A stretch of DNA of 64,000 nucleotides, from IMG/VR virus record IMGVR_UViG_3300017931_000006; one strand, 5' to 3'. Made by a program: the position numbers and the translations under genes. Below the pieces are notes generated by a model. That model saw nothing but the letters and a program-made list of their open reading frames with translations, was not told the DNA's origin and ran no database searches. Positions within the stretch are counted from its first letter, which is position 1. Every line of letters starts with the position of its first letter. Source of the stretch: an uncultured virus (IMG/VR IMGVR_UViG_3300017931_000006) (Duplodnaviria > Heunggongvirae > Uroviricota > Caudoviricetes > Crassvirales). Below, one piece after another: positions 1-64,000 of this stretch.

Positions 1-3000
1 TCTTTTTGAACTCGATTGAACAACATCTGTTCCAAAGAGTCCCTGACGGCTTGTTTTTTCTCAGCAGCCTCTTTCTTAGCCTCCAATTCTTCTTCTGGCA
101 GTCCATACATCTTTACTTCTTCAGCCTTGGCACGCTTATCCATCTCCCTCTTGTCAATCGATTTGGATGCGAATTTCCATAGCCAAGGGAATGAAGCCAG
201 AACAACTTCTTCCGGGGTCTTAGGATAACCCATACCGCCTTGTTTTTGCGATTGCCGTTTAGCCCATTCTTTTACCCATCCGGGATCAACCATGTCAACT
301 ATCTTCTTAACAAATGCCGCCCCTATTTTTTGTTCAATATTAGTTGTGGTGTCACCTTTGCCTTTCAACGCTTCAAACCCCAATTTTGCAAGATTAGGGA
401 AAAATCCATACTGAAGCATATTAGCAAATGGACTCTTGGAAGCGGTCTCCCAGTCTGCTTCTGCATTCTCCCGGAGGATGTCATTTATTGACCCCCAAAG
501 ATCTCCTTTTTTCTCAAGCAAAGCAAGATTATTTCCTACACTACATCCATTCAGAAAACTCTCATAAAATGGAACGTGAAGAGCTAGGTGGCTTATGTTA
601 TGAGTAGTGCCTCCAAAAGTGACATCATAAGAACCATCATCTTTTTTCTTTACTGTATTGTGATGGAAAGCTCCCAGTAAGAATGCGCTCATCCCCATGG
701 ACCCCAGTACGATATTTCTTTGAATGATATCAGCCTGATCCCTGTCAAGATTCTTGGTCCCGTTCCAGATAAAACTTACCAACCCCGGTGCCTGAAGTTT
801 CATGTCTCCGGCAAGATTTCTTTTTCCAACAAGAGCATAAATAAGCCCATATTTGAATGTCAACGCCCTATCGATGTAATTAGAGGGGATCCTTATAATT
901 GGGATCTCAGTCTTTAGCAATGCCCCGGGGACCCCATTCGCCTCTATAAAAGAATTAATACCCTTAACGAATTGGTTTTTGTTCATTAAAATTCCCCAGC
1001 GTCCATATTCTACAGCCATCTGCTTGATCATAAGCCTATTTTCTTCGCGGTTAGGATCGTATTTCTTCAGCTCTTGTAATAACTCATCTCTCCTTGGGTC
1101 AAAGTAATCTAAAGCTTCCATTTTGGCTGATACCTCTTTGGCGTGTTCTAACCTATTGAGTGTTAATTGTTCATGTGCAAAAGCTAGTTCTGCTGTCTTC
1201 AGAAATGACTTCATCCATCCATGGGTTCTCCCCGGGGCCTCAATCAATCCTTTCCCAAGAGACCACTCTTCATAAACATGGGGGTCTCCGTACATAATCT
1301 CATTTATATCGTGACCCTTCATCTGTTGCATAAAATTATCCCATGTGAGATTTTTCCACACTGCTGTGTAATATTTAGCCAGTGAACTCATGTGAACACG
1401 ACCCCATATATCAGCCTTACCGGATACTCCTTTTGGGGTAAGTTGATAAGCTAACTCTTGGGCTGCAACCATAAGGGGCTTTAATATAAACGAATGACCC
1501 AGAACTGCGGCAATTTTTCCAATGGTACTAATGTAAGACAACACAGCGAATCTTTGCAATCTAAACACCCCATTCATAAATCTTTTGGCTAATGGCTGGC
1601 TCTTGGCTAGATCAGCCTGCCTTTCTTCCTTCCATTGGTTGTACCTGAGCGCATAAGATCTCTCAGCTTTCACAAGCTCGTCGCTCTTTTCAAAGACTTC
1701 AGCTTCTTTCTTTAATGTGGTATAGTCTTTATTCTGAAGCTTTTCCTCTATCTGTTTAGTCCTTCTGGCTATATCTTTTATCCTGCGCTCATTGTATTCC
1801 CTTTCGGTAATACCAAGTTCCTTGGCCCTTTTCCGGCCTTCTTCCTTCAATGCTTTTACTGCACCACTGTCACTATCTCTCTCAATAAACGGAGATGATT
1901 TTGAGCTCTTGGAGAGATCCTCAAGTTTAAGCCTCAGCCTAGCCTCTTTCTTCATCTCTCCCATGGCGATCTGGTGTTCGGCCTTTGTTTTGGGTTCATT
2001 ATCCTTTGCATATCCAGTCAGGTGCTCCATGATATCCCTTGCGGTTAACTCAGGAGCCACATCCTTGACGTCTGCCAGTGTTTTATCAATAAGCTCATCC
2101 AGATCCTTCACCCCGGAGCGGCTGTGCTCTCTGGCGATCTCCATGATGTCTTTGATATCTTCGGGATCAAGTTCCTTGGCTTTCTCTGACTCAGCAGAAA
2201 GTTTAACATCACTCTCTGCGCTCATCTTCGGCTTCCTACGCTCTAACATCCTCTGTTTGGCAGCAGCGATACGTTCCTCGGAAGTCTGCTGGCTCTTGGG
2301 TTTTTGCTTGCCTTCTCTTTCGATTACTTCAGAGACTTTCTGGCGTTCTTTTTTAGCAGCCTCTTTCTTTTCGAAGTCAGCCACTTTTTCCCTGAGCTCC
2401 CTGAGCTCTTGAAACCGGCTGCGTACATATTCCTGCTCTTCAGGGGTCAGAGACTCGAGATTCTTAGTAGCTAAATATTCCCTTTCCATCTGGAAGAGAG
2501 ACATCTCGCTGTTAGTGTAAGCTTTTCTAAGTCTGAAGATATTAGAAGCCTCACGGCCTATCATGGCAGCAGCCATATCGTTATCAGATATTTTAGCGTA
2601 CAGGTTGTTAAGATCCGTTTGGAGACCCATGATAGATTTACTATCCTTGGCCAGCCTCATCCTATTTAGGATGTCAATTTCTTCATTACGGAGTTGTGCT
2701 CTGTGGACCAAAAGAACAGCCTCATCCATGACAGATCCGGAGTGCTCGGTAAGCACGCGCCTTGTAACCTCATCCGGTATAAACACCCCATCAGAGATCC
2801 CTTGTTTGGCTTCATTGAACCAATGATCAAGGTCTGTACTCTGTAAAGCGTCTTTCATGTGCTGTAGCGCAGCTACGCCAAACATCTTCTTCTTTTCTGC
2901 TTCTACAACTGCATTCTTGAGCGAAGTCTCGAAATCTATTGGTTTTAAAACGACTTTTTCCCGGGTAGCATCATTAATGATACTCTTGGGAATATTAGGA

Positions 3001-6000
3001 TTCTTTTGTAACACTGCCTCTTTGAAGAGCTCCGCTACTTCTTTGTGCCCCTTCTCTGGATAGTGTTCCTTGAATTTATCGAATCCATCCCGGATCTTAT
3101 TAGTCATATCCTGACGATCACCGGCGCTCATCTCTTCTTTAGAGAACAAAGTCGTTTGACCTGTCTCTTTGGCGATCACAGCAGGATCCTTTTTTCTGAA
3201 AGCTTCAGCTTCTTTGGCATTAAAGAATGAGCCCTTTTCTTCGAAGTTCTTGACAATATTCTTAGAAACATCCCCATAGGACACACCTAGAGCATCTGCC
3301 TTGCCTCCAGCTTTCACGTACATGGCTTTTTCGAAGTACCACAGCGCAGCTTGGATGTCAGCGATAGAAAGATCTATCCCTTTGGCAGAAAGCTTCTTTT
3401 GGGCCTCCTTGAAGGTCTCATATTGCAAAGTTCTGTCGGCTGGGTTATCCGGCATATCCCGGGTCCCCACAGCGTCCTTATAAATAGTATTTCCACTTTT
3501 CTCAGCGTAATGATCTTGAAGTAGTTGTTCTTTAGACTTTCCTTCACCTTCGATGGATAATTGCCCCTGAGAAAGATCTAGAGCGTTTACAGCATTATTA
3601 AATTTCTCCTTGTCTTCGTTAGTAGTTCCTTCTTTAAACCCAACCTTCTGTTCTAATTCTGTTCTGTATCCTCTTTTTATGTAAGCCTTAGCGTGTAATG
3701 TGGCTTCGTGGATAGCATCTTCGTCGCTCAGGTCAGGCTTTCCAATCCACTCTTTAAAAGCCCCCACGCCCTTTACATTACCTTCTTCTCCTAACCCACT
3801 CACTTCACTCAATACAGTTCCACGGTAACGATTGAACGTTCTGGACTCCCAGCGGTCCATGGTAGGCCAGCCTTCGGTTCCCATGAGGTTAGCAAAATAA
3901 ACACCAAGCTTAGGCCCGAATATAGTTACAGCGCGAGGGATCTTGATATGGTCTTCCCAGTCATTCTTGAAATCCCGGCCTTCCTTAGCAGCTTCTTTAC
4001 GGAACTCACTTCCCTTCTTGGTTTCAAGTAGCCAATCAGTCAGTTTACCCATGTCACCATCGAATTCCTTTAGTAAACCATTGATCCTGTCAATATTCTC
4101 ATTGTAAGCCGCGGTTTTATTACTACCCTCTGTTACATAAGGTATTACGCCGTCTTTAGAGTCCCGGTATCTACTGTAAACATCTGCCGCTATCCCTAGA
4201 TTTTTGTAAACTTCAGTCTGGTCACTGGTAATAGCTGTTAACATTGTAAACAAATCGGCAGATCCGTTATCATTATCCTTCAACTCAGGGAATAATTTTG
4301 CGAGGTCCTGAATAGCATGTTGATACTGATGAGTATACCAGCCCAACCCACTCTTATCTGTTCCCCCAAAAGCCTTGACCATGTATTCAACTTCGTCGGC
4401 CATGAACCTAGAGGCTCTTGGTATGGTCTGATGACGGACTTCTTTGTTGTTTTCCAGAACCTTCTCCAGCGTTTCCCCACTCTTACCCTTGGTGCTTTGA
4501 AGTCTACCTTCAATAGACCCATAGCGTTTGTTGTAGTAGTTATTATAGGCTTCATAGATATCCCGAAGGGACCACATCTTCTTTCTCTTCGGAAGCCCGA
4601 TGTCGGCAAAATCTTTAGTGTCTTCAGCAAAACCCCTCAAGCTGAATTTTACTCCTTCTGCATTAGTCACTCCAGCCGGACCAGTCTGTTCATAAACAGA
4701 AGCTGTACTAGCCTTCACAATGTCGGCTATCTCATCATCAGTAAGGTCAGCGCTCTTGCCTATCATATCCTTCAGGGCTCCACGGACAAAATCAAGAAGC
4801 TTCTGCCACAGCCCTTTTTCTGCGTCTGTAAGTGCTTCCTTGTTAACGACTTTCTCGCCAATCTTAGCCATGTACTCTTCAGCCAGCTCGGCCTTACTCA
4901 TGTCGCCTTTATTGAACTGGTCTATGTATAATTTATCAACCGTATCCTTGATTTTATCAAGTCCGACTGAGGAATAAACCTTGTTCAATAGGTTATCTAA
5001 TTCTTTGTGATCAGGAAGCAAAGACCTCAATCCAGCATGAACCCCTTGTTCGTGAACCCATGCGGCTATTGCGGCGTCTTCAGAATGTAGGTTGTCACTA
5101 ACTAGATATATCTGGTGCGTCCTCTGGTCTAGGGCTGCTTTAACCCTACCTTCCCCGGCAGCATCCTGAATGTTCTGAGGTAGGTCTGCTTGAGATTTCA
5201 CTACCTCTACCGGCAGTGAATGAGTGGCTTTCTTAGCCAGATCATTTATGGTCTCCGAGATCTTATTGTGCTTATCTGCACTGAGAGGCGTATTGGTTAA
5301 TCCCAATGAAGCATTAAGAGCATCAAGCTCGGCCTGAGCTTCAGGTTTTAGTTCTACTTTTGCTTCGGCTTTGTCGAACTCTTTGGCTCTGCGGATCGCC
5401 TCGTCGAGAATCCCACGAATCTCTGTCCCTTTTTCCGGGTGCTCGGCTTTGATAGACTGAAGTAACTCGGTTCTCCTATCGGGATCGACGTATCTGGACT
5501 CGAGTGCGTGTCTTTCTGCTTGTTCTGTGGCTGTTCCATTTTCTATTACTTTATTTAAAAAATCTGAAACCTTATCGTTAAATTCGGTATCCTTACCATT
5601 CTCAATATCAACGATTTGAATAGTTCCCGTAGATTCATTATAAGTAGCATCATTGATCCCGGCTTTCTTCAGTGCATTTATGGCTTTCTGGGCGTCACCA
5701 ACCTTTACTTCTATCTCGATAGCATTCTGATTGGGTTTGTCCCACTCATCCAGATACTCAGCAGCTATGGTAGCCTTCTGGGTTTCCGGGGCACTCGTAG
5801 CCCTAATGAGAGCAGCGAATTTCTCGGCCTCATCAAGAGTAGGCGCGTTAACGTCGATTCTGTTAGAAACTTCCTGACCACCTTCAAATAACCCAATAGT
5901 ATTATCGATCCTATTAACACTGATACCCATAGCTTTAGCCACATTATGAATACTTTCTATGTAGGCTTTGTAATCAGGTCTTTCACGGATCTCAGCAGCT

Positions 6001-9000
6001 TCTTCTGGGCTTGAGATAGACAGATCACGGTAAGGGGCTACAAAAACAGCCCTTACGCTTTCAGGAACTTTATCCGGGAAGGTTTGTTTATGGGCTTCAA
6101 ATGGAGCCTTATCTAATGCTCTGGAGGCTTGATCCGTAAAGTCATTCATGGCCTGCTGGTGAATAAGCTTATCCTCATGGAATGACTTAGTTGTATTATT
6201 TTCGTTTTTATCAGATTCGGCCTTGGCGTCGATATTGTCAGCCAATTCTGTACCCTCATAAAGAGCTAAATTGTAAACATTTGTATGAGAAATGATGTCT
6301 TCGTTAGCCTTGAGAAAATCCATTGTGTGTTGGTAGGTCTCTGGTGTTTCTTCCCAATGAGAGCCATCCGGGTTAATCCCAGAAAATCCAACAACGATAT
6401 TAGGAATAAAGGCTATTTTTTCTTCGCGCAACTTCTTTACAGCAGCATCTATAGTCTTCTCAGAAGCAGGTTTGTGGAGCTTTGCAAGGATCTCATCGTT
6501 ATAAGACTCCACTCCAAGTTCAACGTATTTAATATGTGCCTGTTTTAAGAATTCAGATGAGAATTTTGTAAATTGCCCTGCTGTGGTCTGGATGACAAAT
6601 CCTTGAAAATCAGGATTGGTCTCTATTATTTTATTGTAAATCTCCGGAAGTCTTTTGTAATTAGGAGACTGTCCGAATGTTTTATCATCAAGGTATACCA
6701 GTTTTGCCCCGAGCGCGGCAAGTGATTCTACCTGCCTGTCAATAGCTTCGTCAGGGATTGAGATTATCTCTTTTGGCACAGTGTAGAACGCACACTTAAA
6801 TTTACATCCGGTAGATAATTGGAGTCTGGGTATAACCTGAGTGCCATCGAAATGACGATAAGAAAATCCATACTCATCTGGATGACCATTCTGTTTTGCG
6901 AAGTCACTAATACTATTGTAGATAGAAATATTAGACTTGGTTTTCAGGTTATCAAGATTAGTATATCCTCCGACAGAGATTTTCTGAGATGGATTGTCGT
7001 CGGCAATCTGGGAGATATACTTCTCGTTGATATCTAACGCGCTGAACGCTATGTTTTTATAACCAGACTCTTTGATGAAATTCTGGGCTTCATCCATATC
7101 CCTTACGACATACACATCACTCTTATCAGCGATGGCGGCTATACGAGACATCCATAAAGGGACTTCCCAGAAGTCGAATGTACGATCATAACCCGGGCGT
7201 GTCCGGTAGAGTTTGTCATAATACCTCTCACTTGGATCTGTAGGATCTCTCCTGCCTCCATTTAAAAGATCTGAGGAAAACTGAACCAATAGGGTCCTAT
7301 CAGAATTATCTTCCCCCTTGTCATTTCTGACCCACAAATTCTTACCCTTATCCTTGGGGTTATTTTTCACTGCATCGTCAAAGGTAGCGTTAGGGGTTGT
7401 GACAGAGCTCCCTTTTGGCTGCTTATGTATCTCCGGTGTTAAATCCGGGGCTTTCTCCTGATCCTCATTACGGATATCCCGGTAGAGGGATGCCGCGTCG
7501 TCAAGGGCCTCGGAAAGCGTTTTATTGGCATTCTTGGGTAGGCTCATATTAAAGATGGCCTCTGATGCCACTGCGGAATTTTCTGCCGGTGTGGTCTCTA
7601 CATTGAGCTTATTTACCCGGTATTTAGCCTCGTTCATCAGGTCATCATAGTTGATATCCTGATAGTTAACCTCGTTGACCGGCTTATCCAGAAGCTCTGC
7701 CAATGGTTTTGCCTTGGCACCTCCGAATCTCAGGACCTTGGAATTATCTACAGTTCCATCCCCTTTGAGCTTCAGTGAGTTACCGTCTACCTTCTCTACC
7801 TCATAAGCCCGGTTCTGGTATACTACTGGCTCTTTCTCTTGAGGTGTTGCTCCTTCTTCGCCTGAAACCAGTCGATCACCTTCTTGTGTCGTTTGGCCTG
7901 ACTCAATGGTAGTGGAGGGGTTAATGGTACTTTGTCCTCCGTCTGTACGCTGAACCCGGACTGATCCTTCATTATCTTTGTTTTCATTTAAGTAGTTTAT
8001 TTCTTTGTCAATTATTTCCTGTGCACGATCATAAGATTCTGTTCTTCCCCATTCTTCTCCGTTCTTTGTGATCATAAATTCACTTCCGGGGCCACGTAGT
8101 ATATCCCATCCCGCTTCTGTATTCCTTATTATCTCATTAGCTCTTTTCTCTGCGGCTTCTTTGGAATCAAATTGCCACTGTGAATCTATTCCATCTGGAC
8201 CCCTATCATGGGACACATACCATTTGTCATTATAGACAGTTTTGGCTCTTTTCCCAAATATTTGACCTATAGTAGAAGGCATAACTCTATCACTTCCACG
8301 ATCTACCCATACATAATTATTGTTAGGTAAGGTATAGCCTCCGTGATTTCCGCTAGCCCCCCATGCTAATTTACCTACCGGGGTAATCGTTGGCTCTTCT
8401 GGTTTCTTTTCTGGCTCTGGTTCGGGTGCGGGCGGCTCTTTGAGTACAGGGTAAAGTATATTCTGGGCTTCTTCTTCAGTCAGCTTTTCTCCCTTAGCCT
8501 CGCTGGCTTTCATTAACTCTTGTACTGCTTTCTCTCGGACGGCCTTCTCCTTAGCTACTTCAGAATCGAACTTATCAACAGCCTTTACTTCTTCAGGCGT
8601 CCGGGTCCATGGCTTATCGGACTTATCAAGTCCAGTCTTCAGAGCATTGTAATCAAATTTAGATCCCCTGAGCCTAGTAGCCACATTGGTTCTCTCCCTT
8701 ACATTCAGGTCATTGGCATCGATCCTCTTCTGGGCTTCATTGATAAACTGAGTGTATTTTATGGCTTCAGCAGAGGCCTCATCAGCAGTGTTATAGGTAT
8801 TGGCAAACACTACCTGATTCTGGTCATTAAGAGCCAGTAAATAAGATTTTCCGTTCTCCTGATCCTGCCGGGTTTCTATTCTTGTTGCTCCGGGGATACC
8901 ACCATTCATCATCACCCCTTTAATGGCAAATAAGAGCTTCATCTTCAAGTCCATAGGAACCTCATCACTCTTCATCACATCCATCATTTTATCGGGATGC

Positions 9001-11012
9001 AGGTTGAGACCCTGAATCAATGCCTCAGAAGTAGGAAGTGGTCTCAGCCCTCTTTCTGTCGTTCTCCGGGTCCCGGGGCGCGTGGGCTCATAACCACCAT
9101 AAATAGCTTTTACTTCATCAGGAGTGAAGTCCACATGAAAAAGATCTGTGTTAACTTTGCTGGGATTGAAAGACTTCTCTACAGCCCATTGTAGTCCTTT
9201 TGCGGCAGTTCCTACTACTTCAGGAATCCTCATCACACCAAGGACAGCAGCATTTTCTACAAAGTCTTTAGTGGTAAGATCTTTAAAGTGCTTCTTGGGA
9301 TCAAGAGCTATCCCTCCAAGGGTAAAAGCGCCGACCTCAGCACCGAAACCACCGACTTGAACACCGGTTTGTTCAGCTCTCATAAGAGCTTTTGAAGTCC
9401 CAGCTTCTAGCCCTTTGGAGGCAATAGCGTCCGATAAAGTAGAGGCAACACCGGAGACACCTCCGACAACTGCCCCAAGTGCCATTTGTTTGACACCCTC
9501 TAGAACAATGTTTTTATAATTAAGTCCCTCCCAGCTAATATTAGGATCTGATATCTCCTTTAAAGCTTCAGATGTCGCTCCGTATCCTCCAAGGGATCCG
9601 GCAGTAGCAGCAGCTCTGCGAATAAGATTAGCCATTGGTCCGGACTCAATTCTTTCGGCCAGTTTAGCCACAGCTTGTCTGGCAGCGTCCTTATCCAATC
9701 CCAATTCTATCATCCTGTCTGCTGTTTTCTGGGCTATACGGATTGCGTTCTTTTTTATGAGTGAAGAGGCGACGGCTTCAGTACCTTTACCTCCAGAAAA
9801 AGCACCTATCGACTCTATACCGGTCTGCGCTGCTTTACCTGCTTCAGCCCACTGGGACATTCCCAGCATAGGGCCGGAGTCAATGAGTAATGATAAGAAT
9901 TGTGAAGAAACTTCCTCAAAAGTATTGGGCTTATAATTAAGCATCGGATCGCTGGGGTCCTGAATTATCTTGCCGTTTTTATCGTATTTATAAGCCAACT
10001 CATCCTTAGAAAGTCCTGATTTCAGGAGCATCCCCAACATGGAGTTGTTGACTCCATTGTAAGAGATCCAATCCCATGCCGAGGGCTTGGCCTGCCATCT
10101 GTTCTCGACTTCTTTAATCTGGTTATCTAGATCATCACGCTCTTTTAACATCCCTGCAATCGGAGCTTTGAGCTCTGGCTGATTAGTAGCATCTGCGGTC
10201 TGTGCTATTGCTCCTGCTTTCAATGTAAGCGCAAGGCTTTTACGCTTCATATTGGCAGCCTCGTCTGCGTCAGGAGGTAATTTCTCAAGTTTATCCCCGG
10301 CTTCCCATGCGGCTTGTGGGTCACTGGCATTATGAGCTAAAACTCCCTTATTTGCAAGTAGGTTTGCGTTATTAGGATCTAAAGCCAGAGCTTGATCCAG
10401 ATACTTTGGCGCATTGGGATCGCTAGCGGCTTTTGCGTTTTGATAGAGAAGATTCCAAGAATAGGCGTCATTAGGGTTCTTGCTTATAACGCCAAGTATC
10501 TTTTCATTAGCGCCTTCATAGTCATGGGTTTTCTCGGCTTCTTTAGAAGCTTTATAAATATCACGATGCGGTTGAAGTTTTTGATCAGCCCAGAGCAACT
10601 GCTTTTGTTTGGTTACAGGATCAGTGGGTTTAGTAAGAGATTCTTGATATTCTTGTTCAGACTTAAACGGATGGTTCTCAGCTTTTAACCTATCTTCTGA
10701 GATGCTATTAAAATGAGCCATCTCAAGCCCTCCAGACTTAGTGAGAGACTGTGGATTTAGTGGATCTGCGATATCAGTACGTTCCTTTACCGATCCCGGA
10801 GGTGCCCAGTTACTCTCCTGAGCAACCTTTTCAACAGGCTTAGAGACGGAGGCGTTTCCATCCGGTCCATTTCCATGTTGGGTAGGGGATGGAGAAGGCT
10901 TTTTTTTTAAAATATCGCCCGGTTTGGGGATCTCTCCCGGCCCTAAAGTCTTCAGGACTTCATCGGGCTTCGGGATATCTTTCGCCCCTAATATTTTGTT
11001 GTCGTCGTCCAT
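1..11012 (-). CDS. Giant polyvalent putative virion-ejected protein (>3670 aa, truncated by the left window edge): B12-binding + radical SAM, SAM-lyase-like, MPTase zincin, HhH-GPD glycosylase-like domains
   Basis: ATG at 11012 overlaps the stop of the upstream gene (TAATG). The frame is open in every segment I translated (MDDDNKILGAKDIPKP...EKKQAVRDSLEQMLFNRVQK at the edge). The track lists no terminated long ORF in this frame, consistent with no stop. Motifs: IAFSALD..ISVGGYT, STGCKFKCAFYTVP, VYLDDKTF, VELGVESYNDEIL, HEQGVHAGLR, AEEYMA, GPKLG..NL.G..TMDRW, QAALWY. Confidence 0.9.
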   Translation of the reverse strand, partial: MDDDNKILGAKDIPKPDEVLKTLGPGEIPKPGDILKKKPSPSPTQHGNGPDGNASVSKPVEKVAQESNWAPPGSVKERTDIADPLNPQSLTKSGGLEMAHFNSISEDRLKAENHPFKSEQEYQESLTKPTDPVTKQKQLLWADQKLQPHRDIYKASKEAEKTHDYEGANEKILGVISKNPNDAYSWNLLYQNAKAASDPNAPKYLDQALALDPNNANLLANKGVLAHNASDPQAAWEAGDKLEKLPPDADEAANMKRKSLALTLKAGAIAQTADATNQPELKAPIAGMLKERDDLDNQIKEVENRWQAKPSAWDWISYNGVNNSMLGMLLKSGLSKDELAYKYDKNGKIIQDPSDPMLNYKPNTFEEVSSQFLSLLIDSGPMLGMSQWAEAGKAAQTGIESIGAFSGGKGTEAVASSLIKKNAIRIAQKTADRMIELGLDKDAARQAVAKLAERIESGPMANLIRRAAATAGSLGGYGATSEALKEISDPNISWEGLNYKNIVLEGVKQMALGAVVGGVSGVASTLSDAIASKGLEAGTSKALMRAEQTGVQVGGFGAEVGAFTLGGIALDPKKHFKDLTTKDFVENAAVLGVMRIPEVVGTAAKGLQWAVEKSFNPSKVNTDLFHVDFTPDEVKAIYGGYEPTRPGTRRTTERGLRPLPTSEALIQGLNLHPDKMMDVMKSDEVPMDLKMKLLFAIKGVMMNGGIPGATRIETRQDQENGKSYLLALNDQNQVVFANTYNTADEASAEAIKYTQFINEAQKRIDANDLNVRERTNVATRLRGSKFDYNALKTGLDKSDKPWTRTPEEVKAVDKFDSEVAKEKAVREKAVQELMKASEAKGEKLTEEEAQNILYPVLKEPPAPEPEPEKKPEEPTITPVGKLAWGASGNHGGYTLPNNNYVWVDRGSDRVMPSTIGQIFGKRAKTVYNDKWYVSHDRGPDGIDSQWQFDSKEAAEKRANEIIRNTEAGWDILRGPGSEFMITKNGEEWGRTESYDRAQEIIDKEINYLNENKDNEGSVRVQRTDGGQSTINPSTTIESGQTTQEGDRLVSGEEGATPQEKEPVVYQNRAYEVEKVDGNSLKLKGDGTVDNSKVLRFGGAKAKPLAELLDKPVNEVNYQDINYDDLMNEAKYRVNKLNVETTPAENSAVASEAIFNMSLPKNANKTLSEALDDAASLYRDIRNEDQEKAPDLTPEIHKQPKGSSVTTPNATFDDAVKNNPKDKGKNLWVRNDKGEDNSDRTLLVQFSSDLLNGGRRDPTDPSERYYDKLYRTRPGYDRTFDFWEVPLWMSRIAAIADKSDVYVVRDMDEAQNFIKESGYKNIAFSALDINEKYISQIADDNPSQKISVGGYTNLDNLKTKSNISIYNSISDFAKQNGHPDEYGFSYRHFDGTQVIPRLQLSTGCKFKCAFYTVPKEIISIPDEAIDRQVESLAALGAKLVYLDDKTFGQSPNYKRLPEIYNKIIETNPDFQGFVIQTTAGQFTKFSSEFLKQAHIKYVELGVESYNDEILAKLHKPASEKTIDAAVKKLREEKIAFIPNIVVGFSGINPDGSHWEETPETYQHTMDFLKANEDIISHTNVYNLALYEGTELADNIDAKAESDKNENNTTKSFHEDKLIHQQAMNDFTDQASRALDKAPFEAHKQTFPDKVPESVRAVFVAPYRDLSISSPEEAAEIRERPDYKAYIESIHNVAKAMGISVNRIDNTIGLFEGGQEVSNRIDVNAPTLDEAEKFAALIRATSAPETQKATIAAEYLDEWDKPNQNAIEIEVKVGDAQKAINALKKAGINDATYNESTGTIQIVDIENGKDTEFNDKVSDFLNKVIENGTATEQAERHALESRYVDPDRRTELLQSIKAEHPEKGTEIRGILDEAIRRAKEFDKAEAKVELKPEAQAELDALNASLGLTNTPLSADKHNKISETINDLAKKATHSLPVEVVKSQADLPQNIQDAAGEGRVKAALDQRTHQIYLVSDNLHSEDAAIAAWVHEQGVHAGLRSLLPDHKELDNLLNKVYSSVGLDKIKDTVDKLYIDQFNKGDMSKAELAEEYMAKIGEKVVNKEALTDAEKGLWQKLLDFVRGALKDMIGKSADLTDDEIADIVKASTASVYEQTGPAGVTNAEGVKFSLRGFAEDTKDFADIGLPKRKKMWSLRDIYEAYNNYYNKRYGSIEGRLQSTKGKSGETLEKVLENNKEVRHQTIPRASRFMADEVEYMVKAFGGTDKSGLGWYTHQYQHAIQDLAKLFPELKDNDNGSADLFTMLTAITSDQTEVYKNLGIAADVYSRYRDSKDGVIPYVTEGSNKTAAYNENIDRINGLLKEFDGDMGKLTDWLLETKKGSEFRKEAAKEGRDFKNDWEDHIKIPRAVTIFGPKLGVYFANLMGTEGWPTMDRWESRTFNRYRGTVLSEVSGLGEEGNVKGVGAFKEWIGKPDLSDEDAIHEATLHAKAYIKRGYRTELEQKVGFKEGTTNEDKEKFNNAVNALDLSQGQLSIEGEGKSKEQLLQDHYAEKSGNTIYKDAVGTRDMPDNPADRTLQYETFKEAQKKLSAKGIDLSIADIQAALWYFEKAMYVKAGGKADALGVSYGDVSKNIVKNFEEKGSFFNAKEAEAFRKKDPAVIAKETGQTTLFSKEEMSAGDRQDMTNKIRDGFDKFKEHYPEKGHKEVAELFKEAVLQKNPNIPKSIINDATREKVVLKPIDFETSLKNAVVEAEKKKMFGVAALQHMKDALQSTDLDHWFNEAKQGISDGVFIPDEVTRRVLTEHSGSVMDEAVLLVHRAQLRNEEIDILNRMRLAKDSKSIMGLQTDLNNLYAKISDNDMAAAMIGREASNIFRLRKAYTNSEMSLFQMEREYLATKNLESLTPEEQEYVRSRFQELRELREKVADFEKKEAAKKERQKVSEVIEREGKQKPKSQQTSEERIAAAKQRMLERRKPKMSAESDVKLSAESEKAKELDPEDIKDIMEIAREHSRSGVKDLDELIDKTLADVKDVAPELTARDIMEHLTGYAKDNEPKTKAEHQIAMGEMKKEARLRLKLEDLSKSSKSSPFIERDSDSGAVKALKEEGRKRAKELGITEREYNERRIKDIARRTKQIEEKLQNKDYTTLKKEAEVFEKSDELVKAERSYALRYNQWKEERQADLAKSQPLAKRFMNGVFRLQRFAVLSYISTIGKIAAVLGHSFILKPLMVAAQELAYQLTPKGVSGKADIWGRVHMSSLAKYYTAVWKNLTWDNFMQQMKGHDINEIMYGDPHVYEEWSLGKGLIEAPGRTHGWMKSFLKTAELAFAHEQLTLNRLEHAKEVSAKMEALDYFDPRRDELLQELKKYDPNREENRLMIKQMAVEYGRWGILMNKNQFVKGINSFIEANGVPGALLKTEIPIIRIPSNYIDRALTFKYGLIYALVGKRNLAGDMKLQAPGLVSFIWNGTKNLDRDQADIIQRNIVLGSMGMSAFLLGAFHHNTVKKKDDGSYDVTFGGTTHNISHLALHVPFYESFLNGCSVGNNLALLEKKGDLWGSINDILRENAEADWETASKSPFANMLQYGFFPNLAKLGFEALKGKGDTTTNIEQKIGAAFVKKIVDMVDPGWVKEWAKRQSQKQGGMGYPKTPEEVVLASFPWLWKFASKSIDKREMDKRAKAEEVKMYGLPEEELEAKKEAAEKKQAVRDSLEQMLFNRVQK
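5354..5539 (-). CDS. Possible overprinted small basic protein (61 aa) nested out of frame in the giant gene
   Basis: In the ORF track; ATG preceded by A-rich tttaaataaagtaatagaaa like real starts in this genome. Confidence 0.25.
   Translation of the reverse strand: MEQPQNKQKDTHSSPDTSIPIGEPSYFSLSKPSTRKKGQRFVGFSTRRSAEPKSSTKPKQK
7823..7987 (-). CDS. Possible overprinted small protein (54 aa, MKTKIMKDQSGFSVQTEDKVPLTPPLPLSQAKRHKKVIDWFQAKKEQHLKRKSQ) nested out of frame in the giant gene
   Basis: Hand-translated; start context aaataaactacttaaATGAAA; the giant-protein frame is a low-complexity linker here. Confidence 0.35.
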   Translation of the reverse strand: MKTKIMKDQSGFSVQTEDKVPLTPPLPLSQAKRHKKVIDWFQAKKEQHLKRKSQ

Positions 11013-12355
11013 TAATTACTCTTTTCAAGTTGACTAATTTGTTCATCTGACCAGCCTGCTGCTTTTAGATCAGCCTCCGTTGCCTTTCCTTTCCCCGGGA
11101 TAACGAGATATTGACCGCCTGCCGCCGGTGGAGGTGTTACTTTCTTAGCTGTAGAAGGACTTTTTGGATATGCTTCCCTGATCTCCGGGTGTTTGTTCTC
11201 ATCGATCTTAACAGGAATCGTTTCCGATTTTGTTTCATAATAACCCACATCCCCAGCGTGAGCTGACTTCTTGGGATCAGTAGTCATCTTACCGTTTTTA
11301 TCTCTATACATCTTTGGTTTGGCGCCAGAGTCAACTTCTTCCTTTGAAGGATAGCCCATATTCTTTCTCTTTTCTTCTACAGCATCCTTAGATGTATTGA
11401 TAACCTTGGTGCCTTCCCACACTCGGGAACCATCTGGGTATTGCGTGAAATGAACCAATGTGGTCTTTCCTATACTACCATCCTCATATTTGATATCCAT
11501 GGGCGGTAGTTGTTTGTCTGGAGTGAAGGTAGTGGTCCCGTCTCCATTCTCAACCTTACTCCATCCCTGAGTCTTAGCACTGGCCCCCCCGGTAGGAGGA
11601 AACTTTGAAAAGTCAACACCCTTAGTGGATTCTAGATCTACCTTGTTCTGTATATAAGTAGAACGATTATTACGTCCGTAAAACTTCTGAAGCATGGGAT
11701 TAGTGTCCCAAAGGTTTGCAGCGTCTTCTGCTACCTTCTGAGGAGGATATTCTCCCCGGATTTCATGCAGGGCGCCATCAGGACCCCATTTCCATGAACT
11801 AGAATTGTCTTTAGCCCGATTCCTGTTACTATTGAAGTAGCTCTGCTCCATCTTTATCACTTCCGATGGGGTGTATTGCTCTTGAACTAAAGCCATAGGA
11901 TCTACAGTATTGTCGATAGGATCCTTAGAGGTAGCCCATTTATTAAGAGCGTCTAACGACTCGGGATCAAGTTTGTCTTTAGACTGGAGATCCATGGCTT
12001 TCTTCATGGCAGCTTGATAAGACTCTTGAAGTAATTGAGATTGAGCTACTTTAGTTAATAACATCTTTTTCTTGTCTTCAATGGATCCAAGTTCTTTGTA
12101 GTTTGGATCTTCGTTTCTTTCCTCAGCTTTTGCATATATATCAGCAGCTTCTTTCTTGAATTTATCAGATTCACCAAGCAATTCTTCCCTGTGGTTAGCG
12201 CGTACGCCTTCTAGGGAGATGTCCACAAGCTTCATATAATTATCGATCTGCTGCTGCTTGTGAGCATTCTTGGCCTGCTGAATCTGGGACATGGTTTCCC
12301 CTAAGTTCTGAAGAGCTGGGCCTATGTAATCCGGTGTCTGAAACGAGATTGGCAT
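11012..12355 (-). CDS. Putative internal virion / ejection protein (447 aa)
   Basis: Between tail genes and the giant protein; helical Q/K/A-rich N-terminus; translationally coupled. Confidence 0.6.
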   Translation of the reverse strand: MPISFQTPDYIGPALQNLGETMSQIQQAKNAHKQQQIDNYMKLVDISLEGVRANHREELLGESDKFKKEAADIYAKAEERNEDPNYKELGSIEDKKKMLLTKVAQSQLLQESYQAAMKKAMDLQSKDKLDPESLDALNKWATSKDPIDNTVDPMALVQEQYTPSEVIKMEQSYFNSNRNRAKDNSSSWKWGPDGALHEIRGEYPPQKVAEDAANLWDTNPMLQKFYGRNNRSTYIQNKVDLESTKGVDFSKFPPTGGASAKTQGWSKVENGDGTTTFTPDKQLPPMDIKYEDGSIGKTTLVHFTQYPDGSRVWEGTKVINTSKDAVEEKRKNMGYPSKEEVDSGAKPKMYRDKNGKMTTDPKKSAHAGDVGYYETKSETIPVKIDENKHPEIREAYPKSPSTAKKVTPPPAAGGQYLVIPGKGKATEADLKAAGWSDEQISQLEKSN

Positions 12356-12356
12356 A

Positions 12357-13118
12357 TTAGTTAGCTAAAAATCCAAATCTTGATAAAATATTATTTTTAA
12401 AATCATCATAACTAGAGTTGTCTGAAGAGTTGAAGTTGGCTACGGACTTCTCCCAGATAGCATTAATATCAGGTTTGTTGGCATCAGGATTGGCAACTAA
12501 TGGCGTAGGAGGTGTTGCGGTCTCAGGAGGCGTGGAGTTGTTTTTAAAGAAGCTGCTTAGAATGTCGTTCTGATCTTTCAAATAACTCATCTTTTTGTTT
12601 GAAGCCTCTACGTTGATGGCATTTCCTATACCCTGATTAACAGAGCTCATTAAATCCTTAGTCCCCTGAGCCTTCTGTTCAAACCCCGAAATGTTTTCGT
12701 TGATATTAGCGCCTTGAACACTGAGGTCCATCCCGGCACCATGTTGCAGAGTGTTAATATTTTCTTTTATATTATCCAAATGGACTGACGCCGAGTCTGC
12801 GGCTAATTTGTTGTACATTTCATTCCCTCTGGATATTGCCTCTCCAGCCATGGTTATTACATCTGAAGGGTTTTGGGCTACTTTTCTTGCGCCCTCTAGG
12901 GTTCCTTCTGTCATTGATTTGATATTCTGCTCGTAGAATTTCTCACCCGGGATCCCTTCGTTGGACAACTCATTGGATTTGGTCATCGCAGCTATTTCTT
13001 CCGGGGGCATGTATGTCTTTTGTGACAAGATCTTCCCCGCAAGCTGACTGGATGACAAGTCGCCTGCAACGCCCTGTGCTATGCTAAATATCGCCGCGAT
13101 GGCTGCTATATCGTCCAT
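12357..13118 (-). CDS. Putative internal virion / pilot-like protein (253 aa)
   Basis: Ala/Gly-rich hydrophobic N-terminus then helical region; directly after the muzzle gene as in podovirus layouts. Confidence 0.6.
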   Translation of the reverse strand: MDDIAAIAAIFSIAQGVAGDLSSSQLAGKILSQKTYMPPEEIAAMTKSNELSNEGIPGEKFYEQNIKSMTEGTLEGARKVAQNPSDVITMAGEAISRGNEMYNKLAADSASVHLDNIKENINTLQHGAGMDLSVQGANINENISGFEQKAQGTKDLMSSVNQGIGNAINVEASNKKMSYLKDQNDILSSFFKNNSTPPETATPPTPLVANPDANKPDINAIWEKSVANFNSSDNSSYDDFKNNILSRFGFLAN

Positions 13119-13119
13119 A

Positions 13120-16100
13120 TTACTCTGATATTGTACCGTTAATTTCTACTCCAAACAACTCCACATCGGGATCGTCACACTGGAGCTTATTACTTATAGC
13201 GTGTCCTCTTAGCTTCCTCCCGGTTAGAAGATCTCTTAAACTTTCTTTACCATGGGTGAACATATCCATCAGGTATGCTGCCTTTTGAACTCCTTCTCTG
13301 GTTTTAAACAAAGAAGAATTCAACCTGCTTCGCATTACGCCGCCTTCTGTTGCCACTGAGATATCTCCGGTATTACCGGCTCCCCACATTTGATAAGAGA
13401 ATATTTTTAGAGCATTCCATACCTTTGCTTTGTCTGGCCCCTTATTTCCGATCACAGTCACGATAGCTGGGTATCTTACTCCATAAAATTTATTCTTATC
13501 TGGGCCTACATTATGCTTCCAGATCTCACCACCTATCGAACTCGTCAACACTAATCCATTGGTTGCGTAATGATCAGGGATATATGAAGCAAAGAAATCC
13601 CACGTATCAGTTGGCTCATGGAAAACTACCGTGTCATTATTCGATGGATTTACCCGGTCCACAAATGTAACAATAATGCTTTTATACTCCTTCTCGTAGA
13701 CAGAAAAAACATTAACATTTTCTATCCCTGAAGCTAAAAGAGCTTTGCTTTTTTCACTAAAATAAGTCTCCATCCCGAAATCCCATCCAGTCTCGCTATC
13801 TTTGCCTACAATCTGCTTAATACCATTAGAAGCCCATCTGCAATACACACCATTAAAAATATCAAAGAAATAAGTATGTAGCGCAGATGAAGCCATGCTC
13901 TCCGGGAATACAGTCCCGAGGATCTCAGGGTGCCTCATCAGCCCTCCAATTACTGCATCAGACAATGCCATCACAGAGCCACCGTCGGCTTGTTTTAAAG
14001 AGGTCTTTCCTATGAAAATAGAGATGGGCTGATTCTTCTGAAGAATTCTTAATACATCTCCTACCTCACGCATCCCATATATCTTGTCGTTCTTCTCGGA
14101 CACCTCTCCGCTATTCCCGCTAATAAAAGTAGACAACCCATTAACCAGAGAATCTTGAATATAAAGCAAAGAAAATCTCCACGCGGCTATGTATTCCTTT
14201 CTTTTCATAGCCCGGTTAACCACATTTACTTTTCCTATACTTATATCACTACTTTCAAAAAAATCACAATATGCAGGGTCTTCAACAAGATAATTAGATG
14301 AGCCTGTAATTCTGGTCCTGATATAACAATCGCCCTGAGTAAATACCCCGGAGGCTGGTGTGCTAAGATTAACAGATTGATCTGTAGCCAAAGGACCGTC
14401 TCCCTTTCCATGTCTACAATTAGGAGTATGAGCGTCAAGGATCGGAAGTATTTTATCAAATTGATTATAAATTCCAAGCGTTGCAAGGTTGGATTCCTGC
14501 GGGGTATATACCTGAACGATAATATTCTGCCATCCTGTATAAACTTGTGTCATCAAGGGTACGATTAATTTCAACTTCCCAAGATCAGCAACTTTATTCC
14601 CTTTTTCATCGAGTATAGGGGCTTGATCTTTACTGGAGAGATCCCATTGATAAATGTCCGGACCGGATGGAGGTGTGTAGGGATTGGTTACATCGGTATA
14701 AGTCGTTCCAAGTATTTCTACATCAATGAATTGATCACACAGTTTATAAGTTCCATCATCACCCAAAGAACTCTGCCTGTACAGAATTCTCATCCTATCT
14801 CCCTTCTGCCAGTCATAATTACGAATTGTAGAATTAGGAAACCTATTCGCCATCTTTTGAATAGAGTCATTGAGTTCTATGTAGGTATAAACAGAGTCAG
14901 TGGATATCTCTCCGGGCATGACATGAAATTGCAACCACCATTTAAGCCCGGGAATAAGCAACCACCCGTAATATCTAGCCCATACAGGAGGCTTGTGATA
15001 GATCTCAAACCCCATTTTATATATATATTGCTTGGTGGGGTCAAGAGATTGGCTTATCTCTGTCAATGCTGGTAAATATATCTTAGAGGTGGCATTTTCA
15101 TTGGCGCCCCCGGTACGCATCCCCTCATCGAAATAATGCAGTGCAAATAGTGGCGTAGCACCTGATTTGAACCCAATATCTACTAGGGAGTTGACTGCAT
15201 AAACGTGCATTTTTTGAATACCCCACCAGTTACCGTAGTAATCACCCTCAATCCCAGTCCCATAATACTGCTCCCATGTGAATCGATGAATTCTAAGCCT
15301 TCTATGATAAATTGGATCAGCCCAAGCTATAGGATAATTTCCGGGGACCTGTGGATTAGGGCCGGGGTAATTGTACTGAGGCCACAGATTATTTATTTGG
15401 GTCAAAAGATAGGCAACTACCGAGGCGGTGGTATCTCCCGGCTGAGTTTTATAATATACGGTAAACAACTGACAGTTAGATAAATCAGAACTTACACCTC
15501 CATTCCCAAGAAACTCATGGTTGTAAGGAGGATACCCCGGTCCGGCTGGACTATTCCAATCAGAGGGCCAGTTTACTCCATTAAAAAGATATCGGTATAA
15601 GTCAACACAGACAATTACACCAACAGGAATACCATCGGGAAGATCCACATTGATACCCGAAAAGAACGGAGTCCAATCTCCCGGCCTCCCATCCCATATT
15701 TTGCCATTAGGACCGACTTGGGAAAGAAATTCTAAGAAATCTTTAGTATAATTATTGAAATTTAAGGCAGTCCGTTTAGGAATAAGAGACACGTTGATAT
15801 CAAGATTGTCATAGTTTTCGGTATTATCCGCATAGAGCATCCTGTTTTTTTCAATTAACGCCTGCCTGCCTGCCACCTGCGGAACATTATCATAGGGTCT
15901 AAGAACTTGGTTGACGTCATCCTTTGCGTCTATTACCGTACAAAGATCATCATTGTAAAAATAATAAGTGGTCTGAATGTCGCTATTCATACCCAGCACC
16001 ATATTCCCACCTTCGTCGTATTTGTAAATGGTCCGGAATATATTCCACAGCCCCTTGTTTCCTTCCCTGAACGCGAGCTCTATGCTTACAACCTCCATCG

Positions 16101-17175
16101 GCCCTGTATCGAACTTGACTTTAATCATATTATCTGCATTGTCAAACAAATTGGATAATATATCAAGCATGTTATAAACCGATGGCAGTGGTATATTTGA
16201 TATAGGACTCCAGACAGTAGTTTCGTTATTCACGTAAGTCCACCTGTAGGAGAACTGGAAAAGAGCACCTTGAACGTCTTTTGTATTGTGAGCCGGGTCG
16301 CTATCATAACTACAAATAGGCTGCCGCGAAGGAGGGTATTTCAAGGCAGAAAGAACTTGAAAGTCAATACCATAATACATCTTTGGGTAATACGGAAGTA
16401 TGTATCCTGTAATGGCCCCAGCCCCAGATACATCCCATATCCTACCAGTTACAATATAATTTAGGCCATTTATTTGCCCCAAGGCTTGTATTACTCCATA
16501 ACCTGTGGCTGGCTTTAATCGCTCTCCATAAACGACTCCTTCATTCACCCACGTCACAACTTTGTCGTACAAAGCCCACTGCTGTGTGCCTTTAAAAACA
16601 TAAGCTGTTAATCCGTATTGTTCTAAGTTATGAGTGATGTCGTAAGCGTGAGCCATATAAGCCAATTCCCGCTTTTTAGACCCGTAATACAATTTATAGA
16701 AAGCTATAGCCATCTCCACATCTACTCCCCTAGGGGGATTGAAGTTACTATTTATAAACGATCCAAAGAAGCCATCGGTCCATTTCAGTATTCCCCCGAT
16801 CATGTCCACATGGGAGATCTTGCAATTTAACTGAAAATTCAGATATCTATGTTTTACTACGAGATCAAACTGGTAGCTGTCGCCTTGTGGTATATACCTG
16901 ATTATCTTATGATTATCAGGATTGGGGTTGTACATAAAATAGAAAGTGGCCTGACTCTGGATATCTTCATAGGAACCTATTTCAACATCCCCGGAGTCTT
17001 TGAATGGATTTTTAAGCATGGCCATGCTAAGTATACCTTGCCCCACACCTTCTTTTGGGCCAGAGGTGTTACCATGGCGCAGGTTAAGCTTATACCTGCA
17101 CTCAGTTTCTTTCATCAGACGCTCTTCGACGTCAAGATTCATTTTTCTTGGCAATATGGTCTGACTTACTTTCAA
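13120..17175 (-). CDS. Tail stabilisation / muzzle protein (crAss-like, P22 gp10 / tail tubular B type), 1351 aa
   Basis: N-terminal MNLDVEERLM..YKLN, WTDG..NPPR, FQFSYRW...WSPIS, C-terminal KVWNALKI; follows the ring genes. Confidence 0.8.
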   Translation of the reverse strand: MKVSQTILPRKMNLDVEERLMKETECRYKLNLRHGNTSGPKEGVGQGILSMAMLKNPFKDSGDVEIGSYEDIQSQATFYFMYNPNPDNHKIIRYIPQGDSYQFDLVVKHRYLNFQLNCKISHVDMIGGILKWTDGFFGSFINSNFNPPRGVDVEMAIAFYKLYYGSKKRELAYMAHAYDITHNLEQYGLTAYVFKGTQQWALYDKVVTWVNEGVVYGERLKPATGYGVIQALGQINGLNYIVTGRIWDVSGAGAITGYILPYYPKMYYGIDFQVLSALKYPPSRQPICSYDSDPAHNTKDVQGALFQFSYRWTYVNNETTVWSPISNIPLPSVYNMLDILSNLFDNADNMIKVKFDTGPMEVVSIELAFREGNKGLWNIFRTIYKYDEGGNMVLGMNSDIQTTYYFYNDDLCTVIDAKDDVNQVLRPYDNVPQVAGRQALIEKNRMLYADNTENYDNLDINVSLIPKRTALNFNNYTKDFLEFLSQVGPNGKIWDGRPGDWTPFFSGINVDLPDGIPVGVIVCVDLYRYLFNGVNWPSDWNSPAGPGYPPYNHEFLGNGGVSSDLSNCQLFTVYYKTQPGDTTASVVAYLLTQINNLWPQYNYPGPNPQVPGNYPIAWADPIYHRRLRIHRFTWEQYYGTGIEGDYYGNWWGIQKMHVYAVNSLVDIGFKSGATPLFALHYFDEGMRTGGANENATSKIYLPALTEISQSLDPTKQYIYKMGFEIYHKPPVWARYYGWLLIPGLKWWLQFHVMPGEISTDSVYTYIELNDSIQKMANRFPNSTIRNYDWQKGDRMRILYRQSSLGDDGTYKLCDQFIDVEILGTTYTDVTNPYTPPSGPDIYQWDLSSKDQAPILDEKGNKVADLGKLKLIVPLMTQVYTGWQNIIVQVYTPQESNLATLGIYNQFDKILPILDAHTPNCRHGKGDGPLATDQSVNLSTPASGVFTQGDCYIRTRITGSSNYLVEDPAYCDFFESSDISIGKVNVVNRAMKRKEYIAAWRFSLLYIQDSLVNGLSTFISGNSGEVSEKNDKIYGMREVGDVLRILQKNQPISIFIGKTSLKQADGGSVMALSDAVIGGLMRHPEILGTVFPESMASSALHTYFFDIFNGVYCRWASNGIKQIVGKDSETGWDFGMETYFSEKSKALLASGIENVNVFSVYEKEYKSIIVTFVDRVNPSNNDTVVFHEPTDTWDFFASYIPDHYATNGLVLTSSIGGEIWKHNVGPDKNKFYGVRYPAIVTVIGNKGPDKAKVWNALKIFSYQMWGAGNTGDISVATEGGVMRSRLNSSLFKTREGVQKAAYLMDMFTHGKESLRDLLTGRKLRGHAISNKLQCDDPDVELFGVEINGTISE

Positions 17176-17894
17176 TTCTTAATTGCTTGTGTATATGTGG
17201 ATCTCAGGGCGTCAAGAAACTCCTCTGCGGTGAATCCATTATCCATGCGTTCATATTCATCCCTGAAAATAACAAAATCTTGCCTTGCTTGTTGAATTTT
17301 ATTCTGGGGCCATGTTTTTACCATGTCGTAATCCATGTATACCCAATGCAGATACTTTCTCAGTAATTTGACCATGGCTTGCGGGATATAAGTCTGCCCT
17401 GTTGCACTTATACCCGAAGAGATGTACTGAAGTATCACCGTTCTTCCAATTCCGTCTCCCTGAAAGAATATCCTATGTGTTTTTTTATCTGACCGATAGT
17501 ACATGAAATTATGGCCCCCGGTAGCTCCGTAGGCGGCAACCCAACAGTCATTCTCGATATTGGAAAGCGGGCTCTGCTGATCATCCTTCCCACAGACCAT
17601 GACTATATTGCTGCTTATTTTTTCATTAAGCGTTAGTGTATGAATCTCATTGCCTGCCGGGGTTCCTATCCTGACATAATCTACGAAGTCTGTAGGCCAA
17701 GGTATGCTATTAAGCTTGTCAATGGTCAGCCTAGCTTCTTTAAATAGGCTTGTTGAGTTTATATTAAGGTCTGCATAATTCTCTGCCACTATCTTCAGAA
17801 ACCTTCTCCTGTTAGCCAAAGAATAGATCCCTGTAGCATTCATAAATGAATCTACCACGGAGACAATAGGGACAAATGCAGCAGTGTCTTTCAT
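17172..17894 (-). CDS. Tail ring / tail tubular-like protein
   Basis: PTDFVDYVRIG and ILQYIS.G motifs resemble crAss-like ring proteins; synteny. Confidence 0.65.
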   Translation of the reverse strand: MKDTAAFVPIVSVVDSFMNATGIYSLANRRRFLKIVAENYADLNINSTSLFKEARLTIDKLNSIPWPTDFVDYVRIGTPAGNEIHTLTLNEKISSNIVMVCGKDDQQSPLSNIENDCWVAAYGATGGHNFMYYRSDKKTHRIFFQGDGIGRTVILQYISSGISATGQTYIPQAMVKLLRKYLHWVYMDYDMVKTWPQNKIQQARQDFVIFRDEYERMDNGFTAEEFLDALRSTYTQAIKN

Positions 17895-18445
17895 GGCTTA
17901 ATATTTTCAGGTGGTGTTCCTTCTATAAACTTGGCGACGGCAGAGATCAGTGCGTCGTCCTGCCCCAGAGGGATATAAATATAATCCTCCATGTCGTATT
18001 CTTCGAATGGAATAACCAGATCCATCCTCACCCTGTCTACTCCCGGGGCTTTTTCAAATATTATCCTATCGTTGCCTACCGAATAACCCACAGTAGGATC
18101 AAAAACCTCAATCATGCCATCAAACACCGGCACACTGTCTTTCTGAACCGGAACAAAATCGATTGCATGACCCTTTAATTTCCTAACCCTTCTTACTCCT
18201 TCTGCGTGATCAGGCAACTGGCATATCTGTTTTGGAAGCATGCAGTAGAACTCGTCTGTGTCAGTGTTTTGTTGGACGTCAGCCACAAGGTCCTGTTTGC
18301 AATAAAGATCGAAATTAGATGGATCAGATTTAAAAGCTGCATACATTATCTCATTGAAGCCCCTGCCGCACCACATCTCAATATCGCCCGGGTCCTGATT
18401 AGGCCAGCGCTTCATGCAAATTTCTATCAAATCCACCTTTTTCAC
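17891..18445 (-). CDS. Tail ring-like structural protein
   Basis: Synteny, overlapping start/stop, size. Confidence 0.55.
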   Translation of the reverse strand: MKKVDLIEICMKRWPNQDPGDIEMWCGRGFNEIMYAAFKSDPSNFDLYCKQDLVADVQQNTDTDEFYCMLPKQICQLPDHAEGVRRVRKLKGHAIDFVPVQKDSVPVFDGMIEVFDPTVGYSVGNDRIIFEKAPGVDRVRMDLVIPFEEYDMEDYIYIPLGQDDALISAVAKFIEGTPPENIKP

Positions 18446-19236
18446 TTTTCTTGATGTTCAGTCCATTGGACTATTTCAGGCGAGCGTAAATTAACTCCCA
18501 GTTTTTCAAGTACGGCATTGGCCATGTGAACGTGCATTGTATCTTCCCATTCTAGCTCTTGCGTCTTTGAGGTATAAGTAGAAAGCTTACTGAAGTCATC
18601 ACGGCTTACGCTAGTGACCATAAGTGAGCCGTTCTCATCAAACAAGCAAAACACTTTTAATGATGGATTCCACTGTACATAACTGCCAACTGGCATAAAA
18701 ACCTCGTTGTCATTAGAATCCAAACACCAGTCATAATAGGGAGTCTTAGGAATTCTGAGGTAGGTTAGTGTTGCCCCCTTGACATCATTGGGGATGAATT
18801 CAAACATACCCGGGCCTTCGAATACCAGAGGTCTCCCGTCGGGATCTCCATTAAGAAGACCCCGGCGAAATTTATTGATCTCTGTGTATGGCCTCAAATC
18901 GGCTGGCTTATCATCAATAATCATTCCCATGAAATACCTGTAGTCCGAAGGGAAGGCTGCAAACCTGAAGGAGTAAACAGGACCTACTTCAGACACTAGG
19001 GTGAGATCGTAAATTGGCTCAATAAAGTCAGAGAGCTCCTGAAGCCTGAATATAATAGCCGACAGCGCCTCTTTTTGGGCCGCAGCCATGTCTTCAGCTA
19101 GCTTCCAGTAAGACTGGAATTTCTCGACGTTAACGACTTTTATTTGAACATTGAATTGATCGATGTCAAAACCGTTGCCGTTTTCATCTTTGTTGGAGAC
19201 ATCCCGACAGTATTGAACGAATTCCCGGATGGTCAT
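18442..19236 (-). CDS. Tail ring / tail tubular (gp4-like) protein
   Basis: FPSDYRY, LTYLRIPKTP, ELEW motifs; paralogous to 20015..20704 (LPDDYYY, VYLKTPERP, ELNW). Confidence 0.7.
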   Translation of the reverse strand: MTIREFVQYCRDVSNKDENGNGFDIDQFNVQIKVVNVEKFQSYWKLAEDMAAAQKEALSAIIFRLQELSDFIEPIYDLTLVSEVGPVYSFRFAAFPSDYRYFMGMIIDDKPADLRPYTEINKFRRGLLNGDPDGRPLVFEGPGMFEFIPNDVKGATLTYLRIPKTPYYDWCLDSNDNEVFMPVGSYVQWNPSLKVFCLFDENGSLMVTSVSRDDFSKLSTYTSKTQELEWEDTMHVHMANAVLEKLGVNLRSPEIVQWTEHQEK

Positions 19237-20006
19237 TAGTCGTTGGCATTAATCCTGATATAACTAAATGCCAGCCCAGAGGTTGTTCCAGCAGCCCTCA
19301 TAACAATCAAGGAGTCTGTCTTTATATAATAACTACATAAGTCTCCGGCAACAGGAAGGGTGCTACCATTTGTGGCTATAGGCGTAATGGAATAAACATC
19401 ATGTATTGAATCTATTCCACTAACATAAATAGCCTTTCTTGTGGCAGTTGTATCAAATGCACTTTTCCCCATGCCATTATCGCAATGAATAAGGCCCATT
19501 ATCCAGATCTCATTTACCAACTCTGTACCTTTCAGGTATAAATCCCTCCAATAGAGACTTCCACTCCCTAGATCGTATAAGCTATCCCTAATGGGGACAA
19601 GGGCGCCTCTGACACCCTCAGTCGCTAACGTATCTGCTACAATATAGTCTGCTATTACATATTTCACCCATATCTGTAGCCACTGATAAGTTGGACTCCC
19701 CAGATTGTATATGGTATCAATCGAAGGGATGATGTCAGAAGCCACGGCTAACGGAGTAAGGTTGAGTGCGTATACGGGAGTTAGTTTATCTCCTGCTACG
19801 GCAGTTAATATAGTCTCCTGCGTGCCGACAACAGAATCTACAATATAAATCGTAGCCGCCAGTTTGTTGATAATAAGATCTCCGGGTTGACATACCACTG
19901 GAAATTTATCAGAAGTCCCTGAGACTTCGTGGATCTTTGTTACTCGTTCTGCGTAAGTTCCTGCAAAGAAAAGCAGGAAGGCAAACATTAAAGCGATTTT
20001 TTTCAT
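19236..20006 (-). CDS. Signal-peptide-bearing protein with fibre-like repeats, between ring genes
   Basis: MKKIALMFAFLLFFAGTYA Sec-type signal; duplicated YNLGSPTYQW / YDLGSGSLYW motif. Confidence 0.6.
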   Translation of the reverse strand: MKKIALMFAFLLFFAGTYAERVTKIHEVSGTSDKFPVVCQPGDLIINKLAATIYIVDSVVGTQETILTAVAGDKLTPVYALNLTPLAVASDIIPSIDTIYNLGSPTYQWLQIWVKYVIADYIVADTLATEGVRGALVPIRDSLYDLGSGSLYWRDLYLKGTELVNEIWIMGLIHCDNGMGKSAFDTTATRKAIYVSGIDSIHDVYSITPIATNGSTLPVAGDLCSYYIKTDSLIVMRAAGTTSGLAFSYIRINAND

Positions 20007-20014
20007 AGTTTTGA

Positions 20015-20704
20015 TTATTGACCTGTTACTTTTTCTTGGTTTGTGATGTTAATTAAATCTGCACTGGCGACGCTAACCCCGATTTCCGCGAGGGCAATCA
20101 CCATGATATTGATTAGATTGGCGTCGTCCCAGTTGAGCTCAGTGGATTCCGATGGGACATATTCTGCAAATCCACGATCATATTTCAATCCATATACCGG
20201 GCGCTCCGGGGTTTTCAAATAAACAAAATGAGAATATCTGAAATCCGGAGGCGCAAACCGGATCTTCCCACCAAGGATATTCCCTATCGGGAAATATTTA
20301 TTCGGTAGTCTGGCCGAAGACCCTACCTTCTCCGCAAACTCCTTATCGGATACTATTCTAACATTCCTGTATTTTATCTTATCTCCATTGATCAGCTTAA
20401 TTGTCAGTGCAGATGGATAGTAGTAATCATCAGGAAGTTTAGCATATCCAGCATTGTTTATCATCAGGTCTTTCTCGGACTTAAACTGTTGGATGTCGGT
20501 AGTTATCCTTATATTTTCTTCAAAGAACACACTTGGCATTGGCTGTCCGGGTTTGTATTCCTCAGTCAGCCCAATGAGCTTGTTAAAATGCTTCATCTGG
20601 CTCAGATGAAGAAGTTTTTCCAATTCTCCTTTGGACAAAGTATAACCGGGGAATTTCTTTCCCAACCAGAACGACAGGGTGTAGTTTACGTCTCCTAAGT
20701 GCAT
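20015..20704 (-). CDS. Tail ring / tail tubular (gp4-like) protein
   Basis: Paralog of 18442..19236; synteny. Confidence 0.7.
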   Translation of the reverse strand: MHLGDVNYTLSFWLGKKFPGYTLSKGELEKLLHLSQMKHFNKLIGLTEEYKPGQPMPSVFFEENIRITTDIQQFKSEKDLMINNAGYAKLPDDYYYPSALTIKLINGDKIKYRNVRIVSDKEFAEKVGSSARLPNKYFPIGNILGGKIRFAPPDFRYSHFVYLKTPERPVYGLKYDRGFAEYVPSESTELNWDDANLINIMVIALAEIGVSVASADLINITNQEKVTGQ

Positions 20705-20720
20705 TCAAAAAGTATTTTGC

Positions 20721-20752
20721 TAAAAATACAAAACAGAAGTGCCCTATGTCAA
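20721..20752 (-). promoter_or_regulatory. Bacteroidota sigma-A-type promoter
   Basis: TTGAC-N19-TATTTTTA upstream of the ring gene. Confidence 0.55.
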
Positions 20753-22134
20753 CCCTCTTTGATCATCTTTTTAATTATTTCCTTCCCTAGGGGACCGGTA
20801 TAATGATAAAGCATCGCAGTCTCACTTTCTCCCTGTAGTCTCAACCAATTATAAATCTGGGGTAATACAGTATAATTTTTTTCGATATTATCAAGACAAT
20901 CCTGATCACCATGGTAAAGCGTGTGGTTATTCAACACCTTCTCAGCCCACCTGTCTACGATCATATCCCCGTAGGTATATAAAACTACTCCGGAATTAAC
21001 GGGATCTTTGACGGTAGTGAAATTGGTCTGGATATCTTTGGCAACACAAAATCCTTTATAATCTTCAAATAACTCGAACACACTACCTCTTACTTCTACA
21101 TCGAGATCCATGAAAAGCGTTCTCTTGAACTGGGTCATCTTCAATGCGAAGGGCTTTTTAAACCAATTCTGGAGATGAAGCTCTGGCATCTTGGTGTAGC
21201 TTCCCCGGGCCTTACAATACCTTGCAGCGCTCTCACTCATGCCTATATCTACAAACTGAATAGGCAGATGGTTGTGATCAGTGTAGTTGTTGTACCACCA
21301 ATCTAGAAGCCATTCCTGATCTTTGTCACACATGACCATGACTCCTCTTTCGCGTATAGGAGGATTCCAGACGATCTTCTTAGCTAGCGCCATATTCTCA
21401 TCAGTGTCGAGAGCATGTTTTACCTTGTCGATATCCCCTACCTTCTTCTTACTGTCTTCCAGCGCCATCTTCAGGTCTAGGTAAGGCATGAATTTATTAA
21501 TAGGGGACCCGTCTGTACATGACACGCATTCAACACCAAATTCTTTCCCCATCCTCGTAAACTCCTCAAGGAAACATTCTTGTTGTTTATAAAGAGTCTG
21601 ATTATAAATACGCTGATCATCCGATAATTTGCGGTCATCCCAATAATCCCGGTTCCCCCCGAGATCACAGCCTACAAAATGTATCTTCTTGGCGCCCATC
21701 CATAGCATTACATGAAGGATGGCCCCAAGAGAATGATTAAACCAAGCAAAATAAATCTCGTCCTTATTCAAGAGAAACATATCCCTAATTCCCTTCTCGG
21801 GCTTCTCAATATCAGCGAAGTACACCTGTGGATAATCCCTCAAGTGCATATCCCTATAATCGAGTTTCCAGTAGCTCCCCCTGAATATTTTTGGAAACGA
21901 CTCCCATAAAAGTCTAGCGTCATAACACTCAGGCTTATCCATGCCAAGCCAGATATTAGGCTTTACTTTAGGATAAGCGGTGTTGATTGCGAAGGCGGTT
22001 GTGCCTTCTATTCTTACGTCAAAATCAACCATGGCCAGCGAGGGGCCGGGAAGATAAAGGTAAGCGTCCGTCTTTAAATACTCTCTCCTAAAAGTTATCT
22101 TTGACGGATCTGGGTTATAATACCACAGTGCCAT
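20749..22134 (-). CDS. Two-domain glycosyltransferase: N-terminal DUF115/Maf-like domain plus C-terminal GT-A (GT8-like) domain
   Basis: LPGPSL, AIN, MGAKKIHFVGCDL in the N half; WFKKPFAL, FMDLDVEV (DxD), NSGVV, GDQD, YNW, HYTG in the C half. Confidence 0.75.
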   Translation of the reverse strand: MALWYYNPDPSKITFRREYLKTDAYLYLPGPSLAMVDFDVRIEGTTAFAINTAYPKVKPNIWLGMDKPECYDARLLWESFPKIFRGSYWKLDYRDMHLRDYPQVYFADIEKPEKGIRDMFLLNKDEIYFAWFNHSLGAILHVMLWMGAKKIHFVGCDLGGNRDYWDDRKLSDDQRIYNQTLYKQQECFLEEFTRMGKEFGVECVSCTDGSPINKFMPYLDLKMALEDSKKKVGDIDKVKHALDTDENMALAKKIVWNPPIRERGVMVMCDKDQEWLLDWWYNNYTDHNHLPIQFVDIGMSESAARYCKARGSYTKMPELHLQNWFKKPFALKMTQFKRTLFMDLDVEVRGSVFELFEDYKGFCVAKDIQTNFTTVKDPVNSGVVLYTYGDMIVDRWAEKVLNNHTLYHGDQDCLDNIEKNYTVLPQIYNWLRLQGESETAMLYHYTGPLGKEIIKKMIKEG

Positions 22135-23789
22135 TATGCCGAAAGTGTTCCTATAAGTCTGTAATCAGTGTAATCGTTTGTATTAATAGCAATATAAACT
22201 TGCCTTGTGACTGTATTGATCCATTGAGCGCCAATGCAGGGAGGCGTGTTTCCGAGACCGGGTGCAACGTCGGATTTAGTAACAGGGATTATACCCGGAG
22301 GTCCTGTTGGTCCTGTGACTCTACTAGCTGGGCCTGTGGGGCCAGTCTTCACTGGGCCGGTTGGTCCTGTCTTTATAGGAGCCATGGCGCCGGTTATCCC
22401 TATCCCTACAGGTCCCGTTGGGCCTGTTTTTATCGGTCCAGTAGGACCCGTAATACCACCAACATCCTTCAGAGGCACCCAAACACCACCGACTTTTATC
22501 CAAATCGTTACTAAAATCCTAGCTGCTGGAGGTTGAAAATCGAAAGCCAAATCACCGTCTGACCCCAAGGAATTAGGGGGTATCCCCTCCCCTGTCCTGT
22601 TATATGCTTGTGTTCCTCTTGCCCCCGGGGGGCCTGTAACTATAGGAGCTGGGGGACCCGTAGGACCTGTCCTTTCTGGTCCTGTAGGACCTGTTGATCC
22701 ACGGCCAGTAGGACCCGTATGGCCTTCTGGGCCGGTCCCAGATCCCCCGCCGGGAGAGTTGATAGTGACATTGACCACGTATCCCTGATAAGGGACTACA
22801 GGCGTTGGTATATCATCGGTACGGTCAAATTCACAATCAGAACCAACTATTCTGGAAATTTCTTCTGGGAAATTTTCATAATTAGCTCCACATTCCCGGG
22901 CCATTTCGTACTTCATCCACGCCTCGAGGACCTTAGTGACTTTGACATGCAGCTCGTAGGCGTCATCAGGACGACCTTCCCTCATCGCCTTTTCCCACGA
23001 TTCCTCAAGGGTTTCTATACACTTACGGACCTGACAGACATAATCCTTGCAGTTAACCGTGATCTTTTTGTACCCAGCGGCAACATAAGAAATTTCAATC
23101 CAGTTAACAGTCCCCCAGTTCTGTAGTTTGTATAACAAAGTGTCTGTGATAGTGGTCTGATAGACTCCATTCCAGATCTGTTTTGTAGGATCTGTCATGT
23201 CACCACCTATTACTCTTTCGTCGCTCAGGGTAGTAGTTGTAGTTGCCCCGGGAGGAGGATTCATACCTCCTCCGTCGGGCTGTGCAATTTCGTGGACTCT
23301 GGAGACAGTTGGGATAATCTTGTTAACTATAAGATTAGAGGCGTCCTTGCTACTCAGCGTTCCCCTTAGCCGGTCAACTTTATGTCTTATGATTAATTCA
23401 GGAACGTCAAAGTCGAAGTTATATGGTTTCTCAATAGAGTAAACATTACCTCCGTTGGTTATCTTATACCCGAAAAGATATGCCCCTTTTACAAAATGCC
23501 CATTTGCGTCTACCGGCAGCAATATACCATTAGGAGCGTTTGCAAACGACCACGCCCCATTGATAATATCCGGGGAGCTAAAGTCGTCTGCGTCGTACCC
23601 CTCATTCTTGTACATCACATCATTAGAGGCCTGACATGCCACCATGACCATGATCTTGATATCGGATAACGTCATGCCATACATGGTGTTATATACGTCC
23701 TGAAGCAAATCCGTGATAGTGATTGCTCCGGCGTTCAAGTCATAATTGACCTTGAACCTGATGTCTGGGGTACTGAAAGGGACTGCCAT
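22134..23789 (-). CDS. Virion structural protein (tail hub-like) with C-terminal TGP/GPT repeats
   Basis: Many xxTGPTGP units near the C-terminus; downstream of the capsid genes. Confidence 0.6.
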   Translation of the reverse strand: MAVPFSTPDIRFKVNYDLNAGAITITDLLQDVYNTMYGMTLSDIKIMVMVACQASNDVMYKNEGYDADDFSSPDIINGAWSFANAPNGILLPVDANGHFVKGAYLFGYKITNGGNVYSIEKPYNFDFDVPELIIRHKVDRLRGTLSSKDASNLIVNKIIPTVSRVHEIAQPDGGGMNPPPGATTTTTLSDERVIGGDMTDPTKQIWNGVYQTTITDTLLYKLQNWGTVNWIEISYVAAGYKKITVNCKDYVCQVRKCIETLEESWEKAMREGRPDDAYELHVKVTKVLEAWMKYEMARECGANYENFPEEISRIVGSDCEFDRTDDIPTPVVPYQGYVVNVTINSPGGGSGTGPEGHTGPTGRGSTGPTGPERTGPTGPPAPIVTGPPGARGTQAYNRTGEGIPPNSLGSDGDLAFDFQPPAARILVTIWIKVGGVWVPLKDVGGITGPTGPIKTGPTGPVGIGITGAMAPIKTGPTGPVKTGPTGPASRVTGPTGPPGIIPVTKSDVAPGLGNTPPCIGAQWINTVTRQVYIAINTNDYTDYRLIGTLSA

Positions 23790-23790
23790 T

Positions 23791-24753
23791 TTATTCTTCT
23801 TGAGATACTAAGTTGTCTTCGATTAACTGTTCAAACATATCTCTCTCTTCCGGATGTTCTTTAAAGAAATTGGCAAGCATAGAATCGGCGTCTGCGGCTA
23901 ATGCGAATGAGGTTATCGTATTACCGGCAGCGGTCTGGTATTCCATCCTTCCCCCGACTTTATATGTCTTGATGAGTTTAAGCTCCTTGAGCTGACTGAC
24001 AAGGGCCATACATTTAGCGGCAGCATCGATGCCCCCGCTTGCTGGCATGATCTCAAAGAAGGACTTGATACGTTTGGCATCATAAACACCATCTTTTTGT
24101 TTAAGGAAGTAATTGCCAACCTTGAGCCTTACCTGCTCTTCTGATAATTCCTCAAGTCCTGCAAGGCCTACACTGCGACCAATGACCTTTACATCATCGA
24201 CAGCAAGCCGCGTGCCTTCCAGCCAGAGTTTCTCCTGAATCATGATGGAATCCTGAACCGTCTTCAAGGTGTTCCTTGCGTCAGATTTCTCATCATGGAT
24301 CATGTAATATAAATTCCTTTTGTCCCTAGGGACATCGTTCTGAAGATCCTTCAATTCATCTTTCAGCATACAATGTGGGCTGACAAAAACAAGAAAGAAC
24401 ACCTTCTCGGCATCATTCTTTAAATTGAATCTATCAATGTTTCCGGGCCAGTTATACCTTCTGGGGCCAAAAACCTCACGATTATTGTTGTCAAAATGCG
24501 ATTCTTCGTAATACTGAACATCGTATGTTGCACCATCTTTGGCTACATACTTCTGGCGGTATAGAGGCCAGCCTCCAGCAGAATATTCCGGGTCTCCATC
24601 TTGGTTTATTGATACCTTATGAGGAGCCGATATAAGGTGGATCGTAGGCATATCCAATGATTTCAATGCCTTCATACACTCATCCTGAATCTTTTTAAAA
24701 GGATTCGAAGTGTCATTTCTTTTGAGTAATTCTCCGTTGATTCTTAGTGGCAT
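23791..24753 (-). CDS. Morphogenesis-module protein following the major capsid gene
   Basis: 320-aa ORF; synteny only. Confidence 0.5.
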   Translation of the reverse strand: MPLRINGELLKRNDTSNPFKKIQDECMKALKSLDMPTIHLISAPHKVSINQDGDPEYSAGGWPLYRQKYVAKDGATYDVQYYEESHFDNNNREVFGPRRYNWPGNIDRFNLKNDAEKVFFLVFVSPHCMLKDELKDLQNDVPRDKRNLYYMIHDEKSDARNTLKTVQDSIMIQEKLWLEGTRLAVDDVKVIGRSVGLAGLEELSEEQVRLKVGNYFLKQKDGVYDAKRIKSFFEIMPASGGIDAAAKCMALVSQLKELKLIKTYKVGGRMEYQTAAGNTITSFALAADADSMLANFFKEHPEERDMFEQLIEDNLVSQEE

Positions 24754-24778
24754 GGTTGTTCTTTTTAATCTCCGTTAA

Positions 24779-24808
24779 TAAAAGAAGAGTGGAGGCGAAC
24801 CTCCACTC
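24779..24808 (-). terminator. Intrinsic terminator after the major capsid gene
   Basis: GAGTGGAGG-TTCG-CCTCCACTC followed by TTCTTTT on the minus strand. Confidence 0.75.
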
Positions 24809-24824
24809 GACCTGTGAATTATTA

Positions 24825-26243
24825 TTATGCTCCACGCATAATTACAGCGCGGTTCATTTTCAAAGCTTGAAGCCCTATGTGAGCTCTCAGGTAGTAAAGA
24901 CCTTCGTCATATTCGCCTTTGTACGGCTTGAAGGCATCACCTCCGGCTGCACCATCAGCCCATACTTCGAACCTTCTGGAGTAACCTCCCAAGGCCCTGT
25001 AACGAGCAGATATATTAGGCATATCTATACCGCTTTCCGGATCCCTGAAGGTCTCCAAAGCAGCAGCAATGACGTAATTAGGCATCTTGTATCCACTTGC
25101 GGAATATAAGGTAGGATCTGACCATGCAGGAACTTCTTTACGGATCCAACGGAACCCACCAAGGTTCAGGACCGTGAAGTTAACAGAGAGAGCAAGTTCC
25201 TGATTTCCACCGAACATCGTATTCACGACTGTGGTGTAGTCAGTTCCATTACCATCAATGTAATCCTTAGCCGCATTACGGATGTCGATAGCGACAGAAG
25301 GACCTTCGAACATGATGGCAGTCGCAGAAGTGACGCCCTGTTGTTTGAAATATAATCCTATTTCGTCAAGATCGGACAGGTTAAATGCGCCAATAGTGAT
25401 CGGCATTTCCTTACCTAATTTTGTGATCCAAGGAACTAATCCTTCAGTAGTCTTAACCACATTGGTTGCTCCACGGTGAGTAGTCTGTGTGATGTTATTG
25501 GTATTTGCTTTACCCCAAGTGAAAGCTCCGTCGATCTTACGATTCAGACGGTATTCGGCCATCATCAACCCCGGGTTATACCAGCCATTAAAATCTCTTC
25601 CGTCATCGATGGCGCGAGTCCATTCTTCGTTGACAAATTGAGTACCTTCCTGACCAATAGTTTCCGGTATGATCTGTGCTGTAAACTGACGCTTGGTTTT
25701 ACCAACTCTTACAGAATCAGGCTGACCCATACCAGCAGCTTTACCGCCAGAGAAGATGATCAACGTCTGGTTGAGCAAGTTACCAAGATTATCTGTGATC
25801 TCAAAAGGAGTAATAGTTATTGTATGAGCACCTGCATTAGTAGTATCCTTGGCAGAGATAAATGCAGAGATTTCTGTATTAGTCAACACAAATTCCCCAA
25901 CTCTCGGGAAGGAGGCTGTACCATTTAATTCATGTTCGGCAGCAGGTATAGTAATTGTAACAGAGGCTCCTGCGCCCGGAGAAGCTGTACTTACTGCATA
26001 AGCCGTGACTACCCTGTGGTAGCGGTTTTCTTCGTAAGCAAACCAATCATCATTGGATACAGGGGTTTCGCGCTCTAAAGCACGTAACACCTGATAAATG
26101 CCGTCAAATTGAATCCCAAAACGGGCTCCAACTTCTCTCCAGTATTGAGGCATTAAATAGTCGAAAATAGATACGACTTGTTCGTTTAGTATTCCAGCAC
26201 TGGCACCACTGCCAGCCTGAAAATCTGTTCCTTGTGCACCCAT
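24825..26243 (-). CDS. Major capsid protein (crAss-like)
   Basis: 472 aa; portal-scaffold-capsid order; WFAYEENRYH and TEGLVPWI motifs; strong terminator follows. Confidence 0.85.
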   Translation of the reverse strand: MGAQGTDFQAGSGASAGILNEQVVSIFDYLMPQYWREVGARFGIQFDGIYQVLRALERETPVSNDDWFAYEENRYHRVVTAYAVSTASPGAGASVTITIPAAEHELNGTASFPRVGEFVLTNTEISAFISAKDTTNAGAHTITITPFEITDNLGNLLNQTLIIFSGGKAAGMGQPDSVRVGKTKRQFTAQIIPETIGQEGTQFVNEEWTRAIDDGRDFNGWYNPGLMMAEYRLNRKIDGAFTWGKANTNNITQTTHRGATNVVKTTEGLVPWITKLGKEMPITIGAFNLSDLDEIGLYFKQQGVTSATAIMFEGPSVAIDIRNAAKDYIDGNGTDYTTVVNTMFGGNQELALSVNFTVLNLGGFRWIRKEVPAWSDPTLYSASGYKMPNYVIAAALETFRDPESGIDMPNISARYRALGGYSRRFEVWADGAAGGDAFKPYKGEYDEGLYYLRAHIGLQALKMNRAVIMRGA

Positions 26244-26261
26244 GGAAGTAGGTTATTAAGA

Positions 26262-27290
26262 TTATTGTTTCTTTTTCCTAGTGACCGCAGCGACAAAATC
26301 CTCTTGACTATTTACTGTCTTTCCCGGAGGAGTCGTTTTGCTTGCGGGACTAGCTGAGTTTAATACGAATCTGACATTCGCTTTATCCCTATTCTGGTAC
26401 GCCTGTTTTACAATAGCCGCAAGAATTTTCTTGTGGTTGTCTGCGAAATAAGCGCTTTCTATGTAATCCCTGACCTTCTGAGAGTTTTCGGGAGAATTTG
26501 GAAGTTTGTTAACTAGTACATAGAGCGCGGCTTTTTCCAGATACTTTTTCTGATCCTCTGGGGTCATCTCGATTTCAAAGGGAACCTTGCTGTTGTCTTC
26601 CAACGTAGCCTCCACAGTTAGTTTCTTGAGCCCTTGAGCTATCGGAACGAATTCAGGTTGCCAGCTCGTAGCAAGAGCAGTATTGTTAGCCTTCTCCGTT
26701 TGTCTGATCGTGTTAGGATCCGGAGGTACGATTTTGTCCAACCTGCTCTTGAAAGAACCTTTGATTCCTTCTACTTCAAGATCGAACTTCATCTTAGCCA
26801 CTTTATACTCTTTGCTATCCTTACTCACAGTCTCATCAAAGATGAGTGGATGAGTCGTTTCAAGAAAAAGCTGAACATCTTCAGGATGATCCTTGTACTG
26901 TGGATGATCCCGGACAAATCCAATTTTCCATAATTCCACCGGATCTGGGTTCCCGAAGGCGATCCTTTGGTATATGGGTGCTTCTTCTGGCGACTCTTCT
27001 TCTATCTTAGCGAGCTTGTAGAATAAAGGGTTTTTAAAGCCTGTCAAAGAACTTTCTTTACTTTTTAAATCCGTGAGTTCCTGAAGTAGAGCATCATGCT
27101 TTACTTTCCAATCCTCTACGGCGGGGCCTGTATGTATATCGGCGCCCGGGCCCGATGGTCCAGATGGAGCCGGACCTGATGGCTGTTCGTGCGACATAGG
27201 ATCTATCCCATGTAAAAACTTTGCAGCCTCCGCTGCTGTGTGTGTTTCAAACGTAACAGTCCTTTGTTGTTCTCCTTTGTTCTCTTCCAT
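26262..27290 (-). CDS. Putative scaffolding protein
   Basis: Charged helical protein between portal and capsid with disordered termini. Confidence 0.6.
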   Translation of the reverse strand: MEENKGEQQRTVTFETHTAAEAAKFLHGIDPMSHEQPSGPAPSGPSGPGADIHTGPAVEDWKVKHDALLQELTDLKSKESSLTGFKNPLFYKLAKIEEESPEEAPIYQRIAFGNPDPVELWKIGFVRDHPQYKDHPEDVQLFLETTHPLIFDETVSKDSKEYKVAKMKFDLEVEGIKGSFKSRLDKIVPPDPNTIRQTEKANNTALATSWQPEFVPIAQGLKKLTVEATLEDNSKVPFEIEMTPEDQKKYLEKAALYVLVNKLPNSPENSQKVRDYIESAYFADNHKKILAAIVKQAYQNRDKANVRFVLNSASPASKTTPPGKTVNSQEDFVAAVTRKKKQ

Positions 27291-27312
27291 GGTAAATAAA
27301 TTTTTGACTTGG

Positions 27313-27344
27313 CAAATCTACAATTTTAAACGATGCAATGTCAA
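27313..27344 (-). promoter_or_regulatory. Bacteroidota sigma-A-type promoter for scaffold/capsid
   Basis: TTGAC-N19-TAGATTTG; TTATTCACA just upstream (27350-27358). Confidence 0.75.
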
Positions 27345-27375
27345 GACGTTGTGAATAATTAATTAAAGTTTTACT

Positions 27376-29823
27376 TTAAGTTTGTTGTGCTGGGGATGGC
27401 ATATTATTTTGTTGTACTTTTGGTGGCTGATTGTTAGGTTGTTGTGGGCTCCCATTAATTCCCGGGACCTGACCGGCATCAATATTTGCCTGAGCATTTA
27501 TTTTATGATCTTCGAGTTCTTGCTGTAGAGCATAATCTACAACTAACAATCTAGCCTTGTTTAGCGTCATCTCGGTATCTTCTTTTATCTTCAGATCCGA
27601 CAGCGCCTTTTCTTTTGCAAGTTCGGCCTGCGCTTGTTTTGCGTCTTTCTCTTCAGCCATCTTGCCTGCAAGGAGTTGTGCATCGTTAGCTTTTTTATCA
27701 TTAGCCTCTCTGGCCTTGGTTTCTTTGTAGGCCATATAAGCCCTGATGTCATCAAGGTTACAGTTTTCCTGAAGCTTTGATAACACAAACAAATATTCGG
27801 CGTAAGACAAGATAGGAACACCGTCCTTCCCTAATCCTAGAGCAGCTTTAGCAGCATCTTCTACCTTAGCTTTCATCTCAGCATCTACCACTGCTACTAT
27901 ATTGAATCCCCAGTAAACAGGAGGGAATGGCCCCGCTCCCTTTATGGCATTGAACTTCTGAGGGCCAAGCATTTCATAATAAGGAGAATTTATGCCTTCA
28001 GCCCCTAATATTGAACTATGGATCTTTAGTGCTGAGTATTGAGCGCAATTTTCTTTTATGGTTATCCACCCGGTATAAATAGGTCCTAGGGTCTGATCAG
28101 TAGTATCCAGAGCCACCCTCGTCACGCCAAGGCCCTGCTCTGACTTAGGATTCCCACCCACGGCGATATCAGCTATGCCAGAGATCCTATTCAACTCATT
28201 GAACGCAAGTTGTAATGAATTGGCGGCAGCCATTACAGCGTTGTTATAACCACCCTCTATCCGTTCTACTGGATTTTGAATACCAATAGGCTGCCCGTTC
28301 TCTAGCGGCGCAACTCGATAAAGTAGTTTTCCTGTATTTGAGTACACTTTAAGCACATCCAATGGATGAAGTGTTTTCTTTCCGATTTTTATATTAGTAA
28401 TAGAGCTTATCTCTATCTTCAAGCCATCAGGAGGCGCCATAGCCCGGTCATTCTGAAGATGCAGGTGTGTTAACTGGATGTCATCAGCTATCGGGATCAT
28501 AGACTCGACCATCGGTTTTCCCGGCAATCTATAAAGCATGAACGGGAGCTTAACATCTTTAGCAAAGAAGTCAAAAGGAAGATCCTCTACCTTCTTACAT
28601 CCAAAGATAAAATTAGAGTCGGCAATCCATTTACTCATATAAAGAACCCTCTGCCCCTCTCTCTCAGTCACCCTGTTCTCAGCGTTTTCTTTCGTATACA
28701 TCTTAGGAGGGACAAACTTATTTATATAAGTCTTGCCATCTTGCCCTATCCTACGATCTATCCTCCATGGCTCATTATAAACCCTACCAGTTCCGTCTGT
28801 GAGATAGGTTTTATATTGAACATCAAGGCTTTTATAGAAAGACATGAAAACAGGGATTCTTACGTCATCATACCATATCCCTCCATCCCTTCTTTCCACG
28901 CCGTACATGACACCTTCTTTCTTCTTTGACCATTTCCTTGCTATCTTTAGGAGCTCATCTTCAGAAAGGCCAGACTCAGCCCGGACATCCATAATGGTCA
29001 TCCATAAAAGCAGGGACCCATAGGAAGCGTCTGAGTAATCTTCATCATCACAATCCTCAATGATCAGATCAGCAAAGTCTATGTATGTGTTTTTTGTCAC
29101 TCCTCCAATGTCATTATGACACCATACAGCAGCCTTACCATTGGAAACTAAGTCATAAATAACTCTTCGTTTTATCTTTTTTATCTTGGAAAGATTCTCG
29201 GTAAGTGTGATGGCGTCCTTCATCGACATTTCGTAGGCAAGCTTGAAAGATCCTATCTTATCCATCAATTCCATTTCTTCTACACTCTTAGGCGCTACCG
29301 GCTCTTTTATTCCTATCCCTTGCACTTGCCGGATGTATTCAAACATTGGTTTGTTTGCGCCTTCGATAAACGACTGCCATTTGAGCTGCCTCTTCATGGA
29401 TGTAGAATTTTCATCCACAGCAGTAACTTTTATCTCATGCTCCGATTTATCCATGATGGACTGGACGGCTAGCATGATATTGGGGATGGGGGAGAAGATC
29501 TGGTCAAAGTTGACAGACATCATGGTTTCGCCATGCTTGAACAAGGGCTCAAACTGCTCGTCACCAACCATCCTAGGGCCTCTGGTCTCAGGGACTAAAA
29601 GCCTTCTGTAGATGTCAGGAGACTGCCTTCCGGCTGCATAGTCTCTGTTAAGCTGAATTTGTTCTTGCTCGTAATTCTTTACGCCGGTGCAGCCAAGCAT
29701 GTATTGACCATATATATACTGGTTCCATGCAAGGTTCCATTCGTTACTTAGTTTATACGCGGGATCAACCTCATCAGAGGGACGCGAAAAGTTTTGGCTG
29801 GGAAATTTTTGTAAGGTAATCAT
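27376..29823 (-). CDS. Portal protein (crAss-like)
   Basis: 815 aa; RDYAAGRQSPDIYR, SMIPIADDIQLTHLHLQ, PPDG, VYSNTGKLLYR, LNRISGI motifs; coiled-coil C-terminus. Confidence 0.85.
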   Translation of the reverse strand: MITLQKFPSQNFSRPSDEVDPAYKLSNEWNLAWNQYIYGQYMLGCTGVKNYEQEQIQLNRDYAAGRQSPDIYRRLLVPETRGPRMVGDEQFEPLFKHGETMMSVNFDQIFSPIPNIMLAVQSIMDKSEHEIKVTAVDENSTSMKRQLKWQSFIEGANKPMFEYIRQVQGIGIKEPVAPKSVEEMELMDKIGSFKLAYEMSMKDAITLTENLSKIKKIKRRVIYDLVSNGKAAVWCHNDIGGVTKNTYIDFADLIIEDCDDEDYSDASYGSLLLWMTIMDVRAESGLSEDELLKIARKWSKKKEGVMYGVERRDGGIWYDDVRIPVFMSFYKSLDVQYKTYLTDGTGRVYNEPWRIDRRIGQDGKTYINKFVPPKMYTKENAENRVTEREGQRVLYMSKWIADSNFIFGCKKVEDLPFDFFAKDVKLPFMLYRLPGKPMVESMIPIADDIQLTHLHLQNDRAMAPPDGLKIEISSITNIKIGKKTLHPLDVLKVYSNTGKLLYRVAPLENGQPIGIQNPVERIEGGYNNAVMAAANSLQLAFNELNRISGIADIAVGGNPKSEQGLGVTRVALDTTDQTLGPIYTGWITIKENCAQYSALKIHSSILGAEGINSPYYEMLGPQKFNAIKGAGPFPPVYWGFNIVAVVDAEMKAKVEDAAKAALGLGKDGVPILSYAEYLFVLSKLQENCNLDDIRAYMAYKETKAREANDKKANDAQLLAGKMAEEKDAKQAQAELAKEKALSDLKIKEDTEMTLNKARLLVVDYALQQELEDHKINAQANIDAGQVPGINGSPQQPNNQPPKVQQNNMPSPAQQT

Positions 29824-29843
29824 AAGTTTATCTTCAGATGATT

Positions 29844-29880
29844 AAAAACAAAGGGTACGGGCTTTCACCAGCACCCTTTG
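29844..29880 (-). terminator. Terminator-like hairpin in the portal leader
   Basis: CAAAGGGTGC..GGT-GAAA-GCC..GTACCCTTTG followed by TTTTT on the minus strand. Confidence 0.6.
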
Positions 29881-29907
29881 AGGGAGAGAGATTAAAAGAG
29901 AACTCTG

Positions 29908-29939
29908 CAAATCTACAATACTGAAACATGGTAGGTCAA
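29908..29939 (-). promoter_or_regulatory. Bacteroidota sigma-A-type promoter upstream of portal
   Basis: TTGAC-N19-TAGATTTG. Confidence 0.75.
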
Positions 29940-29943
29940 GTAT

Positions 29944-30441
29944 TTACAAATTTACTTTTGCAACTAACTTAATAATAAAAAAGACGACAACACCGAGGAA
30001 GGCCATTCCACAGTACATAAGCCATTTCTGATACCATTTCAGCGGTTTATCAACGTATTGTATTTTTACTGTGACAACCTTTGACGCTGCTTTAACCACG
30101 ATATCCTTCCAGTGTAGATATATCTGCATGGTATCAACTGGAGGACATTCAACATAAAGAGTATCATGCCTGAATGACACCTTGGGGACACCAACGCCCT
30201 TTCCTGACTGGTATGAAATTATTTGTAACAGTCGAGCGTTGTTTCCCTCACAATTTATCAATCCTTTTAACCATGAGCTATCTGGAGGTATTTTAATTAT
30301 AGAATCGTGAGGTGTCACTGTAGTAATAACAGAGCTGGATGTATCTGAGCTGGCAGGCAAAGGATGATGCTTGGTGCACCAATTTGACATATCGCAACTG
30401 ACTAACATTGTCAGCGATATAAACAATATTATTTTTTTCAT
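29944..30441 (-). CDS. Putative unimolecular spanin
   Basis: Lipobox LVSC after a short signal plus a C-terminal hydrophobic helix; last gene of the lysis cassette. Confidence 0.65.
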   Translation of the reverse strand: MKKIILFISLTMLVSCDMSNWCTKHHPLPASSDTSSSVITTVTPHDSIIKIPPDSSWLKGLINCEGNNARLLQIISYQSGKGVGVPKVSFRHDTLYVECPPVDTMQIYLHWKDIVVKAASKVVTVKIQYVDKPLKWYQKWLMYCGMAFLGVVVFFIIKLVAKVNL

Positions 30442-30758
30442 GGTTGTTTTGCAGGGCCGGTAGGGCCTGTGGGATTTCCGATTCTTGCGCCATTAATAAG
30501 CTGACCTTTGGGGGCGAACCATTCTGGAATTGTTAATCCCAATGTAGCAAATATAGTCGCTATAGTCCCATAAAAAACGGTGTCATTGAGGGTTTTCCCT
30601 GCAATACTCGCTTCTACTTGCTGGACAAACATTATCAATGCTACATAAACCACAACCCGCTTACTTGATGCCATTCCTCCTTGGTCTTGAAGAAGACCCG
30701 ACATGAACGACCAAAATCTTAGCCATCCCTTAAAAAAGGCTGATTTCTCTTTTTCCAT
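30438..30758 (-). CDS. Putative holin
   Basis: 106 aa, two hydrophobic helices, SSKR motif, lysis cassette. Confidence 0.6.
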   Translation of the reverse strand: MEKEKSAFFKGWLRFWSFMSGLLQDQGGMASSKRVVVYVALIMFVQQVEASIAGKTLNDTVFYGTIATIFATLGLTIPEWFAPKGQLINGARIGNPTGPTGPAKQP

Positions 30759-30759
30759 T

Positions 30760-31398
30760 TTAGTGTATATTATTAATTACTAATAACTCGTTACCCAAGA
30801 AGAGCTCAAAAAAACTAATCACTAGTGGGTTTTTTGTATAATCTTTTGGCCTTATTCTGTTCCTGATCCTATAAGATGTCTCGTAACAATAATCAGCCAT
30901 CCTTCCTCCCCATCTTAGGGGCCACGAAAATCCATTGTATTTTATTGTAAATGAATGGCTGTTTATTTTTATAGTCAGTGAGAACCGGGTGAAAATATAC
31001 ACAATCCAAAATGCCAGATCCCAATAAGCGTAGGTCAGTGACACAGAGACAAGCTCTTGGGCATATCTCATCGCCTGATCTTTCTCGTAGTCATAGTAAC
31101 CTCCTTTGACCCTCACAACAAGGAAACTATCGTTAGGTCCGTAAACTTTCAAGAATTCATCAGGTTTATACCCCTTTACAACACTCTCGTACACATAAAG
31201 AACACCCCTGACCCAGAATAATATTCCGGCATGGGACCCGACAAATCCATTTAAGAATTTAAGCACCTCTGGGGAGATCGGAAACCTCTTCTGGTATTGT
31301 TTCATAAAAAAGATGATGGATCTACTTAGAAATGTCTTCCCAGCAACCACAAGCATATCCCCATCCTGAACATCTTTTATTCTCTCTTCCAGTGTCAT
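30760..31398 (-). CDS. Permuted papain-like (YiiX/YebB-type NlpC/P60) amidase
   Basis: GDMLVV, SHAG (His before Cys), VYES, YCYE; likely start MTLEE at 31398. Confidence 0.65.
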   Translation of the reverse strand: MTLEERIKDVQDGDMLVVAGKTFLSRSIIFFMKQYQKRFPISPEVLKFLNGFVGSHAGILFWVRGVLYVYESVVKGYKPDEFLKVYGPNDSFLVVRVKGGYYDYEKDQAMRYAQELVSVSLTYAYWDLAFWIVYIFTRFSLTIKINSHSFTIKYNGFSWPLRWGGRMADYCYETSYRIRNRIRPKDYTKNPLVISFFELFLGNELLVINNIH

Positions 31399-31901
31399 AA
31401 TGAAAATTGATAAGAACTCACCCTTGAGACCCACCCTTTCTCAAATTTCTCCTGAGTGGGATCATTTAAAATAATGTCGTTAATAAAAACAAACCTTGCC
31501 TGTTTTATCTTTTCAAACAAAGAACCTTGGTCGGCACCGTTCAAGGCTGCCAAGGTAGCAGGACCTACAGCGCCATCAGCCTTAACCCCTAATATTCTCT
31601 GAGGGATGGTTATGCCCCAATGGCCACTTCCCCAAACCCAGTCAACTAATATCTCTGCTACACTCTGGTTGTTAATCTGATCGGCCTTCCATCGGTCCCA
31701 GAAATATTTCTTCAGAACCATGGTAAACTGATCTATGGTCATATTCTTGAGATCTTCAACGGTTTTATCCCGGCCAAACACCGCTTGGAATGTCACAAAC
31801 GTAACTCCCATATTAGTAGCACCACCTTTATCTACCGGGTCATCTACAAAACCACCTTCAAATTGAAGTATCTTAGGTGAAAACAAACTTATATCAGCCA
31901 T
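31395..31901 (-). CDS. Endolysin, glycoside hydrolase family 108 with peptidoglycan-binding C-terminus
   Basis: EGGFVDDPVDKGGATNMGVT; DGAVGPATL; F.KGW.SR. Confidence 0.92.
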   Translation of the reverse strand: MADISLFSPKILQFEGGFVDDPVDKGGATNMGVTFVTFQAVFGRDKTVEDLKNMTIDQFTMVLKKYFWDRWKADQINNQSVAEILVDWVWGSGHWGITIPQRILGVKADGAVGPATLAALNGADQGSLFEKIKQARFVFINDIILNDPTQEKFEKGWVSRVSSYQFSL

Positions 31902-31903
31902 AA

Positions 31904-32110
31904 TTAATATCTATGATGGGCAGACAAATTGATATTCGTCCATCCAATTAGATTAAAAAGGAATATCAGCGCAATAATCACGCAGACCACAAGAACGAAG
32001 ACGTTAATAAACTTCTTGATTCCGGCACTCATTGGGATATAAGTGTTTATAACCCACATCACAAAGCCTATAACTACAAAGGCAATGAGAAGATACAAAA
32101 ATGTTGGCAT
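31904..32110 (-). CDS. Small two-helix membrane protein (Thivi_2564-like)
   Basis: Hydrophobic helix - INTYIPM - hydrophobic helix. Confidence 0.6.
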   Translation of the reverse strand: MPTFLYLLIAFVVIGFVMWVINTYIPMSAGIKKFINVFVLVVCVIIALIFLFNLIGWTNINLSAHHRY

Positions 32111-32139
32111 ATTATTAGTTTTAAAATTAATGATAATAA

Positions 32140-32607
32140 TTATTTTTTACTTTTCATTTCTTCTTCCCTCAACGCTTCCAATCTTGCGATAGACTTGCCG
32201 ACCGAATTCGTTGTTTCAAATAATTGTTTAATACTATCCATTATACTTTTATGATCCCCCTTATTGTCCTCCACAAATTCAGTTATACGTTGGCCAAGAA
32301 ACTGTTCTAACCCTTTTGTCCCTGACCTTATAGCTTGTACTCGCAATTCAATTTCGGCTTCTATTGCCGCTACCCTCACCTTGTTTGCCTCCTCAATGCC
32401 CTTTATTTCTAGAGCAATTTCGGCTTTTATTCCCGTCATTTTTGTATCAGTCTCCTTACACAAGTTCTCTATTTTAAGATCAATGTCCGATTTATTTGCG
32501 GCAACCTTGCTTATGATATCAGCAATCTTAACATTGAGGCGCAACCATACGCCTATTATGCCGCCGCAGACGACAATTAACGATATCCACTCTTGAAAGC
32601 TTAACAT
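32140..32607 (-). CDS. Membrane-anchored coiled-coil protein (lysis-associated)
   Basis: N-terminal hydrophobic helix then heptad pattern. Confidence 0.55.
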   Translation of the reverse strand: MLSFQEWISLIVVCGGIIGVWLRLNVKIADIISKVAANKSDIDLKIENLCKETDTKMTGIKAEIALEIKGIEEANKVRVAAIEAEIELRVQAIRSGTKGLEQFLGQRITEFVEDNKGDHKSIMDSIKQLFETTNSVGKSIARLEALREEEMKSKK

Positions 32608-32614
32608 ATAGAAA

Positions 32615-32929
32615 TTATTTTAAATTGAGTTTTAATTCTTTTATTTCTTTGTCCCTTGCCGCACGATATCCTACTTGCTTGGCGCTATCTATTGTCTTTT
32701 GTTCTTCCAGCCACGTTACCCGTCTTAACAAGTCACCATAATTTTGCTGAACAACAGGGAAGTCGTGGTATAACTTTGGCAGAAATCTCAAATACGACCC
32801 ACACCAAAGCATTCCTGCGGTAAAGATAGTTCCGAATATAACAAGAACTACCTGCTCTTCAAGTTTACGCTTGATCCCTTTCCAAAAAGAGGCTGCTGTT
32901 ATTTTTTTTATGGGCATGGGCATGTACAT
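32615..32929 (-). CDS. Small membrane protein
   Basis: One hydrophobic helix plus short coiled coil. Confidence 0.5.
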   Translation of the reverse strand: MYMPMPIKKITAASFWKGIKRKLEEQVVLVIFGTIFTAGMLWCGSYLRFLPKLYHDFPVVQQNYGDLLRRVTWLEEQKTIDSAKQVGYRAARDKEIKELKLNLK

Positions 32930-35043
32930 TTATTTACTCTTACAGAATAGGAATAAGTTCCACTCGAGCCATAAGCATTTACAGCCTTGACGGTAACATT
33001 GCCGTTTTGGCCATTATTACCAACGGTTACGGTGATTGTATTCGTCCCCTGCCCATTAGTTATCGACCACCCATAAGGGATGGTCCATGTATAAGAAGTA
33101 GCATAAAGGATCGTATTTGTAGTGTAAACAACTCCTATTTTGTTGTGGCATGGGTAATTATCACCCGCCACCTGCGTAGGTGTTGAAGGAACTACGCCAG
33201 TTACTGTTACCACCTTGCTATTAGCAGCACTCGTACCACAAGAATTCCCCGCCTTAACAGTTATATATCCAGTCTGTCCCGCTACTGTTCCCGCGGTTAT
33301 CCTTATATTTATCGTTCCCTGCCCGCTATTTATCACCCATCCAGTAGGGACCGTCCATGTATATGTAGTCGCACCAGTTACAGCAGAAATAGAATAATTA
33401 GCAGCCGCACTTGGCAACTGAGAACTTGATCCAGATATAGCCCCCGGTGTAGCTGGAGTAGCAGTCACCGTTGCATATAAATTACGAGCGGGGCTATTCC
33501 CTGCTGAATTGGTAGCAATGACTGATATATTACCCGAAGTACCTACATTAGCAGTAATAGACGTACTTCCCTGTCCTGACATAATAACCCATCCTGTAGG
33601 CGCTGTCCATACATAAGAAGTTGCACCCGATACAGAGGCTATACTGTAACTCTGTCCCGTCATCCCAGAACACTGCGAGGTCACACCTATTATTACTCCC
33701 GGCTGTGCAGGAGGAACAGGAGCGGTAGTCCCATTTTCATAAACCCCAATATCAGGGGCATTCCCCTGATTCCTTGCATTTCCAAATTTATCCAGAGTGA
33801 TCCCTTCTGTATTACTCCATCCTGCATCTATCAAGGGGGAACCTGTATTAGTCATATAGCTCGTATCTGTAAACATGGCGGGAGTAGCACTTGCGTTGCC
33901 ATAGTTGTTTGTTATTGTAATCGAAGGATAGCCGTTATTAACAATATAACTTCCGCTTATACCCGGATGAATAATACAGTTGTCTGCTATTACCGAAGTG
34001 GTCGCTTTCTGGCTTGCGAAATCTATCCCCGATGTTTTGGGATTAATAATAGTGTTGAACATAAAGTAGTAATAGTTTCCCTGAATGACCCCAATGTCAT
34101 TAGTGTAAAATCCGTAACAGGGGTAACTCTGATCTCCCGGATAATAATTCAATCCCGGGTTAACAATCACATTATTGTAAATTTTATAATTACCAAGTCC
34201 GAAGTTCTCTATGCCATCCCCGTTTCCGTTCTCTATATAATTATCGTAACAATCTCCCTGAGTCCCACCACCTATGAGTATTCCCGATCTTTGAGACGCT
34301 GTACTTGATTGACTGTCATACATTACAAGATTGTCATGGATAGATGAATTAAGAGCAGAAGAGACCTGTATCCCATCCCATCCTGCATGATCAACAATGT
34401 TATTATAGACCTGAACCCCGTTTAATATTGAGGGATAAAGAGTCGTGTCTCTACCATTACAAGTTAGATCCCATCCAAAATAATGAGTGTTGCCAATGTA
34501 CATCCCTTCATTTACAGTAACATGAATCAAACAATCATGGATGATAGTATTATATTGAGTAAACTTTTCCCTTGTGGCGTACCCCGAACAATCGGGATCG
34601 GTCTTTAAACTCATACCCATTAACGCACATGAGTCTATACGGATATTACAAGCCTCGACATCCGACGCGGTATCTCCTATCGCCAATCCTGCGCCATTTG
34701 GATGGGTGACATGAAATCCATATTTATCTGCCGTTCCTGTACCTGTGAATTTTATATACCTGCAACCCCCTATTTTGATACCATATGTGAAGTTTCTACC
34801 ACAGGTAACTACACCCCCATAATTCGTAACTACTATCGGGGCAATGGAAGTACCCCTGAAATTCTTGAGGTAGATATACCCCCATGTGCCTGATGTCAAA
34901 AGCAAGGTATCACCACCATGAAGTGTGTTATACGGTGCCGATGTCCCTACCATATAGGTTGTGTTAGTGGCAACAATCAAATGCCCAGCACTTGTATAAA
35001 GCGTAGTCATAAATAATGCCAAAATTAAAATGATCTTTTTCAT
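32908..35043 (-). CDS. Secreted-type right-handed beta-helix protein with three PKD-like repeats
   Basis: MKKIILILALFMTTLYTSA signal; GWDGIQV and IHDN beta-helix turns; SPLIDAG..PDIGVYE; 3x ATSY.WT.P.GW.I.SGQG. Confidence 0.75.
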   Translation of the reverse strand: MKKIILILALFMTTLYTSAGHLIVATNTTYMVGTSAPYNTLHGGDTLLLTSGTWGYIYLKNFRGTSIAPIVVTNYGGVVTCGRNFTYGIKIGGCRYIKFTGTGTADKYGFHVTHPNGAGLAIGDTASDVEACNIRIDSCALMGMSLKTDPDCSGYATREKFTQYNTIIHDCLIHVTVNEGMYIGNTHYFGWDLTCNGRDTTLYPSILNGVQVYNNIVDHAGWDGIQVSSALNSSIHDNLVMYDSQSSTASQRSGILIGGGTQGDCYDNYIENGNGDGIENFGLGNYKIYNNVIVNPGLNYYPGDQSYPCYGFYTNDIGVIQGNYYYFMFNTIINPKTSGIDFASQKATTSVIADNCIIHPGISGSYIVNNGYPSITITNNYGNASATPAMFTDTSYMTNTGSPLIDAGWSNTEGITLDKFGNARNQGNAPDIGVYENGTTAPVPPAQPGVIIGVTSQCSGMTGQSYSIASVSGATSYVWTAPTGWVIMSGQGSTSITANVGTSGNISVIATNSAGNSPARNLYATVTATPATPGAISGSSSQLPSAAANYSISAVTGATTYTWTVPTGWVINSGQGTINIRITAGTVAGQTGYITVKAGNSCGTSAANSKVVTVTGVVPSTPTQVAGDNYPCHNKIGVVYTTNTILYATSYTWTIPYGWSITNGQGTNTITVTVGNNGQNGNVTVKAVNAYGSSGTYSYSVRVNKCTCPCP

Positions 35044-35044
35044 G

Positions 35045-37702
35045 TTAAAAGCCCTCAATAAATAAAAAGCCTGTTACTCCGGCTGTTGCTGTTATCGTTA
35101 ATGTCGTTGTGTTTGTTGAAGTTACGGCTGTACATGACGAAGAACCGTAAATATTTGGTGTGTGTGCAAATGCAGTAGGATAGTTAAAAGTACACCCTGC
35201 ATCATTCATAGCGTTGAAATAAACTACTGCCTTTTTATAACTTGAACCCTGAAACGGCATACTCCAAACAACCGACCCCGATGAAGAGCCATTGATAGTG
35301 TGCTGATAAGTGGATAGTAAAAGGCTGTCACTTACAGTTGAAAAACTCGTTGGAAGTTTTCTCATTTCAGGTATACCTGTTGTTAGATTTCTTTCAAGAC
35401 AGGAATCGGCTATTGTAGCAGAGGTGTTGTCATATTTTAATTTTAAATATTTTCTTGGCTGAACCGTGTCGGCATTTAGTTGTAAAAGAGAATTTGGGAA
35501 TACTCCATATATTAAAGCTGTGTCTCTACCACCATAGGTATTATGGATAATAAGTTTATTACTACCCAATTCTTTATACCCTGCCATAAGTCCAATAGCA
35601 ACATTTCCTGTGCCTGTACTATTATTACCCAATGCGCCCCATCCTATCCCCGTGTTCTGCCCGCCGCTTGTTATATGAAACATAGACATTTGACCAACCG
35701 ATGTATTATAATCAGCCGTATTATTATTTAGTGCCTTTGACCCTATTGCTGTATTATAATTACCTGTTGAACCCTGTTGCATCGCATCCTCCCCTACTGC
35801 AACATTTTGAACACCAGAATTGTTATTTGATATTGCGGCTTGCCCTACTGCTGTGTTATAACCATTATGAATAGCGTGTAACAAAGAAGCATCACCCATA
35901 GCAGTATTATAAGGTGCATCAATATTATTTTCAAGTGCTAACGAGCCGAAAGCTGCACATCGTATTCCTCTATTTACTTCACCAGCTCTATATCCAAATG
36001 CTGTAAACCTATATACACTATCAATAATACCTGAAAACTTATTATTAAAGCGAAAGATTAAAGGAATAGTGTCTGTAGTACCTATAAAATTACTTGCCCT
36101 TGTGGTATTAGAATTACCGTTAATATCCCAATAGTTAGTTGCTGTCGGAATAGGTTTTCTATATACCTGATGCCCAATGCTGTCCCATGTCAACATTGAA
36201 TTTCCACCTGAAAATACTGTGTCTAATTTTGTTCTGCCTCCTACGTGAAGTGCATAATTGAAATTAGAGGAACAGTCAAGACCTTCTCCATTAACACTAT
36301 GAATATACCCACCAGTAGAATTGACACTTTGTCCCTCCAATCCATAATTATTGACACTTATAAAAGTACCACCCTCACCTGTTGATGAAGCGTAACCATA
36401 AAAAGCGTTGCCTGTGGTTGTGTTAGAGGTTATACCTGTTACCGATCCTGCATTTACGTATTCGTTACCGATAATATCAAGACTTGCGTTTAGAGGACGT
36501 GTGCCTATGCCAACGCTATCATCGCATTTTACATTTCCCTGTGCTTCAATAGCCAATCCGTTACACGTAGTAGCCACCAATGCGGTGTTAGAACAAGAGA
36601 AAGTATTTAATGCTACTGCTGAATCATTTTCAAAGTTTCCGTTGCCGATAACATGTAAGACATCATAATTTAACTTGTTTCCAATTACAACGCTATCGTT
36701 CACTTTGGGAATTATTCTGTGCTGAACAATCTTCAATAGCGAAGTATCAGATAGTGGTGCATAAACTTGTGCCTTGCTTATATCAACCCATTTACAACCG
36801 ATTACATTTCCGGCTGAATCATATTCGTTTTGGTGTTGCCACCTTGTGCTGTCGCTTATGGCGTAAATTGTTAGCCCTGTACAGCCTAAATCTATCCCGT
36901 TGGTGTCGTGTACTATTGTATCAGCACCCAAAGCTAAAATAGGGAATAGGTCTATTGTGTCGTCTGCTGACGGTGCAAACATATACAAAGGTTTGTGATA
37001 CAAAATCTGTCCCCAATGATAGATAACATTACCAAAGAACTTACCAGCACTTCCATATTTATTGTTATTGACAGCATAAAAAGCATCACCCGTGTCTGAC
37101 CGAAAATAAGTGGCATTACCGTTATGGGTTCTGACAAACAAACCTGTGCCTATGGGTAAGTTAATATCCACCAACGGGGAATCAGGAATAGTGGTTGTCG
37201 AAATCTCTACTCCGTCTATCGGTTGCCCTGTGGCATCAACAACTAATCTGTTTGCTGTTAAGTCTTTTGTGTTTACCGTATCTCTTTTACTTGTTTGAGA
37301 AGAAACGGGATAGTGGTCTACCCATGGGATATAACCAGCCAAATCGGTAAGAGAAACATAACTTTCATTTTTAAAGATCCACCCTGATCCGTTCCAGTAA
37401 GCATAACCGTTTGACTTTGTGATATACGGTTCCCATGATCCATAAGACCCAGCTCCTCCGTTTAACTTAACATAATGATGGCTAGCAAAGACTGTGGTCA
37501 TTGAGTCCCCTATACCAAATACCTGTACGGTAGTTTTATAAAAGGCATTACTGTCATCAACAAAAATAATGGATTTAACCGGTATATTAATGCCAAATTG
37601 TTCATGTATCGTCTGAATCCAGAGCCCGGCAATTTTCTTGATCCCGGTTCCATAAGAACTAATGGCAAGTGCCAAAAAGAAAAATATCAATATTTTTTTC
37701 AT
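35045..37702 (-). CDS. Signal-peptide-bearing fibre/adhesin-like protein with YadA-head-like repeats
   Basis: MKKILIFFFLALAISSYG signal; WDINGN..NFIGTTD; tandem 14-aa NTA.G..A repeats. Confidence 0.7.
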   Translation of the reverse strand: MKKILIFFFLALAISSYGTGIKKIAGLWIQTIHEQFGINIPVKSIIFVDDSNAFYKTTVQVFGIGDSMTTVFASHHYVKLNGGAGSYGSWEPYITKSNGYAYWNGSGWIFKNESYVSLTDLAGYIPWVDHYPVSSQTSKRDTVNTKDLTANRLVVDATGQPIDGVEISTTTIPDSPLVDINLPIGTGLFVRTHNGNATYFRSDTGDAFYAVNNNKYGSAGKFFGNVIYHWGQILYHKPLYMFAPSADDTIDLFPILALGADTIVHDTNGIDLGCTGLTIYAISDSTRWQHQNEYDSAGNVIGCKWVDISKAQVYAPLSDTSLLKIVQHRIIPKVNDSVVIGNKLNYDVLHVIGNGNFENDSAVALNTFSCSNTALVATTCNGLAIEAQGNVKCDDSVGIGTRPLNASLDIIGNEYVNAGSVTGITSNTTTGNAFYGYASSTGEGGTFISVNNYGLEGQSVNSTGGYIHSVNGEGLDCSSNFNYALHVGGRTKLDTVFSGGNSMLTWDSIGHQVYRKPIPTATNYWDINGNSNTTRASNFIGTTDTIPLIFRFNNKFSGIIDSVYRFTAFGYRAGEVNRGIRCAAFGSLALENNIDAPYNTAMGDASLLHAIHNGYNTAVGQAAISNNNSGVQNVAVGEDAMQQGSTGNYNTAIGSKALNNNTADYNTSVGQMSMFHITSGGQNTGIGWGALGNNSTGTGNVAIGLMAGYKELGSNKLIIHNTYGGRDTALIYGVFPNSLLQLNADTVQPRKYLKLKYDNTSATIADSCLERNLTTGIPEMRKLPTSFSTVSDSLLLSTYQHTINGSSSGSVVWSMPFQGSSYKKAVVYFNAMNDAGCTFNYPTAFAHTPNIYGSSSCTAVTSTNTTTLTITATAGVTGFLFIEGF

Positions 37703-38154
37703 TTCCAGATTCTTACAATGTCACCAAGATTAAGCGCTGCACCAGTCCATGTATAGGTATTACCCATAATATTCCATAGATCCATATTAGGAACATCATT
37801 AATAGTTATCAATCCCTTCCCTGATGGGGTGAACTGATCTACAACAAAAACAGTCTGCCCTACATCTGCCTTGAAAGTCTGAAAGTCATTTGTTCCAGCC
37901 TCTTTGGCTTTTCTCAGAACAAGCTGGATATCTAAAAGTATCTCCTCGTAAGAAGGAATGTTTCGAGTCCCTTGATACATAGTAATACTCGAATAGGGAA
38001 TATTAAGCGGGGGGTTTGTATCTCCAGCCCATGTAAAATAAAAATTTACACCATCCGGGGCACTGAAATCATAAATATCAACCGAAGGTATGAACCAATA
38101 AGTGTTTCTCGGCTTGAAAAACCTGAAGGTATTTATATCGAAGTCTAGCGTCAC
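37699..38154 (-). CDS. Small virion adaptor-like protein, paralog of 46531..46932
   Basis: SITMYQGTRNIPSYEEILLDIQ matches SISSFQGNTTIPSLSSIVFTIQ. Confidence 0.5.
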   Translation of the reverse strand: MTLDFDINTFRFFKPRNTYWFIPSVDIYDFSAPDGVNFYFTWAGDTNPPLNIPYSSITMYQGTRNIPSYEEILLDIQLVLRKAKEAGTNDFQTFKADVGQTVFVVDQFTPSGKGLITINDVPNMDLWNIMGNTYTWTGAALNLGDIVRIWK

Positions 38155-38447
38155 GCTTCTACGGGTATAGTAAATAAAGCATCAAGAGCAGCCAAAATAG
38201 TGCCTATATTTATTTCAGAACTTCCATTGTAATTCTTTAACAAAGAAAGATCCACCATAAAATTAGCGGCCCCATTTGTCATTATAAAATAAATCTTATT
38301 CGCATCAGCGTTTGGGTAATAACTCACCACTTGGTTTGCGTTATACCTTTTTACTGGATTTCCATTACCACCCGGAGTAATCGATATGAGATTTGCTACG
38401 ACTGTTAATGAATAAACCTGTTCTGGAGGAGGAGGAAGAGGTGCCAT
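38151..38447 (-). CDS. Small hypothetical virion protein
   Basis: First gene after a promoter; coupled to the next gene. Confidence 0.5.
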   Translation of the reverse strand: MAPLPPPPEQVYSLTVVANLISITPGGNGNPVKRYNANQVVSYYPNADANKIYFIMTNGAANFMVDLSLLKNYNGSSEINIGTILAALDALFTIPVEA

Positions 38448-38471
38448 TTTTATTTGATTTATGAGTTTTTA

Positions 38472-38503
38472 CAAAACTACAATTTTAAAAAGCCCATTGT
38501 CAA
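38472..38503 (-). promoter_or_regulatory. Bacteroidota sigma-A-type promoter
   Basis: TTGAC-N19-TAGTTTTG. Confidence 0.7.
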
Positions 38504-40707
38504 GCCTTTTTTTTCCAAGAATCAAGGTTCCATTCAACCACCTCCGCATCATCTTTTTCATCTGCCCTGTAATCATTTTCTATGGCATTAGTGGCAGATC
38601 CATGTACAGCCACTAAGTCGCAGTTGGTGATATCCTTCCTCCCTTTGAGTTCTTTACACTGGAGTAATAACTCCAGATGATTGCATCGATGGCCATGTCG
38701 CTCAATATAATCAATAGAGGAGCCAAGAATAGCATCTCCAGTCTTATCGTTCAAATTGAATCCAGCAGTTTTTCTTCTCTTGCCGTCAGTATCATAATAG
38801 AAATACAAAAACGCCCTGTAACCATGCTTGATATAATATTTCCTAACCATCTCGTTATTCACTTCACAATTCATCTTTCCACCATAGTAAAGATTCTGCT
38901 TCAGCATATCCTCACAGTATTTATCAGTGTCAGCATGACGATAAGAATAGGTAGCACTCACATCAGGGGTTTTCCATTTCTTAATATCCTGATCTGGGTC
39001 ATAATCCGGATCTTTTTTATTCCTTCTCTTGATGGCAATACCACCACCCTTACTTTGTCTCTTACCTTCTGTCTCGTCAAAGTTAAATGGATCAGATGCG
39101 TGCATATACGAGGAAGGATACAATGGCTTCCAATGGCCATCTTCTATAAATTTCAGGTTAGTCTTGTCCTCCGGGAGCAGCTCCGAAACAACCCACCTAC
39201 CCATAGGGTTTTCCATGAACACAACCTTGGACCCAAATCCATCAGACCATTCGAAATTACCTCTTACCGTGACATTCTCATCAAACCTAAGCTCTGCTAT
39301 CCTCTTGTCAAGGATGATCTCATTGTAACCAACACGGCCACCCATAGAAGTGAAACATTCCTTCAGACATAACGGAAACAACCTCTGCTGCTCCTGATAC
39401 TTCTCTATTGCTTCTGGTGTGTTTTCTCTCAGGTAATGCTCTCTTTCATCTAGTAAATGCTGATGAGCCCCTTTTTTCTTATGAGTAAACTTAGCCTGTT
39501 CGGGGGTGGGATCCCAGATTATACTCTCTCCATATTCATCTATGTATCCTTCCAGTCCTTCATCAGCAGGGAAGAACACCAGCACAAGGCCTGTCTTCGT
39601 AGTCCCTGATTTTGTCCTGATGTAATAATTGGAATCCCGGCAGAGATAGAAATAGTTCTCGCCACCTTTCTTTTCCATCTCTCCTACTGTAGACGGGAAT
39701 AGAGCAAACCCAGCCAACTCGGTCATAGCCCCCTGTCCCATAGTTTGCCTGATCTGATCCCAGTCCATATAGATATTTGACAGGACAGTTTTACCGGGCT
39801 CCTCACGCAAGTAATCCAGAAGCTTTTCTTGATCATAATACAACCCATCATTTGTGGTTGCATAAGTGACCACAGACTCAAGGCCCTGTTCTGCGTTTAT
39901 CTTACCAGTAGTCTTTTTAACAAAGTTGAGCGCGGTGTCGGGATCGTTATTACCTTCATAAAGAGGAGAGAAGAAGAATGGGATCTTACGCCACATCCTG
40001 ATAAGCTTCTTGAAAGCCCTGTATCCGTGGGTTTTATCCGGACCTTGTATCCCGGAGTGTGATTGAAGATGGCGGATTATCCTCTCAAGTACCCAAGCCA
40101 AGGATTCATAGGTAGCTCCAGCTCTTCTTTGTTTAGGGTACACTAATCCTAAAACTGTGCGGCGCTCTACATCCTCAAGTTCGTCTCCATATTTATTAGG
40201 GAGTCTGTTCCCCAGCTTATCATAAGTGATATTCTTAAAGTCGTAATGATACGACTCAAAATACCACATACAGATGAAATGTTTTCTGGATCTATCTCGG
40301 TATTTAGGAAGTCCGACGTCAATGGGAGTATAATTAAGGTAAAAGAAATGCTGGCCAGTTATCCACGTTGGCTTGCCATTATTGAAAAACCAATACCCAT
40401 GGATCCTGTAATACCACTGCTTTTTTATCCAAGCCAGCTCTTCTGACAGCTCAGTATAGCTGCCGTAAATACGATCCCAGATCTCATCTGTGTTGTCACA
40501 AGATTTAATGATCTTAACCAGAGCAAGCGGGATGACCTGCCTCTTAAACTTCTGCTCTTTGGCAGGCAACCCATAGCCGTCAATGGTCTCGATAGGAGGA
40601 CACTCGGGTAAGGGTATATCAATGGGAATCAGCGAATCATCGCGATCATTAACCTTCAGAATTTTATCTGCCGGTAAGTATTGATCTAATATCTCTTTAG
40701 TTGGCAT
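38500..40707 (-). CDS. terL: Terminase large subunit (crAss-like)
   Basis: GYWFFNNGKPTWITG.H, KQRRAGAT (Walker A-like), EEPGK, STV, SDPF nuclease motif; likely start MPTKE at 40707. Confidence 0.88.
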   Translation of the reverse strand: MPTKEILDQYLPADKILKVNDRDDSLIPIDIPLPECPPIETIDGYGLPAKEQKFKRQVIPLALVKIIKSCDNTDEIWDRIYGSYTELSEELAWIKKQWYYRIHGYWFFNNGKPTWITGQHFFYLNYTPIDVGLPKYRDRSRKHFICMWYFESYHYDFKNITYDKLGNRLPNKYGDELEDVERRTVLGLVYPKQRRAGATYESLAWVLERIIRHLQSHSGIQGPDKTHGYRAFKKLIRMWRKIPFFFSPLYEGNNDPDTALNFVKKTTGKINAEQGLESVVTYATTNDGLYYDQEKLLDYLREEPGKTVLSNIYMDWDQIRQTMGQGAMTELAGFALFPSTVGEMEKKGGENYFYLCRDSNYYIRTKSGTTKTGLVLVFFPADEGLEGYIDEYGESIIWDPTPEQAKFTHKKKGAHQHLLDEREHYLRENTPEAIEKYQEQQRLFPLCLKECFTSMGGRVGYNEIILDKRIAELRFDENVTVRGNFEWSDGFGSKVVFMENPMGRWVVSELLPEDKTNLKFIEDGHWKPLYPSSYMHASDPFNFDETEGKRQSKGGGIAIKRRNKKDPDYDPDQDIKKWKTPDVSATYSYRHADTDKYCEDMLKQNLYYGGKMNCEVNNEMVRKYYIKHGYRAFLYFYYDTDGKRRKTAGFNLNDKTGDAILGSSIDYIERHGHRCNHLELLLQCKELKGRKDITNCDLVAVHGSATNAIENDYRADEKDDAEVVEWNLDSWKKKA

Positions 40708-41329
40708 GTGGATTCCAAGCCCTTGTTGGATCATTGCCCTCTAGTGTCTGCTGGGCTATGTATTCAGGAGTCAACTCCCTTCTTAAATCCTCAATAGCCT
40801 GAAGAACATTTGTTGTTATCCGCGCAGAAAAATCTCCATTAGCAAGATCTGTGATCAAGTCATCAACCTTCTTACCAAGGTCGTCTATATTTATAATCAA
40901 GTCTTTAGTTCTTTCCCCGGGCTCTGTTTTACCAGACTGAAGTCTGATCATTAAATTATAATAAGAATTCTGAAAGACACAAAGTTTTGCCCATTTATTC
41001 GAATTCATCATCCGTAGGTAGGCGATCATCAATAAATAAATCAAGTCAGCTTCTCTTCCTTCGAATAAATCCGGGTCTCTTAACATCCCGGATATCTCAA
41101 GAGCTATATTTTTACGCGCAGCAAAATCCTTGACATTCAACAAGGGTGTATTCGGAGTATATAATAAAACAAAATACTTAAATAGCGGGTCGAAATCAAC
41201 CGGCAGCTTTGATGTTACCTCTTCCTTAAATTCGGGGATGTCTTTCAGTGAAGGGTATTCACTACGATAATCGATTTCGCCAATTACATTAAAGGGCAAC
41301 TTTAAGAGATCACTTTCTTTGAACTCCAT
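40697..41329 (-). CDS. Helical protein upstream of terminase (candidate small subunit)
   Basis: Synteny only. Confidence 0.45.
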   Translation of the reverse strand: MEFKESDLLKLPFNVIGEIDYRSEYPSLKDIPEFKEEVTSKLPVDFDPLFKYFVLLYTPNTPLLNVKDFAARKNIALEISGMLRDPDLFEGREADLIYLLMIAYLRMMNSNKWAKLCVFQNSYYNLMIRLQSGKTEPGERTKDLIINIDDLGKKVDDLITDLANGDFSARITTNVLQAIEDLRRELTPEYIAQQTLEGNDPTRAWNPHAN

Positions 41330-41338
41330 ATCAAAAAC

Positions 41339-41506
41339 TTAGGACTTCAAAGATACAATTAATTTCTCTTTATTAATTATTTCTTGGCGAGTTTTTAGTA
41401 ACAGCATAAAGTTTTCCCATGCCACATCGATGCCGACGCGGTTGATCTTACGATTGATATTTCGCAGTTCTTTATTCACCGGGACAACTATTAAACTGTT
41501 AATCAT
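41339..41506 (-). CDS. Small hypothetical protein, probably leaderless
   Basis: ATG 4 nt after a TACTTTTG -7 box. Confidence 0.45.
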   Translation of the reverse strand: MINSLIVVPVNKELRNINRKINRVGIDVAWENFMLLLKTRQEIINKEKLIVSLKS

Positions 41507-41510
41507 GCAG

Positions 41511-41569
41511 CAAAAGTACAATATATTTTATTAACATTGTAAAATTTTATAATATTTTTATTATATTTG
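41511..41569. promoter_or_regulatory. Divergent promoter pair
   Basis: Minus TACTTTTG (41511-41518), plus TATATTTG (41562-41569), TTATTAACA between them (41528-41536). Confidence 0.6.
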
Positions 41570-41584
41570 CATAAATTTTTACAG

Positions 41585-41731
41585 ATGCCAAAGACAAATC
41601 TTACAGTCAGTGTTGAGACCATGATCAAATTAAAGATCAAAAGGCTGGCTAAAAAAGAGAGGCGCAATCTATCAAACATGGTCGAATTAATCCTTGACAA
41701 ATTCCTCGAAGAACATGCGGGTAGTAAATAA
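41585..41731 (+). CDS. Ribbon-helix-helix (Arc/CopG-like) regulator, 48 aa, below the track cutoff
   Basis: MPKTNLTVSVETMIKLKIKRLAKKERRNLSNMVELILDKFLEEHAGSK. Confidence 0.8.
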   Translation: MPKTNLTVSVETMIKLKIKRLAKKERRNLSNMVELILDKFLEEHAGSK

Positions 41732-42599
41732 CAGGACGCTGGTAAGGCTCATCACTCACAAGGAGATGTTTGGGGTTAAGTTAAGAAAAGCCGAAGACGT
41801 CAGGACTCCAGAAACAAAAACGGGGTTATTATTGTATCAAGGCAATGCCTATAGCCCGGAAATATATGTTCCCACTGAGGGTATAGTAGAATTATCAAGT
41901 ATGCCTGACGTTAAAAAAGGGGACCATGTACACATGGAATACTTTGGAGTTGTAATCAATCTCGGGAAATGGTTTAACCCTGCCGCCGAGGTTGATGAGA
42001 AAAATTTCATTCTAAAGAAAACAAAAAAAGGTCTCGAGGTATCCGTCTTTGTTGAAAACCCATATTTTTATTATATTGAGAATCAGGAAGGTAGGATAAA
42101 GATGTTGAATGGGTTTAACATCATGGAACCCATTTATTTTGATAGAGGAAAGCGGGTTATTGTCCCAATGCCAAAAACCAGCTACGCCTACGTTCCGGTA
42201 GGTGATTACGCTGGAAAGACAGTTATATTTCGCAGATACGCTGATATGACAATGACAGCTCACAAAAGAGCCGTGGTTAATAATAAATATATTGAGGGAT
42301 GGCTTAACGATGATGGCAGTATAACCCCATCGAAAGACCGAGTATGTGTCATCCCTGATCCCCCTAAAGTATTTAATGAATATGGTCTTGAAATACCTGA
42401 AGAGCACAGGGTCATACCCTCGCAGGGAGTGGTAGAATCTGTAGGGGCACTGGTGAAGCATATAAAATCAGGTGATCGTGTTTATTACGAACACCGAAGG
42501 GGAACTGTGGTTTCTATAGCTGATAAAATAACGTCAACAGGATCTACCAGAATATTATTCAGACAAGAAGAAATACCTTTTACTATCGACAATGAATGA
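41715..42599 (+). CDS. Protein with three tandem GroES-like domains
   Basis: NNRTLVR..TGLLL..EGIV..VKKGDHV; MLNGFNIMEP..GKTVIF; PSKDRVCV..GLEIP..QGVVESVG..IKSGDRVYY. Confidence 0.7.
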   Translation: MRVVNNRTLVRLITHKEMFGVKLRKAEDVRTPETKTGLLLYQGNAYSPEIYVPTEGIVELSSMPDVKKGDHVHMEYFGVVINLGKWFNPAAEVDEKNFILKKTKKGLEVSVFVENPYFYYIENQEGRIKMLNGFNIMEPIYFDRGKRVIVPMPKTSYAYVPVGDYAGKTVIFRRYADMTMTAHKRAVVNNKYIEGWLNDDGSITPSKDRVCVIPDPPKVFNEYGLEIPEEHRVIPSQGVVESVGALVKHIKSGDRVYYEHRRGTVVSIADKITSTGSTRILFRQEEIPFTIDNE

Positions 42600-42876
42600 A
42601 GACCAATCAAAGATACCACCCATACTCACATCTAGGCCAGAAGGGATGGACTATGATATCTACAAGACACTTTTGAAGCTTCAGAAGAAACGTATTAAGG
42701 TTCAATTAAAAGGACAGCCATGCACGACTACAAAACAGGAACAAAAAGAACCATTGGAAAATTCTTCCTCTGGAAAAGACTTAAAGGAAAAAGAAAAATC
42801 CTCTGTAGAGCAGTCGTCCAACAGGAGCTTATTCTTCGCTATAAAACGAGCATTACTGAGAGGTTTGGGGAAGTAG
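42592..42876 (+). CDS. Hypothetical protein
   Basis: Coupled ORF. Confidence 0.45.
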   Translation: MNEDQSKIPPILTSRPEGMDYDIYKTLLKLQKKRIKVQLKGQPCTTTKQEQKEPLENSSSGKDLKEKEKSSVEQSSNRSLFFAIKRALLRGLGK

Positions 42877-42930
42877 CCCCTACGCCAAAAAGAATTTGGA
42901 GAGACATTCAATTCATTTAAAACAAACAAC

Positions 42931-43356
42931 ATGACAACAGAACAATTAAAATTGAAACACATCATCAAGGCCGGAGTATTCTCCCACAATGAAGAAAAGT
43001 TTGTCCTTGATATGGAAGCCACCAGAGAGCTCAACAACAAACACGGAGTCAATATGAGCGCCTCTATAATCTGGTTGGTAGGGAAATCAGAGGATGGTAA
43101 ATCGACAATAGAGAAGAGATCATTCTTCTGCCAGAGGTTCAAGCCCCAGATGCCAGAGAAAAAGGAAGAACCCCAGATGATAGATCCTGCACTAAGAACC
43201 GACAACCCTCCATCCACACAGGTTACAAATCCTGACCCGGGGAGTAATCCACCACCTCCCGGAGCAAATTATATTGCACCTAAAAAACCTGCCGCCAAGA
43301 AACCGGCACCAAAGAAAAAGACTCCTGTTAAGAAGCCAGTACCGAAGAAGAAGTAA
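42931..43356 (+). CDS. Hypothetical protein with Lys/Pro/Ala-rich tail
   Basis: APKKPAAKKPAPKKKTPVKKPVPKKK C-terminus. Confidence 0.6.
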   Translation: MTTEQLKLKHIIKAGVFSHNEEKFVLDMEATRELNNKHGVNMSASIIWLVGKSEDGKSTIEKRSFFCQRFKPQMPEKKEEPQMIDPALRTDNPPSTQVTNPDPGSNPPPPGANYIAPKKPAAKKPAPKKKTPVKKPVPKKK

Positions 43357-43372
43357 AAGAGAGATGAGAACG

Positions 43373-43402
43373 AAAAAGCCCGGGAGACCGGGCTTTTTTT
43401 TT
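43373..43402. terminator. Bidirectional intrinsic terminator
   Basis: AAAAAGCCCGG-GAGA-CCGGGCTTTTTTTTT between convergent genes. Confidence 0.85.
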
Positions 43403-43727
43403 ATTTTCCTACTTTTGTATCTACCAGATCCGGAATCTCCTCGAGGATGGCTATGATGTCACTCTGTCTCATCATAACGAGCTTCTGCTCTCCCAATACT
43501 ATAGGAGCACCAACACCCCTACCATAGATCACGGTATCGCCTTTTTTAACCTCCATGGTTATAAGTCTTCCATCGGTATAGGTTTCCTTCCCGGGTCCAC
43601 AGGCAAATACAGTTCCCAGTACATTAGATTCCATCTTGGGGATAATGATTTCCCCGATTTTCATTTTTTCTCTTACAATGGGTTCTATTACAACCCGGTC
43701 TTCGATTGGTTTGATTACTACTTTCAT
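43401..43727 (-). CDS. groES: Co-chaperonin GroES (Cpn10)
   Basis: IKPIEDRVVIEP, IIIP, GTVFACGPGK, MEVKKGDTVIY, MRQSDIIA. Confidence 0.9.
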   Translation of the reverse strand: MKVVIKPIEDRVVIEPIVREKMKIGEIIIPKMESNVLGTVFACGPGKETYTDGRLITMEVKKGDTVIYGRGVGAPIVLGEQKLVMMRQSDIIAILEEIPDLVDTKVGK

Positions 43728-43738
43728 CTTATTTGGTT

Positions 43739-43927
43739 TTAGTGATTACTCCATATCCATTTACCATCTTTTCCCTTGACTAGCTTGCGCTCATGTGACT
43801 CTTCTTTCTTGGAAACGGGATTTCCCGTTTCTGGGCCAGTGGGCTCATAGACTATCTTTAACAATGGCCTACCGGTCAGCTCGTCTACCAGAGATTCAAG
43901 GCTCGATTTCTTCGAAGCTGGCTTCAT
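43739..43927 (-). CDS. Hypothetical protein containing PTGP
   Basis: Part of a tightly packed minus-strand run. Confidence 0.5.
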   Translation of the reverse strand: MKPASKKSSLESLVDELTGRPLLKIVYEPTGPETGNPVSKKEESHERKLVKGKDGKWIWSNH

Positions 43928-44126
43928 GTTCTTTTTTTAACTGTACAAGTTGATCACTGATCTCATCCTGCATCTGAATATAAAATATCAGTGGATCCTC
44001 GGTTCTTTGGAGCCAAGCCCTGTTTACTATACAGTAATGAAGCTCTTTATAATGCAGGTGGATACTCCATGCGTCAAGGAAATTAACCTGTTCTTTGGTC
44101 AGTTTTATCTTTCTTACCTCGGCCAT
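43896..44126 (-). CDS. Hypothetical protein
   Basis: Tightly packed run. Confidence 0.5.
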   Translation of the reverse strand: MAEVRKIKLTKEQVNFLDAWSIHLHYKELHYCIVNRAWLQRTEDPLIFYIQMQDEISDQLVQLKKEHEASFEEIEP

Positions 44127-44217
44127 TGTTTCCTCCTTTTATACTCGCCTATTATACAAGCTATACACCATATAGCTAATGGGATTGCGACCATTAAAAA
44201 ACAATGTAAATTAAACG

Positions 44218-44748
44218 TCATACACTGAACTTTACATGATGATCCAAGTTATGCCAAAACCTGAACTCTGATCCTTCAGGCTGGACCTCAACAGCATCTA
44301 CCAGAGTGCGGCATCCCTTCAGGCTCAGGCCTGTGATGTATCCCATGAACTGATCATTGTCTGCCCTGTAAACCCTACGGTGTTCTTTGTCCAAAGGAAG
44401 GATTAAGCAGGCTTCTTCTATCAAGATGTCATGTTCCCCTTTATCGCATATACTGGCGACATTCTCCCTAAGCCAGTCCAACTGAACCCGGTCATAGTAA
44501 GGAAGTAACTCCTCGATGATAGCCTTGCCGGGAGATTGGTATATAGGCATGTGATACTGTTCGCCGTCAATAGTCTTCCAATACACACCATAACGAGGAG
44601 GATTATTTCCCCACATCCTAGGCTCGCCTTCGTGCATGATCCTGCTTACGATACGCCTGCGCTGTTCGTTCTCAGGCTGTGACCTCATAGTGTCAATATG
44701 ATTACTGAAGGCCCTGCGGAATAACCGCCATCTAGCTAGTATTTTCAT
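44218..44748 (-). CDS. Hypothetical protein
   Basis: 176 aa, ATGA overlap. Confidence 0.55.
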   Translation of the reverse strand: MKILARWRLFRRAFSNHIDTMRSQPENEQRRRIVSRIMHEGEPRMWGNNPPRYGVYWKTIDGEQYHMPIYQSPGKAIIEELLPYYDRVQLDWLRENVASICDKGEHDILIEEACLILPLDKEHRRVYRADNDQFMGYITGLSLKGCRTLVDAVEVQPEGSEFRFWHNLDHHVKFSV

Positions 44749-44960
44749 TTTGGTTTATATTTTATAATATTTACTACTCTGACCCCACATCTGCATGGCT
44801 TGGTGTGATGATGATGGTCAATCACCTTCTCTGCCGCCTCTAAACTGCTGTAGTCATACACAGATAAATCTTTGTACTTTTTATACCACTTATCTTTTAT
44901 CTGCGGGGTATACAGCTTCTTGGTAGAGCAGTTCTCTTTTACCAGTATCCTGTACTTCAT
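44745..44960 (-). CDS. Hypothetical protein
   Basis: ATGA overlaps. Confidence 0.55.
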   Translation of the reverse strand: MKYRILVKENCSTKKLYTPQIKDKWYKKYKDLSVYDYSSLEAAEKVIDHHHHTKPCRCGVRVVNIIKYKPK

Positions 44961-45127
44961 ACTATGACCTCCAGATCTTTGTAATGAACCCAGAAATCTT
45001 CCCCTGATCTGATAATATGTACCATCCCGGTTCTGTAGTCAGCAGAGACAGCGTGGTATTCCTTGTTTCCATACAAGACGTCAACAACGGAGTCCCACTT
45101 GGTTATATTGAATTCGTTGCTACTCAT
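44957..45127 (-). CDS. Hypothetical protein (56 aa, not in track)
   Basis: MSSNEFNITKWDSVVDV...; fills the gap with ATGA overlaps on both sides. Confidence 0.55.
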   Translation of the reverse strand: MSSNEFNITKWDSVVDVLYGNKEYHAVSADYRTGMVHIIRSGEDFWVHYKDLEVIV

Positions 45128-45597
45128 TTTCTTGCCAGACAGGTGTGAATAACTTCGAAACGATCCTTAAATGGTGTGCGTGGAAATCCCTCAGTAGACA
45201 AAGATTCATTTGTCAACTTAGCCGCTTGGAACCTGAGATCAATGGCGCCTAACCTACCCTTGAGACGCTTACATTCATTGGATTTAACCTTCAGATTGTC
45301 CTCACTGACCATAAGATCAGTTCGTAATCTATTGTTTTCCTCTATCATGGTTTCTAATATCTTCGCGCATTCTACAGCGTGATTCTGTACGGCGGCAGAA
45401 GCCTTATCCGTAGTCTCATCGACAAGCCTCACAGCTTCTTCCATATTTTCGAAATAAGCCTTTTTACGAGCATACCACCTGATACCGTAATATAACGCAA
45501 AAAATAAAGCCACAGCCATCATCAAAGTCACCATGGCCACAAGTCCCCACCCTGTAATATACACGGTCTGGACCCAATCATTTAAACTTTTTAACAT
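45124..45597 (-). CDS. Membrane-anchored coiled-coil protein
   Basis: N-terminal hydrophobic helix, heptad pattern. Confidence 0.55.
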   Translation of the reverse strand: MLKSLNDWVQTVYITGWGLVAMVTLMMAVALFFALYYGIRWYARKKAYFENMEEAVRLVDETTDKASAAVQNHAVECAKILETMIEENNRLRTDLMVSEDNLKVKSNECKRLKGRLGAIDLRFQAAKLTNESLSTEGFPRTPFKDRFEVIHTCLARK

Positions 45598-45718
45598 CGT
45601 TCTCTTTTTTTAAGGTTAATAATTATGTATGGGTTATAATTCCGGAATTCGCATTTTACTCTCAGGAATAAGGCGTCCGGTTTTGTAATCGATCTTATAC
45701 CACGCTTTACCATCTTTT

Positions 45719-45982
45719 TCATCCCTTCTTATATTTAGGCCTGTAAACCAACTCCAACTGATTGGGGCCAAACCAAGCTCCGTTCTTAGCCAGACTATAA
45801 CTATTCCCATGGCTATCAACATCACCCACTATATCCAACTTACCCCTGAGTTCCGGACGATCATCATACCAATTCCATCCATTCTTTCCTTTCTCAACCA
45901 AAGGATACTCCGGGGTATCTCCCAGTATACACACCAGACCCCCAACCAATATCCGCACCTGATCACCTACCTTGAACTTCAT
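45719..45982 (-). CDS. Hypothetical SH3/KOW-like protein
   Basis: MKFKVGDQVRI..AWF...QLELV. Confidence 0.55.
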   Translation of the reverse strand: MKFKVGDQVRILVGGLVCILGDTPEYPLVEKGKNGWNWYDDRPELRGKLDIVGDVDSHGNSYSLAKNGAWFGPNQLELVYRPKYKKG

Positions 45983-46224
45983 AGCATATCTTTTATTGTT
46001 CTACCAGAAATAGGATCCAAGTATTTCAACGGAGCATCGGATGGTGTATGACACTTTCTTGCATAATACCTGCTTATCCAAAGATCACCATTGGGGACTT
46101 TTTGAAATTTAACCTTCGTGTGAGATTCGTCGGCCCAGATAAAATTACCCCGTACGTTTGCCCCATAACACCAATGATATAACCATGTCTTTGAAAAAAT
46201 CAAAAAGATCTTTGTTTTCATCAC
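45979..46224 (-). CDS. Hypothetical protein
   Basis: Coupled ORF. Confidence 0.45.
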   Translation of the reverse strand: MMKTKIFLIFSKTWLYHWCYGANVRGNFIWADESHTKVKFQKVPNGDLWISRYYARKCHTPSDAPLKYLDPISGRTIKDML

Positions 46225-46412
46225 TTCCTTCCCCTTCTACTTTTATGGAACGTCACCTTCGTCGTTATCACCAAATCATGTATCACAAATAAAGGACTAC
46301 TATCCAACCTCCTCTTCAGCTTATCCCTATCCATCCCTACTCTCTCCGCGGCCTCCTTCATATCTGTATAGACATCAGCCTCATCACTCATTATACTCCT
46401 TATTAATATCAT
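46221..46412 (-). CDS. Small HTH-like DNA-binding protein
   Basis: YTDMKEAAERVGMDRDKLKRRL. Confidence 0.55.
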   Translation of the reverse strand: MILIRSIMSDEADVYTDMKEAAERVGMDRDKLKRRLDSSPLFVIHDLVITTKVTFHKSRRGRK

Positions 46413-46439
46413 AATGCGCTTTCTTCGGATTTGATGCCT

Positions 46440-46527
46440 CAAAAATACAACATCTATTCACTAAAGTCAAATGAAGTTATTAACAACCCACCCTATTGAC
46501 CTGCCTATTATCAAAGTTGTATATTTG
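46440..46527. promoter_or_regulatory. Divergent sigma-A promoter pair around AAGTTATTAACA
   Basis: Minus TTGAC-N18-TATTTTTG (46440-46470); plus TTGAC-N19-TATATTTG (46496-46527). Confidence 0.75.
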
Positions 46528-46530
46528 CGC

Positions 46531-46932
46531 ATGATCATAACAGCCGATTTAAACCAAGTACAGATTGACGACTACCTGATACGGACAAGGTATATCAAAA
46601 AATTACAGTTTGATGGACCCAATAACATTCTTATTTTCTATGAGATGGATGACGGCAAACCGGCTATTTATAACCTATATGGACCATCTATATCTTCATT
46701 TCAAGGCAACACTACGATACCATCATTGTCAAGTATTGTCTTTACTATTCAGGGGTATGTAAACGAATACAACATCCCAGTATCTAAGATTATAACTAAA
46801 ATACAACAGATCTATCAGAATGTATATACTTCATCGGAAAAACAAAAATTAGCAAGAACACCAAATATAACAGAGGAACCCACCCCTCCATCCAATCCGT
46901 CAGTGGGAGATATCTGGATACAAACAACTTAA
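46531..46932 (+). CDS. Virion adaptor-like protein, probably leaderless
   Basis: ATG 3 nt after the -7 box; paralog of 37699..38154; C-terminal PSNPSVGDIWI fibre motif. Confidence 0.6.
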   Translation: MIITADLNQVQIDDYLIRTRYIKKLQFDGPNNILIFYEMDDGKPAIYNLYGPSISSFQGNTTIPSLSSIVFTIQGYVNEYNIPVSKIITKIQQIYQNVYTSSEKQKLARTPNITEEPTPPSNPSVGDIWIQTT

Positions 46933-46942
46933 TACTTTAACA

Positions 46943-47539
46943 ATGGAAAGAGGAAATGCGATTGACCGCGCTACAGCAAAAGTCTTTGGTGGCGGCGGAA
47001 ATACCGAGCAATGTGACGCTCACGGAGTTTATGATGTAGTATGTTGGGAAGGCGAGCCAGAAAAGAGTAAAATACTATGGCGCGACAAAGCTTACAACAC
47101 AGTAGTCACTGTGGGTGCCAACCAGATCATAAACTCTGCTTTTGGCGCAGGTCCGGTGGCGGGTCCGTTCTTAGGACTCATCAGCGCAGTGGGCTGGAGT
47201 GCTGTAGCAGCAGGTGACACCATGGCATCACACGCAGGATGGAATGAAGCCGGTAACGGAGTCAACTATCCGAACTGGAGCACACCTGCCTCCAATGCCA
47301 GAATAGCTGTCACATTTGGCGCTGCTGCCGCAAGGTCAGCATCGATCACAGCCGTCAACTTTATTATAGCAACCAATGGCGGTACTGTCGAGGGTTGTTT
47401 TATAGTATTTGGCTCAGGAGCTGTAGTTACCAACGCAAACACAGGTGGCGTATTACTGTCTGCTGGAGTATTCACAGGTGGTGCACAGGGTGTTTCCGTA
47501 GGCAATACATTACAGGTAGGATATTCTTTTGGGATATAA
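46943..47539 (+). CDS. Putative virion fibre-associated structural protein
   Basis: Gly/Ala-rich beta protein; NTVVTVG, DTMASHAGW.E, GNTLQV.Y. Confidence 0.6.
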   Translation: MERGNAIDRATAKVFGGGGNTEQCDAHGVYDVVCWEGEPEKSKILWRDKAYNTVVTVGANQIINSAFGAGPVAGPFLGLISAVGWSAVAAGDTMASHAGWNEAGNGVNYPNWSTPASNARIAVTFGAAAARSASITAVNFIIATNGGTVEGCFIVFGSGAVVTNANTGGVLLSAGVFTGGAQGVSVGNTLQVGYSFGI

Positions 47540-47567
47540 TTCCCAATCTCCCTTCTAACCCTAGGTC

Positions 47568-49301
47568 ATGGCAATAGTAAGGGTTCAGACATTTCATCAG
47601 TACCCTGCACTAAGTGGTACATCATACGCATTTGGTTCCAATAACACAGTTGGTAACCTAATTGTGGTATGTGTGACTGCTAATTATGTTTCAGCATATG
47701 ATGCTGTAGTTACTGATACACAAGGAAATGCTTACTCCTCCCTTACTGCTGCCTATGGTACACTACAATCTACTGCCCAAATATGGTATGCTCCTAACTG
47801 CAAAGCTGGAGCTAACTCTGTCATTGTAACTTTTAGTAAAGTAAACTCTGTAGCAATTCAGGCTATGGAGTATTCTGGCTGTAAGACTACAAGCCCACTA
47901 GATGTTGCAATGACACCAATGTGGGCACTAGGTAATAATACTACATCACTACAGAGTAATAGCTTCTCACCAACAGCAGGAAGCCTGATAGTCATGGGGT
48001 ATTCTAACATGTACTTGGATCCCGGGACCACGACCTCCAATGATGGCATTACTGTATTTGAATACGACACCTCTCAGTATGACCTCGTAGGAGACAACCT
48101 TGCGGCCTCAGCGGGCAGCCAGACCTTTACCTTGTCTTTTGCTAACAACATGGGGAACATAAGGTACTACGCCTTAGTCTGTGCATGCTTTCTGGCAGCC
48201 GGGGGGACCACGTATGTAAAGTCAATCTCTGAAACCGGGAGTGCCACAGACAGCCTGACTGAGAAGGCGATAGCTAAAATAAGTGAGTCGGGATCAGCAG
48301 CCGACACCCCTAGCTTCAGTCAGTTTCTATTCCCAAAATCTATTTCTGAGGCGGGCAGCGCATCTGACAGCCTATCTTTTACGGCATTCTTTTTTACTAA
48401 ATCCATCGCGGAGACCGGCAGCGCTTCGGATAATCCTACGTTCTCACAGTTCGTATTCACTTCTACCATATCCGAAACCGGTAACGCAGCCGACAGTGTA
48501 TCATATTCGCAGTTCCTGTACCCGGTTGGCATCATAGAAGCAGGCTCGGCTTCCGACAGTCCTGCCGAGGCCGCCATGGCTTCAATCACTGAATCGGCTT
48601 CCGCAAGCGATACCCCTATAGCCTACGCCTTGTCGGTCATCTCAGAAGCCGGATCCGCTACAGACTCCCCGAGCTCAACATACCAACTCAACCTCTCTGT
48701 CGTAGAAACAGGTAGCGCCACAGACTCCCCGGTATCAGTAGCCGTTGCGTCCATATCAGAAAGCGCTGCCGCCAGCGACACCACCTACTCTTATGCCGTA
48801 GTATTAGTCACAGAGAACGGTTCGGCCTCCGACGACAACGAAGCATACGCACTGGCTACAATCATCGAAAACGCAAGTGCTTCGGATATCTCGAATTCCC
48901 TGTATCAAATAAATGCCTCCATAACCGAATCCGCAAGCGCCGATGACTCAAACTACTCCTCTGCCATAGCCGAGATCTTCGAATCTGGATCTGCCTCGGA
49001 CTCCATCTCTGCTACCCAGACCTTATTAGCCTTCATCTCTGAGTCCGGCTCTGCCTTCGATTATCCCAGCAGCATTGCCGTCGCCAATATCTCCGAGACT
49101 GGCTCCGCAATAGACACCTTCGACGTAACTCAATCCATCTTAGTATCCATCTTCGAGTCAGGTAACGCCCACGACGCCTACTCCACCATCTCCATAGAGC
49201 CCACTATCTACATGTGGAATGGAACCCTCTGGGATAACAACGTCTCCATTAAAGTGTGGAATGGCACCCTCTGGCAAAATGGAACCATCAAAGTATATTA
49301 A
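47568..49301 (+). CDS. Repeat-rich fibre/spike-like protein
   Basis: Roughly 18 ISE.GSA.D. repeats of about 17-23 aa; C-terminal WNGTLW twice. Confidence 0.65.
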   Translation: MAIVRVQTFHQYPALSGTSYAFGSNNTVGNLIVVCVTANYVSAYDAVVTDTQGNAYSSLTAAYGTLQSTAQIWYAPNCKAGANSVIVTFSKVNSVAIQAMEYSGCKTTSPLDVAMTPMWALGNNTTSLQSNSFSPTAGSLIVMGYSNMYLDPGTTTSNDGITVFEYDTSQYDLVGDNLAASAGSQTFTLSFANNMGNIRYYALVCACFLAAGGTTYVKSISETGSATDSLTEKAIAKISESGSAADTPSFSQFLFPKSISEAGSASDSLSFTAFFFTKSIAETGSASDNPTFSQFVFTSTISETGNAADSVSYSQFLYPVGIIEAGSASDSPAEAAMASITESASASDTPIAYALSVISEAGSATDSPSSTYQLNLSVVETGSATDSPVSVAVASISESAAASDTTYSYAVVLVTENGSASDDNEAYALATIIENASASDISNSLYQINASITESASADDSNYSSAIAEIFESGSASDSISATQTLLAFISESGSAFDYPSSIAVANISETGSAIDTFDVTQSILVSIFESGNAHDAYSTISIEPTIYMWNGTLWDNNVSIKVWNGTLWQNGTIKVY

Positions 49302-49469
49302 AGCTTTACTTTAAGTCAAGAGGTGTAAAATCCTCAGTACCTGTTTTTTAGGTAAGTAAGACTCAGAGGGAAGTCGATCTACGTGTGCCCGCGAGGGGGG
49401 TCCCACCCCGTCCCGGAACTCGTTTTGCCGACCCCCACCCCCATGCTAACGAATTGATCCAGACCCACT

Positions 49470-49519
49470 TGACACCAACACCTTAAAGCTCAACTTCAAC
49501 TAAGTGACACCAACGCCTT
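49470..49519 (+). repeat. Direct repeat TGACACCAACRCCTT x2, 35-bp period
   Basis: 49470-49484 and 49505-49519 in a long non-coding region. Confidence 0.65.
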
Positions 49520-49645
49520 GTAGATCAGCGCGCAACGTCATCAAGCAGCACCGATCATACAAGCTCAACCAGACCAGCATGCTGGGGTGGGGGAGGGGTA
49601 TAGGGGCTATTGTAATGGCGCATCAAACAAGGCCTTTCGAATGCT

Positions 49646-49673
49646 ATTTAACATAATGTTAATTATAAGACGA
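49646..49673 (-). other. dif: XerCD dif-like recombination site
   Basis: Minus strand TCGTCTTATAA-TTAACA-TTATGTTAAAT; 11-6-11 layout; right arm equals the canonical XerD arm. Confidence 0.8.
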
Positions 49674-49954
49674 TGTAAGCATCACCTCGACACATGTCAC
49701 GCCAGAACATAACGCAATAGCTAACGCGTAACGATTGCCTCCCTCCTAGCGGCACTATCTACCAGCTCATAATGAGATCATGCAGCACAGCTCACCATTC
49801 GAAGCCACCTGACTAGTTGTTAACACCTGCTTAAAACAGGGTAAAAAGCACTATATTTGAGCTGTTTTTTCGACCTCTTTTTGACAGAGAGAGCGAGTTG
49901 ACTTCAACTAATACTTGAGGTGAAAGCACCTAATTTCTTTATAATGTGTACATT

Positions 49955-50290
49955 ATGAATAGTGAAGAGGCAGTATCAATCTGGAATCTACAAAGGCCAC
50001 TCTACAAACTACTAGAGACATACAAAAAGAGAATAGGAATAAGCCCGGCAAGTGTTCATCTACTGCAAGTTATGAATGTAAGGCGTGGATCATCACGCGT
50101 GTTTAATCCTTCATCTGTTTGCGCTGACTGTTACGGGACGACATTTAGATGGAGGCAGTTCAAGTGGCTTCGCTTGAATGGCTACATAACTAAGCTAGGC
50201 AAGTTTGAATACTGCTTTGAAAATAAGGCTATTGAATTCCTAGAGGCTTTTAATAGTGAGCTTGAGGCTAAAATCCGTTTACAGAAATAA
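49955..50290 (+). CDS. Winged-helix (MarR-like) protein
   Basis: WLRLNGYITK..Y....KA.EFL wing pattern. Confidence 0.5.
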   Translation: MNSEEAVSIWNLQRPLYKLLETYKKRIGISPASVHLLQVMNVRRGSSRVFNPSSVCADCYGTTFRWRQFKWLRLNGYITKLGKFEYCFENKAIEFLEAFNSELEAKIRLQK

Positions 50291-50455
50291 GAGAAGCCAG
50301 ATTGTTAGTCTGGCTTCAATGCTGCCCGGGGTTTGCACCTCAAATGCTTACGCATCTCACATTATATTTCAGCTTTGCCGGGGAAATTTAGTCACAACGA
50401 CAAACGAAAAAAGAGCCAGAACAGACAGCTACCTGTCACCGATGGCACGGATATC

Positions 50456-50992
50456 TTAGATAATACCCATTGTTTTAGTATTATTAATTTTTTTTTGTCT
50501 GGCTATGTAAGCAGCGATATGCTTTTTACTGCAAAAACCTTTACCTTTGTGTTTATAGACCTTGTGAGGCATGGGTTCATTGCAATACTCACACTTAGGA
50601 GCTGTGGCCTTGTCTCTTGCTAGCTTGCGGCCTGAATTAACGAAGTCAACAAAACAATGCTGGCTGCAATAGAATTCCCCCTCTTCTTTGAATGGCTCGT
50701 CTTCACCTGTGATAAGCTTACCACAGCCGGGACAATGCTTGTCTTGTTTGAATGTCTCCCTGTAAGCTTTCTGGTAACAAGGCTCAGAACAATAGAACCT
50801 TCCTTTTAATGAAATGCTTTTTAATTTCTTTCCAATGATGGGATTATGACACTGGGAACACAATACTAGCTCATTATCAACTTCCCTTGCTTCTGGATAC
50901 TGCTCGATGGCTACATGAGGCTGGCCTGCTACCTTAGAGCTAAACTTTTCGTACTGCTCCATCGTCTCAAATGTCAACTCTACCTTAATCAT
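50456..50992 (-). CDS. Protein with three MYM/TRASH-type zinc fingers
   Basis: CSQC..FYCSEPC; CPGC..FYCSQHC; CEYC..FCSKKH. Confidence 0.7.
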   Translation of the reverse strand: MIKVELTFETMEQYEKFSSKVAGQPHVAIEQYPEAREVDNELVLCSQCHNPIIGKKLKSISLKGRFYCSEPCYQKAYRETFKQDKHCPGCGKLITGEDEPFKEEGEFYCSQHCFVDFVNSGRKLARDKATAPKCEYCNEPMPHKVYKHKGKGFCSKKHIAAYIARQKKINNTKTMGII

Positions 50993-51158
50993 TGGTAAGC
51001 TTTTTTATAGTTTGAATAATTCAGGGATCAAAGAAGCTACGATGAAAAATAATTGAATCATTTTGTTTTATTCTTGAAACACCAGATATAATAATGACTG
51101 TAAATAAATATCTGGCCTATACTAATAATAAGCCAGATCGCAAAACGAGCTATTAATC

Positions 51159-51398
51159 TCATGCTTGCTTACTAACTAGCTTTGGTATCGCTGCCAATGC
51201 TGTCTGAACTGATGTCAATGAGGCCTGCTCTGCTTCCAGTAACTTCTGGAGGTCTGTCTCAACCACTGTAACGATGTCGGTAATACACTGACCACGCATA
51301 GAGGGCGGGCAAATTTTAATGATCTTCTCAGCTACTTCTGCAACGAGCTTCTCAATTTCTTTCTTGACACCTTCATCAATTTTCTCAATAATTTCCAT
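51159..51398 (-). CDS. Hypothetical helical protein
   Basis: ORF with A-rich start. Confidence 0.5.
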   Translation of the reverse strand: MEIIEKIDEGVKKEIEKLVAEVAEKIIKICPPSMRGQCITDIVTVVETDLQKLLEAEQASLTSVQTALAAIPKLVSKQA

Positions 51399-51554
51399 TG
51401 ATCAATTTTTTAAGTAAGGTTTTGTTCTGAAATAGGCTATGAGCCTGACTTTGAGAGTACGCATATAGAGCCTGATGGCCTTACTTGAGGCCTCCGATCT
51501 TTTTTTACTTATGACTACGGCACCCTTCATTGTTAGAATCATTCTATTAAAGCG

Positions 51555-51755
51555 CTAAGATACGACATAAATACAGCATTGTCAAGGGTTTTGGTGAATA
51601 AGTTATTAACAGGGAGGGATCTATCTTTTTCTTATAATCATTATAAATAAACATTTTATTGTATTAAATGATATCTGATCTTCAATATATTACAATAAAT
51701 TTAACAATTTTTAACATTTACCCTATTGCTATTCGAGAAAATCGGTGTAATTTTG
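51555..51755. promoter_or_regulatory. Divergent promoter region opening the early operon
   Basis: Minus TTGAC-N18-TATCTTAG (51555-51585); plus TTGCT-N17-TAATTTTG (51726-51755); AT-rich spacer with GGTGAATAAgTTATTAACA. Confidence 0.6.
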
Positions 51756-52024
51756 CTTCGTCGTCCGGGGGTTGTGTCCTCGTCGAAAAGGGAGCAAGAG
51801 CGAATACCCGAAGTAGCACACCACACGCAGCGCACATATAGTGAAACGAGCGGGAAAGTCAGGACAGAGATTTATTTCTCAAGGCTCCATTGACAGAAAG
51901 GAGATAATTTATGCGCCACTATTAAAACAGCGGAACCCCGGTAGATACACGAAAGGCACGAAGCGCGGCAGGTCGGGACTGCCACCGGGGACAATGTTTA
52001 GTATAAACTTAATATTTGTCAATT

Positions 52025-52192
52025 ATGAACAAAATTATTTTAACAATTCAAGGCGGCATCATTCGGTCTATCGGGGCTGTAGATTCTGTAAAAGTAGTCG
52101 TAATAGACTGTGATAATGAAGATAATGAACATGGCGTTACAGTCGATGAACGCGAAAATGATTACTTCATCACGGAATTACAGCAGAGGTGA
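52025..52192 (+). CDS. Small early protein (55 aa, not in track)
   Basis: MNKIILTIQGGIIRSIGAVDSVKVVVIDCDNED... Confidence 0.55.
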   Translation: MNKIILTIQGGIIRSIGAVDSVKVVVIDCDNEDNEHGVTVDERENDYFITELQQR

Positions 52193-52433
52193 AGCCCAAA
52201 AGAAGGCCTATTTCTTTCATGGAAAAATCAAGAAGCTGGTAAGATAAATTACCGCCCGGATACAGTCAAGCTGTGACCCGCGAAGGATGATCCGGGAACA
52301 AATTTAGATTCATTATAAACTAATACTATAAACCAATGAAAAAAAATAAGATCACCAGACAGGGGCTATCCCCTCAAAGTTTGCACCCAGAATTGGTGCA
52401 AGTGTTGGAAAAAATGACTATGGCAAGCCAAAA

Positions 52434-52715
52434 ATGGTAGCAAAATTAGTCTACTTAACAAATTACAACATTTTAAAGGTAAAAAGCTTGCCTTGGACAA
52501 ACACGAAGCCCAGCCGTATCAGTATCACTTCTGAGCGCTTCAAACAACGGATTGAAGTTCCGTACCCGGATGAAGACCTGCCGGGATTCTCAGCATCTTT
52601 CTTAGGCGCCCTTATAGCGCTGAAAGATCGTGGATTCAACATCATAGGCCAAGCAGAAGGCCAAGGTTGTACATACATCATTTCAGACACATTCAAACCA
52701 TTGAAAGGGAAATAG
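52434..52715 (+). CDS. Hypothetical early protein
   Basis: LPWTNTKPSRI motif. Confidence 0.55.
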   Translation: MVAKLVYLTNYNILKVKSLPWTNTKPSRISITSERFKQRIEVPYPDEDLPGFSASFLGALIALKDRGFNIIGQAEGQGCTYIISDTFKPLKGK

Positions 52716-52717
52716 TT

Positions 52718-52906
52718 ATGACAAACGAAGAAATCATCACAGCTAAGAGTGCAGAGATTAAAAGACTGCATAATGTGTGCCAACAAAAAGACAAGGCGTT
52801 GAACACAATAATTCTCAGGCTTATTGCCTTATCTTCGAGGCTTCCAATATTACTAAAACCTGTACTCCTTAACATTATTGACGACGCAAAAGAGATCATG
52901 GGTTAA
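52718..52906 (+). CDS. Hypothetical early protein
   Basis: Start MTNEE directly after the previous stop. Confidence 0.5.
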   Translation: MTNEEIITAKSAEIKRLHNVCQQKDKALNTIILRLIALSSRLPILLKPVLLNIIDDAKEIMG

Positions 52907-52983
52907 CCCACCAGCCGGAAGGGACTATAAGAGGACTACCCCGAGCCTCCCGGCACATAGTTATAAACCAACACCTTAAAACA

Positions 52984-53691
52984 ATGGAAAAGATCATGTA
53001 CAAGGACTGCGAAATCCGCATCTATCAAGATGAATACGCAGAGAACCCACGTGAGGCATGGGACAACTTCGGACACATTGCCTACAAACACCACAATTAC
53101 AAGCTGGGATCAGAAGAAATTCCAGACCCGGTTGATTGGCTTATTGACAAAATCAGCTACACTGACAAAGGAGTACAGAGACTTTGTAAGATGCTCAACT
53201 GCAAAATGTATTCTAATGAATTCAAGGACTATTTAGAATCAGTCTTTGCCAAGAGATACATAGCTTACAAGCTGTACCTGTACGACCACTCCAGCCAGTC
53301 AATCAGCACACAATCCTTCAACGGACGCGCCCAGCATGCAGAATGGGATAGCGGACAGGTAGGCTACATCTATTGCACCATCACAGAAGCCAAGGCCGAA
53401 GGATGGAACAAAAAGTGGTTAGCAGGTAGATCAATCCGTCAGGCTGCACTGGATATTATGCAGGGAGAAATCGACGTCTTCGACAACTACATGCAGGGCA
53501 ATGTGTACGGCTTCAAAACCATAGACCCGGAAGACGATACAGACATAGATTCATGCTGCGGATTCTTCGGAGACCCAAAAGAATCAGGCCTCATAGATGA
53601 AGCAGAAAGCTCCATCGACTACTATCTGGAAGCTAAGGCTAAAGCGCAGAAGGAAATCATTGAATCACTTCAACCTGTGGAGGTAGTATGA
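52984..53691 (+). CDS. Conserved-looking phage early protein of unknown function
   Basis: ENPREAWDN.G, LYLYDHS, WDSGQVGYIY, GNVYGF, DSCCGFFG. Confidence 0.7.
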   Translation: MEKIMYKDCEIRIYQDEYAENPREAWDNFGHIAYKHHNYKLGSEEIPDPVDWLIDKISYTDKGVQRLCKMLNCKMYSNEFKDYLESVFAKRYIAYKLYLYDHSSQSISTQSFNGRAQHAEWDSGQVGYIYCTITEAKAEGWNKKWLAGRSIRQAALDIMQGEIDVFDNYMQGNVYGFKTIDPEDDTDIDSCCGFFGDPKESGLIDEAESSIDYYLEAKAKAQKEIIESLQPVEVV

Positions 53692-54185
53692 AAACAGTAC
53701 AGCAATTCGAGAAGGATCATAAAGGATCAATAGGCGATTTTTATTTTCACGATCCTCACAACTACAAGATTCCTGCCCTCAGTTTAATCTGGGTAGGGAT
53801 CACTCCAAAGGGCAGAATATCCTGTCATTTCCATCAAATGAGATTCTATAAGGGCAGAAAATATCCAACAAAAAAAACAGCCCTATTGGCGCCCCCGGAT
53901 TATTCCCCGTTAACATACGGAGGGGATTCTGCCAAGATTGGGGATTCTGCCAAGATTGGGAATAAAGAAATCGTTTTAAAGACGGTTTTCTTCACAGGAA
54001 CAAGACATACAGTTTTGTGGTACGGGAACGACACTATCCATATTGGCTGCAAGCATATGACTATATCCAAATGGCTCAAAGATAAAGGTAACTCAGCCAG
54101 ATCACAGAGATACTCAGAAGAGCAAATAAAAGAATATCATCAATACATTTTAATCTGTAAAAACCTTCAAAAGCTTATCAAATGA
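53688..54185 (+). CDS. Hypothetical protein with a short GDSAKI tandem repeat
   Basis: 18-bp tandem duplication ggggattctgccaagatt at about 53922-53957. Confidence 0.55.
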   Translation: MKTVQQFEKDHKGSIGDFYFHDPHNYKIPALSLIWVGITPKGRISCHFHQMRFYKGRKYPTKKTALLAPPDYSPLTYGGDSAKIGDSAKIGNKEIVLKTVFFTGTRHTVLWYGNDTIHIGCKHMTISKWLKDKGNSARSQRYSEEQIKEYHQYILICKNLQKLIK

Positions 54186-54460
54186 AAAATCCAATCACAT
54201 TACTTAAACAACTTGTCAACAAGACAAAGAGTGTTCCAAAGAAGGACATCGTTAAGAAAGACGAGAACAAACCAGCTCCCCAAATCCACAAAGAAAAGCG
54301 CAAAAAGAAACTGTCAGGACACTTTAAATGGAGAAGGACTCCGCTTATCGCGCAGCAAATATTAGACCAGAAGCGCAAGAGCAGAAACAGCCGCAACCGT
54401 ATGCAGAAGCGCAGCAGGAAGATCAATCGTTATGGAGCCTACACAAAGAAAGCAGCATGA
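54182..54460 (+). CDS. Highly basic hypothetical protein
   Basis: K/R-rich, ATGA overlaps. Confidence 0.5.
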   Translation: MKNPITLLKQLVNKTKSVPKKDIVKKDENKPAPQIHKEKRKKKLSGHFKWRRTPLIAQQILDQKRKSRNSRNRMQKRSRKINRYGAYTKKAA

Positions 54461-54780
54461 AAAAGACAAATTCTTTCTGGATCATAGGATACCTGTTAAT
54501 AATACTAGCAACTATCTTCTTCAACTCCTGCACCAAGCAGGATCAGGAAAAAGTGGTCTGGCAGAATCTGGACCAGACCACTACCTTCTTCGTATCAATA
54601 GATGGCTCAGGGTCTTTCGAAGTAGTCCCGGGAACCACTAAGATCATCACTCACTGCTGCGGGCAGGCTATGTCAATAGGGCTTACCGCAAAGGTATATC
54701 AGATTGTAAATGACAGCGATATATACGTAAGAAGTATCACCGTCGTATCAAAAAATTATCTATTTTTGTCTAACAAATAA
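54457..54780 (+). CDS. Putative lipoprotein
   Basis: MKKTNSFWIIGYLLIILATIFFNSC lipobox. Confidence 0.6.
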   Translation: MKKTNSFWIIGYLLIILATIFFNSCTKQDQEKVVWQNLDQTTTFFVSIDGSGSFEVVPGTTKIITHCCGQAMSIGLTAKVYQIVNDSDIYVRSITVVSKNYLFLSNK

Positions 54781-54784
54781 ATTA

Positions 54785-55021
54785 ATGGAACAGACATTAG
54801 ATTTAAAAAAAGAATATGCCGACAAACTCAAGAGGTTTAAGGTATACAGGAAGTTTGTTAAATATACAGACCAATGCTTAGGTAATATCAATTTAGAGAA
54901 GTACGACCAACTGGCTTACATTAATCGCGCCCCAAACTTTTATCAATTCGTAGAAAGGGCATTTTTGTGGGACACAACTCCAGAAGGCCATGCATTTTGG
55001 AAAACAATCGCAGCAAAATGA
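54785..55021 (+). CDS. Hypothetical protein
   Basis: AFLWDTTPEGHAFW motif. Confidence 0.55.
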   Translation: MEQTLDLKKEYADKLKRFKVYRKFVKYTDQCLGNINLEKYDQLAYINRAPNFYQFVERAFLWDTTPEGHAFWKTIAAK

Positions 55022-55112
55022 AAGACGAAACCTATTGCGCTATTGCCTTCATGGCAGTAGCTTTTATCATTATGACTATTAAAGAAATTGTTCAACTAAT
55101 CAGAAAAAAGAA

Positions 55113-55691
55113 ATGAGAAAATCAATCGTTATCAAGGGATTCACGACAAGAATCCATGATGTATGCGGCAAAGATCCGCTCAGGGAATGGATGCAAAATA
55201 TATTCTTCCATGATGGGAAGATCTACGCTACCAACTCACATCTAGCAGTGAGGATACCACTGGAACGCTTTAATTTTGAGCCGGATGAGATTAACCTGCT
55301 AAATGGCAGGCACATCACAGCGCAACAATTCGCGTTAATGTTCAATAAGGAAATAAGGTTATCTGTGAGTAGTGGTAAGTTTGAAATAGACATACCCACC
55401 CTCGATATTTCTGTACACACCTTCAACACAAGGCTCACTTTTGAAGCTATGAGGCAGAACCCAATGAGTAAGCTGAATGAGCTATTCAGCGTTGACTGTA
55501 AAAGCGAAGGAACCCGGACACCACTGCTATCGGTAGGATTCATGCCAGCCTTCGCAATGACAATAGCAAAGGCACTGGGAACAACAGGAGCCTGCAAGTT
55601 CTACTTCTCAGCACAGAATAAGCCTATTATTGTCGAAGCTCAGGACGAAACCAAACCGGGGTTAGGATTTTTCATGCCCGTTACGATATGA
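55113..55691 (+). CDS. Short sliding-clamp (DnaN)-like protein
   Basis: DPLREWMQNIFF....ATNSH.AV; KPIIV; GFFMPV C-terminus. Confidence 0.5.
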   Translation: MRKSIVIKGFTTRIHDVCGKDPLREWMQNIFFHDGKIYATNSHLAVRIPLERFNFEPDEINLLNGRHITAQQFALMFNKEIRLSVSSGKFEIDIPTLDISVHTFNTRLTFEAMRQNPMSKLNELFSVDCKSEGTRTPLLSVGFMPAFAMTIAKALGTTGACKFYFSAQNKPIIVEAQDETKPGLGFFMPVTI

Positions 55692-55738
55692 TGTTAATAA
55701 CTTAATATTGACAACCGGGTGTAAATATGCTACATTTG
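55692..55738 (+). promoter_or_regulatory. Sigma-A promoter with upstream TGTTAATAACTT
   Basis: TTGAC (55708)-N18-TACATTTG. Confidence 0.7.
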
Positions 55739-55761
55739 CCCGGATATAAATTTATAGCATC

Positions 55762-55950
55762 ATGGAAAAACTCACAGTAGTGCAGAAGTTCAAACAAAGT
55801 AGGGATTCTCATATTAGGATAGCGTATGGAGCCGCACCAGCACGACAGAAGAAGGAGATGGCAAGATCGCTGGCAAGGAAATACCACACCTGCTTGAAGA
55901 CAATATACAACATCATTAAAAAAGGGAGGCAGAATGACAACAACATCTGA
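55762..55950 (+). CDS. Small HTH regulator
   Basis: SLARKYHTCLKTIYNII. Confidence 0.65.
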   Translation: MEKLTVVQKFKQSRDSHIRIAYGAAPARQKKEMARSLARKYHTCLKTIYNIIKKGRQNDNNI

Positions 55951-56326
55951 AGTCTGGAGATACTTCCAGAGCCACCCAAAACTAGACATCTGTTACAGCA
56001 CTTCTGATGGTAGAATATTTGAGGGACATGATACGGCGGCGCAGCATGTTGACGATCCAGAAGGCCCAATGATGGACAAGGGAATTGTAGTCTGGCACAG
56101 GTCACTAGGAGTTATAGCTGAGTCCTTCGACCTACTCGATAAGATAGATGAATACGTTGACAGGGGAAATCAATCATTAGGGGCAGCAGTAAACAAATTC
56201 AATGCAGAGGTAGTTTTGTCCCCGGAATATGAAGACCCAGAGCCAGTACAGTTTGCCATATGGTTATCCAAAAACAACAAGTTTAAGGCTCATGGCCGCG
56301 CTGCATACACAAAGCTCTATTCATAA
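55934..56326 (+). CDS. Hypothetical protein
   Basis: 130-aa ORF in operon. Confidence 0.5.
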   Translation: MTTTSEVWRYFQSHPKLDICYSTSDGRIFEGHDTAAQHVDDPEGPMMDKGIVVWHRSLGVIAESFDLLDKIDEYVDRGNQSLGAAVNKFNAEVVLSPEYEDPEPVQFAIWLSKNNKFKAHGRAAYTKLYS

Positions 56327-56510
56327 TTTTGTAACGAACAAACGAGATGAAGAATACACTTTGGTTTATACTCTTACTCTTCTTCTTTCAGGAAAACTGG
56401 GAAGACAGGTGCAAGCACAAAACAAGGTACGACATCATGTTAGGAGTCCTTGTGTTGCTACTACTAGGATTAATTCTATTTATTTCTTACGCGTTTATAA
56501 AATACGTATT

Positions 56511-57386
56511 ATGAGAGACACTTTCACTAAAAAATGGATAATAGAACACGCCATAGTCATTGTTGAACGCTATGAAAAAGGCGTACTAACATTGAGATCA
56601 CTTCATTACCAGCTTTTCAGCGAAGGCATGACTAATGACTTACAACACTATAAACGTGTACTCACGGCCATGATCTACGCCAGATGGGAGGGATTAATAG
56701 ACTTTGATCAATTCTCTGACCTTGATCGCGTAATGGTAGGAGAGACTGCATGGAAGGAGACCGTTGTTGAAGACGAGATCTACACCGCCCAACGCCAAGT
56801 AAGAGCATGGATGACTAACTATCATAAAAACAAATGGGAAAACCAGCCTTGGTACCCGGAAGTATTCATTGAGAAAAAAGCCCTTCAGGGTGTATTTCAA
56901 GATGTTTGCGAAGAGTGGAATATCGCACTGGGGGCCTGTAAGGGATACCCGTCCCTCACCTTCTTAAACGAAGCCTTCTTGCGGGTTCAGGAAGCCGAAA
57001 GAAGCGGCAAACAACCCATCATACTTTATTTTGGGGACTATGACCCCTATGGCGAAGATATACCTAGAAGTATACAAGAGAATATCGCAAGATTCGGAGT
57101 TGACATAGAGGTAAGAAGGATAGCCCTCATGGAAGACCAAGTTATCGAATGGAAGCTTCCACCAGCCCCAGCAAAGGTAGGAGACAGTAGGACTGCGAAC
57201 TGGGATGGATTAGGACAAGTGGAACTCGACGCAGTGCGCCCAGAAAAATTAATGGATCTACTCAAAGAGGCTATTTCTTCAATATTTGACAACGAACTCT
57301 ATGAAGAGCTCATGGAAAAAGAAGAAGAAGAGAGAACTCAATACCAGAAAGAACTGAAACAATTTGTAATCGACATTAAAGATTAA
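56511..57386 (+). CDS. Winged-helix + Toprim protein (Topo VI-A / JetD-like)
   Basis: TLRSLHYQL, EVFIEKKAL, KGYPS, ILYFGDYDPYGEDI, VELDA; likely start ATG 56511. Confidence 0.75.
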   Translation: MRDTFTKKWIIEHAIVIVERYEKGVLTLRSLHYQLFSEGMTNDLQHYKRVLTAMIYARWEGLIDFDQFSDLDRVMVGETAWKETVVEDEIYTAQRQVRAWMTNYHKNKWENQPWYPEVFIEKKALQGVFQDVCEEWNIALGACKGYPSLTFLNEAFLRVQEAERSGKQPIILYFGDYDPYGEDIPRSIQENIARFGVDIEVRRIALMEDQVIEWKLPPAPAKVGDSRTANWDGLGQVELDAVRPEKLMDLLKEAISSIFDNELYEELMEKEEEERTQYQKELKQFVIDIKD

Positions 57387-57390
57387 TCTT

Positions 57391-59343
57391 ATGAAAATAG
57401 TTTTAAAATCATTAACACTAACCAACTTCAAAGGAATCCGCTCGTTGGTTATTCCTTTCAATGATGAAGTCACGGAAATCGCAGGCGAAAACGAAATAGG
57501 CAAGACGACCATCATGGACGCCTTTCTGTGGCTGCTGTTCGGGAAAGACAGCAATGACAGCACCACCTTCAATATCAAGACGCTGGATAAAAACAACGAG
57601 GCTATTCCTAGGCTTCCTCACGAAGTAACAGGAGAGCTGGAGACCGACGGCTTCCCTATAAAATTGAGGCGCCTCTATGAAGAGAAATGGACTCGTAAAC
57701 GTGGATCAGAAGATCAGGTATTTGATGGCCACGAAACCAGCTATTTCATTGACGACGTGCCTGTTAAGCAGAATGAGTACAAGGCCCGGATCAGCTCGAT
57801 TGTGGACGAGGGACTATTCAAACTCCTAACCAACTGCCTGTACTTCAATCAGATGGACTGGACCAAACGCAGAGAGATCCTTATTAAAATTGCAGGTAAT
57901 CCATCGGATGAGGTTATCACAGAATCATCTCAAACGCTGGGAGACAAATTCAAGAAGCTTCTGACAGATTTAAAAGGGTTGACACTTGATCAGTACAAAC
58001 AGAAGATCTCAGCCCAGAAGAAGAAGATCGTCGAGCAATTACAATCCATCCCTGCACGTATTGACGAGGTATTGAGGAGTATACCTGAGCCAGAGGATTA
58101 CGAATTCATTGAGCGGAAAATCGAAGAGGGTAAAATAAAGATCTTAGCCTTCGATAAACTCATCAACGACAAGGCAGAAGCTCACAAAGAAGAGCTCAAG
58201 GAGATCCAGAATAAGCAGGATAAAGTACATGAGCTCACAACCTTACTCAAAGTCCGGGAATTCGAGGTCAAGCAGGAGGCCAGTAAAGGACTCAATGATT
58301 ACAAGGGGAAGCGCAATGCACTCCATCAAGAGCAGAGCAACCTGATCACCGAGAAGAATAACCTGAGCCGTCCTATCACCATCGCAGAGACTCATATTAT
58401 TGATCTCAGGGGAAAACTTGAAGGCCTTCGCGAAGAGTGGACCAAGGAGAACGCCAAAGAATTCCATCTTGATCCATTAGATGCCATTTGCCCGGTTTGC
58501 AAACGTAGATTCGACAATGCAGACCAGAAAGATATCGAGCTTCGCGAAGACTTCAACACCAACAAAGCAAACAAACTCAAGAAGATCAACGAAAACGGGG
58601 TCCAGTACAAAGAAGATCTGGAGAAGGCACAAAACGAAGTCACCGAGCTCACAAAGAAACGCTCAGATCTGGATATCAATATCGAAGAGTACAATAAGAA
58701 AATACAAGAGGCGTCTTTGAACCGGCCAGCAGAAATATCTATTGAGACCCTTGTTGTAGCAGATACAAAATGGAGTGACCTACATCGCCAGATAGAATTG
58801 ATAGAAGAAGAGATCCGGGAAAAGCCAGCCCTTGATCTAGGAAAACTGGAAAAGGATAAGCAAGATGCCAACACCGCGCTAGACGGACTAAAGGCCAAGC
58901 TGGCAGTGAAAGAAACCATTGCCAAGCAGGAAGCCCGGAAGGAAGAGTTGCTGGCAGAAGAGCGCAAGATGGCCGCAGAACTCAGTCTTTTGGAAGGCGA
59001 GGAATTCGTCATCCAGCAGTTCGAGAACACTAAGATCAACATGGTAGAGATCGCTGTTAACTCAATGTTTGCGCTGGCTAGATTCAGACTATTCAAGCGC
59101 CAGATCAACGGAGGTATTGAACCTTGCTGCGATACACTGGTGAATGGAGTACCTTATCCGGATGTAAACAACGCAGGAAAGATTCAGGTAGGGCTTGACA
59201 TCATTAAATCCATGTCAGCTTTCCATGAAGTTTGGGCTCCGGTATGGGTTGACAATTCTGAGGCAGTTAACATCCTGCCAAAGATGGATTCTCAGTTAAT
59301 AGCACTTTATGTAACAACAGATAAACAATTAATAATCAGGTAA
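57391..59343 (+). CDS. SbcC/Rad50/SMC-like ABC ATPase
   Basis: LTNFKG, GENEIGKTT Walker A, coiled coil with CPVC hook, VWVDNSE Walker B. Confidence 0.85.
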   Translation: MKIVLKSLTLTNFKGIRSLVIPFNDEVTEIAGENEIGKTTIMDAFLWLLFGKDSNDSTTFNIKTLDKNNEAIPRLPHEVTGELETDGFPIKLRRLYEEKWTRKRGSEDQVFDGHETSYFIDDVPVKQNEYKARISSIVDEGLFKLLTNCLYFNQMDWTKRREILIKIAGNPSDEVITESSQTLGDKFKKLLTDLKGLTLDQYKQKISAQKKKIVEQLQSIPARIDEVLRSIPEPEDYEFIERKIEEGKIKILAFDKLINDKAEAHKEELKEIQNKQDKVHELTTLLKVREFEVKQEASKGLNDYKGKRNALHQEQSNLITEKNNLSRPITIAETHIIDLRGKLEGLREEWTKENAKEFHLDPLDAICPVCKRRFDNADQKDIELREDFNTNKANKLKKINENGVQYKEDLEKAQNEVTELTKKRSDLDINIEEYNKKIQEASLNRPAEISIETLVVADTKWSDLHRQIELIEEEIREKPALDLGKLEKDKQDANTALDGLKAKLAVKETIAKQEARKEELLAEERKMAAELSLLEGEEFVIQQFENTKINMVEIAVNSMFALARFRLFKRQINGGIEPCCDTLVNGVPYPDVNNAGKIQVGLDIIKSMSAFHEVWAPVWVDNSEAVNILPKMDSQLIALYVTTDKQLIIR

Positions 59344-59344
59344 A

Positions 59345-59644
59345 ATGAAAAAAGAAAACTTTGATCGCGCTAAAGAGATAGAAAAAGAGATAGACTCCAT
59401 ACTATCTCACGACAATGGCAGTTTTTTTAACGAAGAACAGCCATCAGTAACACCCGGATACTCTTGTCTCTGTCTACGGATAGGATCTAAGAGCTCAGTT
59501 TACGATAAGTTCATTCGTGTTAACTCTCTTCCTAAATCTATAAGGGAAACCGTCGAAGATGAGTTACTTATGTGCTATGACCGTATCCACACAAGGGTCC
59601 GGAAACACATCAAAAAACTGGAAAAAGAATTTGAACAACTTTAA
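59345..59644 (+). CDS. Hypothetical protein
   Basis: In operon. Confidence 0.55.
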   Translation: MKKENFDRAKEIEKEIDSILSHDNGSFFNEEQPSVTPGYSCLCLRIGSKSSVYDKFIRVNSLPKSIRETVEDELLMCYDRIHTRVRKHIKKLEKEFEQL

Positions 59645-59655
59645 TAAATAATCCA

Positions 59656-60756
59656 ATGGCAAAACCAGAAGAAAAGAAAGCAGAAGTGGCTAAGATTGCC
59701 ACACAAGCTGTACAGCAGCAAAAGACCCCCGGGGAACGATTCAGTGAAATGGTAATCCGGGAATTCGCTGGCACAGGAGGCAAGATTGCAGTCACGGCTA
59801 TGCAACAAAGACTAATGAATAACTATTTCATCTCTCTGGATCAGGTACTCCAGCTAGCTGAAGAAAAGCGCATCAAGAAGAATGAAAGAAACAGTCCTCC
59901 TATCACATGGCCTAATATAAACATGCCACAGCTAGCCCAGCATGTTGTAGCATGTGCACGAATAGGACTTGACCCCATGCTACCAAACCAGCTCCACATG
60001 ATCCCCTACAAGAACAACACCACAGGGAAGTATGATATCAACTTCAGGGAAGGATACCGGGGCCGGGAGATCAAAGCCAAGAAATACGGATTAGAGGTCC
60101 CGGATGAGATCGTAATAGAGCTTGTCTATGCAAATGACGAGTTCAAGATGATCAAGAAGGATAAAGACAATTCTGTAGAGACCTACTCATTTAAAGTAGC
60201 AGATAGTTTTGGCCGGGGAGATGTTGTAGGAGGGTTCTGGTATCACAAATTCCTTAAAGAGCCATCCAAAAATAGGATCATGGTCTACACCAAAGAAAAA
60301 CTCCTGAAGTATAAGCCCGATAATGCCAGTGTTGAATTCTGGGGAGGAGAAAAGGACAACTGGGTTTATAACGAAGAAAAGCAAAAGAACGAGAAGAAAG
60401 GTAAGGTTCAGGTTGAAGGCTGGGAAGAAGAGATGTTATACAAAACCCTGTGCCACCGGGCTTATGCTGCCATCACCATCGACAGCCAGAAGATCGACGA
60501 CGACTTTATTAAGTTATCCATCATGGAAAATAAAGCCAATGAGACCCTTGAGGACAAGGTGGAAACCGACATCAATCAGAACGCGAACAAAGAGACCATT
60601 GACATCCCCGGGACCGTCATTGAAAGCAAGCCAGAAGAAAGGCCCGCAGAAAAGAAAGGAGAAGAAAAAACCATCCACCTTTCAGGAGATGGACCAACAG
60701 GCCCCCTTCTATCCCCACAAAAACCGGAACAAGGTAAATTAGGCCCTGACTTCTGA
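59656..60756 (+). CDS. recT: RecT-family single-strand annealing protein
   Basis: IGLDP, IPYKN, GYRG, ELVY.ND.F, EMLYKT; ATPase-RecT-MBL cassette. Confidence 0.8.
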   Translation: MAKPEEKKAEVAKIATQAVQQQKTPGERFSEMVIREFAGTGGKIAVTAMQQRLMNNYFISLDQVLQLAEEKRIKKNERNSPPITWPNINMPQLAQHVVACARIGLDPMLPNQLHMIPYKNNTTGKYDINFREGYRGREIKAKKYGLEVPDEIVIELVYANDEFKMIKKDKDNSVETYSFKVADSFGRGDVVGGFWYHKFLKEPSKNRIMVYTKEKLLKYKPDNASVEFWGGEKDNWVYNEEKQKNEKKGKVQVEGWEEEMLYKTLCHRAYAAITIDSQKIDDDFIKLSIMENKANETLEDKVETDINQNANKETIDIPGTVIESKPEERPAEKKGEEKTIHLSGDGPTGPLLSPQKPEQGKLGPDF

Positions 60757-61490
60757 TGAAACTCCATATCATAGGCTCAAGCAGCCACGGCAACGCATAC
60801 ATACTCGAGGGGGAGAAAGAAACCCTCCTCCTTGAGTGTGGCGTTCACTTTCAGGACATCAAAAAGGCCCTTAATTTCAATCTTCACAACGTAGTGGGCT
60901 GTCTGGTATCACATTCTCATAAAGATCACTGCAAGGGCGTAAAAGGAGCCACAGGAGCAGGGATAGATGTCTACTGTAGCAAACCTACTCTGGAAGAGAT
61001 GGGGGTCTACAGCTATCACATTTTCCCAGTAGAAACCTATAAGCAATTTAAGGTAGGGTCTTTTGGGGTATTTCCATTCCCTCTTGTTCACGACGTATTT
61101 ATTTTAGGATTCATAATTGATCACCCGGAGTCAGGAAGGATCTTGTTCTTCACAGATACAGAATATCTACCTTTTAAATTCACGGAAGTAAACCAGATCC
61201 TAGCAGAGTGTAATTACGACATGAATATTGTAGATGCTAACATCGAAAACGGAGCTCCTATCCAAGTCAGAAACAGGGTTATTCAGTCTCACATGGGTAT
61301 AGACACACTGGTAACAATGCTGAAGGACAACGACCTCACTAAAGTAAACAATATCATCCTCCTTCACCTCAGTGATGGAAATTCTAATGAGCGTGACTTT
61401 GTTCGCCGGGTCCAAGAAGCAGCCCCCGGGAAGACAGTCATGGCTGCAAACAAAAACATGAGTATTGATTTAAACTTAACACCATTTTGA
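60756..61490 (+). CDS. Metallo-beta-lactamase-fold hydrolase
   Basis: GSSSHGN, SHSHKDH, HD, TDT, ECNY, HLS. Confidence 0.88.
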   Translation: MKLHIIGSSSHGNAYILEGEKETLLLECGVHFQDIKKALNFNLHNVVGCLVSHSHKDHCKGVKGATGAGIDVYCSKPTLEEMGVYSYHIFPVETYKQFKVGSFGVFPFPLVHDVFILGFIIDHPESGRILFFTDTEYLPFKFTEVNQILAECNYDMNIVDANIENGAPIQVRNRVIQSHMGIDTLVTMLKDNDLTKVNNIILLHLSDGNSNERDFVRRVQEAAPGKTVMAANKNMSIDLNLTPF

Positions 61491-61491
61491 G

Positions 61492-61851
61492 ATGAAAAAT
61501 CCTGAGCTGAAAAACCTTCACCTTACACTCAAGAAAAAATGGTTTGATATGATCGCCTCTGGAATAAAGAAAGAGGAATACCGGGAAATAAAGCCATATT
61601 GGAATAGAAGGTTAGGTAGGCATGGGACTGATTTTGTATATGGGGTGGTGATATTTAAGAACGGTTACTCAAGGACCGCACCAACTATGGCCTTTGTAAT
61701 TAATAGGATTACTACAGGGCTGCCCCGTATTGTATGGACAGATCAGCCACTTAAAGAATGTTATATCATTGAATTAGGATACCAAATAAACCTTAATTAT
61801 GGAAACAGCCGAGAAGAAAAAGAAAAAAGAACCGACCCCGGAACAGCTTGA
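61492..61851 (+). CDS. ASCH-domain protein
   Basis: LTLKKKWFDMIASGIKKEEYRE..YW..RL; F.NGY. Confidence 0.85.
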   Translation: MKNPELKNLHLTLKKKWFDMIASGIKKEEYREIKPYWNRRLGRHGTDFVYGVVIFKNGYSRTAPTMAFVINRITTGLPRIVWTDQPLKECYIIELGYQINLNYGNSREEKEKRTDPGTA

Positions 61852-62140
61852 AGAAAGAAAACGCAAGGAGTTATTCAGAGGCTTTAAGACCCGGGTGAAG
61901 AACAAACTCCATGACGCCAATGTAGGCGGTCTTCGTATCGTAGAACTTGAATACGAGCACGTTAAACGCACTCCTACTATCAGATTCAGGACCAAAATTA
62001 CTCACGATGCTGCCTGTGAAGCATACAAGGAAGCCATCGCTGATTACAAGGCTTTTCCAGGGAACGGAGGTTGCCCACCTAAGAAAAAAAAGCCCAAGAA
62101 GACCGGAATCACTGTAAAAGAACCAGTTAGCCAAACTTAG
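61799..62140 (+). CDS. Hypothetical basic protein
   Basis: ORF in operon. Confidence 0.45.
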   Translation: METAEKKKKKEPTPEQLEERKRKELFRGFKTRVKNKLHDANVGGLRIVELEYEHVKRTPTIRFRTKITHDAACEAYKEAIADYKAFPGNGGCPPKKKKPKKTGITVKEPVSQT

Positions 62141-62166
62141 ACTAATTCCAAATTTCTATTAACCTA

Positions 62167-62196
62167 TTGACTTTTGAATTTTATTGATTACTTTTG
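62167..62196 (+). promoter_or_regulatory. Sigma-A promoter of the replication genes
   Basis: TTGAC-N17-TACTTTTG. Confidence 0.7.
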
Positions 62197-62198
62197 TA

Positions 62199-62319
62199 AG
62201 GCAGATTTGAGAAAAACGAATGTAGCAACAGCCAAATAAAACAAAAAACCAGCCCCGGACGGATTTCCTCTTTGCATCCTGCAATCTCGAATCTGCCTCC
62301 CCGTCCGGGATTACTGGTT
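62199..62319 (+). promoter_or_regulatory. Structured 5' leader, predicted pseudoknot
   Basis: 62199-62212 pairs with 62285-62298; 62247-62262 pairs with 62301-62319; the stems cross. Confidence 0.55.
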
Positions 62320-62326
62320 CATCGAT

Positions 62327-63109
62327 ATGAGTTATAGATACACTAACACGGATAAATGGAATGACGGATGGTTCAGTAATCTGAAACCATTAGAAAAACT
62401 CCTATTTAACTACCTTTGTGATGAATGTGATATTGCTGGATTTATTGAGGTTATAACTAAAAATTGGGCCATTGAAATAGGCACAACCGAAAGCGCCATT
62501 AAAGAGGCTTTGAAGGGGCTTCAGAGGGCCTTTATTTATTCACCAGAAGGCGACACAATATTCATTAGAAATTTTTTAAAACACCAAAAGAACCTTCCTT
62601 TAAAAGAAAACAACCCGGCACATAAAGGAATTTTGAAGAGATTTGAATTATATAGATATAAGTTTGACATTCAAGATGTTGACCTGTTTATTGAAAGGGG
62701 CTTAGAAGGGGCTTCTAAGGGGCTTGAAAGGGGCGTAGGTAATGGTAATGGTAATGGTAATATAAAAGCTATTAGTTGGAAGACAGATTATAACCTGTAT
62801 CTAGAAGAGTGTAAAAGAGGATTTAAAGAAGCTTATGAGGATAAAGAATTTATGTCTAAGCTTCAAGAATTTCATATCAACCTTGATATAAGAAAATCAA
62901 TGGAGAAGGCATTTCTTTCATTCTGGGGAACCAAAACAGGATGGAAGAATAAGAAGTCCTCCAGATCTAATGAGGTAGATTGGAGGGCGACCATAATGAA
63001 CACAATAAGTAAAAACCCAGTATATAAAACAAATGGAAGACAACAACCAACAATTAACGACGACGAAAGATTTATCAAAGGTCGAAGACAAGAACCTTCA
63101 GTTATTTAA
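62327..63109 (+). CDS. Replication initiator / replisome organiser
   Basis: RYTNTDKWNDGWF..L....KLLF.YL N-terminus; internal repeats; DWRATI C-terminal motif. Confidence 0.75.
   Translation: MSYRYTNTDKWNDGWFSNLKPLEKLLFNYLCDECDIAGFIEVITKNWAIEIGTTESAIKEALKGLQRAFIYSPEGDTIFIRNFLKHQKNLPLKENNPAHKGILKRFELYRYKFDIQDVDLFIERGLEGASKGLERGVGNGNGNGNIKAISWKTDYNLYLEECKRGFKEAYEDKEFMSKLQEFHINLDIRKSMEKAFLSFWGTKTGWKNKKSSRSNEVDWRATIMNTISKNPVYKTNGRQQPTINDDERFIKGRRQEPSVI
62695..62761 (+). repeat. Iteron-like repeats, candidate origin
   Basis: AAGGGGC(T/G)T x4 at 11-bp period then GGTAAT x4; similar copies at 62502-62521. Confidence 0.7.
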
Positions 63110-63812
63110 TACTGCAAGAGAGTCTTCTACGATAAAATCTGTAGATGACACTGCTATACGTGCAATGTTACTCTATGTGATGAAGATGGTTGGAGTTATT
63201 AATCTACCCACTGAAACGGAAGAAGTTGTCTTATTAGACTATATCCATGGCTCTTTGGCTGATCACACCCTAGATGAATTCAAGCTTGCCTTCAAACTAT
63301 ACTGTGATGGAAGACTTGATACAGACCGGGAACATTTTCAAAAACTATCAGGTTTATATATTGGCCGGATCATGGAGAGTTACCGGAGATGGAGGTATTC
63401 TTATGTGAAGTTAATTGTAGATCAAGCAGACCAGCCTCATACACCTACCTCGGAAGACGACGAAAAAATAAAACAGGGATGTTTACGAGCTTTCAAGGTG
63501 TATAAAGAAACCCAATACTTTCAAGACTTTGGAAATGTGTATTTTAGATTCCTAGAGAGGAAAGAAATCTTAACCCTGAGTAATGAGAGAAAGCATGAGA
63601 TCTTTTTAAGGGCTGAGGAAATCTATAAAGCCTTGCAGGTCCAGCTCCTGGATTCAATAAGGGAGATTGTTGATAATATCAGGACAGCTTCTTCTTCAGA
63701 CAAAGACCGGGCTAAGGTACAGGGAATAGCCCGGGAGATAGCCTTAAAAGAATACTTTGATTTTTTGATTGAAAATGAGATTCCAATAGAAACTTTATTT
63801 GAAAAACAATGA
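63033..63812 (+). CDS. Initiator-partner protein (candidate helicase loader)
   Basis: Overlaps and follows the initiator, lambda O-P-like arrangement. Confidence 0.5.
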   Translation: MEDNNQQLTTTKDLSKVEDKNLQLFNTARESSTIKSVDDTAIRAMLLYVMKMVGVINLPTETEEVVLLDYIHGSLADHTLDEFKLAFKLYCDGRLDTDREHFQKLSGLYIGRIMESYRRWRYSYVKLIVDQADQPHTPTSEDDEKIKQGCLRAFKVYKETQYFQDFGNVYFRFLERKEILTLSNERKHEIFLRAEEIYKALQVQLLDSIREIVDNIRTASSSDKDRAKVQGIAREIALKEYFDFLIENEIPIETLFEKQ

Positions 63813-64000
63813 CATTAATTCTTGGAGTAACAATAACATCGGGGGGTAAGACTATCATTATCCCTATCAACATTGAAGTCGGAGATGTGGATCAATTTGC
63901 CTTCGATTACAGGAGGATCCTAATCCCTAAATACGGAAGATTAGCTACCTATAGTTTTACATACGGAAAGAAATGACCGACAAGGATTTTGACAAAAGGC

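Follow-up and report, generated by a model that had tools for sequence, protein, structure and literature searches.

What can a radical SAM module do when a tyrosine stands in the place of one of its cluster cysteines, and what is such a module doing inside a giant phage protein? The question is raised by an uncultured virus placed in the Crassvirales (IMG/VR record IMGVR_UViG_3300017931_000006), of which we analysed a stretch of 64,000 nucleotides, hereafter the window. A sequence-only reading of the window had recognised a cobalamin-binding radical SAM domain with CxxxCxxY instead of CxxxCxxC, and had offered as explanations an inactivated SAM/cobalamin sponge, an alternative ligation of the cluster, or a private mutation or sequence error in an active enzyme.

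The peptides on which that reading relied all fall in one frame, inside the minus-strand ORF 3..11012, which encodes 3670 aa of a protein that is 3713 aa at full length (P0309, identical to the window part over 3670 aa). The other features to which we refer are collected in Table 1. The order terminase, portal, capsid-like gene, ring-like genes, 1351/1493-aa protein, two small genes and giant protein (3713/3694 aa) is shared with Elemovirus, where the positional counterpart of the giant protein, judged by synteny, is a 3694-aa 'structural protein'; Gundel_1 (Pachyviridae) has a similar gene order, and the nearest relatives of the terminase (26% identity) belong to Flavobacterium and Cellulophaga phages. 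Because both terminase kinship and gene order match those of annotated phages, the source is probably a podovirus of Bacteroidota, and its giant protein probably sits inside the virion. From its synteny with genes annotated as 'structural protein' we infer that this protein is packaged in the virion and then ejected. Its first 1000 aa had no match in the cultured-phage collection, and the zincin-like segment (aa 1987-2049), which had no Pfam or PDB match, is possibly a metallopeptidase of the polyvalent-protein type. A crude tally of HExxH motifs was too unspecific to be of use.

Table 1. Features of the window, with positions counted from its first letter.
Feature	Position	Strand	Remarks
Giant multi-domain protein	3..11012	-	Closes the structural module; cut off by the window edge, with 3670 aa inside the window
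DUF7178-like helix-hairpin-helix (HhH) glycosylase-fold domain	3153..4505	-	About aa 2170-2620; iterated profile E 2e-51
HEQGVH...EEYMA motif, which we take to be zincin-like	4866..5054	-	aa 1987-2049; seen in the sequence
Radical SAM module	6093..7349	-	aa 1222-1640; Rossmann-type N-domain and partial TIM barrel
PF04055 radical SAM core	6369..6815	-	aa 1400-1548; YxDDKTF, ExGxESxN and PNIVVG motifs intact
Cluster motif C1403-xxx-C1407-x-F-Y1410	6783..6806	-	Tyr (TAC) in place of the family Cys
N-terminal Rossmann domain, B12-binding-domain type	6879..7301	-	About aa 1238-1378; fold alignment
TPR repeat	10305..10400	-	aa 205-236; PF13431, E 4.9e-7
Upstream structural module	11012..40734	-	PHROG matches, synteny
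Muzzle-like gene	13120-17175	-	Weak crAss_MUZ_C match; 253-aa and 447-aa ORFs come next
Capsid-like gene	24825-26243	-	Within the upstream structural module
Portal	27376-29823	-	Within the upstream structural module
Terminase	38500-40734	-	Within the upstream structural module

The module itself proved real and somewhat longer (6093-7349) than the 6240..7300 first proposed for it. Pfam Radical_SAM (PF04055) matched aa 1400-1548 with an E value of 6e-9 and 36.7 bits (cut-off 29.5), as it matched all 92 members of the family alignment, and an AlphaFold model of aa 1222-1640 built from that 92-row alignment reached a pLDDT of 94.8. The best whole-module fold match of this model was to the radical SAM 1,2-diol dehydratase AprD4 (PDB 6FD2; Z 23.4, rmsd 3.4, 357 aligned residues, 16% identity; Foldseek TMq 0.66), with further matches to MgmA (Z 22.9), MiaB (20.5), RimO (20.4), OxsB (17.7) and TsrM (17.4). 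The best PDB sequence match was RimO (E 1.5e-4), the best NCBIfam match was the PhpK family TIGR04479 (60.7 bits against a cut-off of 600), and searches of PHROGs and PADLOC returned nothing for the module. By profile and by fold, then, membership of the radical SAM superfamily is shown. With two-domain fold matches over the full length and PF04055 above its cut-off, the earlier description of a class B radical SAM layout fused into a giant virion-type protein holds.

Each of the nearest structural relatives differs from the module in some respect. AprD4 shares its Rossmann-like N-domain and barrel, but here these form a phage polyprotein module with a broken cluster motif. The class B methylases (MgmA/QCMT 9CCB, TsrM, OxsB, TokK and CysS, with the PhpK family TIGR04479) have the same domain order and fold, whereas the module has no extra C-terminal domain, no PF02310 match and no third Cys, and its NCBIfam scores stay below the cut-offs. 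The methylthiotransferases MiaB and RimO (Z 20.4-20.5) carry a TRAM domain and hold a second [4Fe-4S] cluster with three N-domain cysteines; the module, although like them in fold, ends without an extra domain and lacks the auxiliary-cluster cysteines. A second cluster of the MiaB/RimO type is ruled out, there being no Cys in the N-domain.

The description of the N-terminal domain as cobalamin-binding could be upheld as regards the type of fold. Residues 12-157 of the model align to the B12 domains of AerR, MtaC and mutases with Z scores of 9.1-9.7, and the domain, which carries the invariant residues Q1244, E1283-x-P1285-x-W1287 and G1348, stands ahead of the barrel as it does in class B enzymes, so that on the predicted structure the class B layout is shown. 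A fold of the B12-binding type is therefore present, but PF02310 did not match this copy, so that of the two profiles named in the sequence-only reading, Radical_SAM was found and the Pfam B12-binding profile was not. Weak PF02310 matches occurred in 11 of the 92 family members (best E 0.0012), every score against the NCBIfam class B families lay far below its cut-off, and 6 of 30 Atlas matches were B12-binding radical SAM clusters (best 0.97). In the model the fold is a tie between AprD4, with no B12, and MgmA, with B12; cobalamin binding is thus putative. Indeed AprD4, an aminoglycoside-pathway enzyme, is described in the available part of PMC12931638 as having such an N-domain with no cobalamin bound.

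Is the tyrosine real? The cluster motif reads C1403-K-F-K-C1407-A-F-Y1410, with codons TGT (6804-6806), TGT (6792-6794) and TAC (6783-6785), and the Tyr noticed at the third position was found in the sequence, in contigs and in the protein cluster. This copy therefore lacks the three-cysteine motif CxxxCxxC and has no spare Cys: because the ORF holds only three cysteines (1403, 1407 and 3490), two of them inside the module, no replacement ligand is at hand. The stretch is present, whole or in part, in 24 runs from 23 peat or wetland studies, none of them on record as an RNA run; the 24 may represent a single campaign. Among Logan contigs from four runs not flagged as source (depth 5-10), those of three runs from three studies (X3, X4 and X5) span position 6784, whereas run X12 has no cover there. 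The inspection of 6784 that had been suggested for reads, done here on contigs, gave TAC in all three covering runs and no other letter; a minority Cys allele may nonetheless exist, since contigs lose rare variants. Tyr is also present in both proteins of the 90% cluster to which the giant protein belongs, and a second assembly that has it departs from the window sequence at 5 of 17,349 bases. Because the three runs and the second assembly share TAC, a lone sequencing error is unlikely to be its source, and the Tyr is shown to be the assembled allele of a peat-phage population. Since no other allele was seen in three runs and two protein records, this allele has reached fixation or is common, and selection may be acting on it. 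The population is nearly clonal, and the 5 differences in 17,349 bases therefore do not allow the age of the Tyr allele to be judged.

Homologs, scored for Cys or Tyr as had been proposed, answered uniformly. Among 184 homologous proteins the motif is covered by 182, every one of which has CxxxCxxC; Cys also occupies the third position at 77 of 77 viral loci, some of which are near-duplicates. Of 15 genome loci, eight hold true members of the family, which again all have Cys, and seven are weak matches to other radical SAM proteins. A degenerate-motif scan of IMG/VR, chosen against search bias, returned 65 loci for the Cys-ending pattern and none for the Tyr-ending pattern, which does match the window. 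Three of the 65 lie on contigs new to the analysis; one is a family member and the other two, which had no profile match, are probably due to chance. These counts bear out a private mutation, and they speak against both a SAM/cobalamin sponge and an alternative ligation as traits of the family.

The rest of the module is that of an ordinary family member. An alignment of 174 homologs of nearly full length has 57 columns with at least 95% conservation, 25 of them invariant, and this copy breaks just one of the 57, at C1410. Five of the 174 homologs break some other, otherwise invariant column, in no case a Cys. The end branch of this copy measures 0.25, against 0.27 for its sister and a median of 0.33 (in another tree, 0.21 against a median of 0.34); neither tree shows acceleration on this branch. 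The intact conserved columns and the ordinary branch length rule out a long-term decay of the module. Because C1410 is the sole broken conserved column and the branch is not long, the Tyr appears to be a private point lesion of very recent date, the domain having presumably been under purifying selection until lately.

Taken with this record, the CxxxCxxY copy is probably a recent loss-of-function allele in an optional module: it would form no normal [4Fe-4S]-SAM site, the copy would be dead, and the phage would tolerate the loss because the module is optional. A single transition would have removed the third cluster Cys, changing a presumed ancestral TGC codon into TAC (coding strand). As only two Cys ligands remain and the protein offers no other, the [4Fe-4S]-SAM site would be malformed and the copy, by the general biochemistry of radical SAM enzymes, catalytically dead.

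If this copy is dead, what does the intact family do? Matches at E <= 1e-30 fall into 287 clusters (50% identity), so that the fusion, called very unusual in the sequence-only reading, is so within the literature searched but not in sequence space. A single-sequence viral scan found nothing, whereas an alignment-based scan recovered viral loci. Most of the proteins among the matches listed are large and carry a shuffled cargo of ART-PolyVal, NUDIX, GNAT and LPD domains, much as phage polyvalent proteins are giant virion-region proteins that unite unrelated enzyme domains; in the present case, the one ORF that closes the structural module joins radical SAM, HhH, zincin-like and TPR segments. 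In the main text of the polyvalent-protein paper (Iyer et al. 2017, PMC5512222) the terms 'radical', 'cobalamin', 'B12' and 'glycosylase' occur zero times. At 22 viral loci a free gene encodes the radical SAM enzyme (about 375-550 aa); these stand-alone genes form two groups on the family tree and often lie amid DNA polymerase, primase, RecA or methylase genes. The family has no conserved Cys outside the cluster motif and no member in the cultured-phage collection. We found no paper on it or on DUF7178 in a search limited to main texts outside subscription journals, and the family is not described in the available portions of PMC10853773 and PMC13434306. It is widespread in phages and seems to be an uncharacterised family, without a known reaction; the Tyr copy is an ordinary member of it.

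The most frequent companion of the enzyme is the DUF7178-like HhH domain. In the giant protein this domain retains W2225-Y2226, K2368, D2386, Q2554 and W2558, with K2368 and D2386 kept in all 34 alignment rows. In a fold search with its model (pLDDT 72), the top 23 rows were DNA glycosylases, queuine-salvage enzymes or a phage HhH transferase, with Ogg, EndoIII, MutY and AlkA among the matches. The best match had a Z score of 10.0, which is modest for a helical protein (rmsd 3.8, 195 aligned residues), and Foldseek returned nothing at E <= 0.001. A profile match to archaeal Ogg (8-oxoguanine glycosylase/lyase; E 0.0036) aligned the invariant Lys and Asp, so that the domain has both the fold and the catalytic Lys/Asp pair of the HhH-GPD group; PHROGs and PADLOC gave no match. 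By iterated profile the HhH domain is present in 55 of 91 family proteins of at least 2000 aa, in 30 of 38 above 3000 aa and in 9 of 93 shorter ones, and is missing from 36 of the 91 large proteins, while each of nine other shared blocks occurs in at most 25 of the 91. It is thus the commonest partner of the family, twice as frequent as any other block tested. DUF7178 is also the sole frequent neighbour of the free radical SAM gene: BLAST clustering with Pfam places it there at 8 of 22 loci, and a profile at 10 of 22; at six of those ten the two genes are within 800 bp of each other, and at L061 and L070 they abut. Base-rate controls, which are small, gave 0 of 7 loci centred on an unrelated gene and, among large ORFs that lack the module, 1 of 15. 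A complex prediction for the stand-alone pair of L061 scored 0.00, which weighs neither way.

Seen from the side of the HhH domain, the association looks different. Of the 120 giant proteins whose HhH domain is closest, three have the radical SAM module and 117 lack it; none of 29 independent DUF7178-like loci has the enzyme nearby in the fetched flank, and 44 phage records carry DUF7178, none of them with the enzyme. The partner link therefore runs one way, from enzyme to HhH and not the reverse. One of the 29 DUF7178-like loci shares a contig with a polyprotein copy of the enzyme. On an HhH tree (FastTree, with long branches and a sampling biased by the searches used), module-bearing and module-free states switch at least 6-8 times, and the HhH domain of this phage nests among module-free proteins. 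The radical SAM module would accordingly seem dispensable, because 117 of the 120 closest giant proteins do without it and the domain of this phage nests among them.

We tentatively propose, at somewhat less than even confidence, that the intact family uses radical chemistry to modify DNA or a nucleotide and serves as an optional addition to a DUF7178/Ogg-like HhH enzyme; a methylation assisted by cobalamin would be the likeliest reaction. SAM would be cleaved to a 5'-deoxyadenosyl radical with which the DNA or nucleotide would be modified. In its giant-protein form the enzyme would travel in the phage head, leave it in an unfolded state, and then have to refold and obtain its cluster from an anaerobic host; its purpose may be to shield phage DNA or to disable host defence early in infection. 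A DNA or nucleotide role is favoured by analogy with phage M6, in which an HhH-fold transferase (gp51) and a radical SAM isomerase (gp53) act in series on DNA in thymidine hypermodification, gp53 being called, in the available part of that report, SPL-like and the first example of phage DNA modification by a radical SAM enzyme (PMC8989533). The related PaMx11 gp46 was among the proteins that the fold search with the partner domain returned (Z 7.0). The two systems nevertheless differ: the present family has no cultured-phage match, its gene neighbourhoods show no recurrent 5-hmU kinase or PLP enzyme, and its partner is nearer to the Ogg-type glycosylase/lyases, whose Lys/Asp pair it keeps.

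The fullest version of this proposal is unlikely as a whole: a cobalamin-dependent radical enzyme and an Ogg-like HhH enzyme would write an undescribed mark on DNA or nucleotides, delivered from the capsid in a giant ejected protein and acquiring Fe-S and B12 in the host, and the Tyr would be a natural catalytic knock-out. Counted against a DNA or nucleotide role of the family in general are the one-way partner link, bacterial copies that lack HhH, and a top fold match, AprD4, that has no cobalamin.

The chief alternative, possible though doubtful, accepts the same dead allele and gives the family a different task, on a small molecule such as a phosphorylated sugar or nucleoside, by a B12-free elimination like that of AprD4, or the draining of SAM against SAM-dependent restriction, with DUF7178 as co-travelling early anti-defence cargo. 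Such a role would suit a family whose top fold match is a B12-free dehydratase. It would also suit the four bacterial copies, all of which lie in small-molecule gene clusters without an HhH gene, two beside class II aldolase and nucleoside phosphorylase genes and two beside APH kinase and inositol-monophosphatase-family genes. That DUF7178 is common on its own, lies near the genome ends of several cultured podoviruses and is tied to the enzyme in one direction points the same way. However, the HhH domain is found twice as often as any other shared block tested, recurs with the enzyme on many HhH branches and abuts the free gene at two loci, and one bacterial cluster includes a cobalamin adenosyltransferase gene, which may be a hint that B12 is used.

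The remaining alternatives concern the Tyr itself. An alternative ligation, in which Tyr1410, water or sulfide stands in for the third Cys and the cluster still functions, is improbable. All other conserved positions are intact and Tyr is the sole allele seen in the population, which counts in its favour; but losing one motif Cys usually kills radical SAM enzymes, no compensating change lies close by, and no second case turned up in the 182 proteins, the 77 loci or the IMG/VR pattern scan. A Tyr does ligate the radical SAM cluster of Mmp10, yet as a fourth ligand besides three Cys, according to the available part of PMC12931638.

We consider it very improbable that the copy is a selected sponge, a dead enzyme retained to soak up host SAM or cobalamin. 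Neither the SAM-contact motifs nor the Rossmann domain is damaged, and all covering assemblies have Tyr, but a very recent lesion predicts intact motifs anyway, and the allele is restricted to one near-clonal population. SAM binding in the radical SAM fold leans on the cluster iron, B12 binding is putative at most, and a virion, with its few copies, could presumably take up little of the SAM in a cell.

Restoration of the Cys in RNA by A-to-I editing (UAC to UIC, which would give Tyr-to-Cys) or by codon reassignment can hardly be credited. TadA requires a UACG / YUACGAA loop (available part of PMC12255301), whereas the context here is UUC-UACA-CU with the target A predicted in a stem; and recoding is excluded because TAC also encodes the conserved Tyr1269, Tyr1440 and Tyr1560 and the window has no tRNA gene. 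Sequencing or assembly error is scarcely credible either: the codon is one base from Cys and was seen in contigs alone, at the depth given above, but all three runs and a second assembly that differs elsewhere read TAC, which also largely answers the error suggested at the outset.

The reading we prefer therefore remains that of a recent loss-of-function allele in an optional module, and CxxxCxxY, being a private lesion, by itself teaches little. The family behind it counts for more: hundreds of uncultured phages have a strongly conserved radical SAM enzyme of class B layout, either within a virion-type polyprotein or as a free gene near replication genes. DUF7178, which is found in cultured phages, gains a predicted fold, that of an Ogg-like HhH protein. 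The recurring HhH partner and the small size of the free genes (~390 and 200 aa) make of the pair a two-gene system open to expression and assay.

Comparison of positions 1-17349 of the window with a second assembly of the same phage (L081) revealed five base differences, four of which alter coding. These differences include a stop at codon 159 of a 447-aa open reading frame (window 11881) and a coding change, P1341T, in the N-domain of the radical-SAM module, and are put down to assembly errors or unselected variants. The window carries two GroES (Cpn10) genes, one of which corresponds to the C-terminal portion of a 301-aa protein; Elemovirus likewise has two such genes.

Four bacterial members of the radical-SAM family sit within small-molecule gene clusters. 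At two viral loci (L069:9255-11197 and L071:1256-3211), a Dam-type (D12) adenine methylase gene immediately precedes a stand-alone family gene, with an overlap or a spacing of 13 bp; in L069 a further methylase lies downstream of the family gene, making two in all.

Gene clusters and other genes at bacterial loci and in the window
Feature	Location	Content
Aliirhizobium cluster	L087:9929-14866	aldolase II, aldehyde dehydrogenase, cobalamin adenosyltransferase, nucleoside phosphorylase
Halovulum cluster	L090:3670-6720	aldolase II, phosphorylase
Saccharimonadales cluster, first of two	L089:8938-12127	APH kinase, IMPase-family gene
Saccharimonadales cluster, second of two	L091:8960-12117	APH kinase, IMPase-family gene
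GroES (Cpn10) gene pair	window 41694-42599 (+), 43401-43727 (-)	
Recombination/replication block	window 56229-61490 (+)	topoisomerase-like PHROG match, SbcC-like ATPase, metallo-beta-lactamase-fold hydrolase

DUF7178, the family's commonest partner (L061:5982-6584, with relatives H1-H40), is an Ogg-like HhH protein bearing the Lys/Asp pair. Cultured roseo-, cyano- and mycobacteriophages carry DUF7178 genes, which are mostly annotated as hypothetical, and none of the papers found by our literature search names DUF7178. Beside shorter family polyproteins, the HhH domain is found in an adjacent large open reading frame (L024:14389-18762, L037:1584-4484). At least 283 giant proteins, 2018-6423 aa long, carry the HhH-fold domain (window 3153-4505, minus strand; also homologous proteins P0188-P0304), and a Pfam search with this giant-protein form gave no match. 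The HhH-fold domain of the giant proteins is a large unannotated polyvalent-protein domain.
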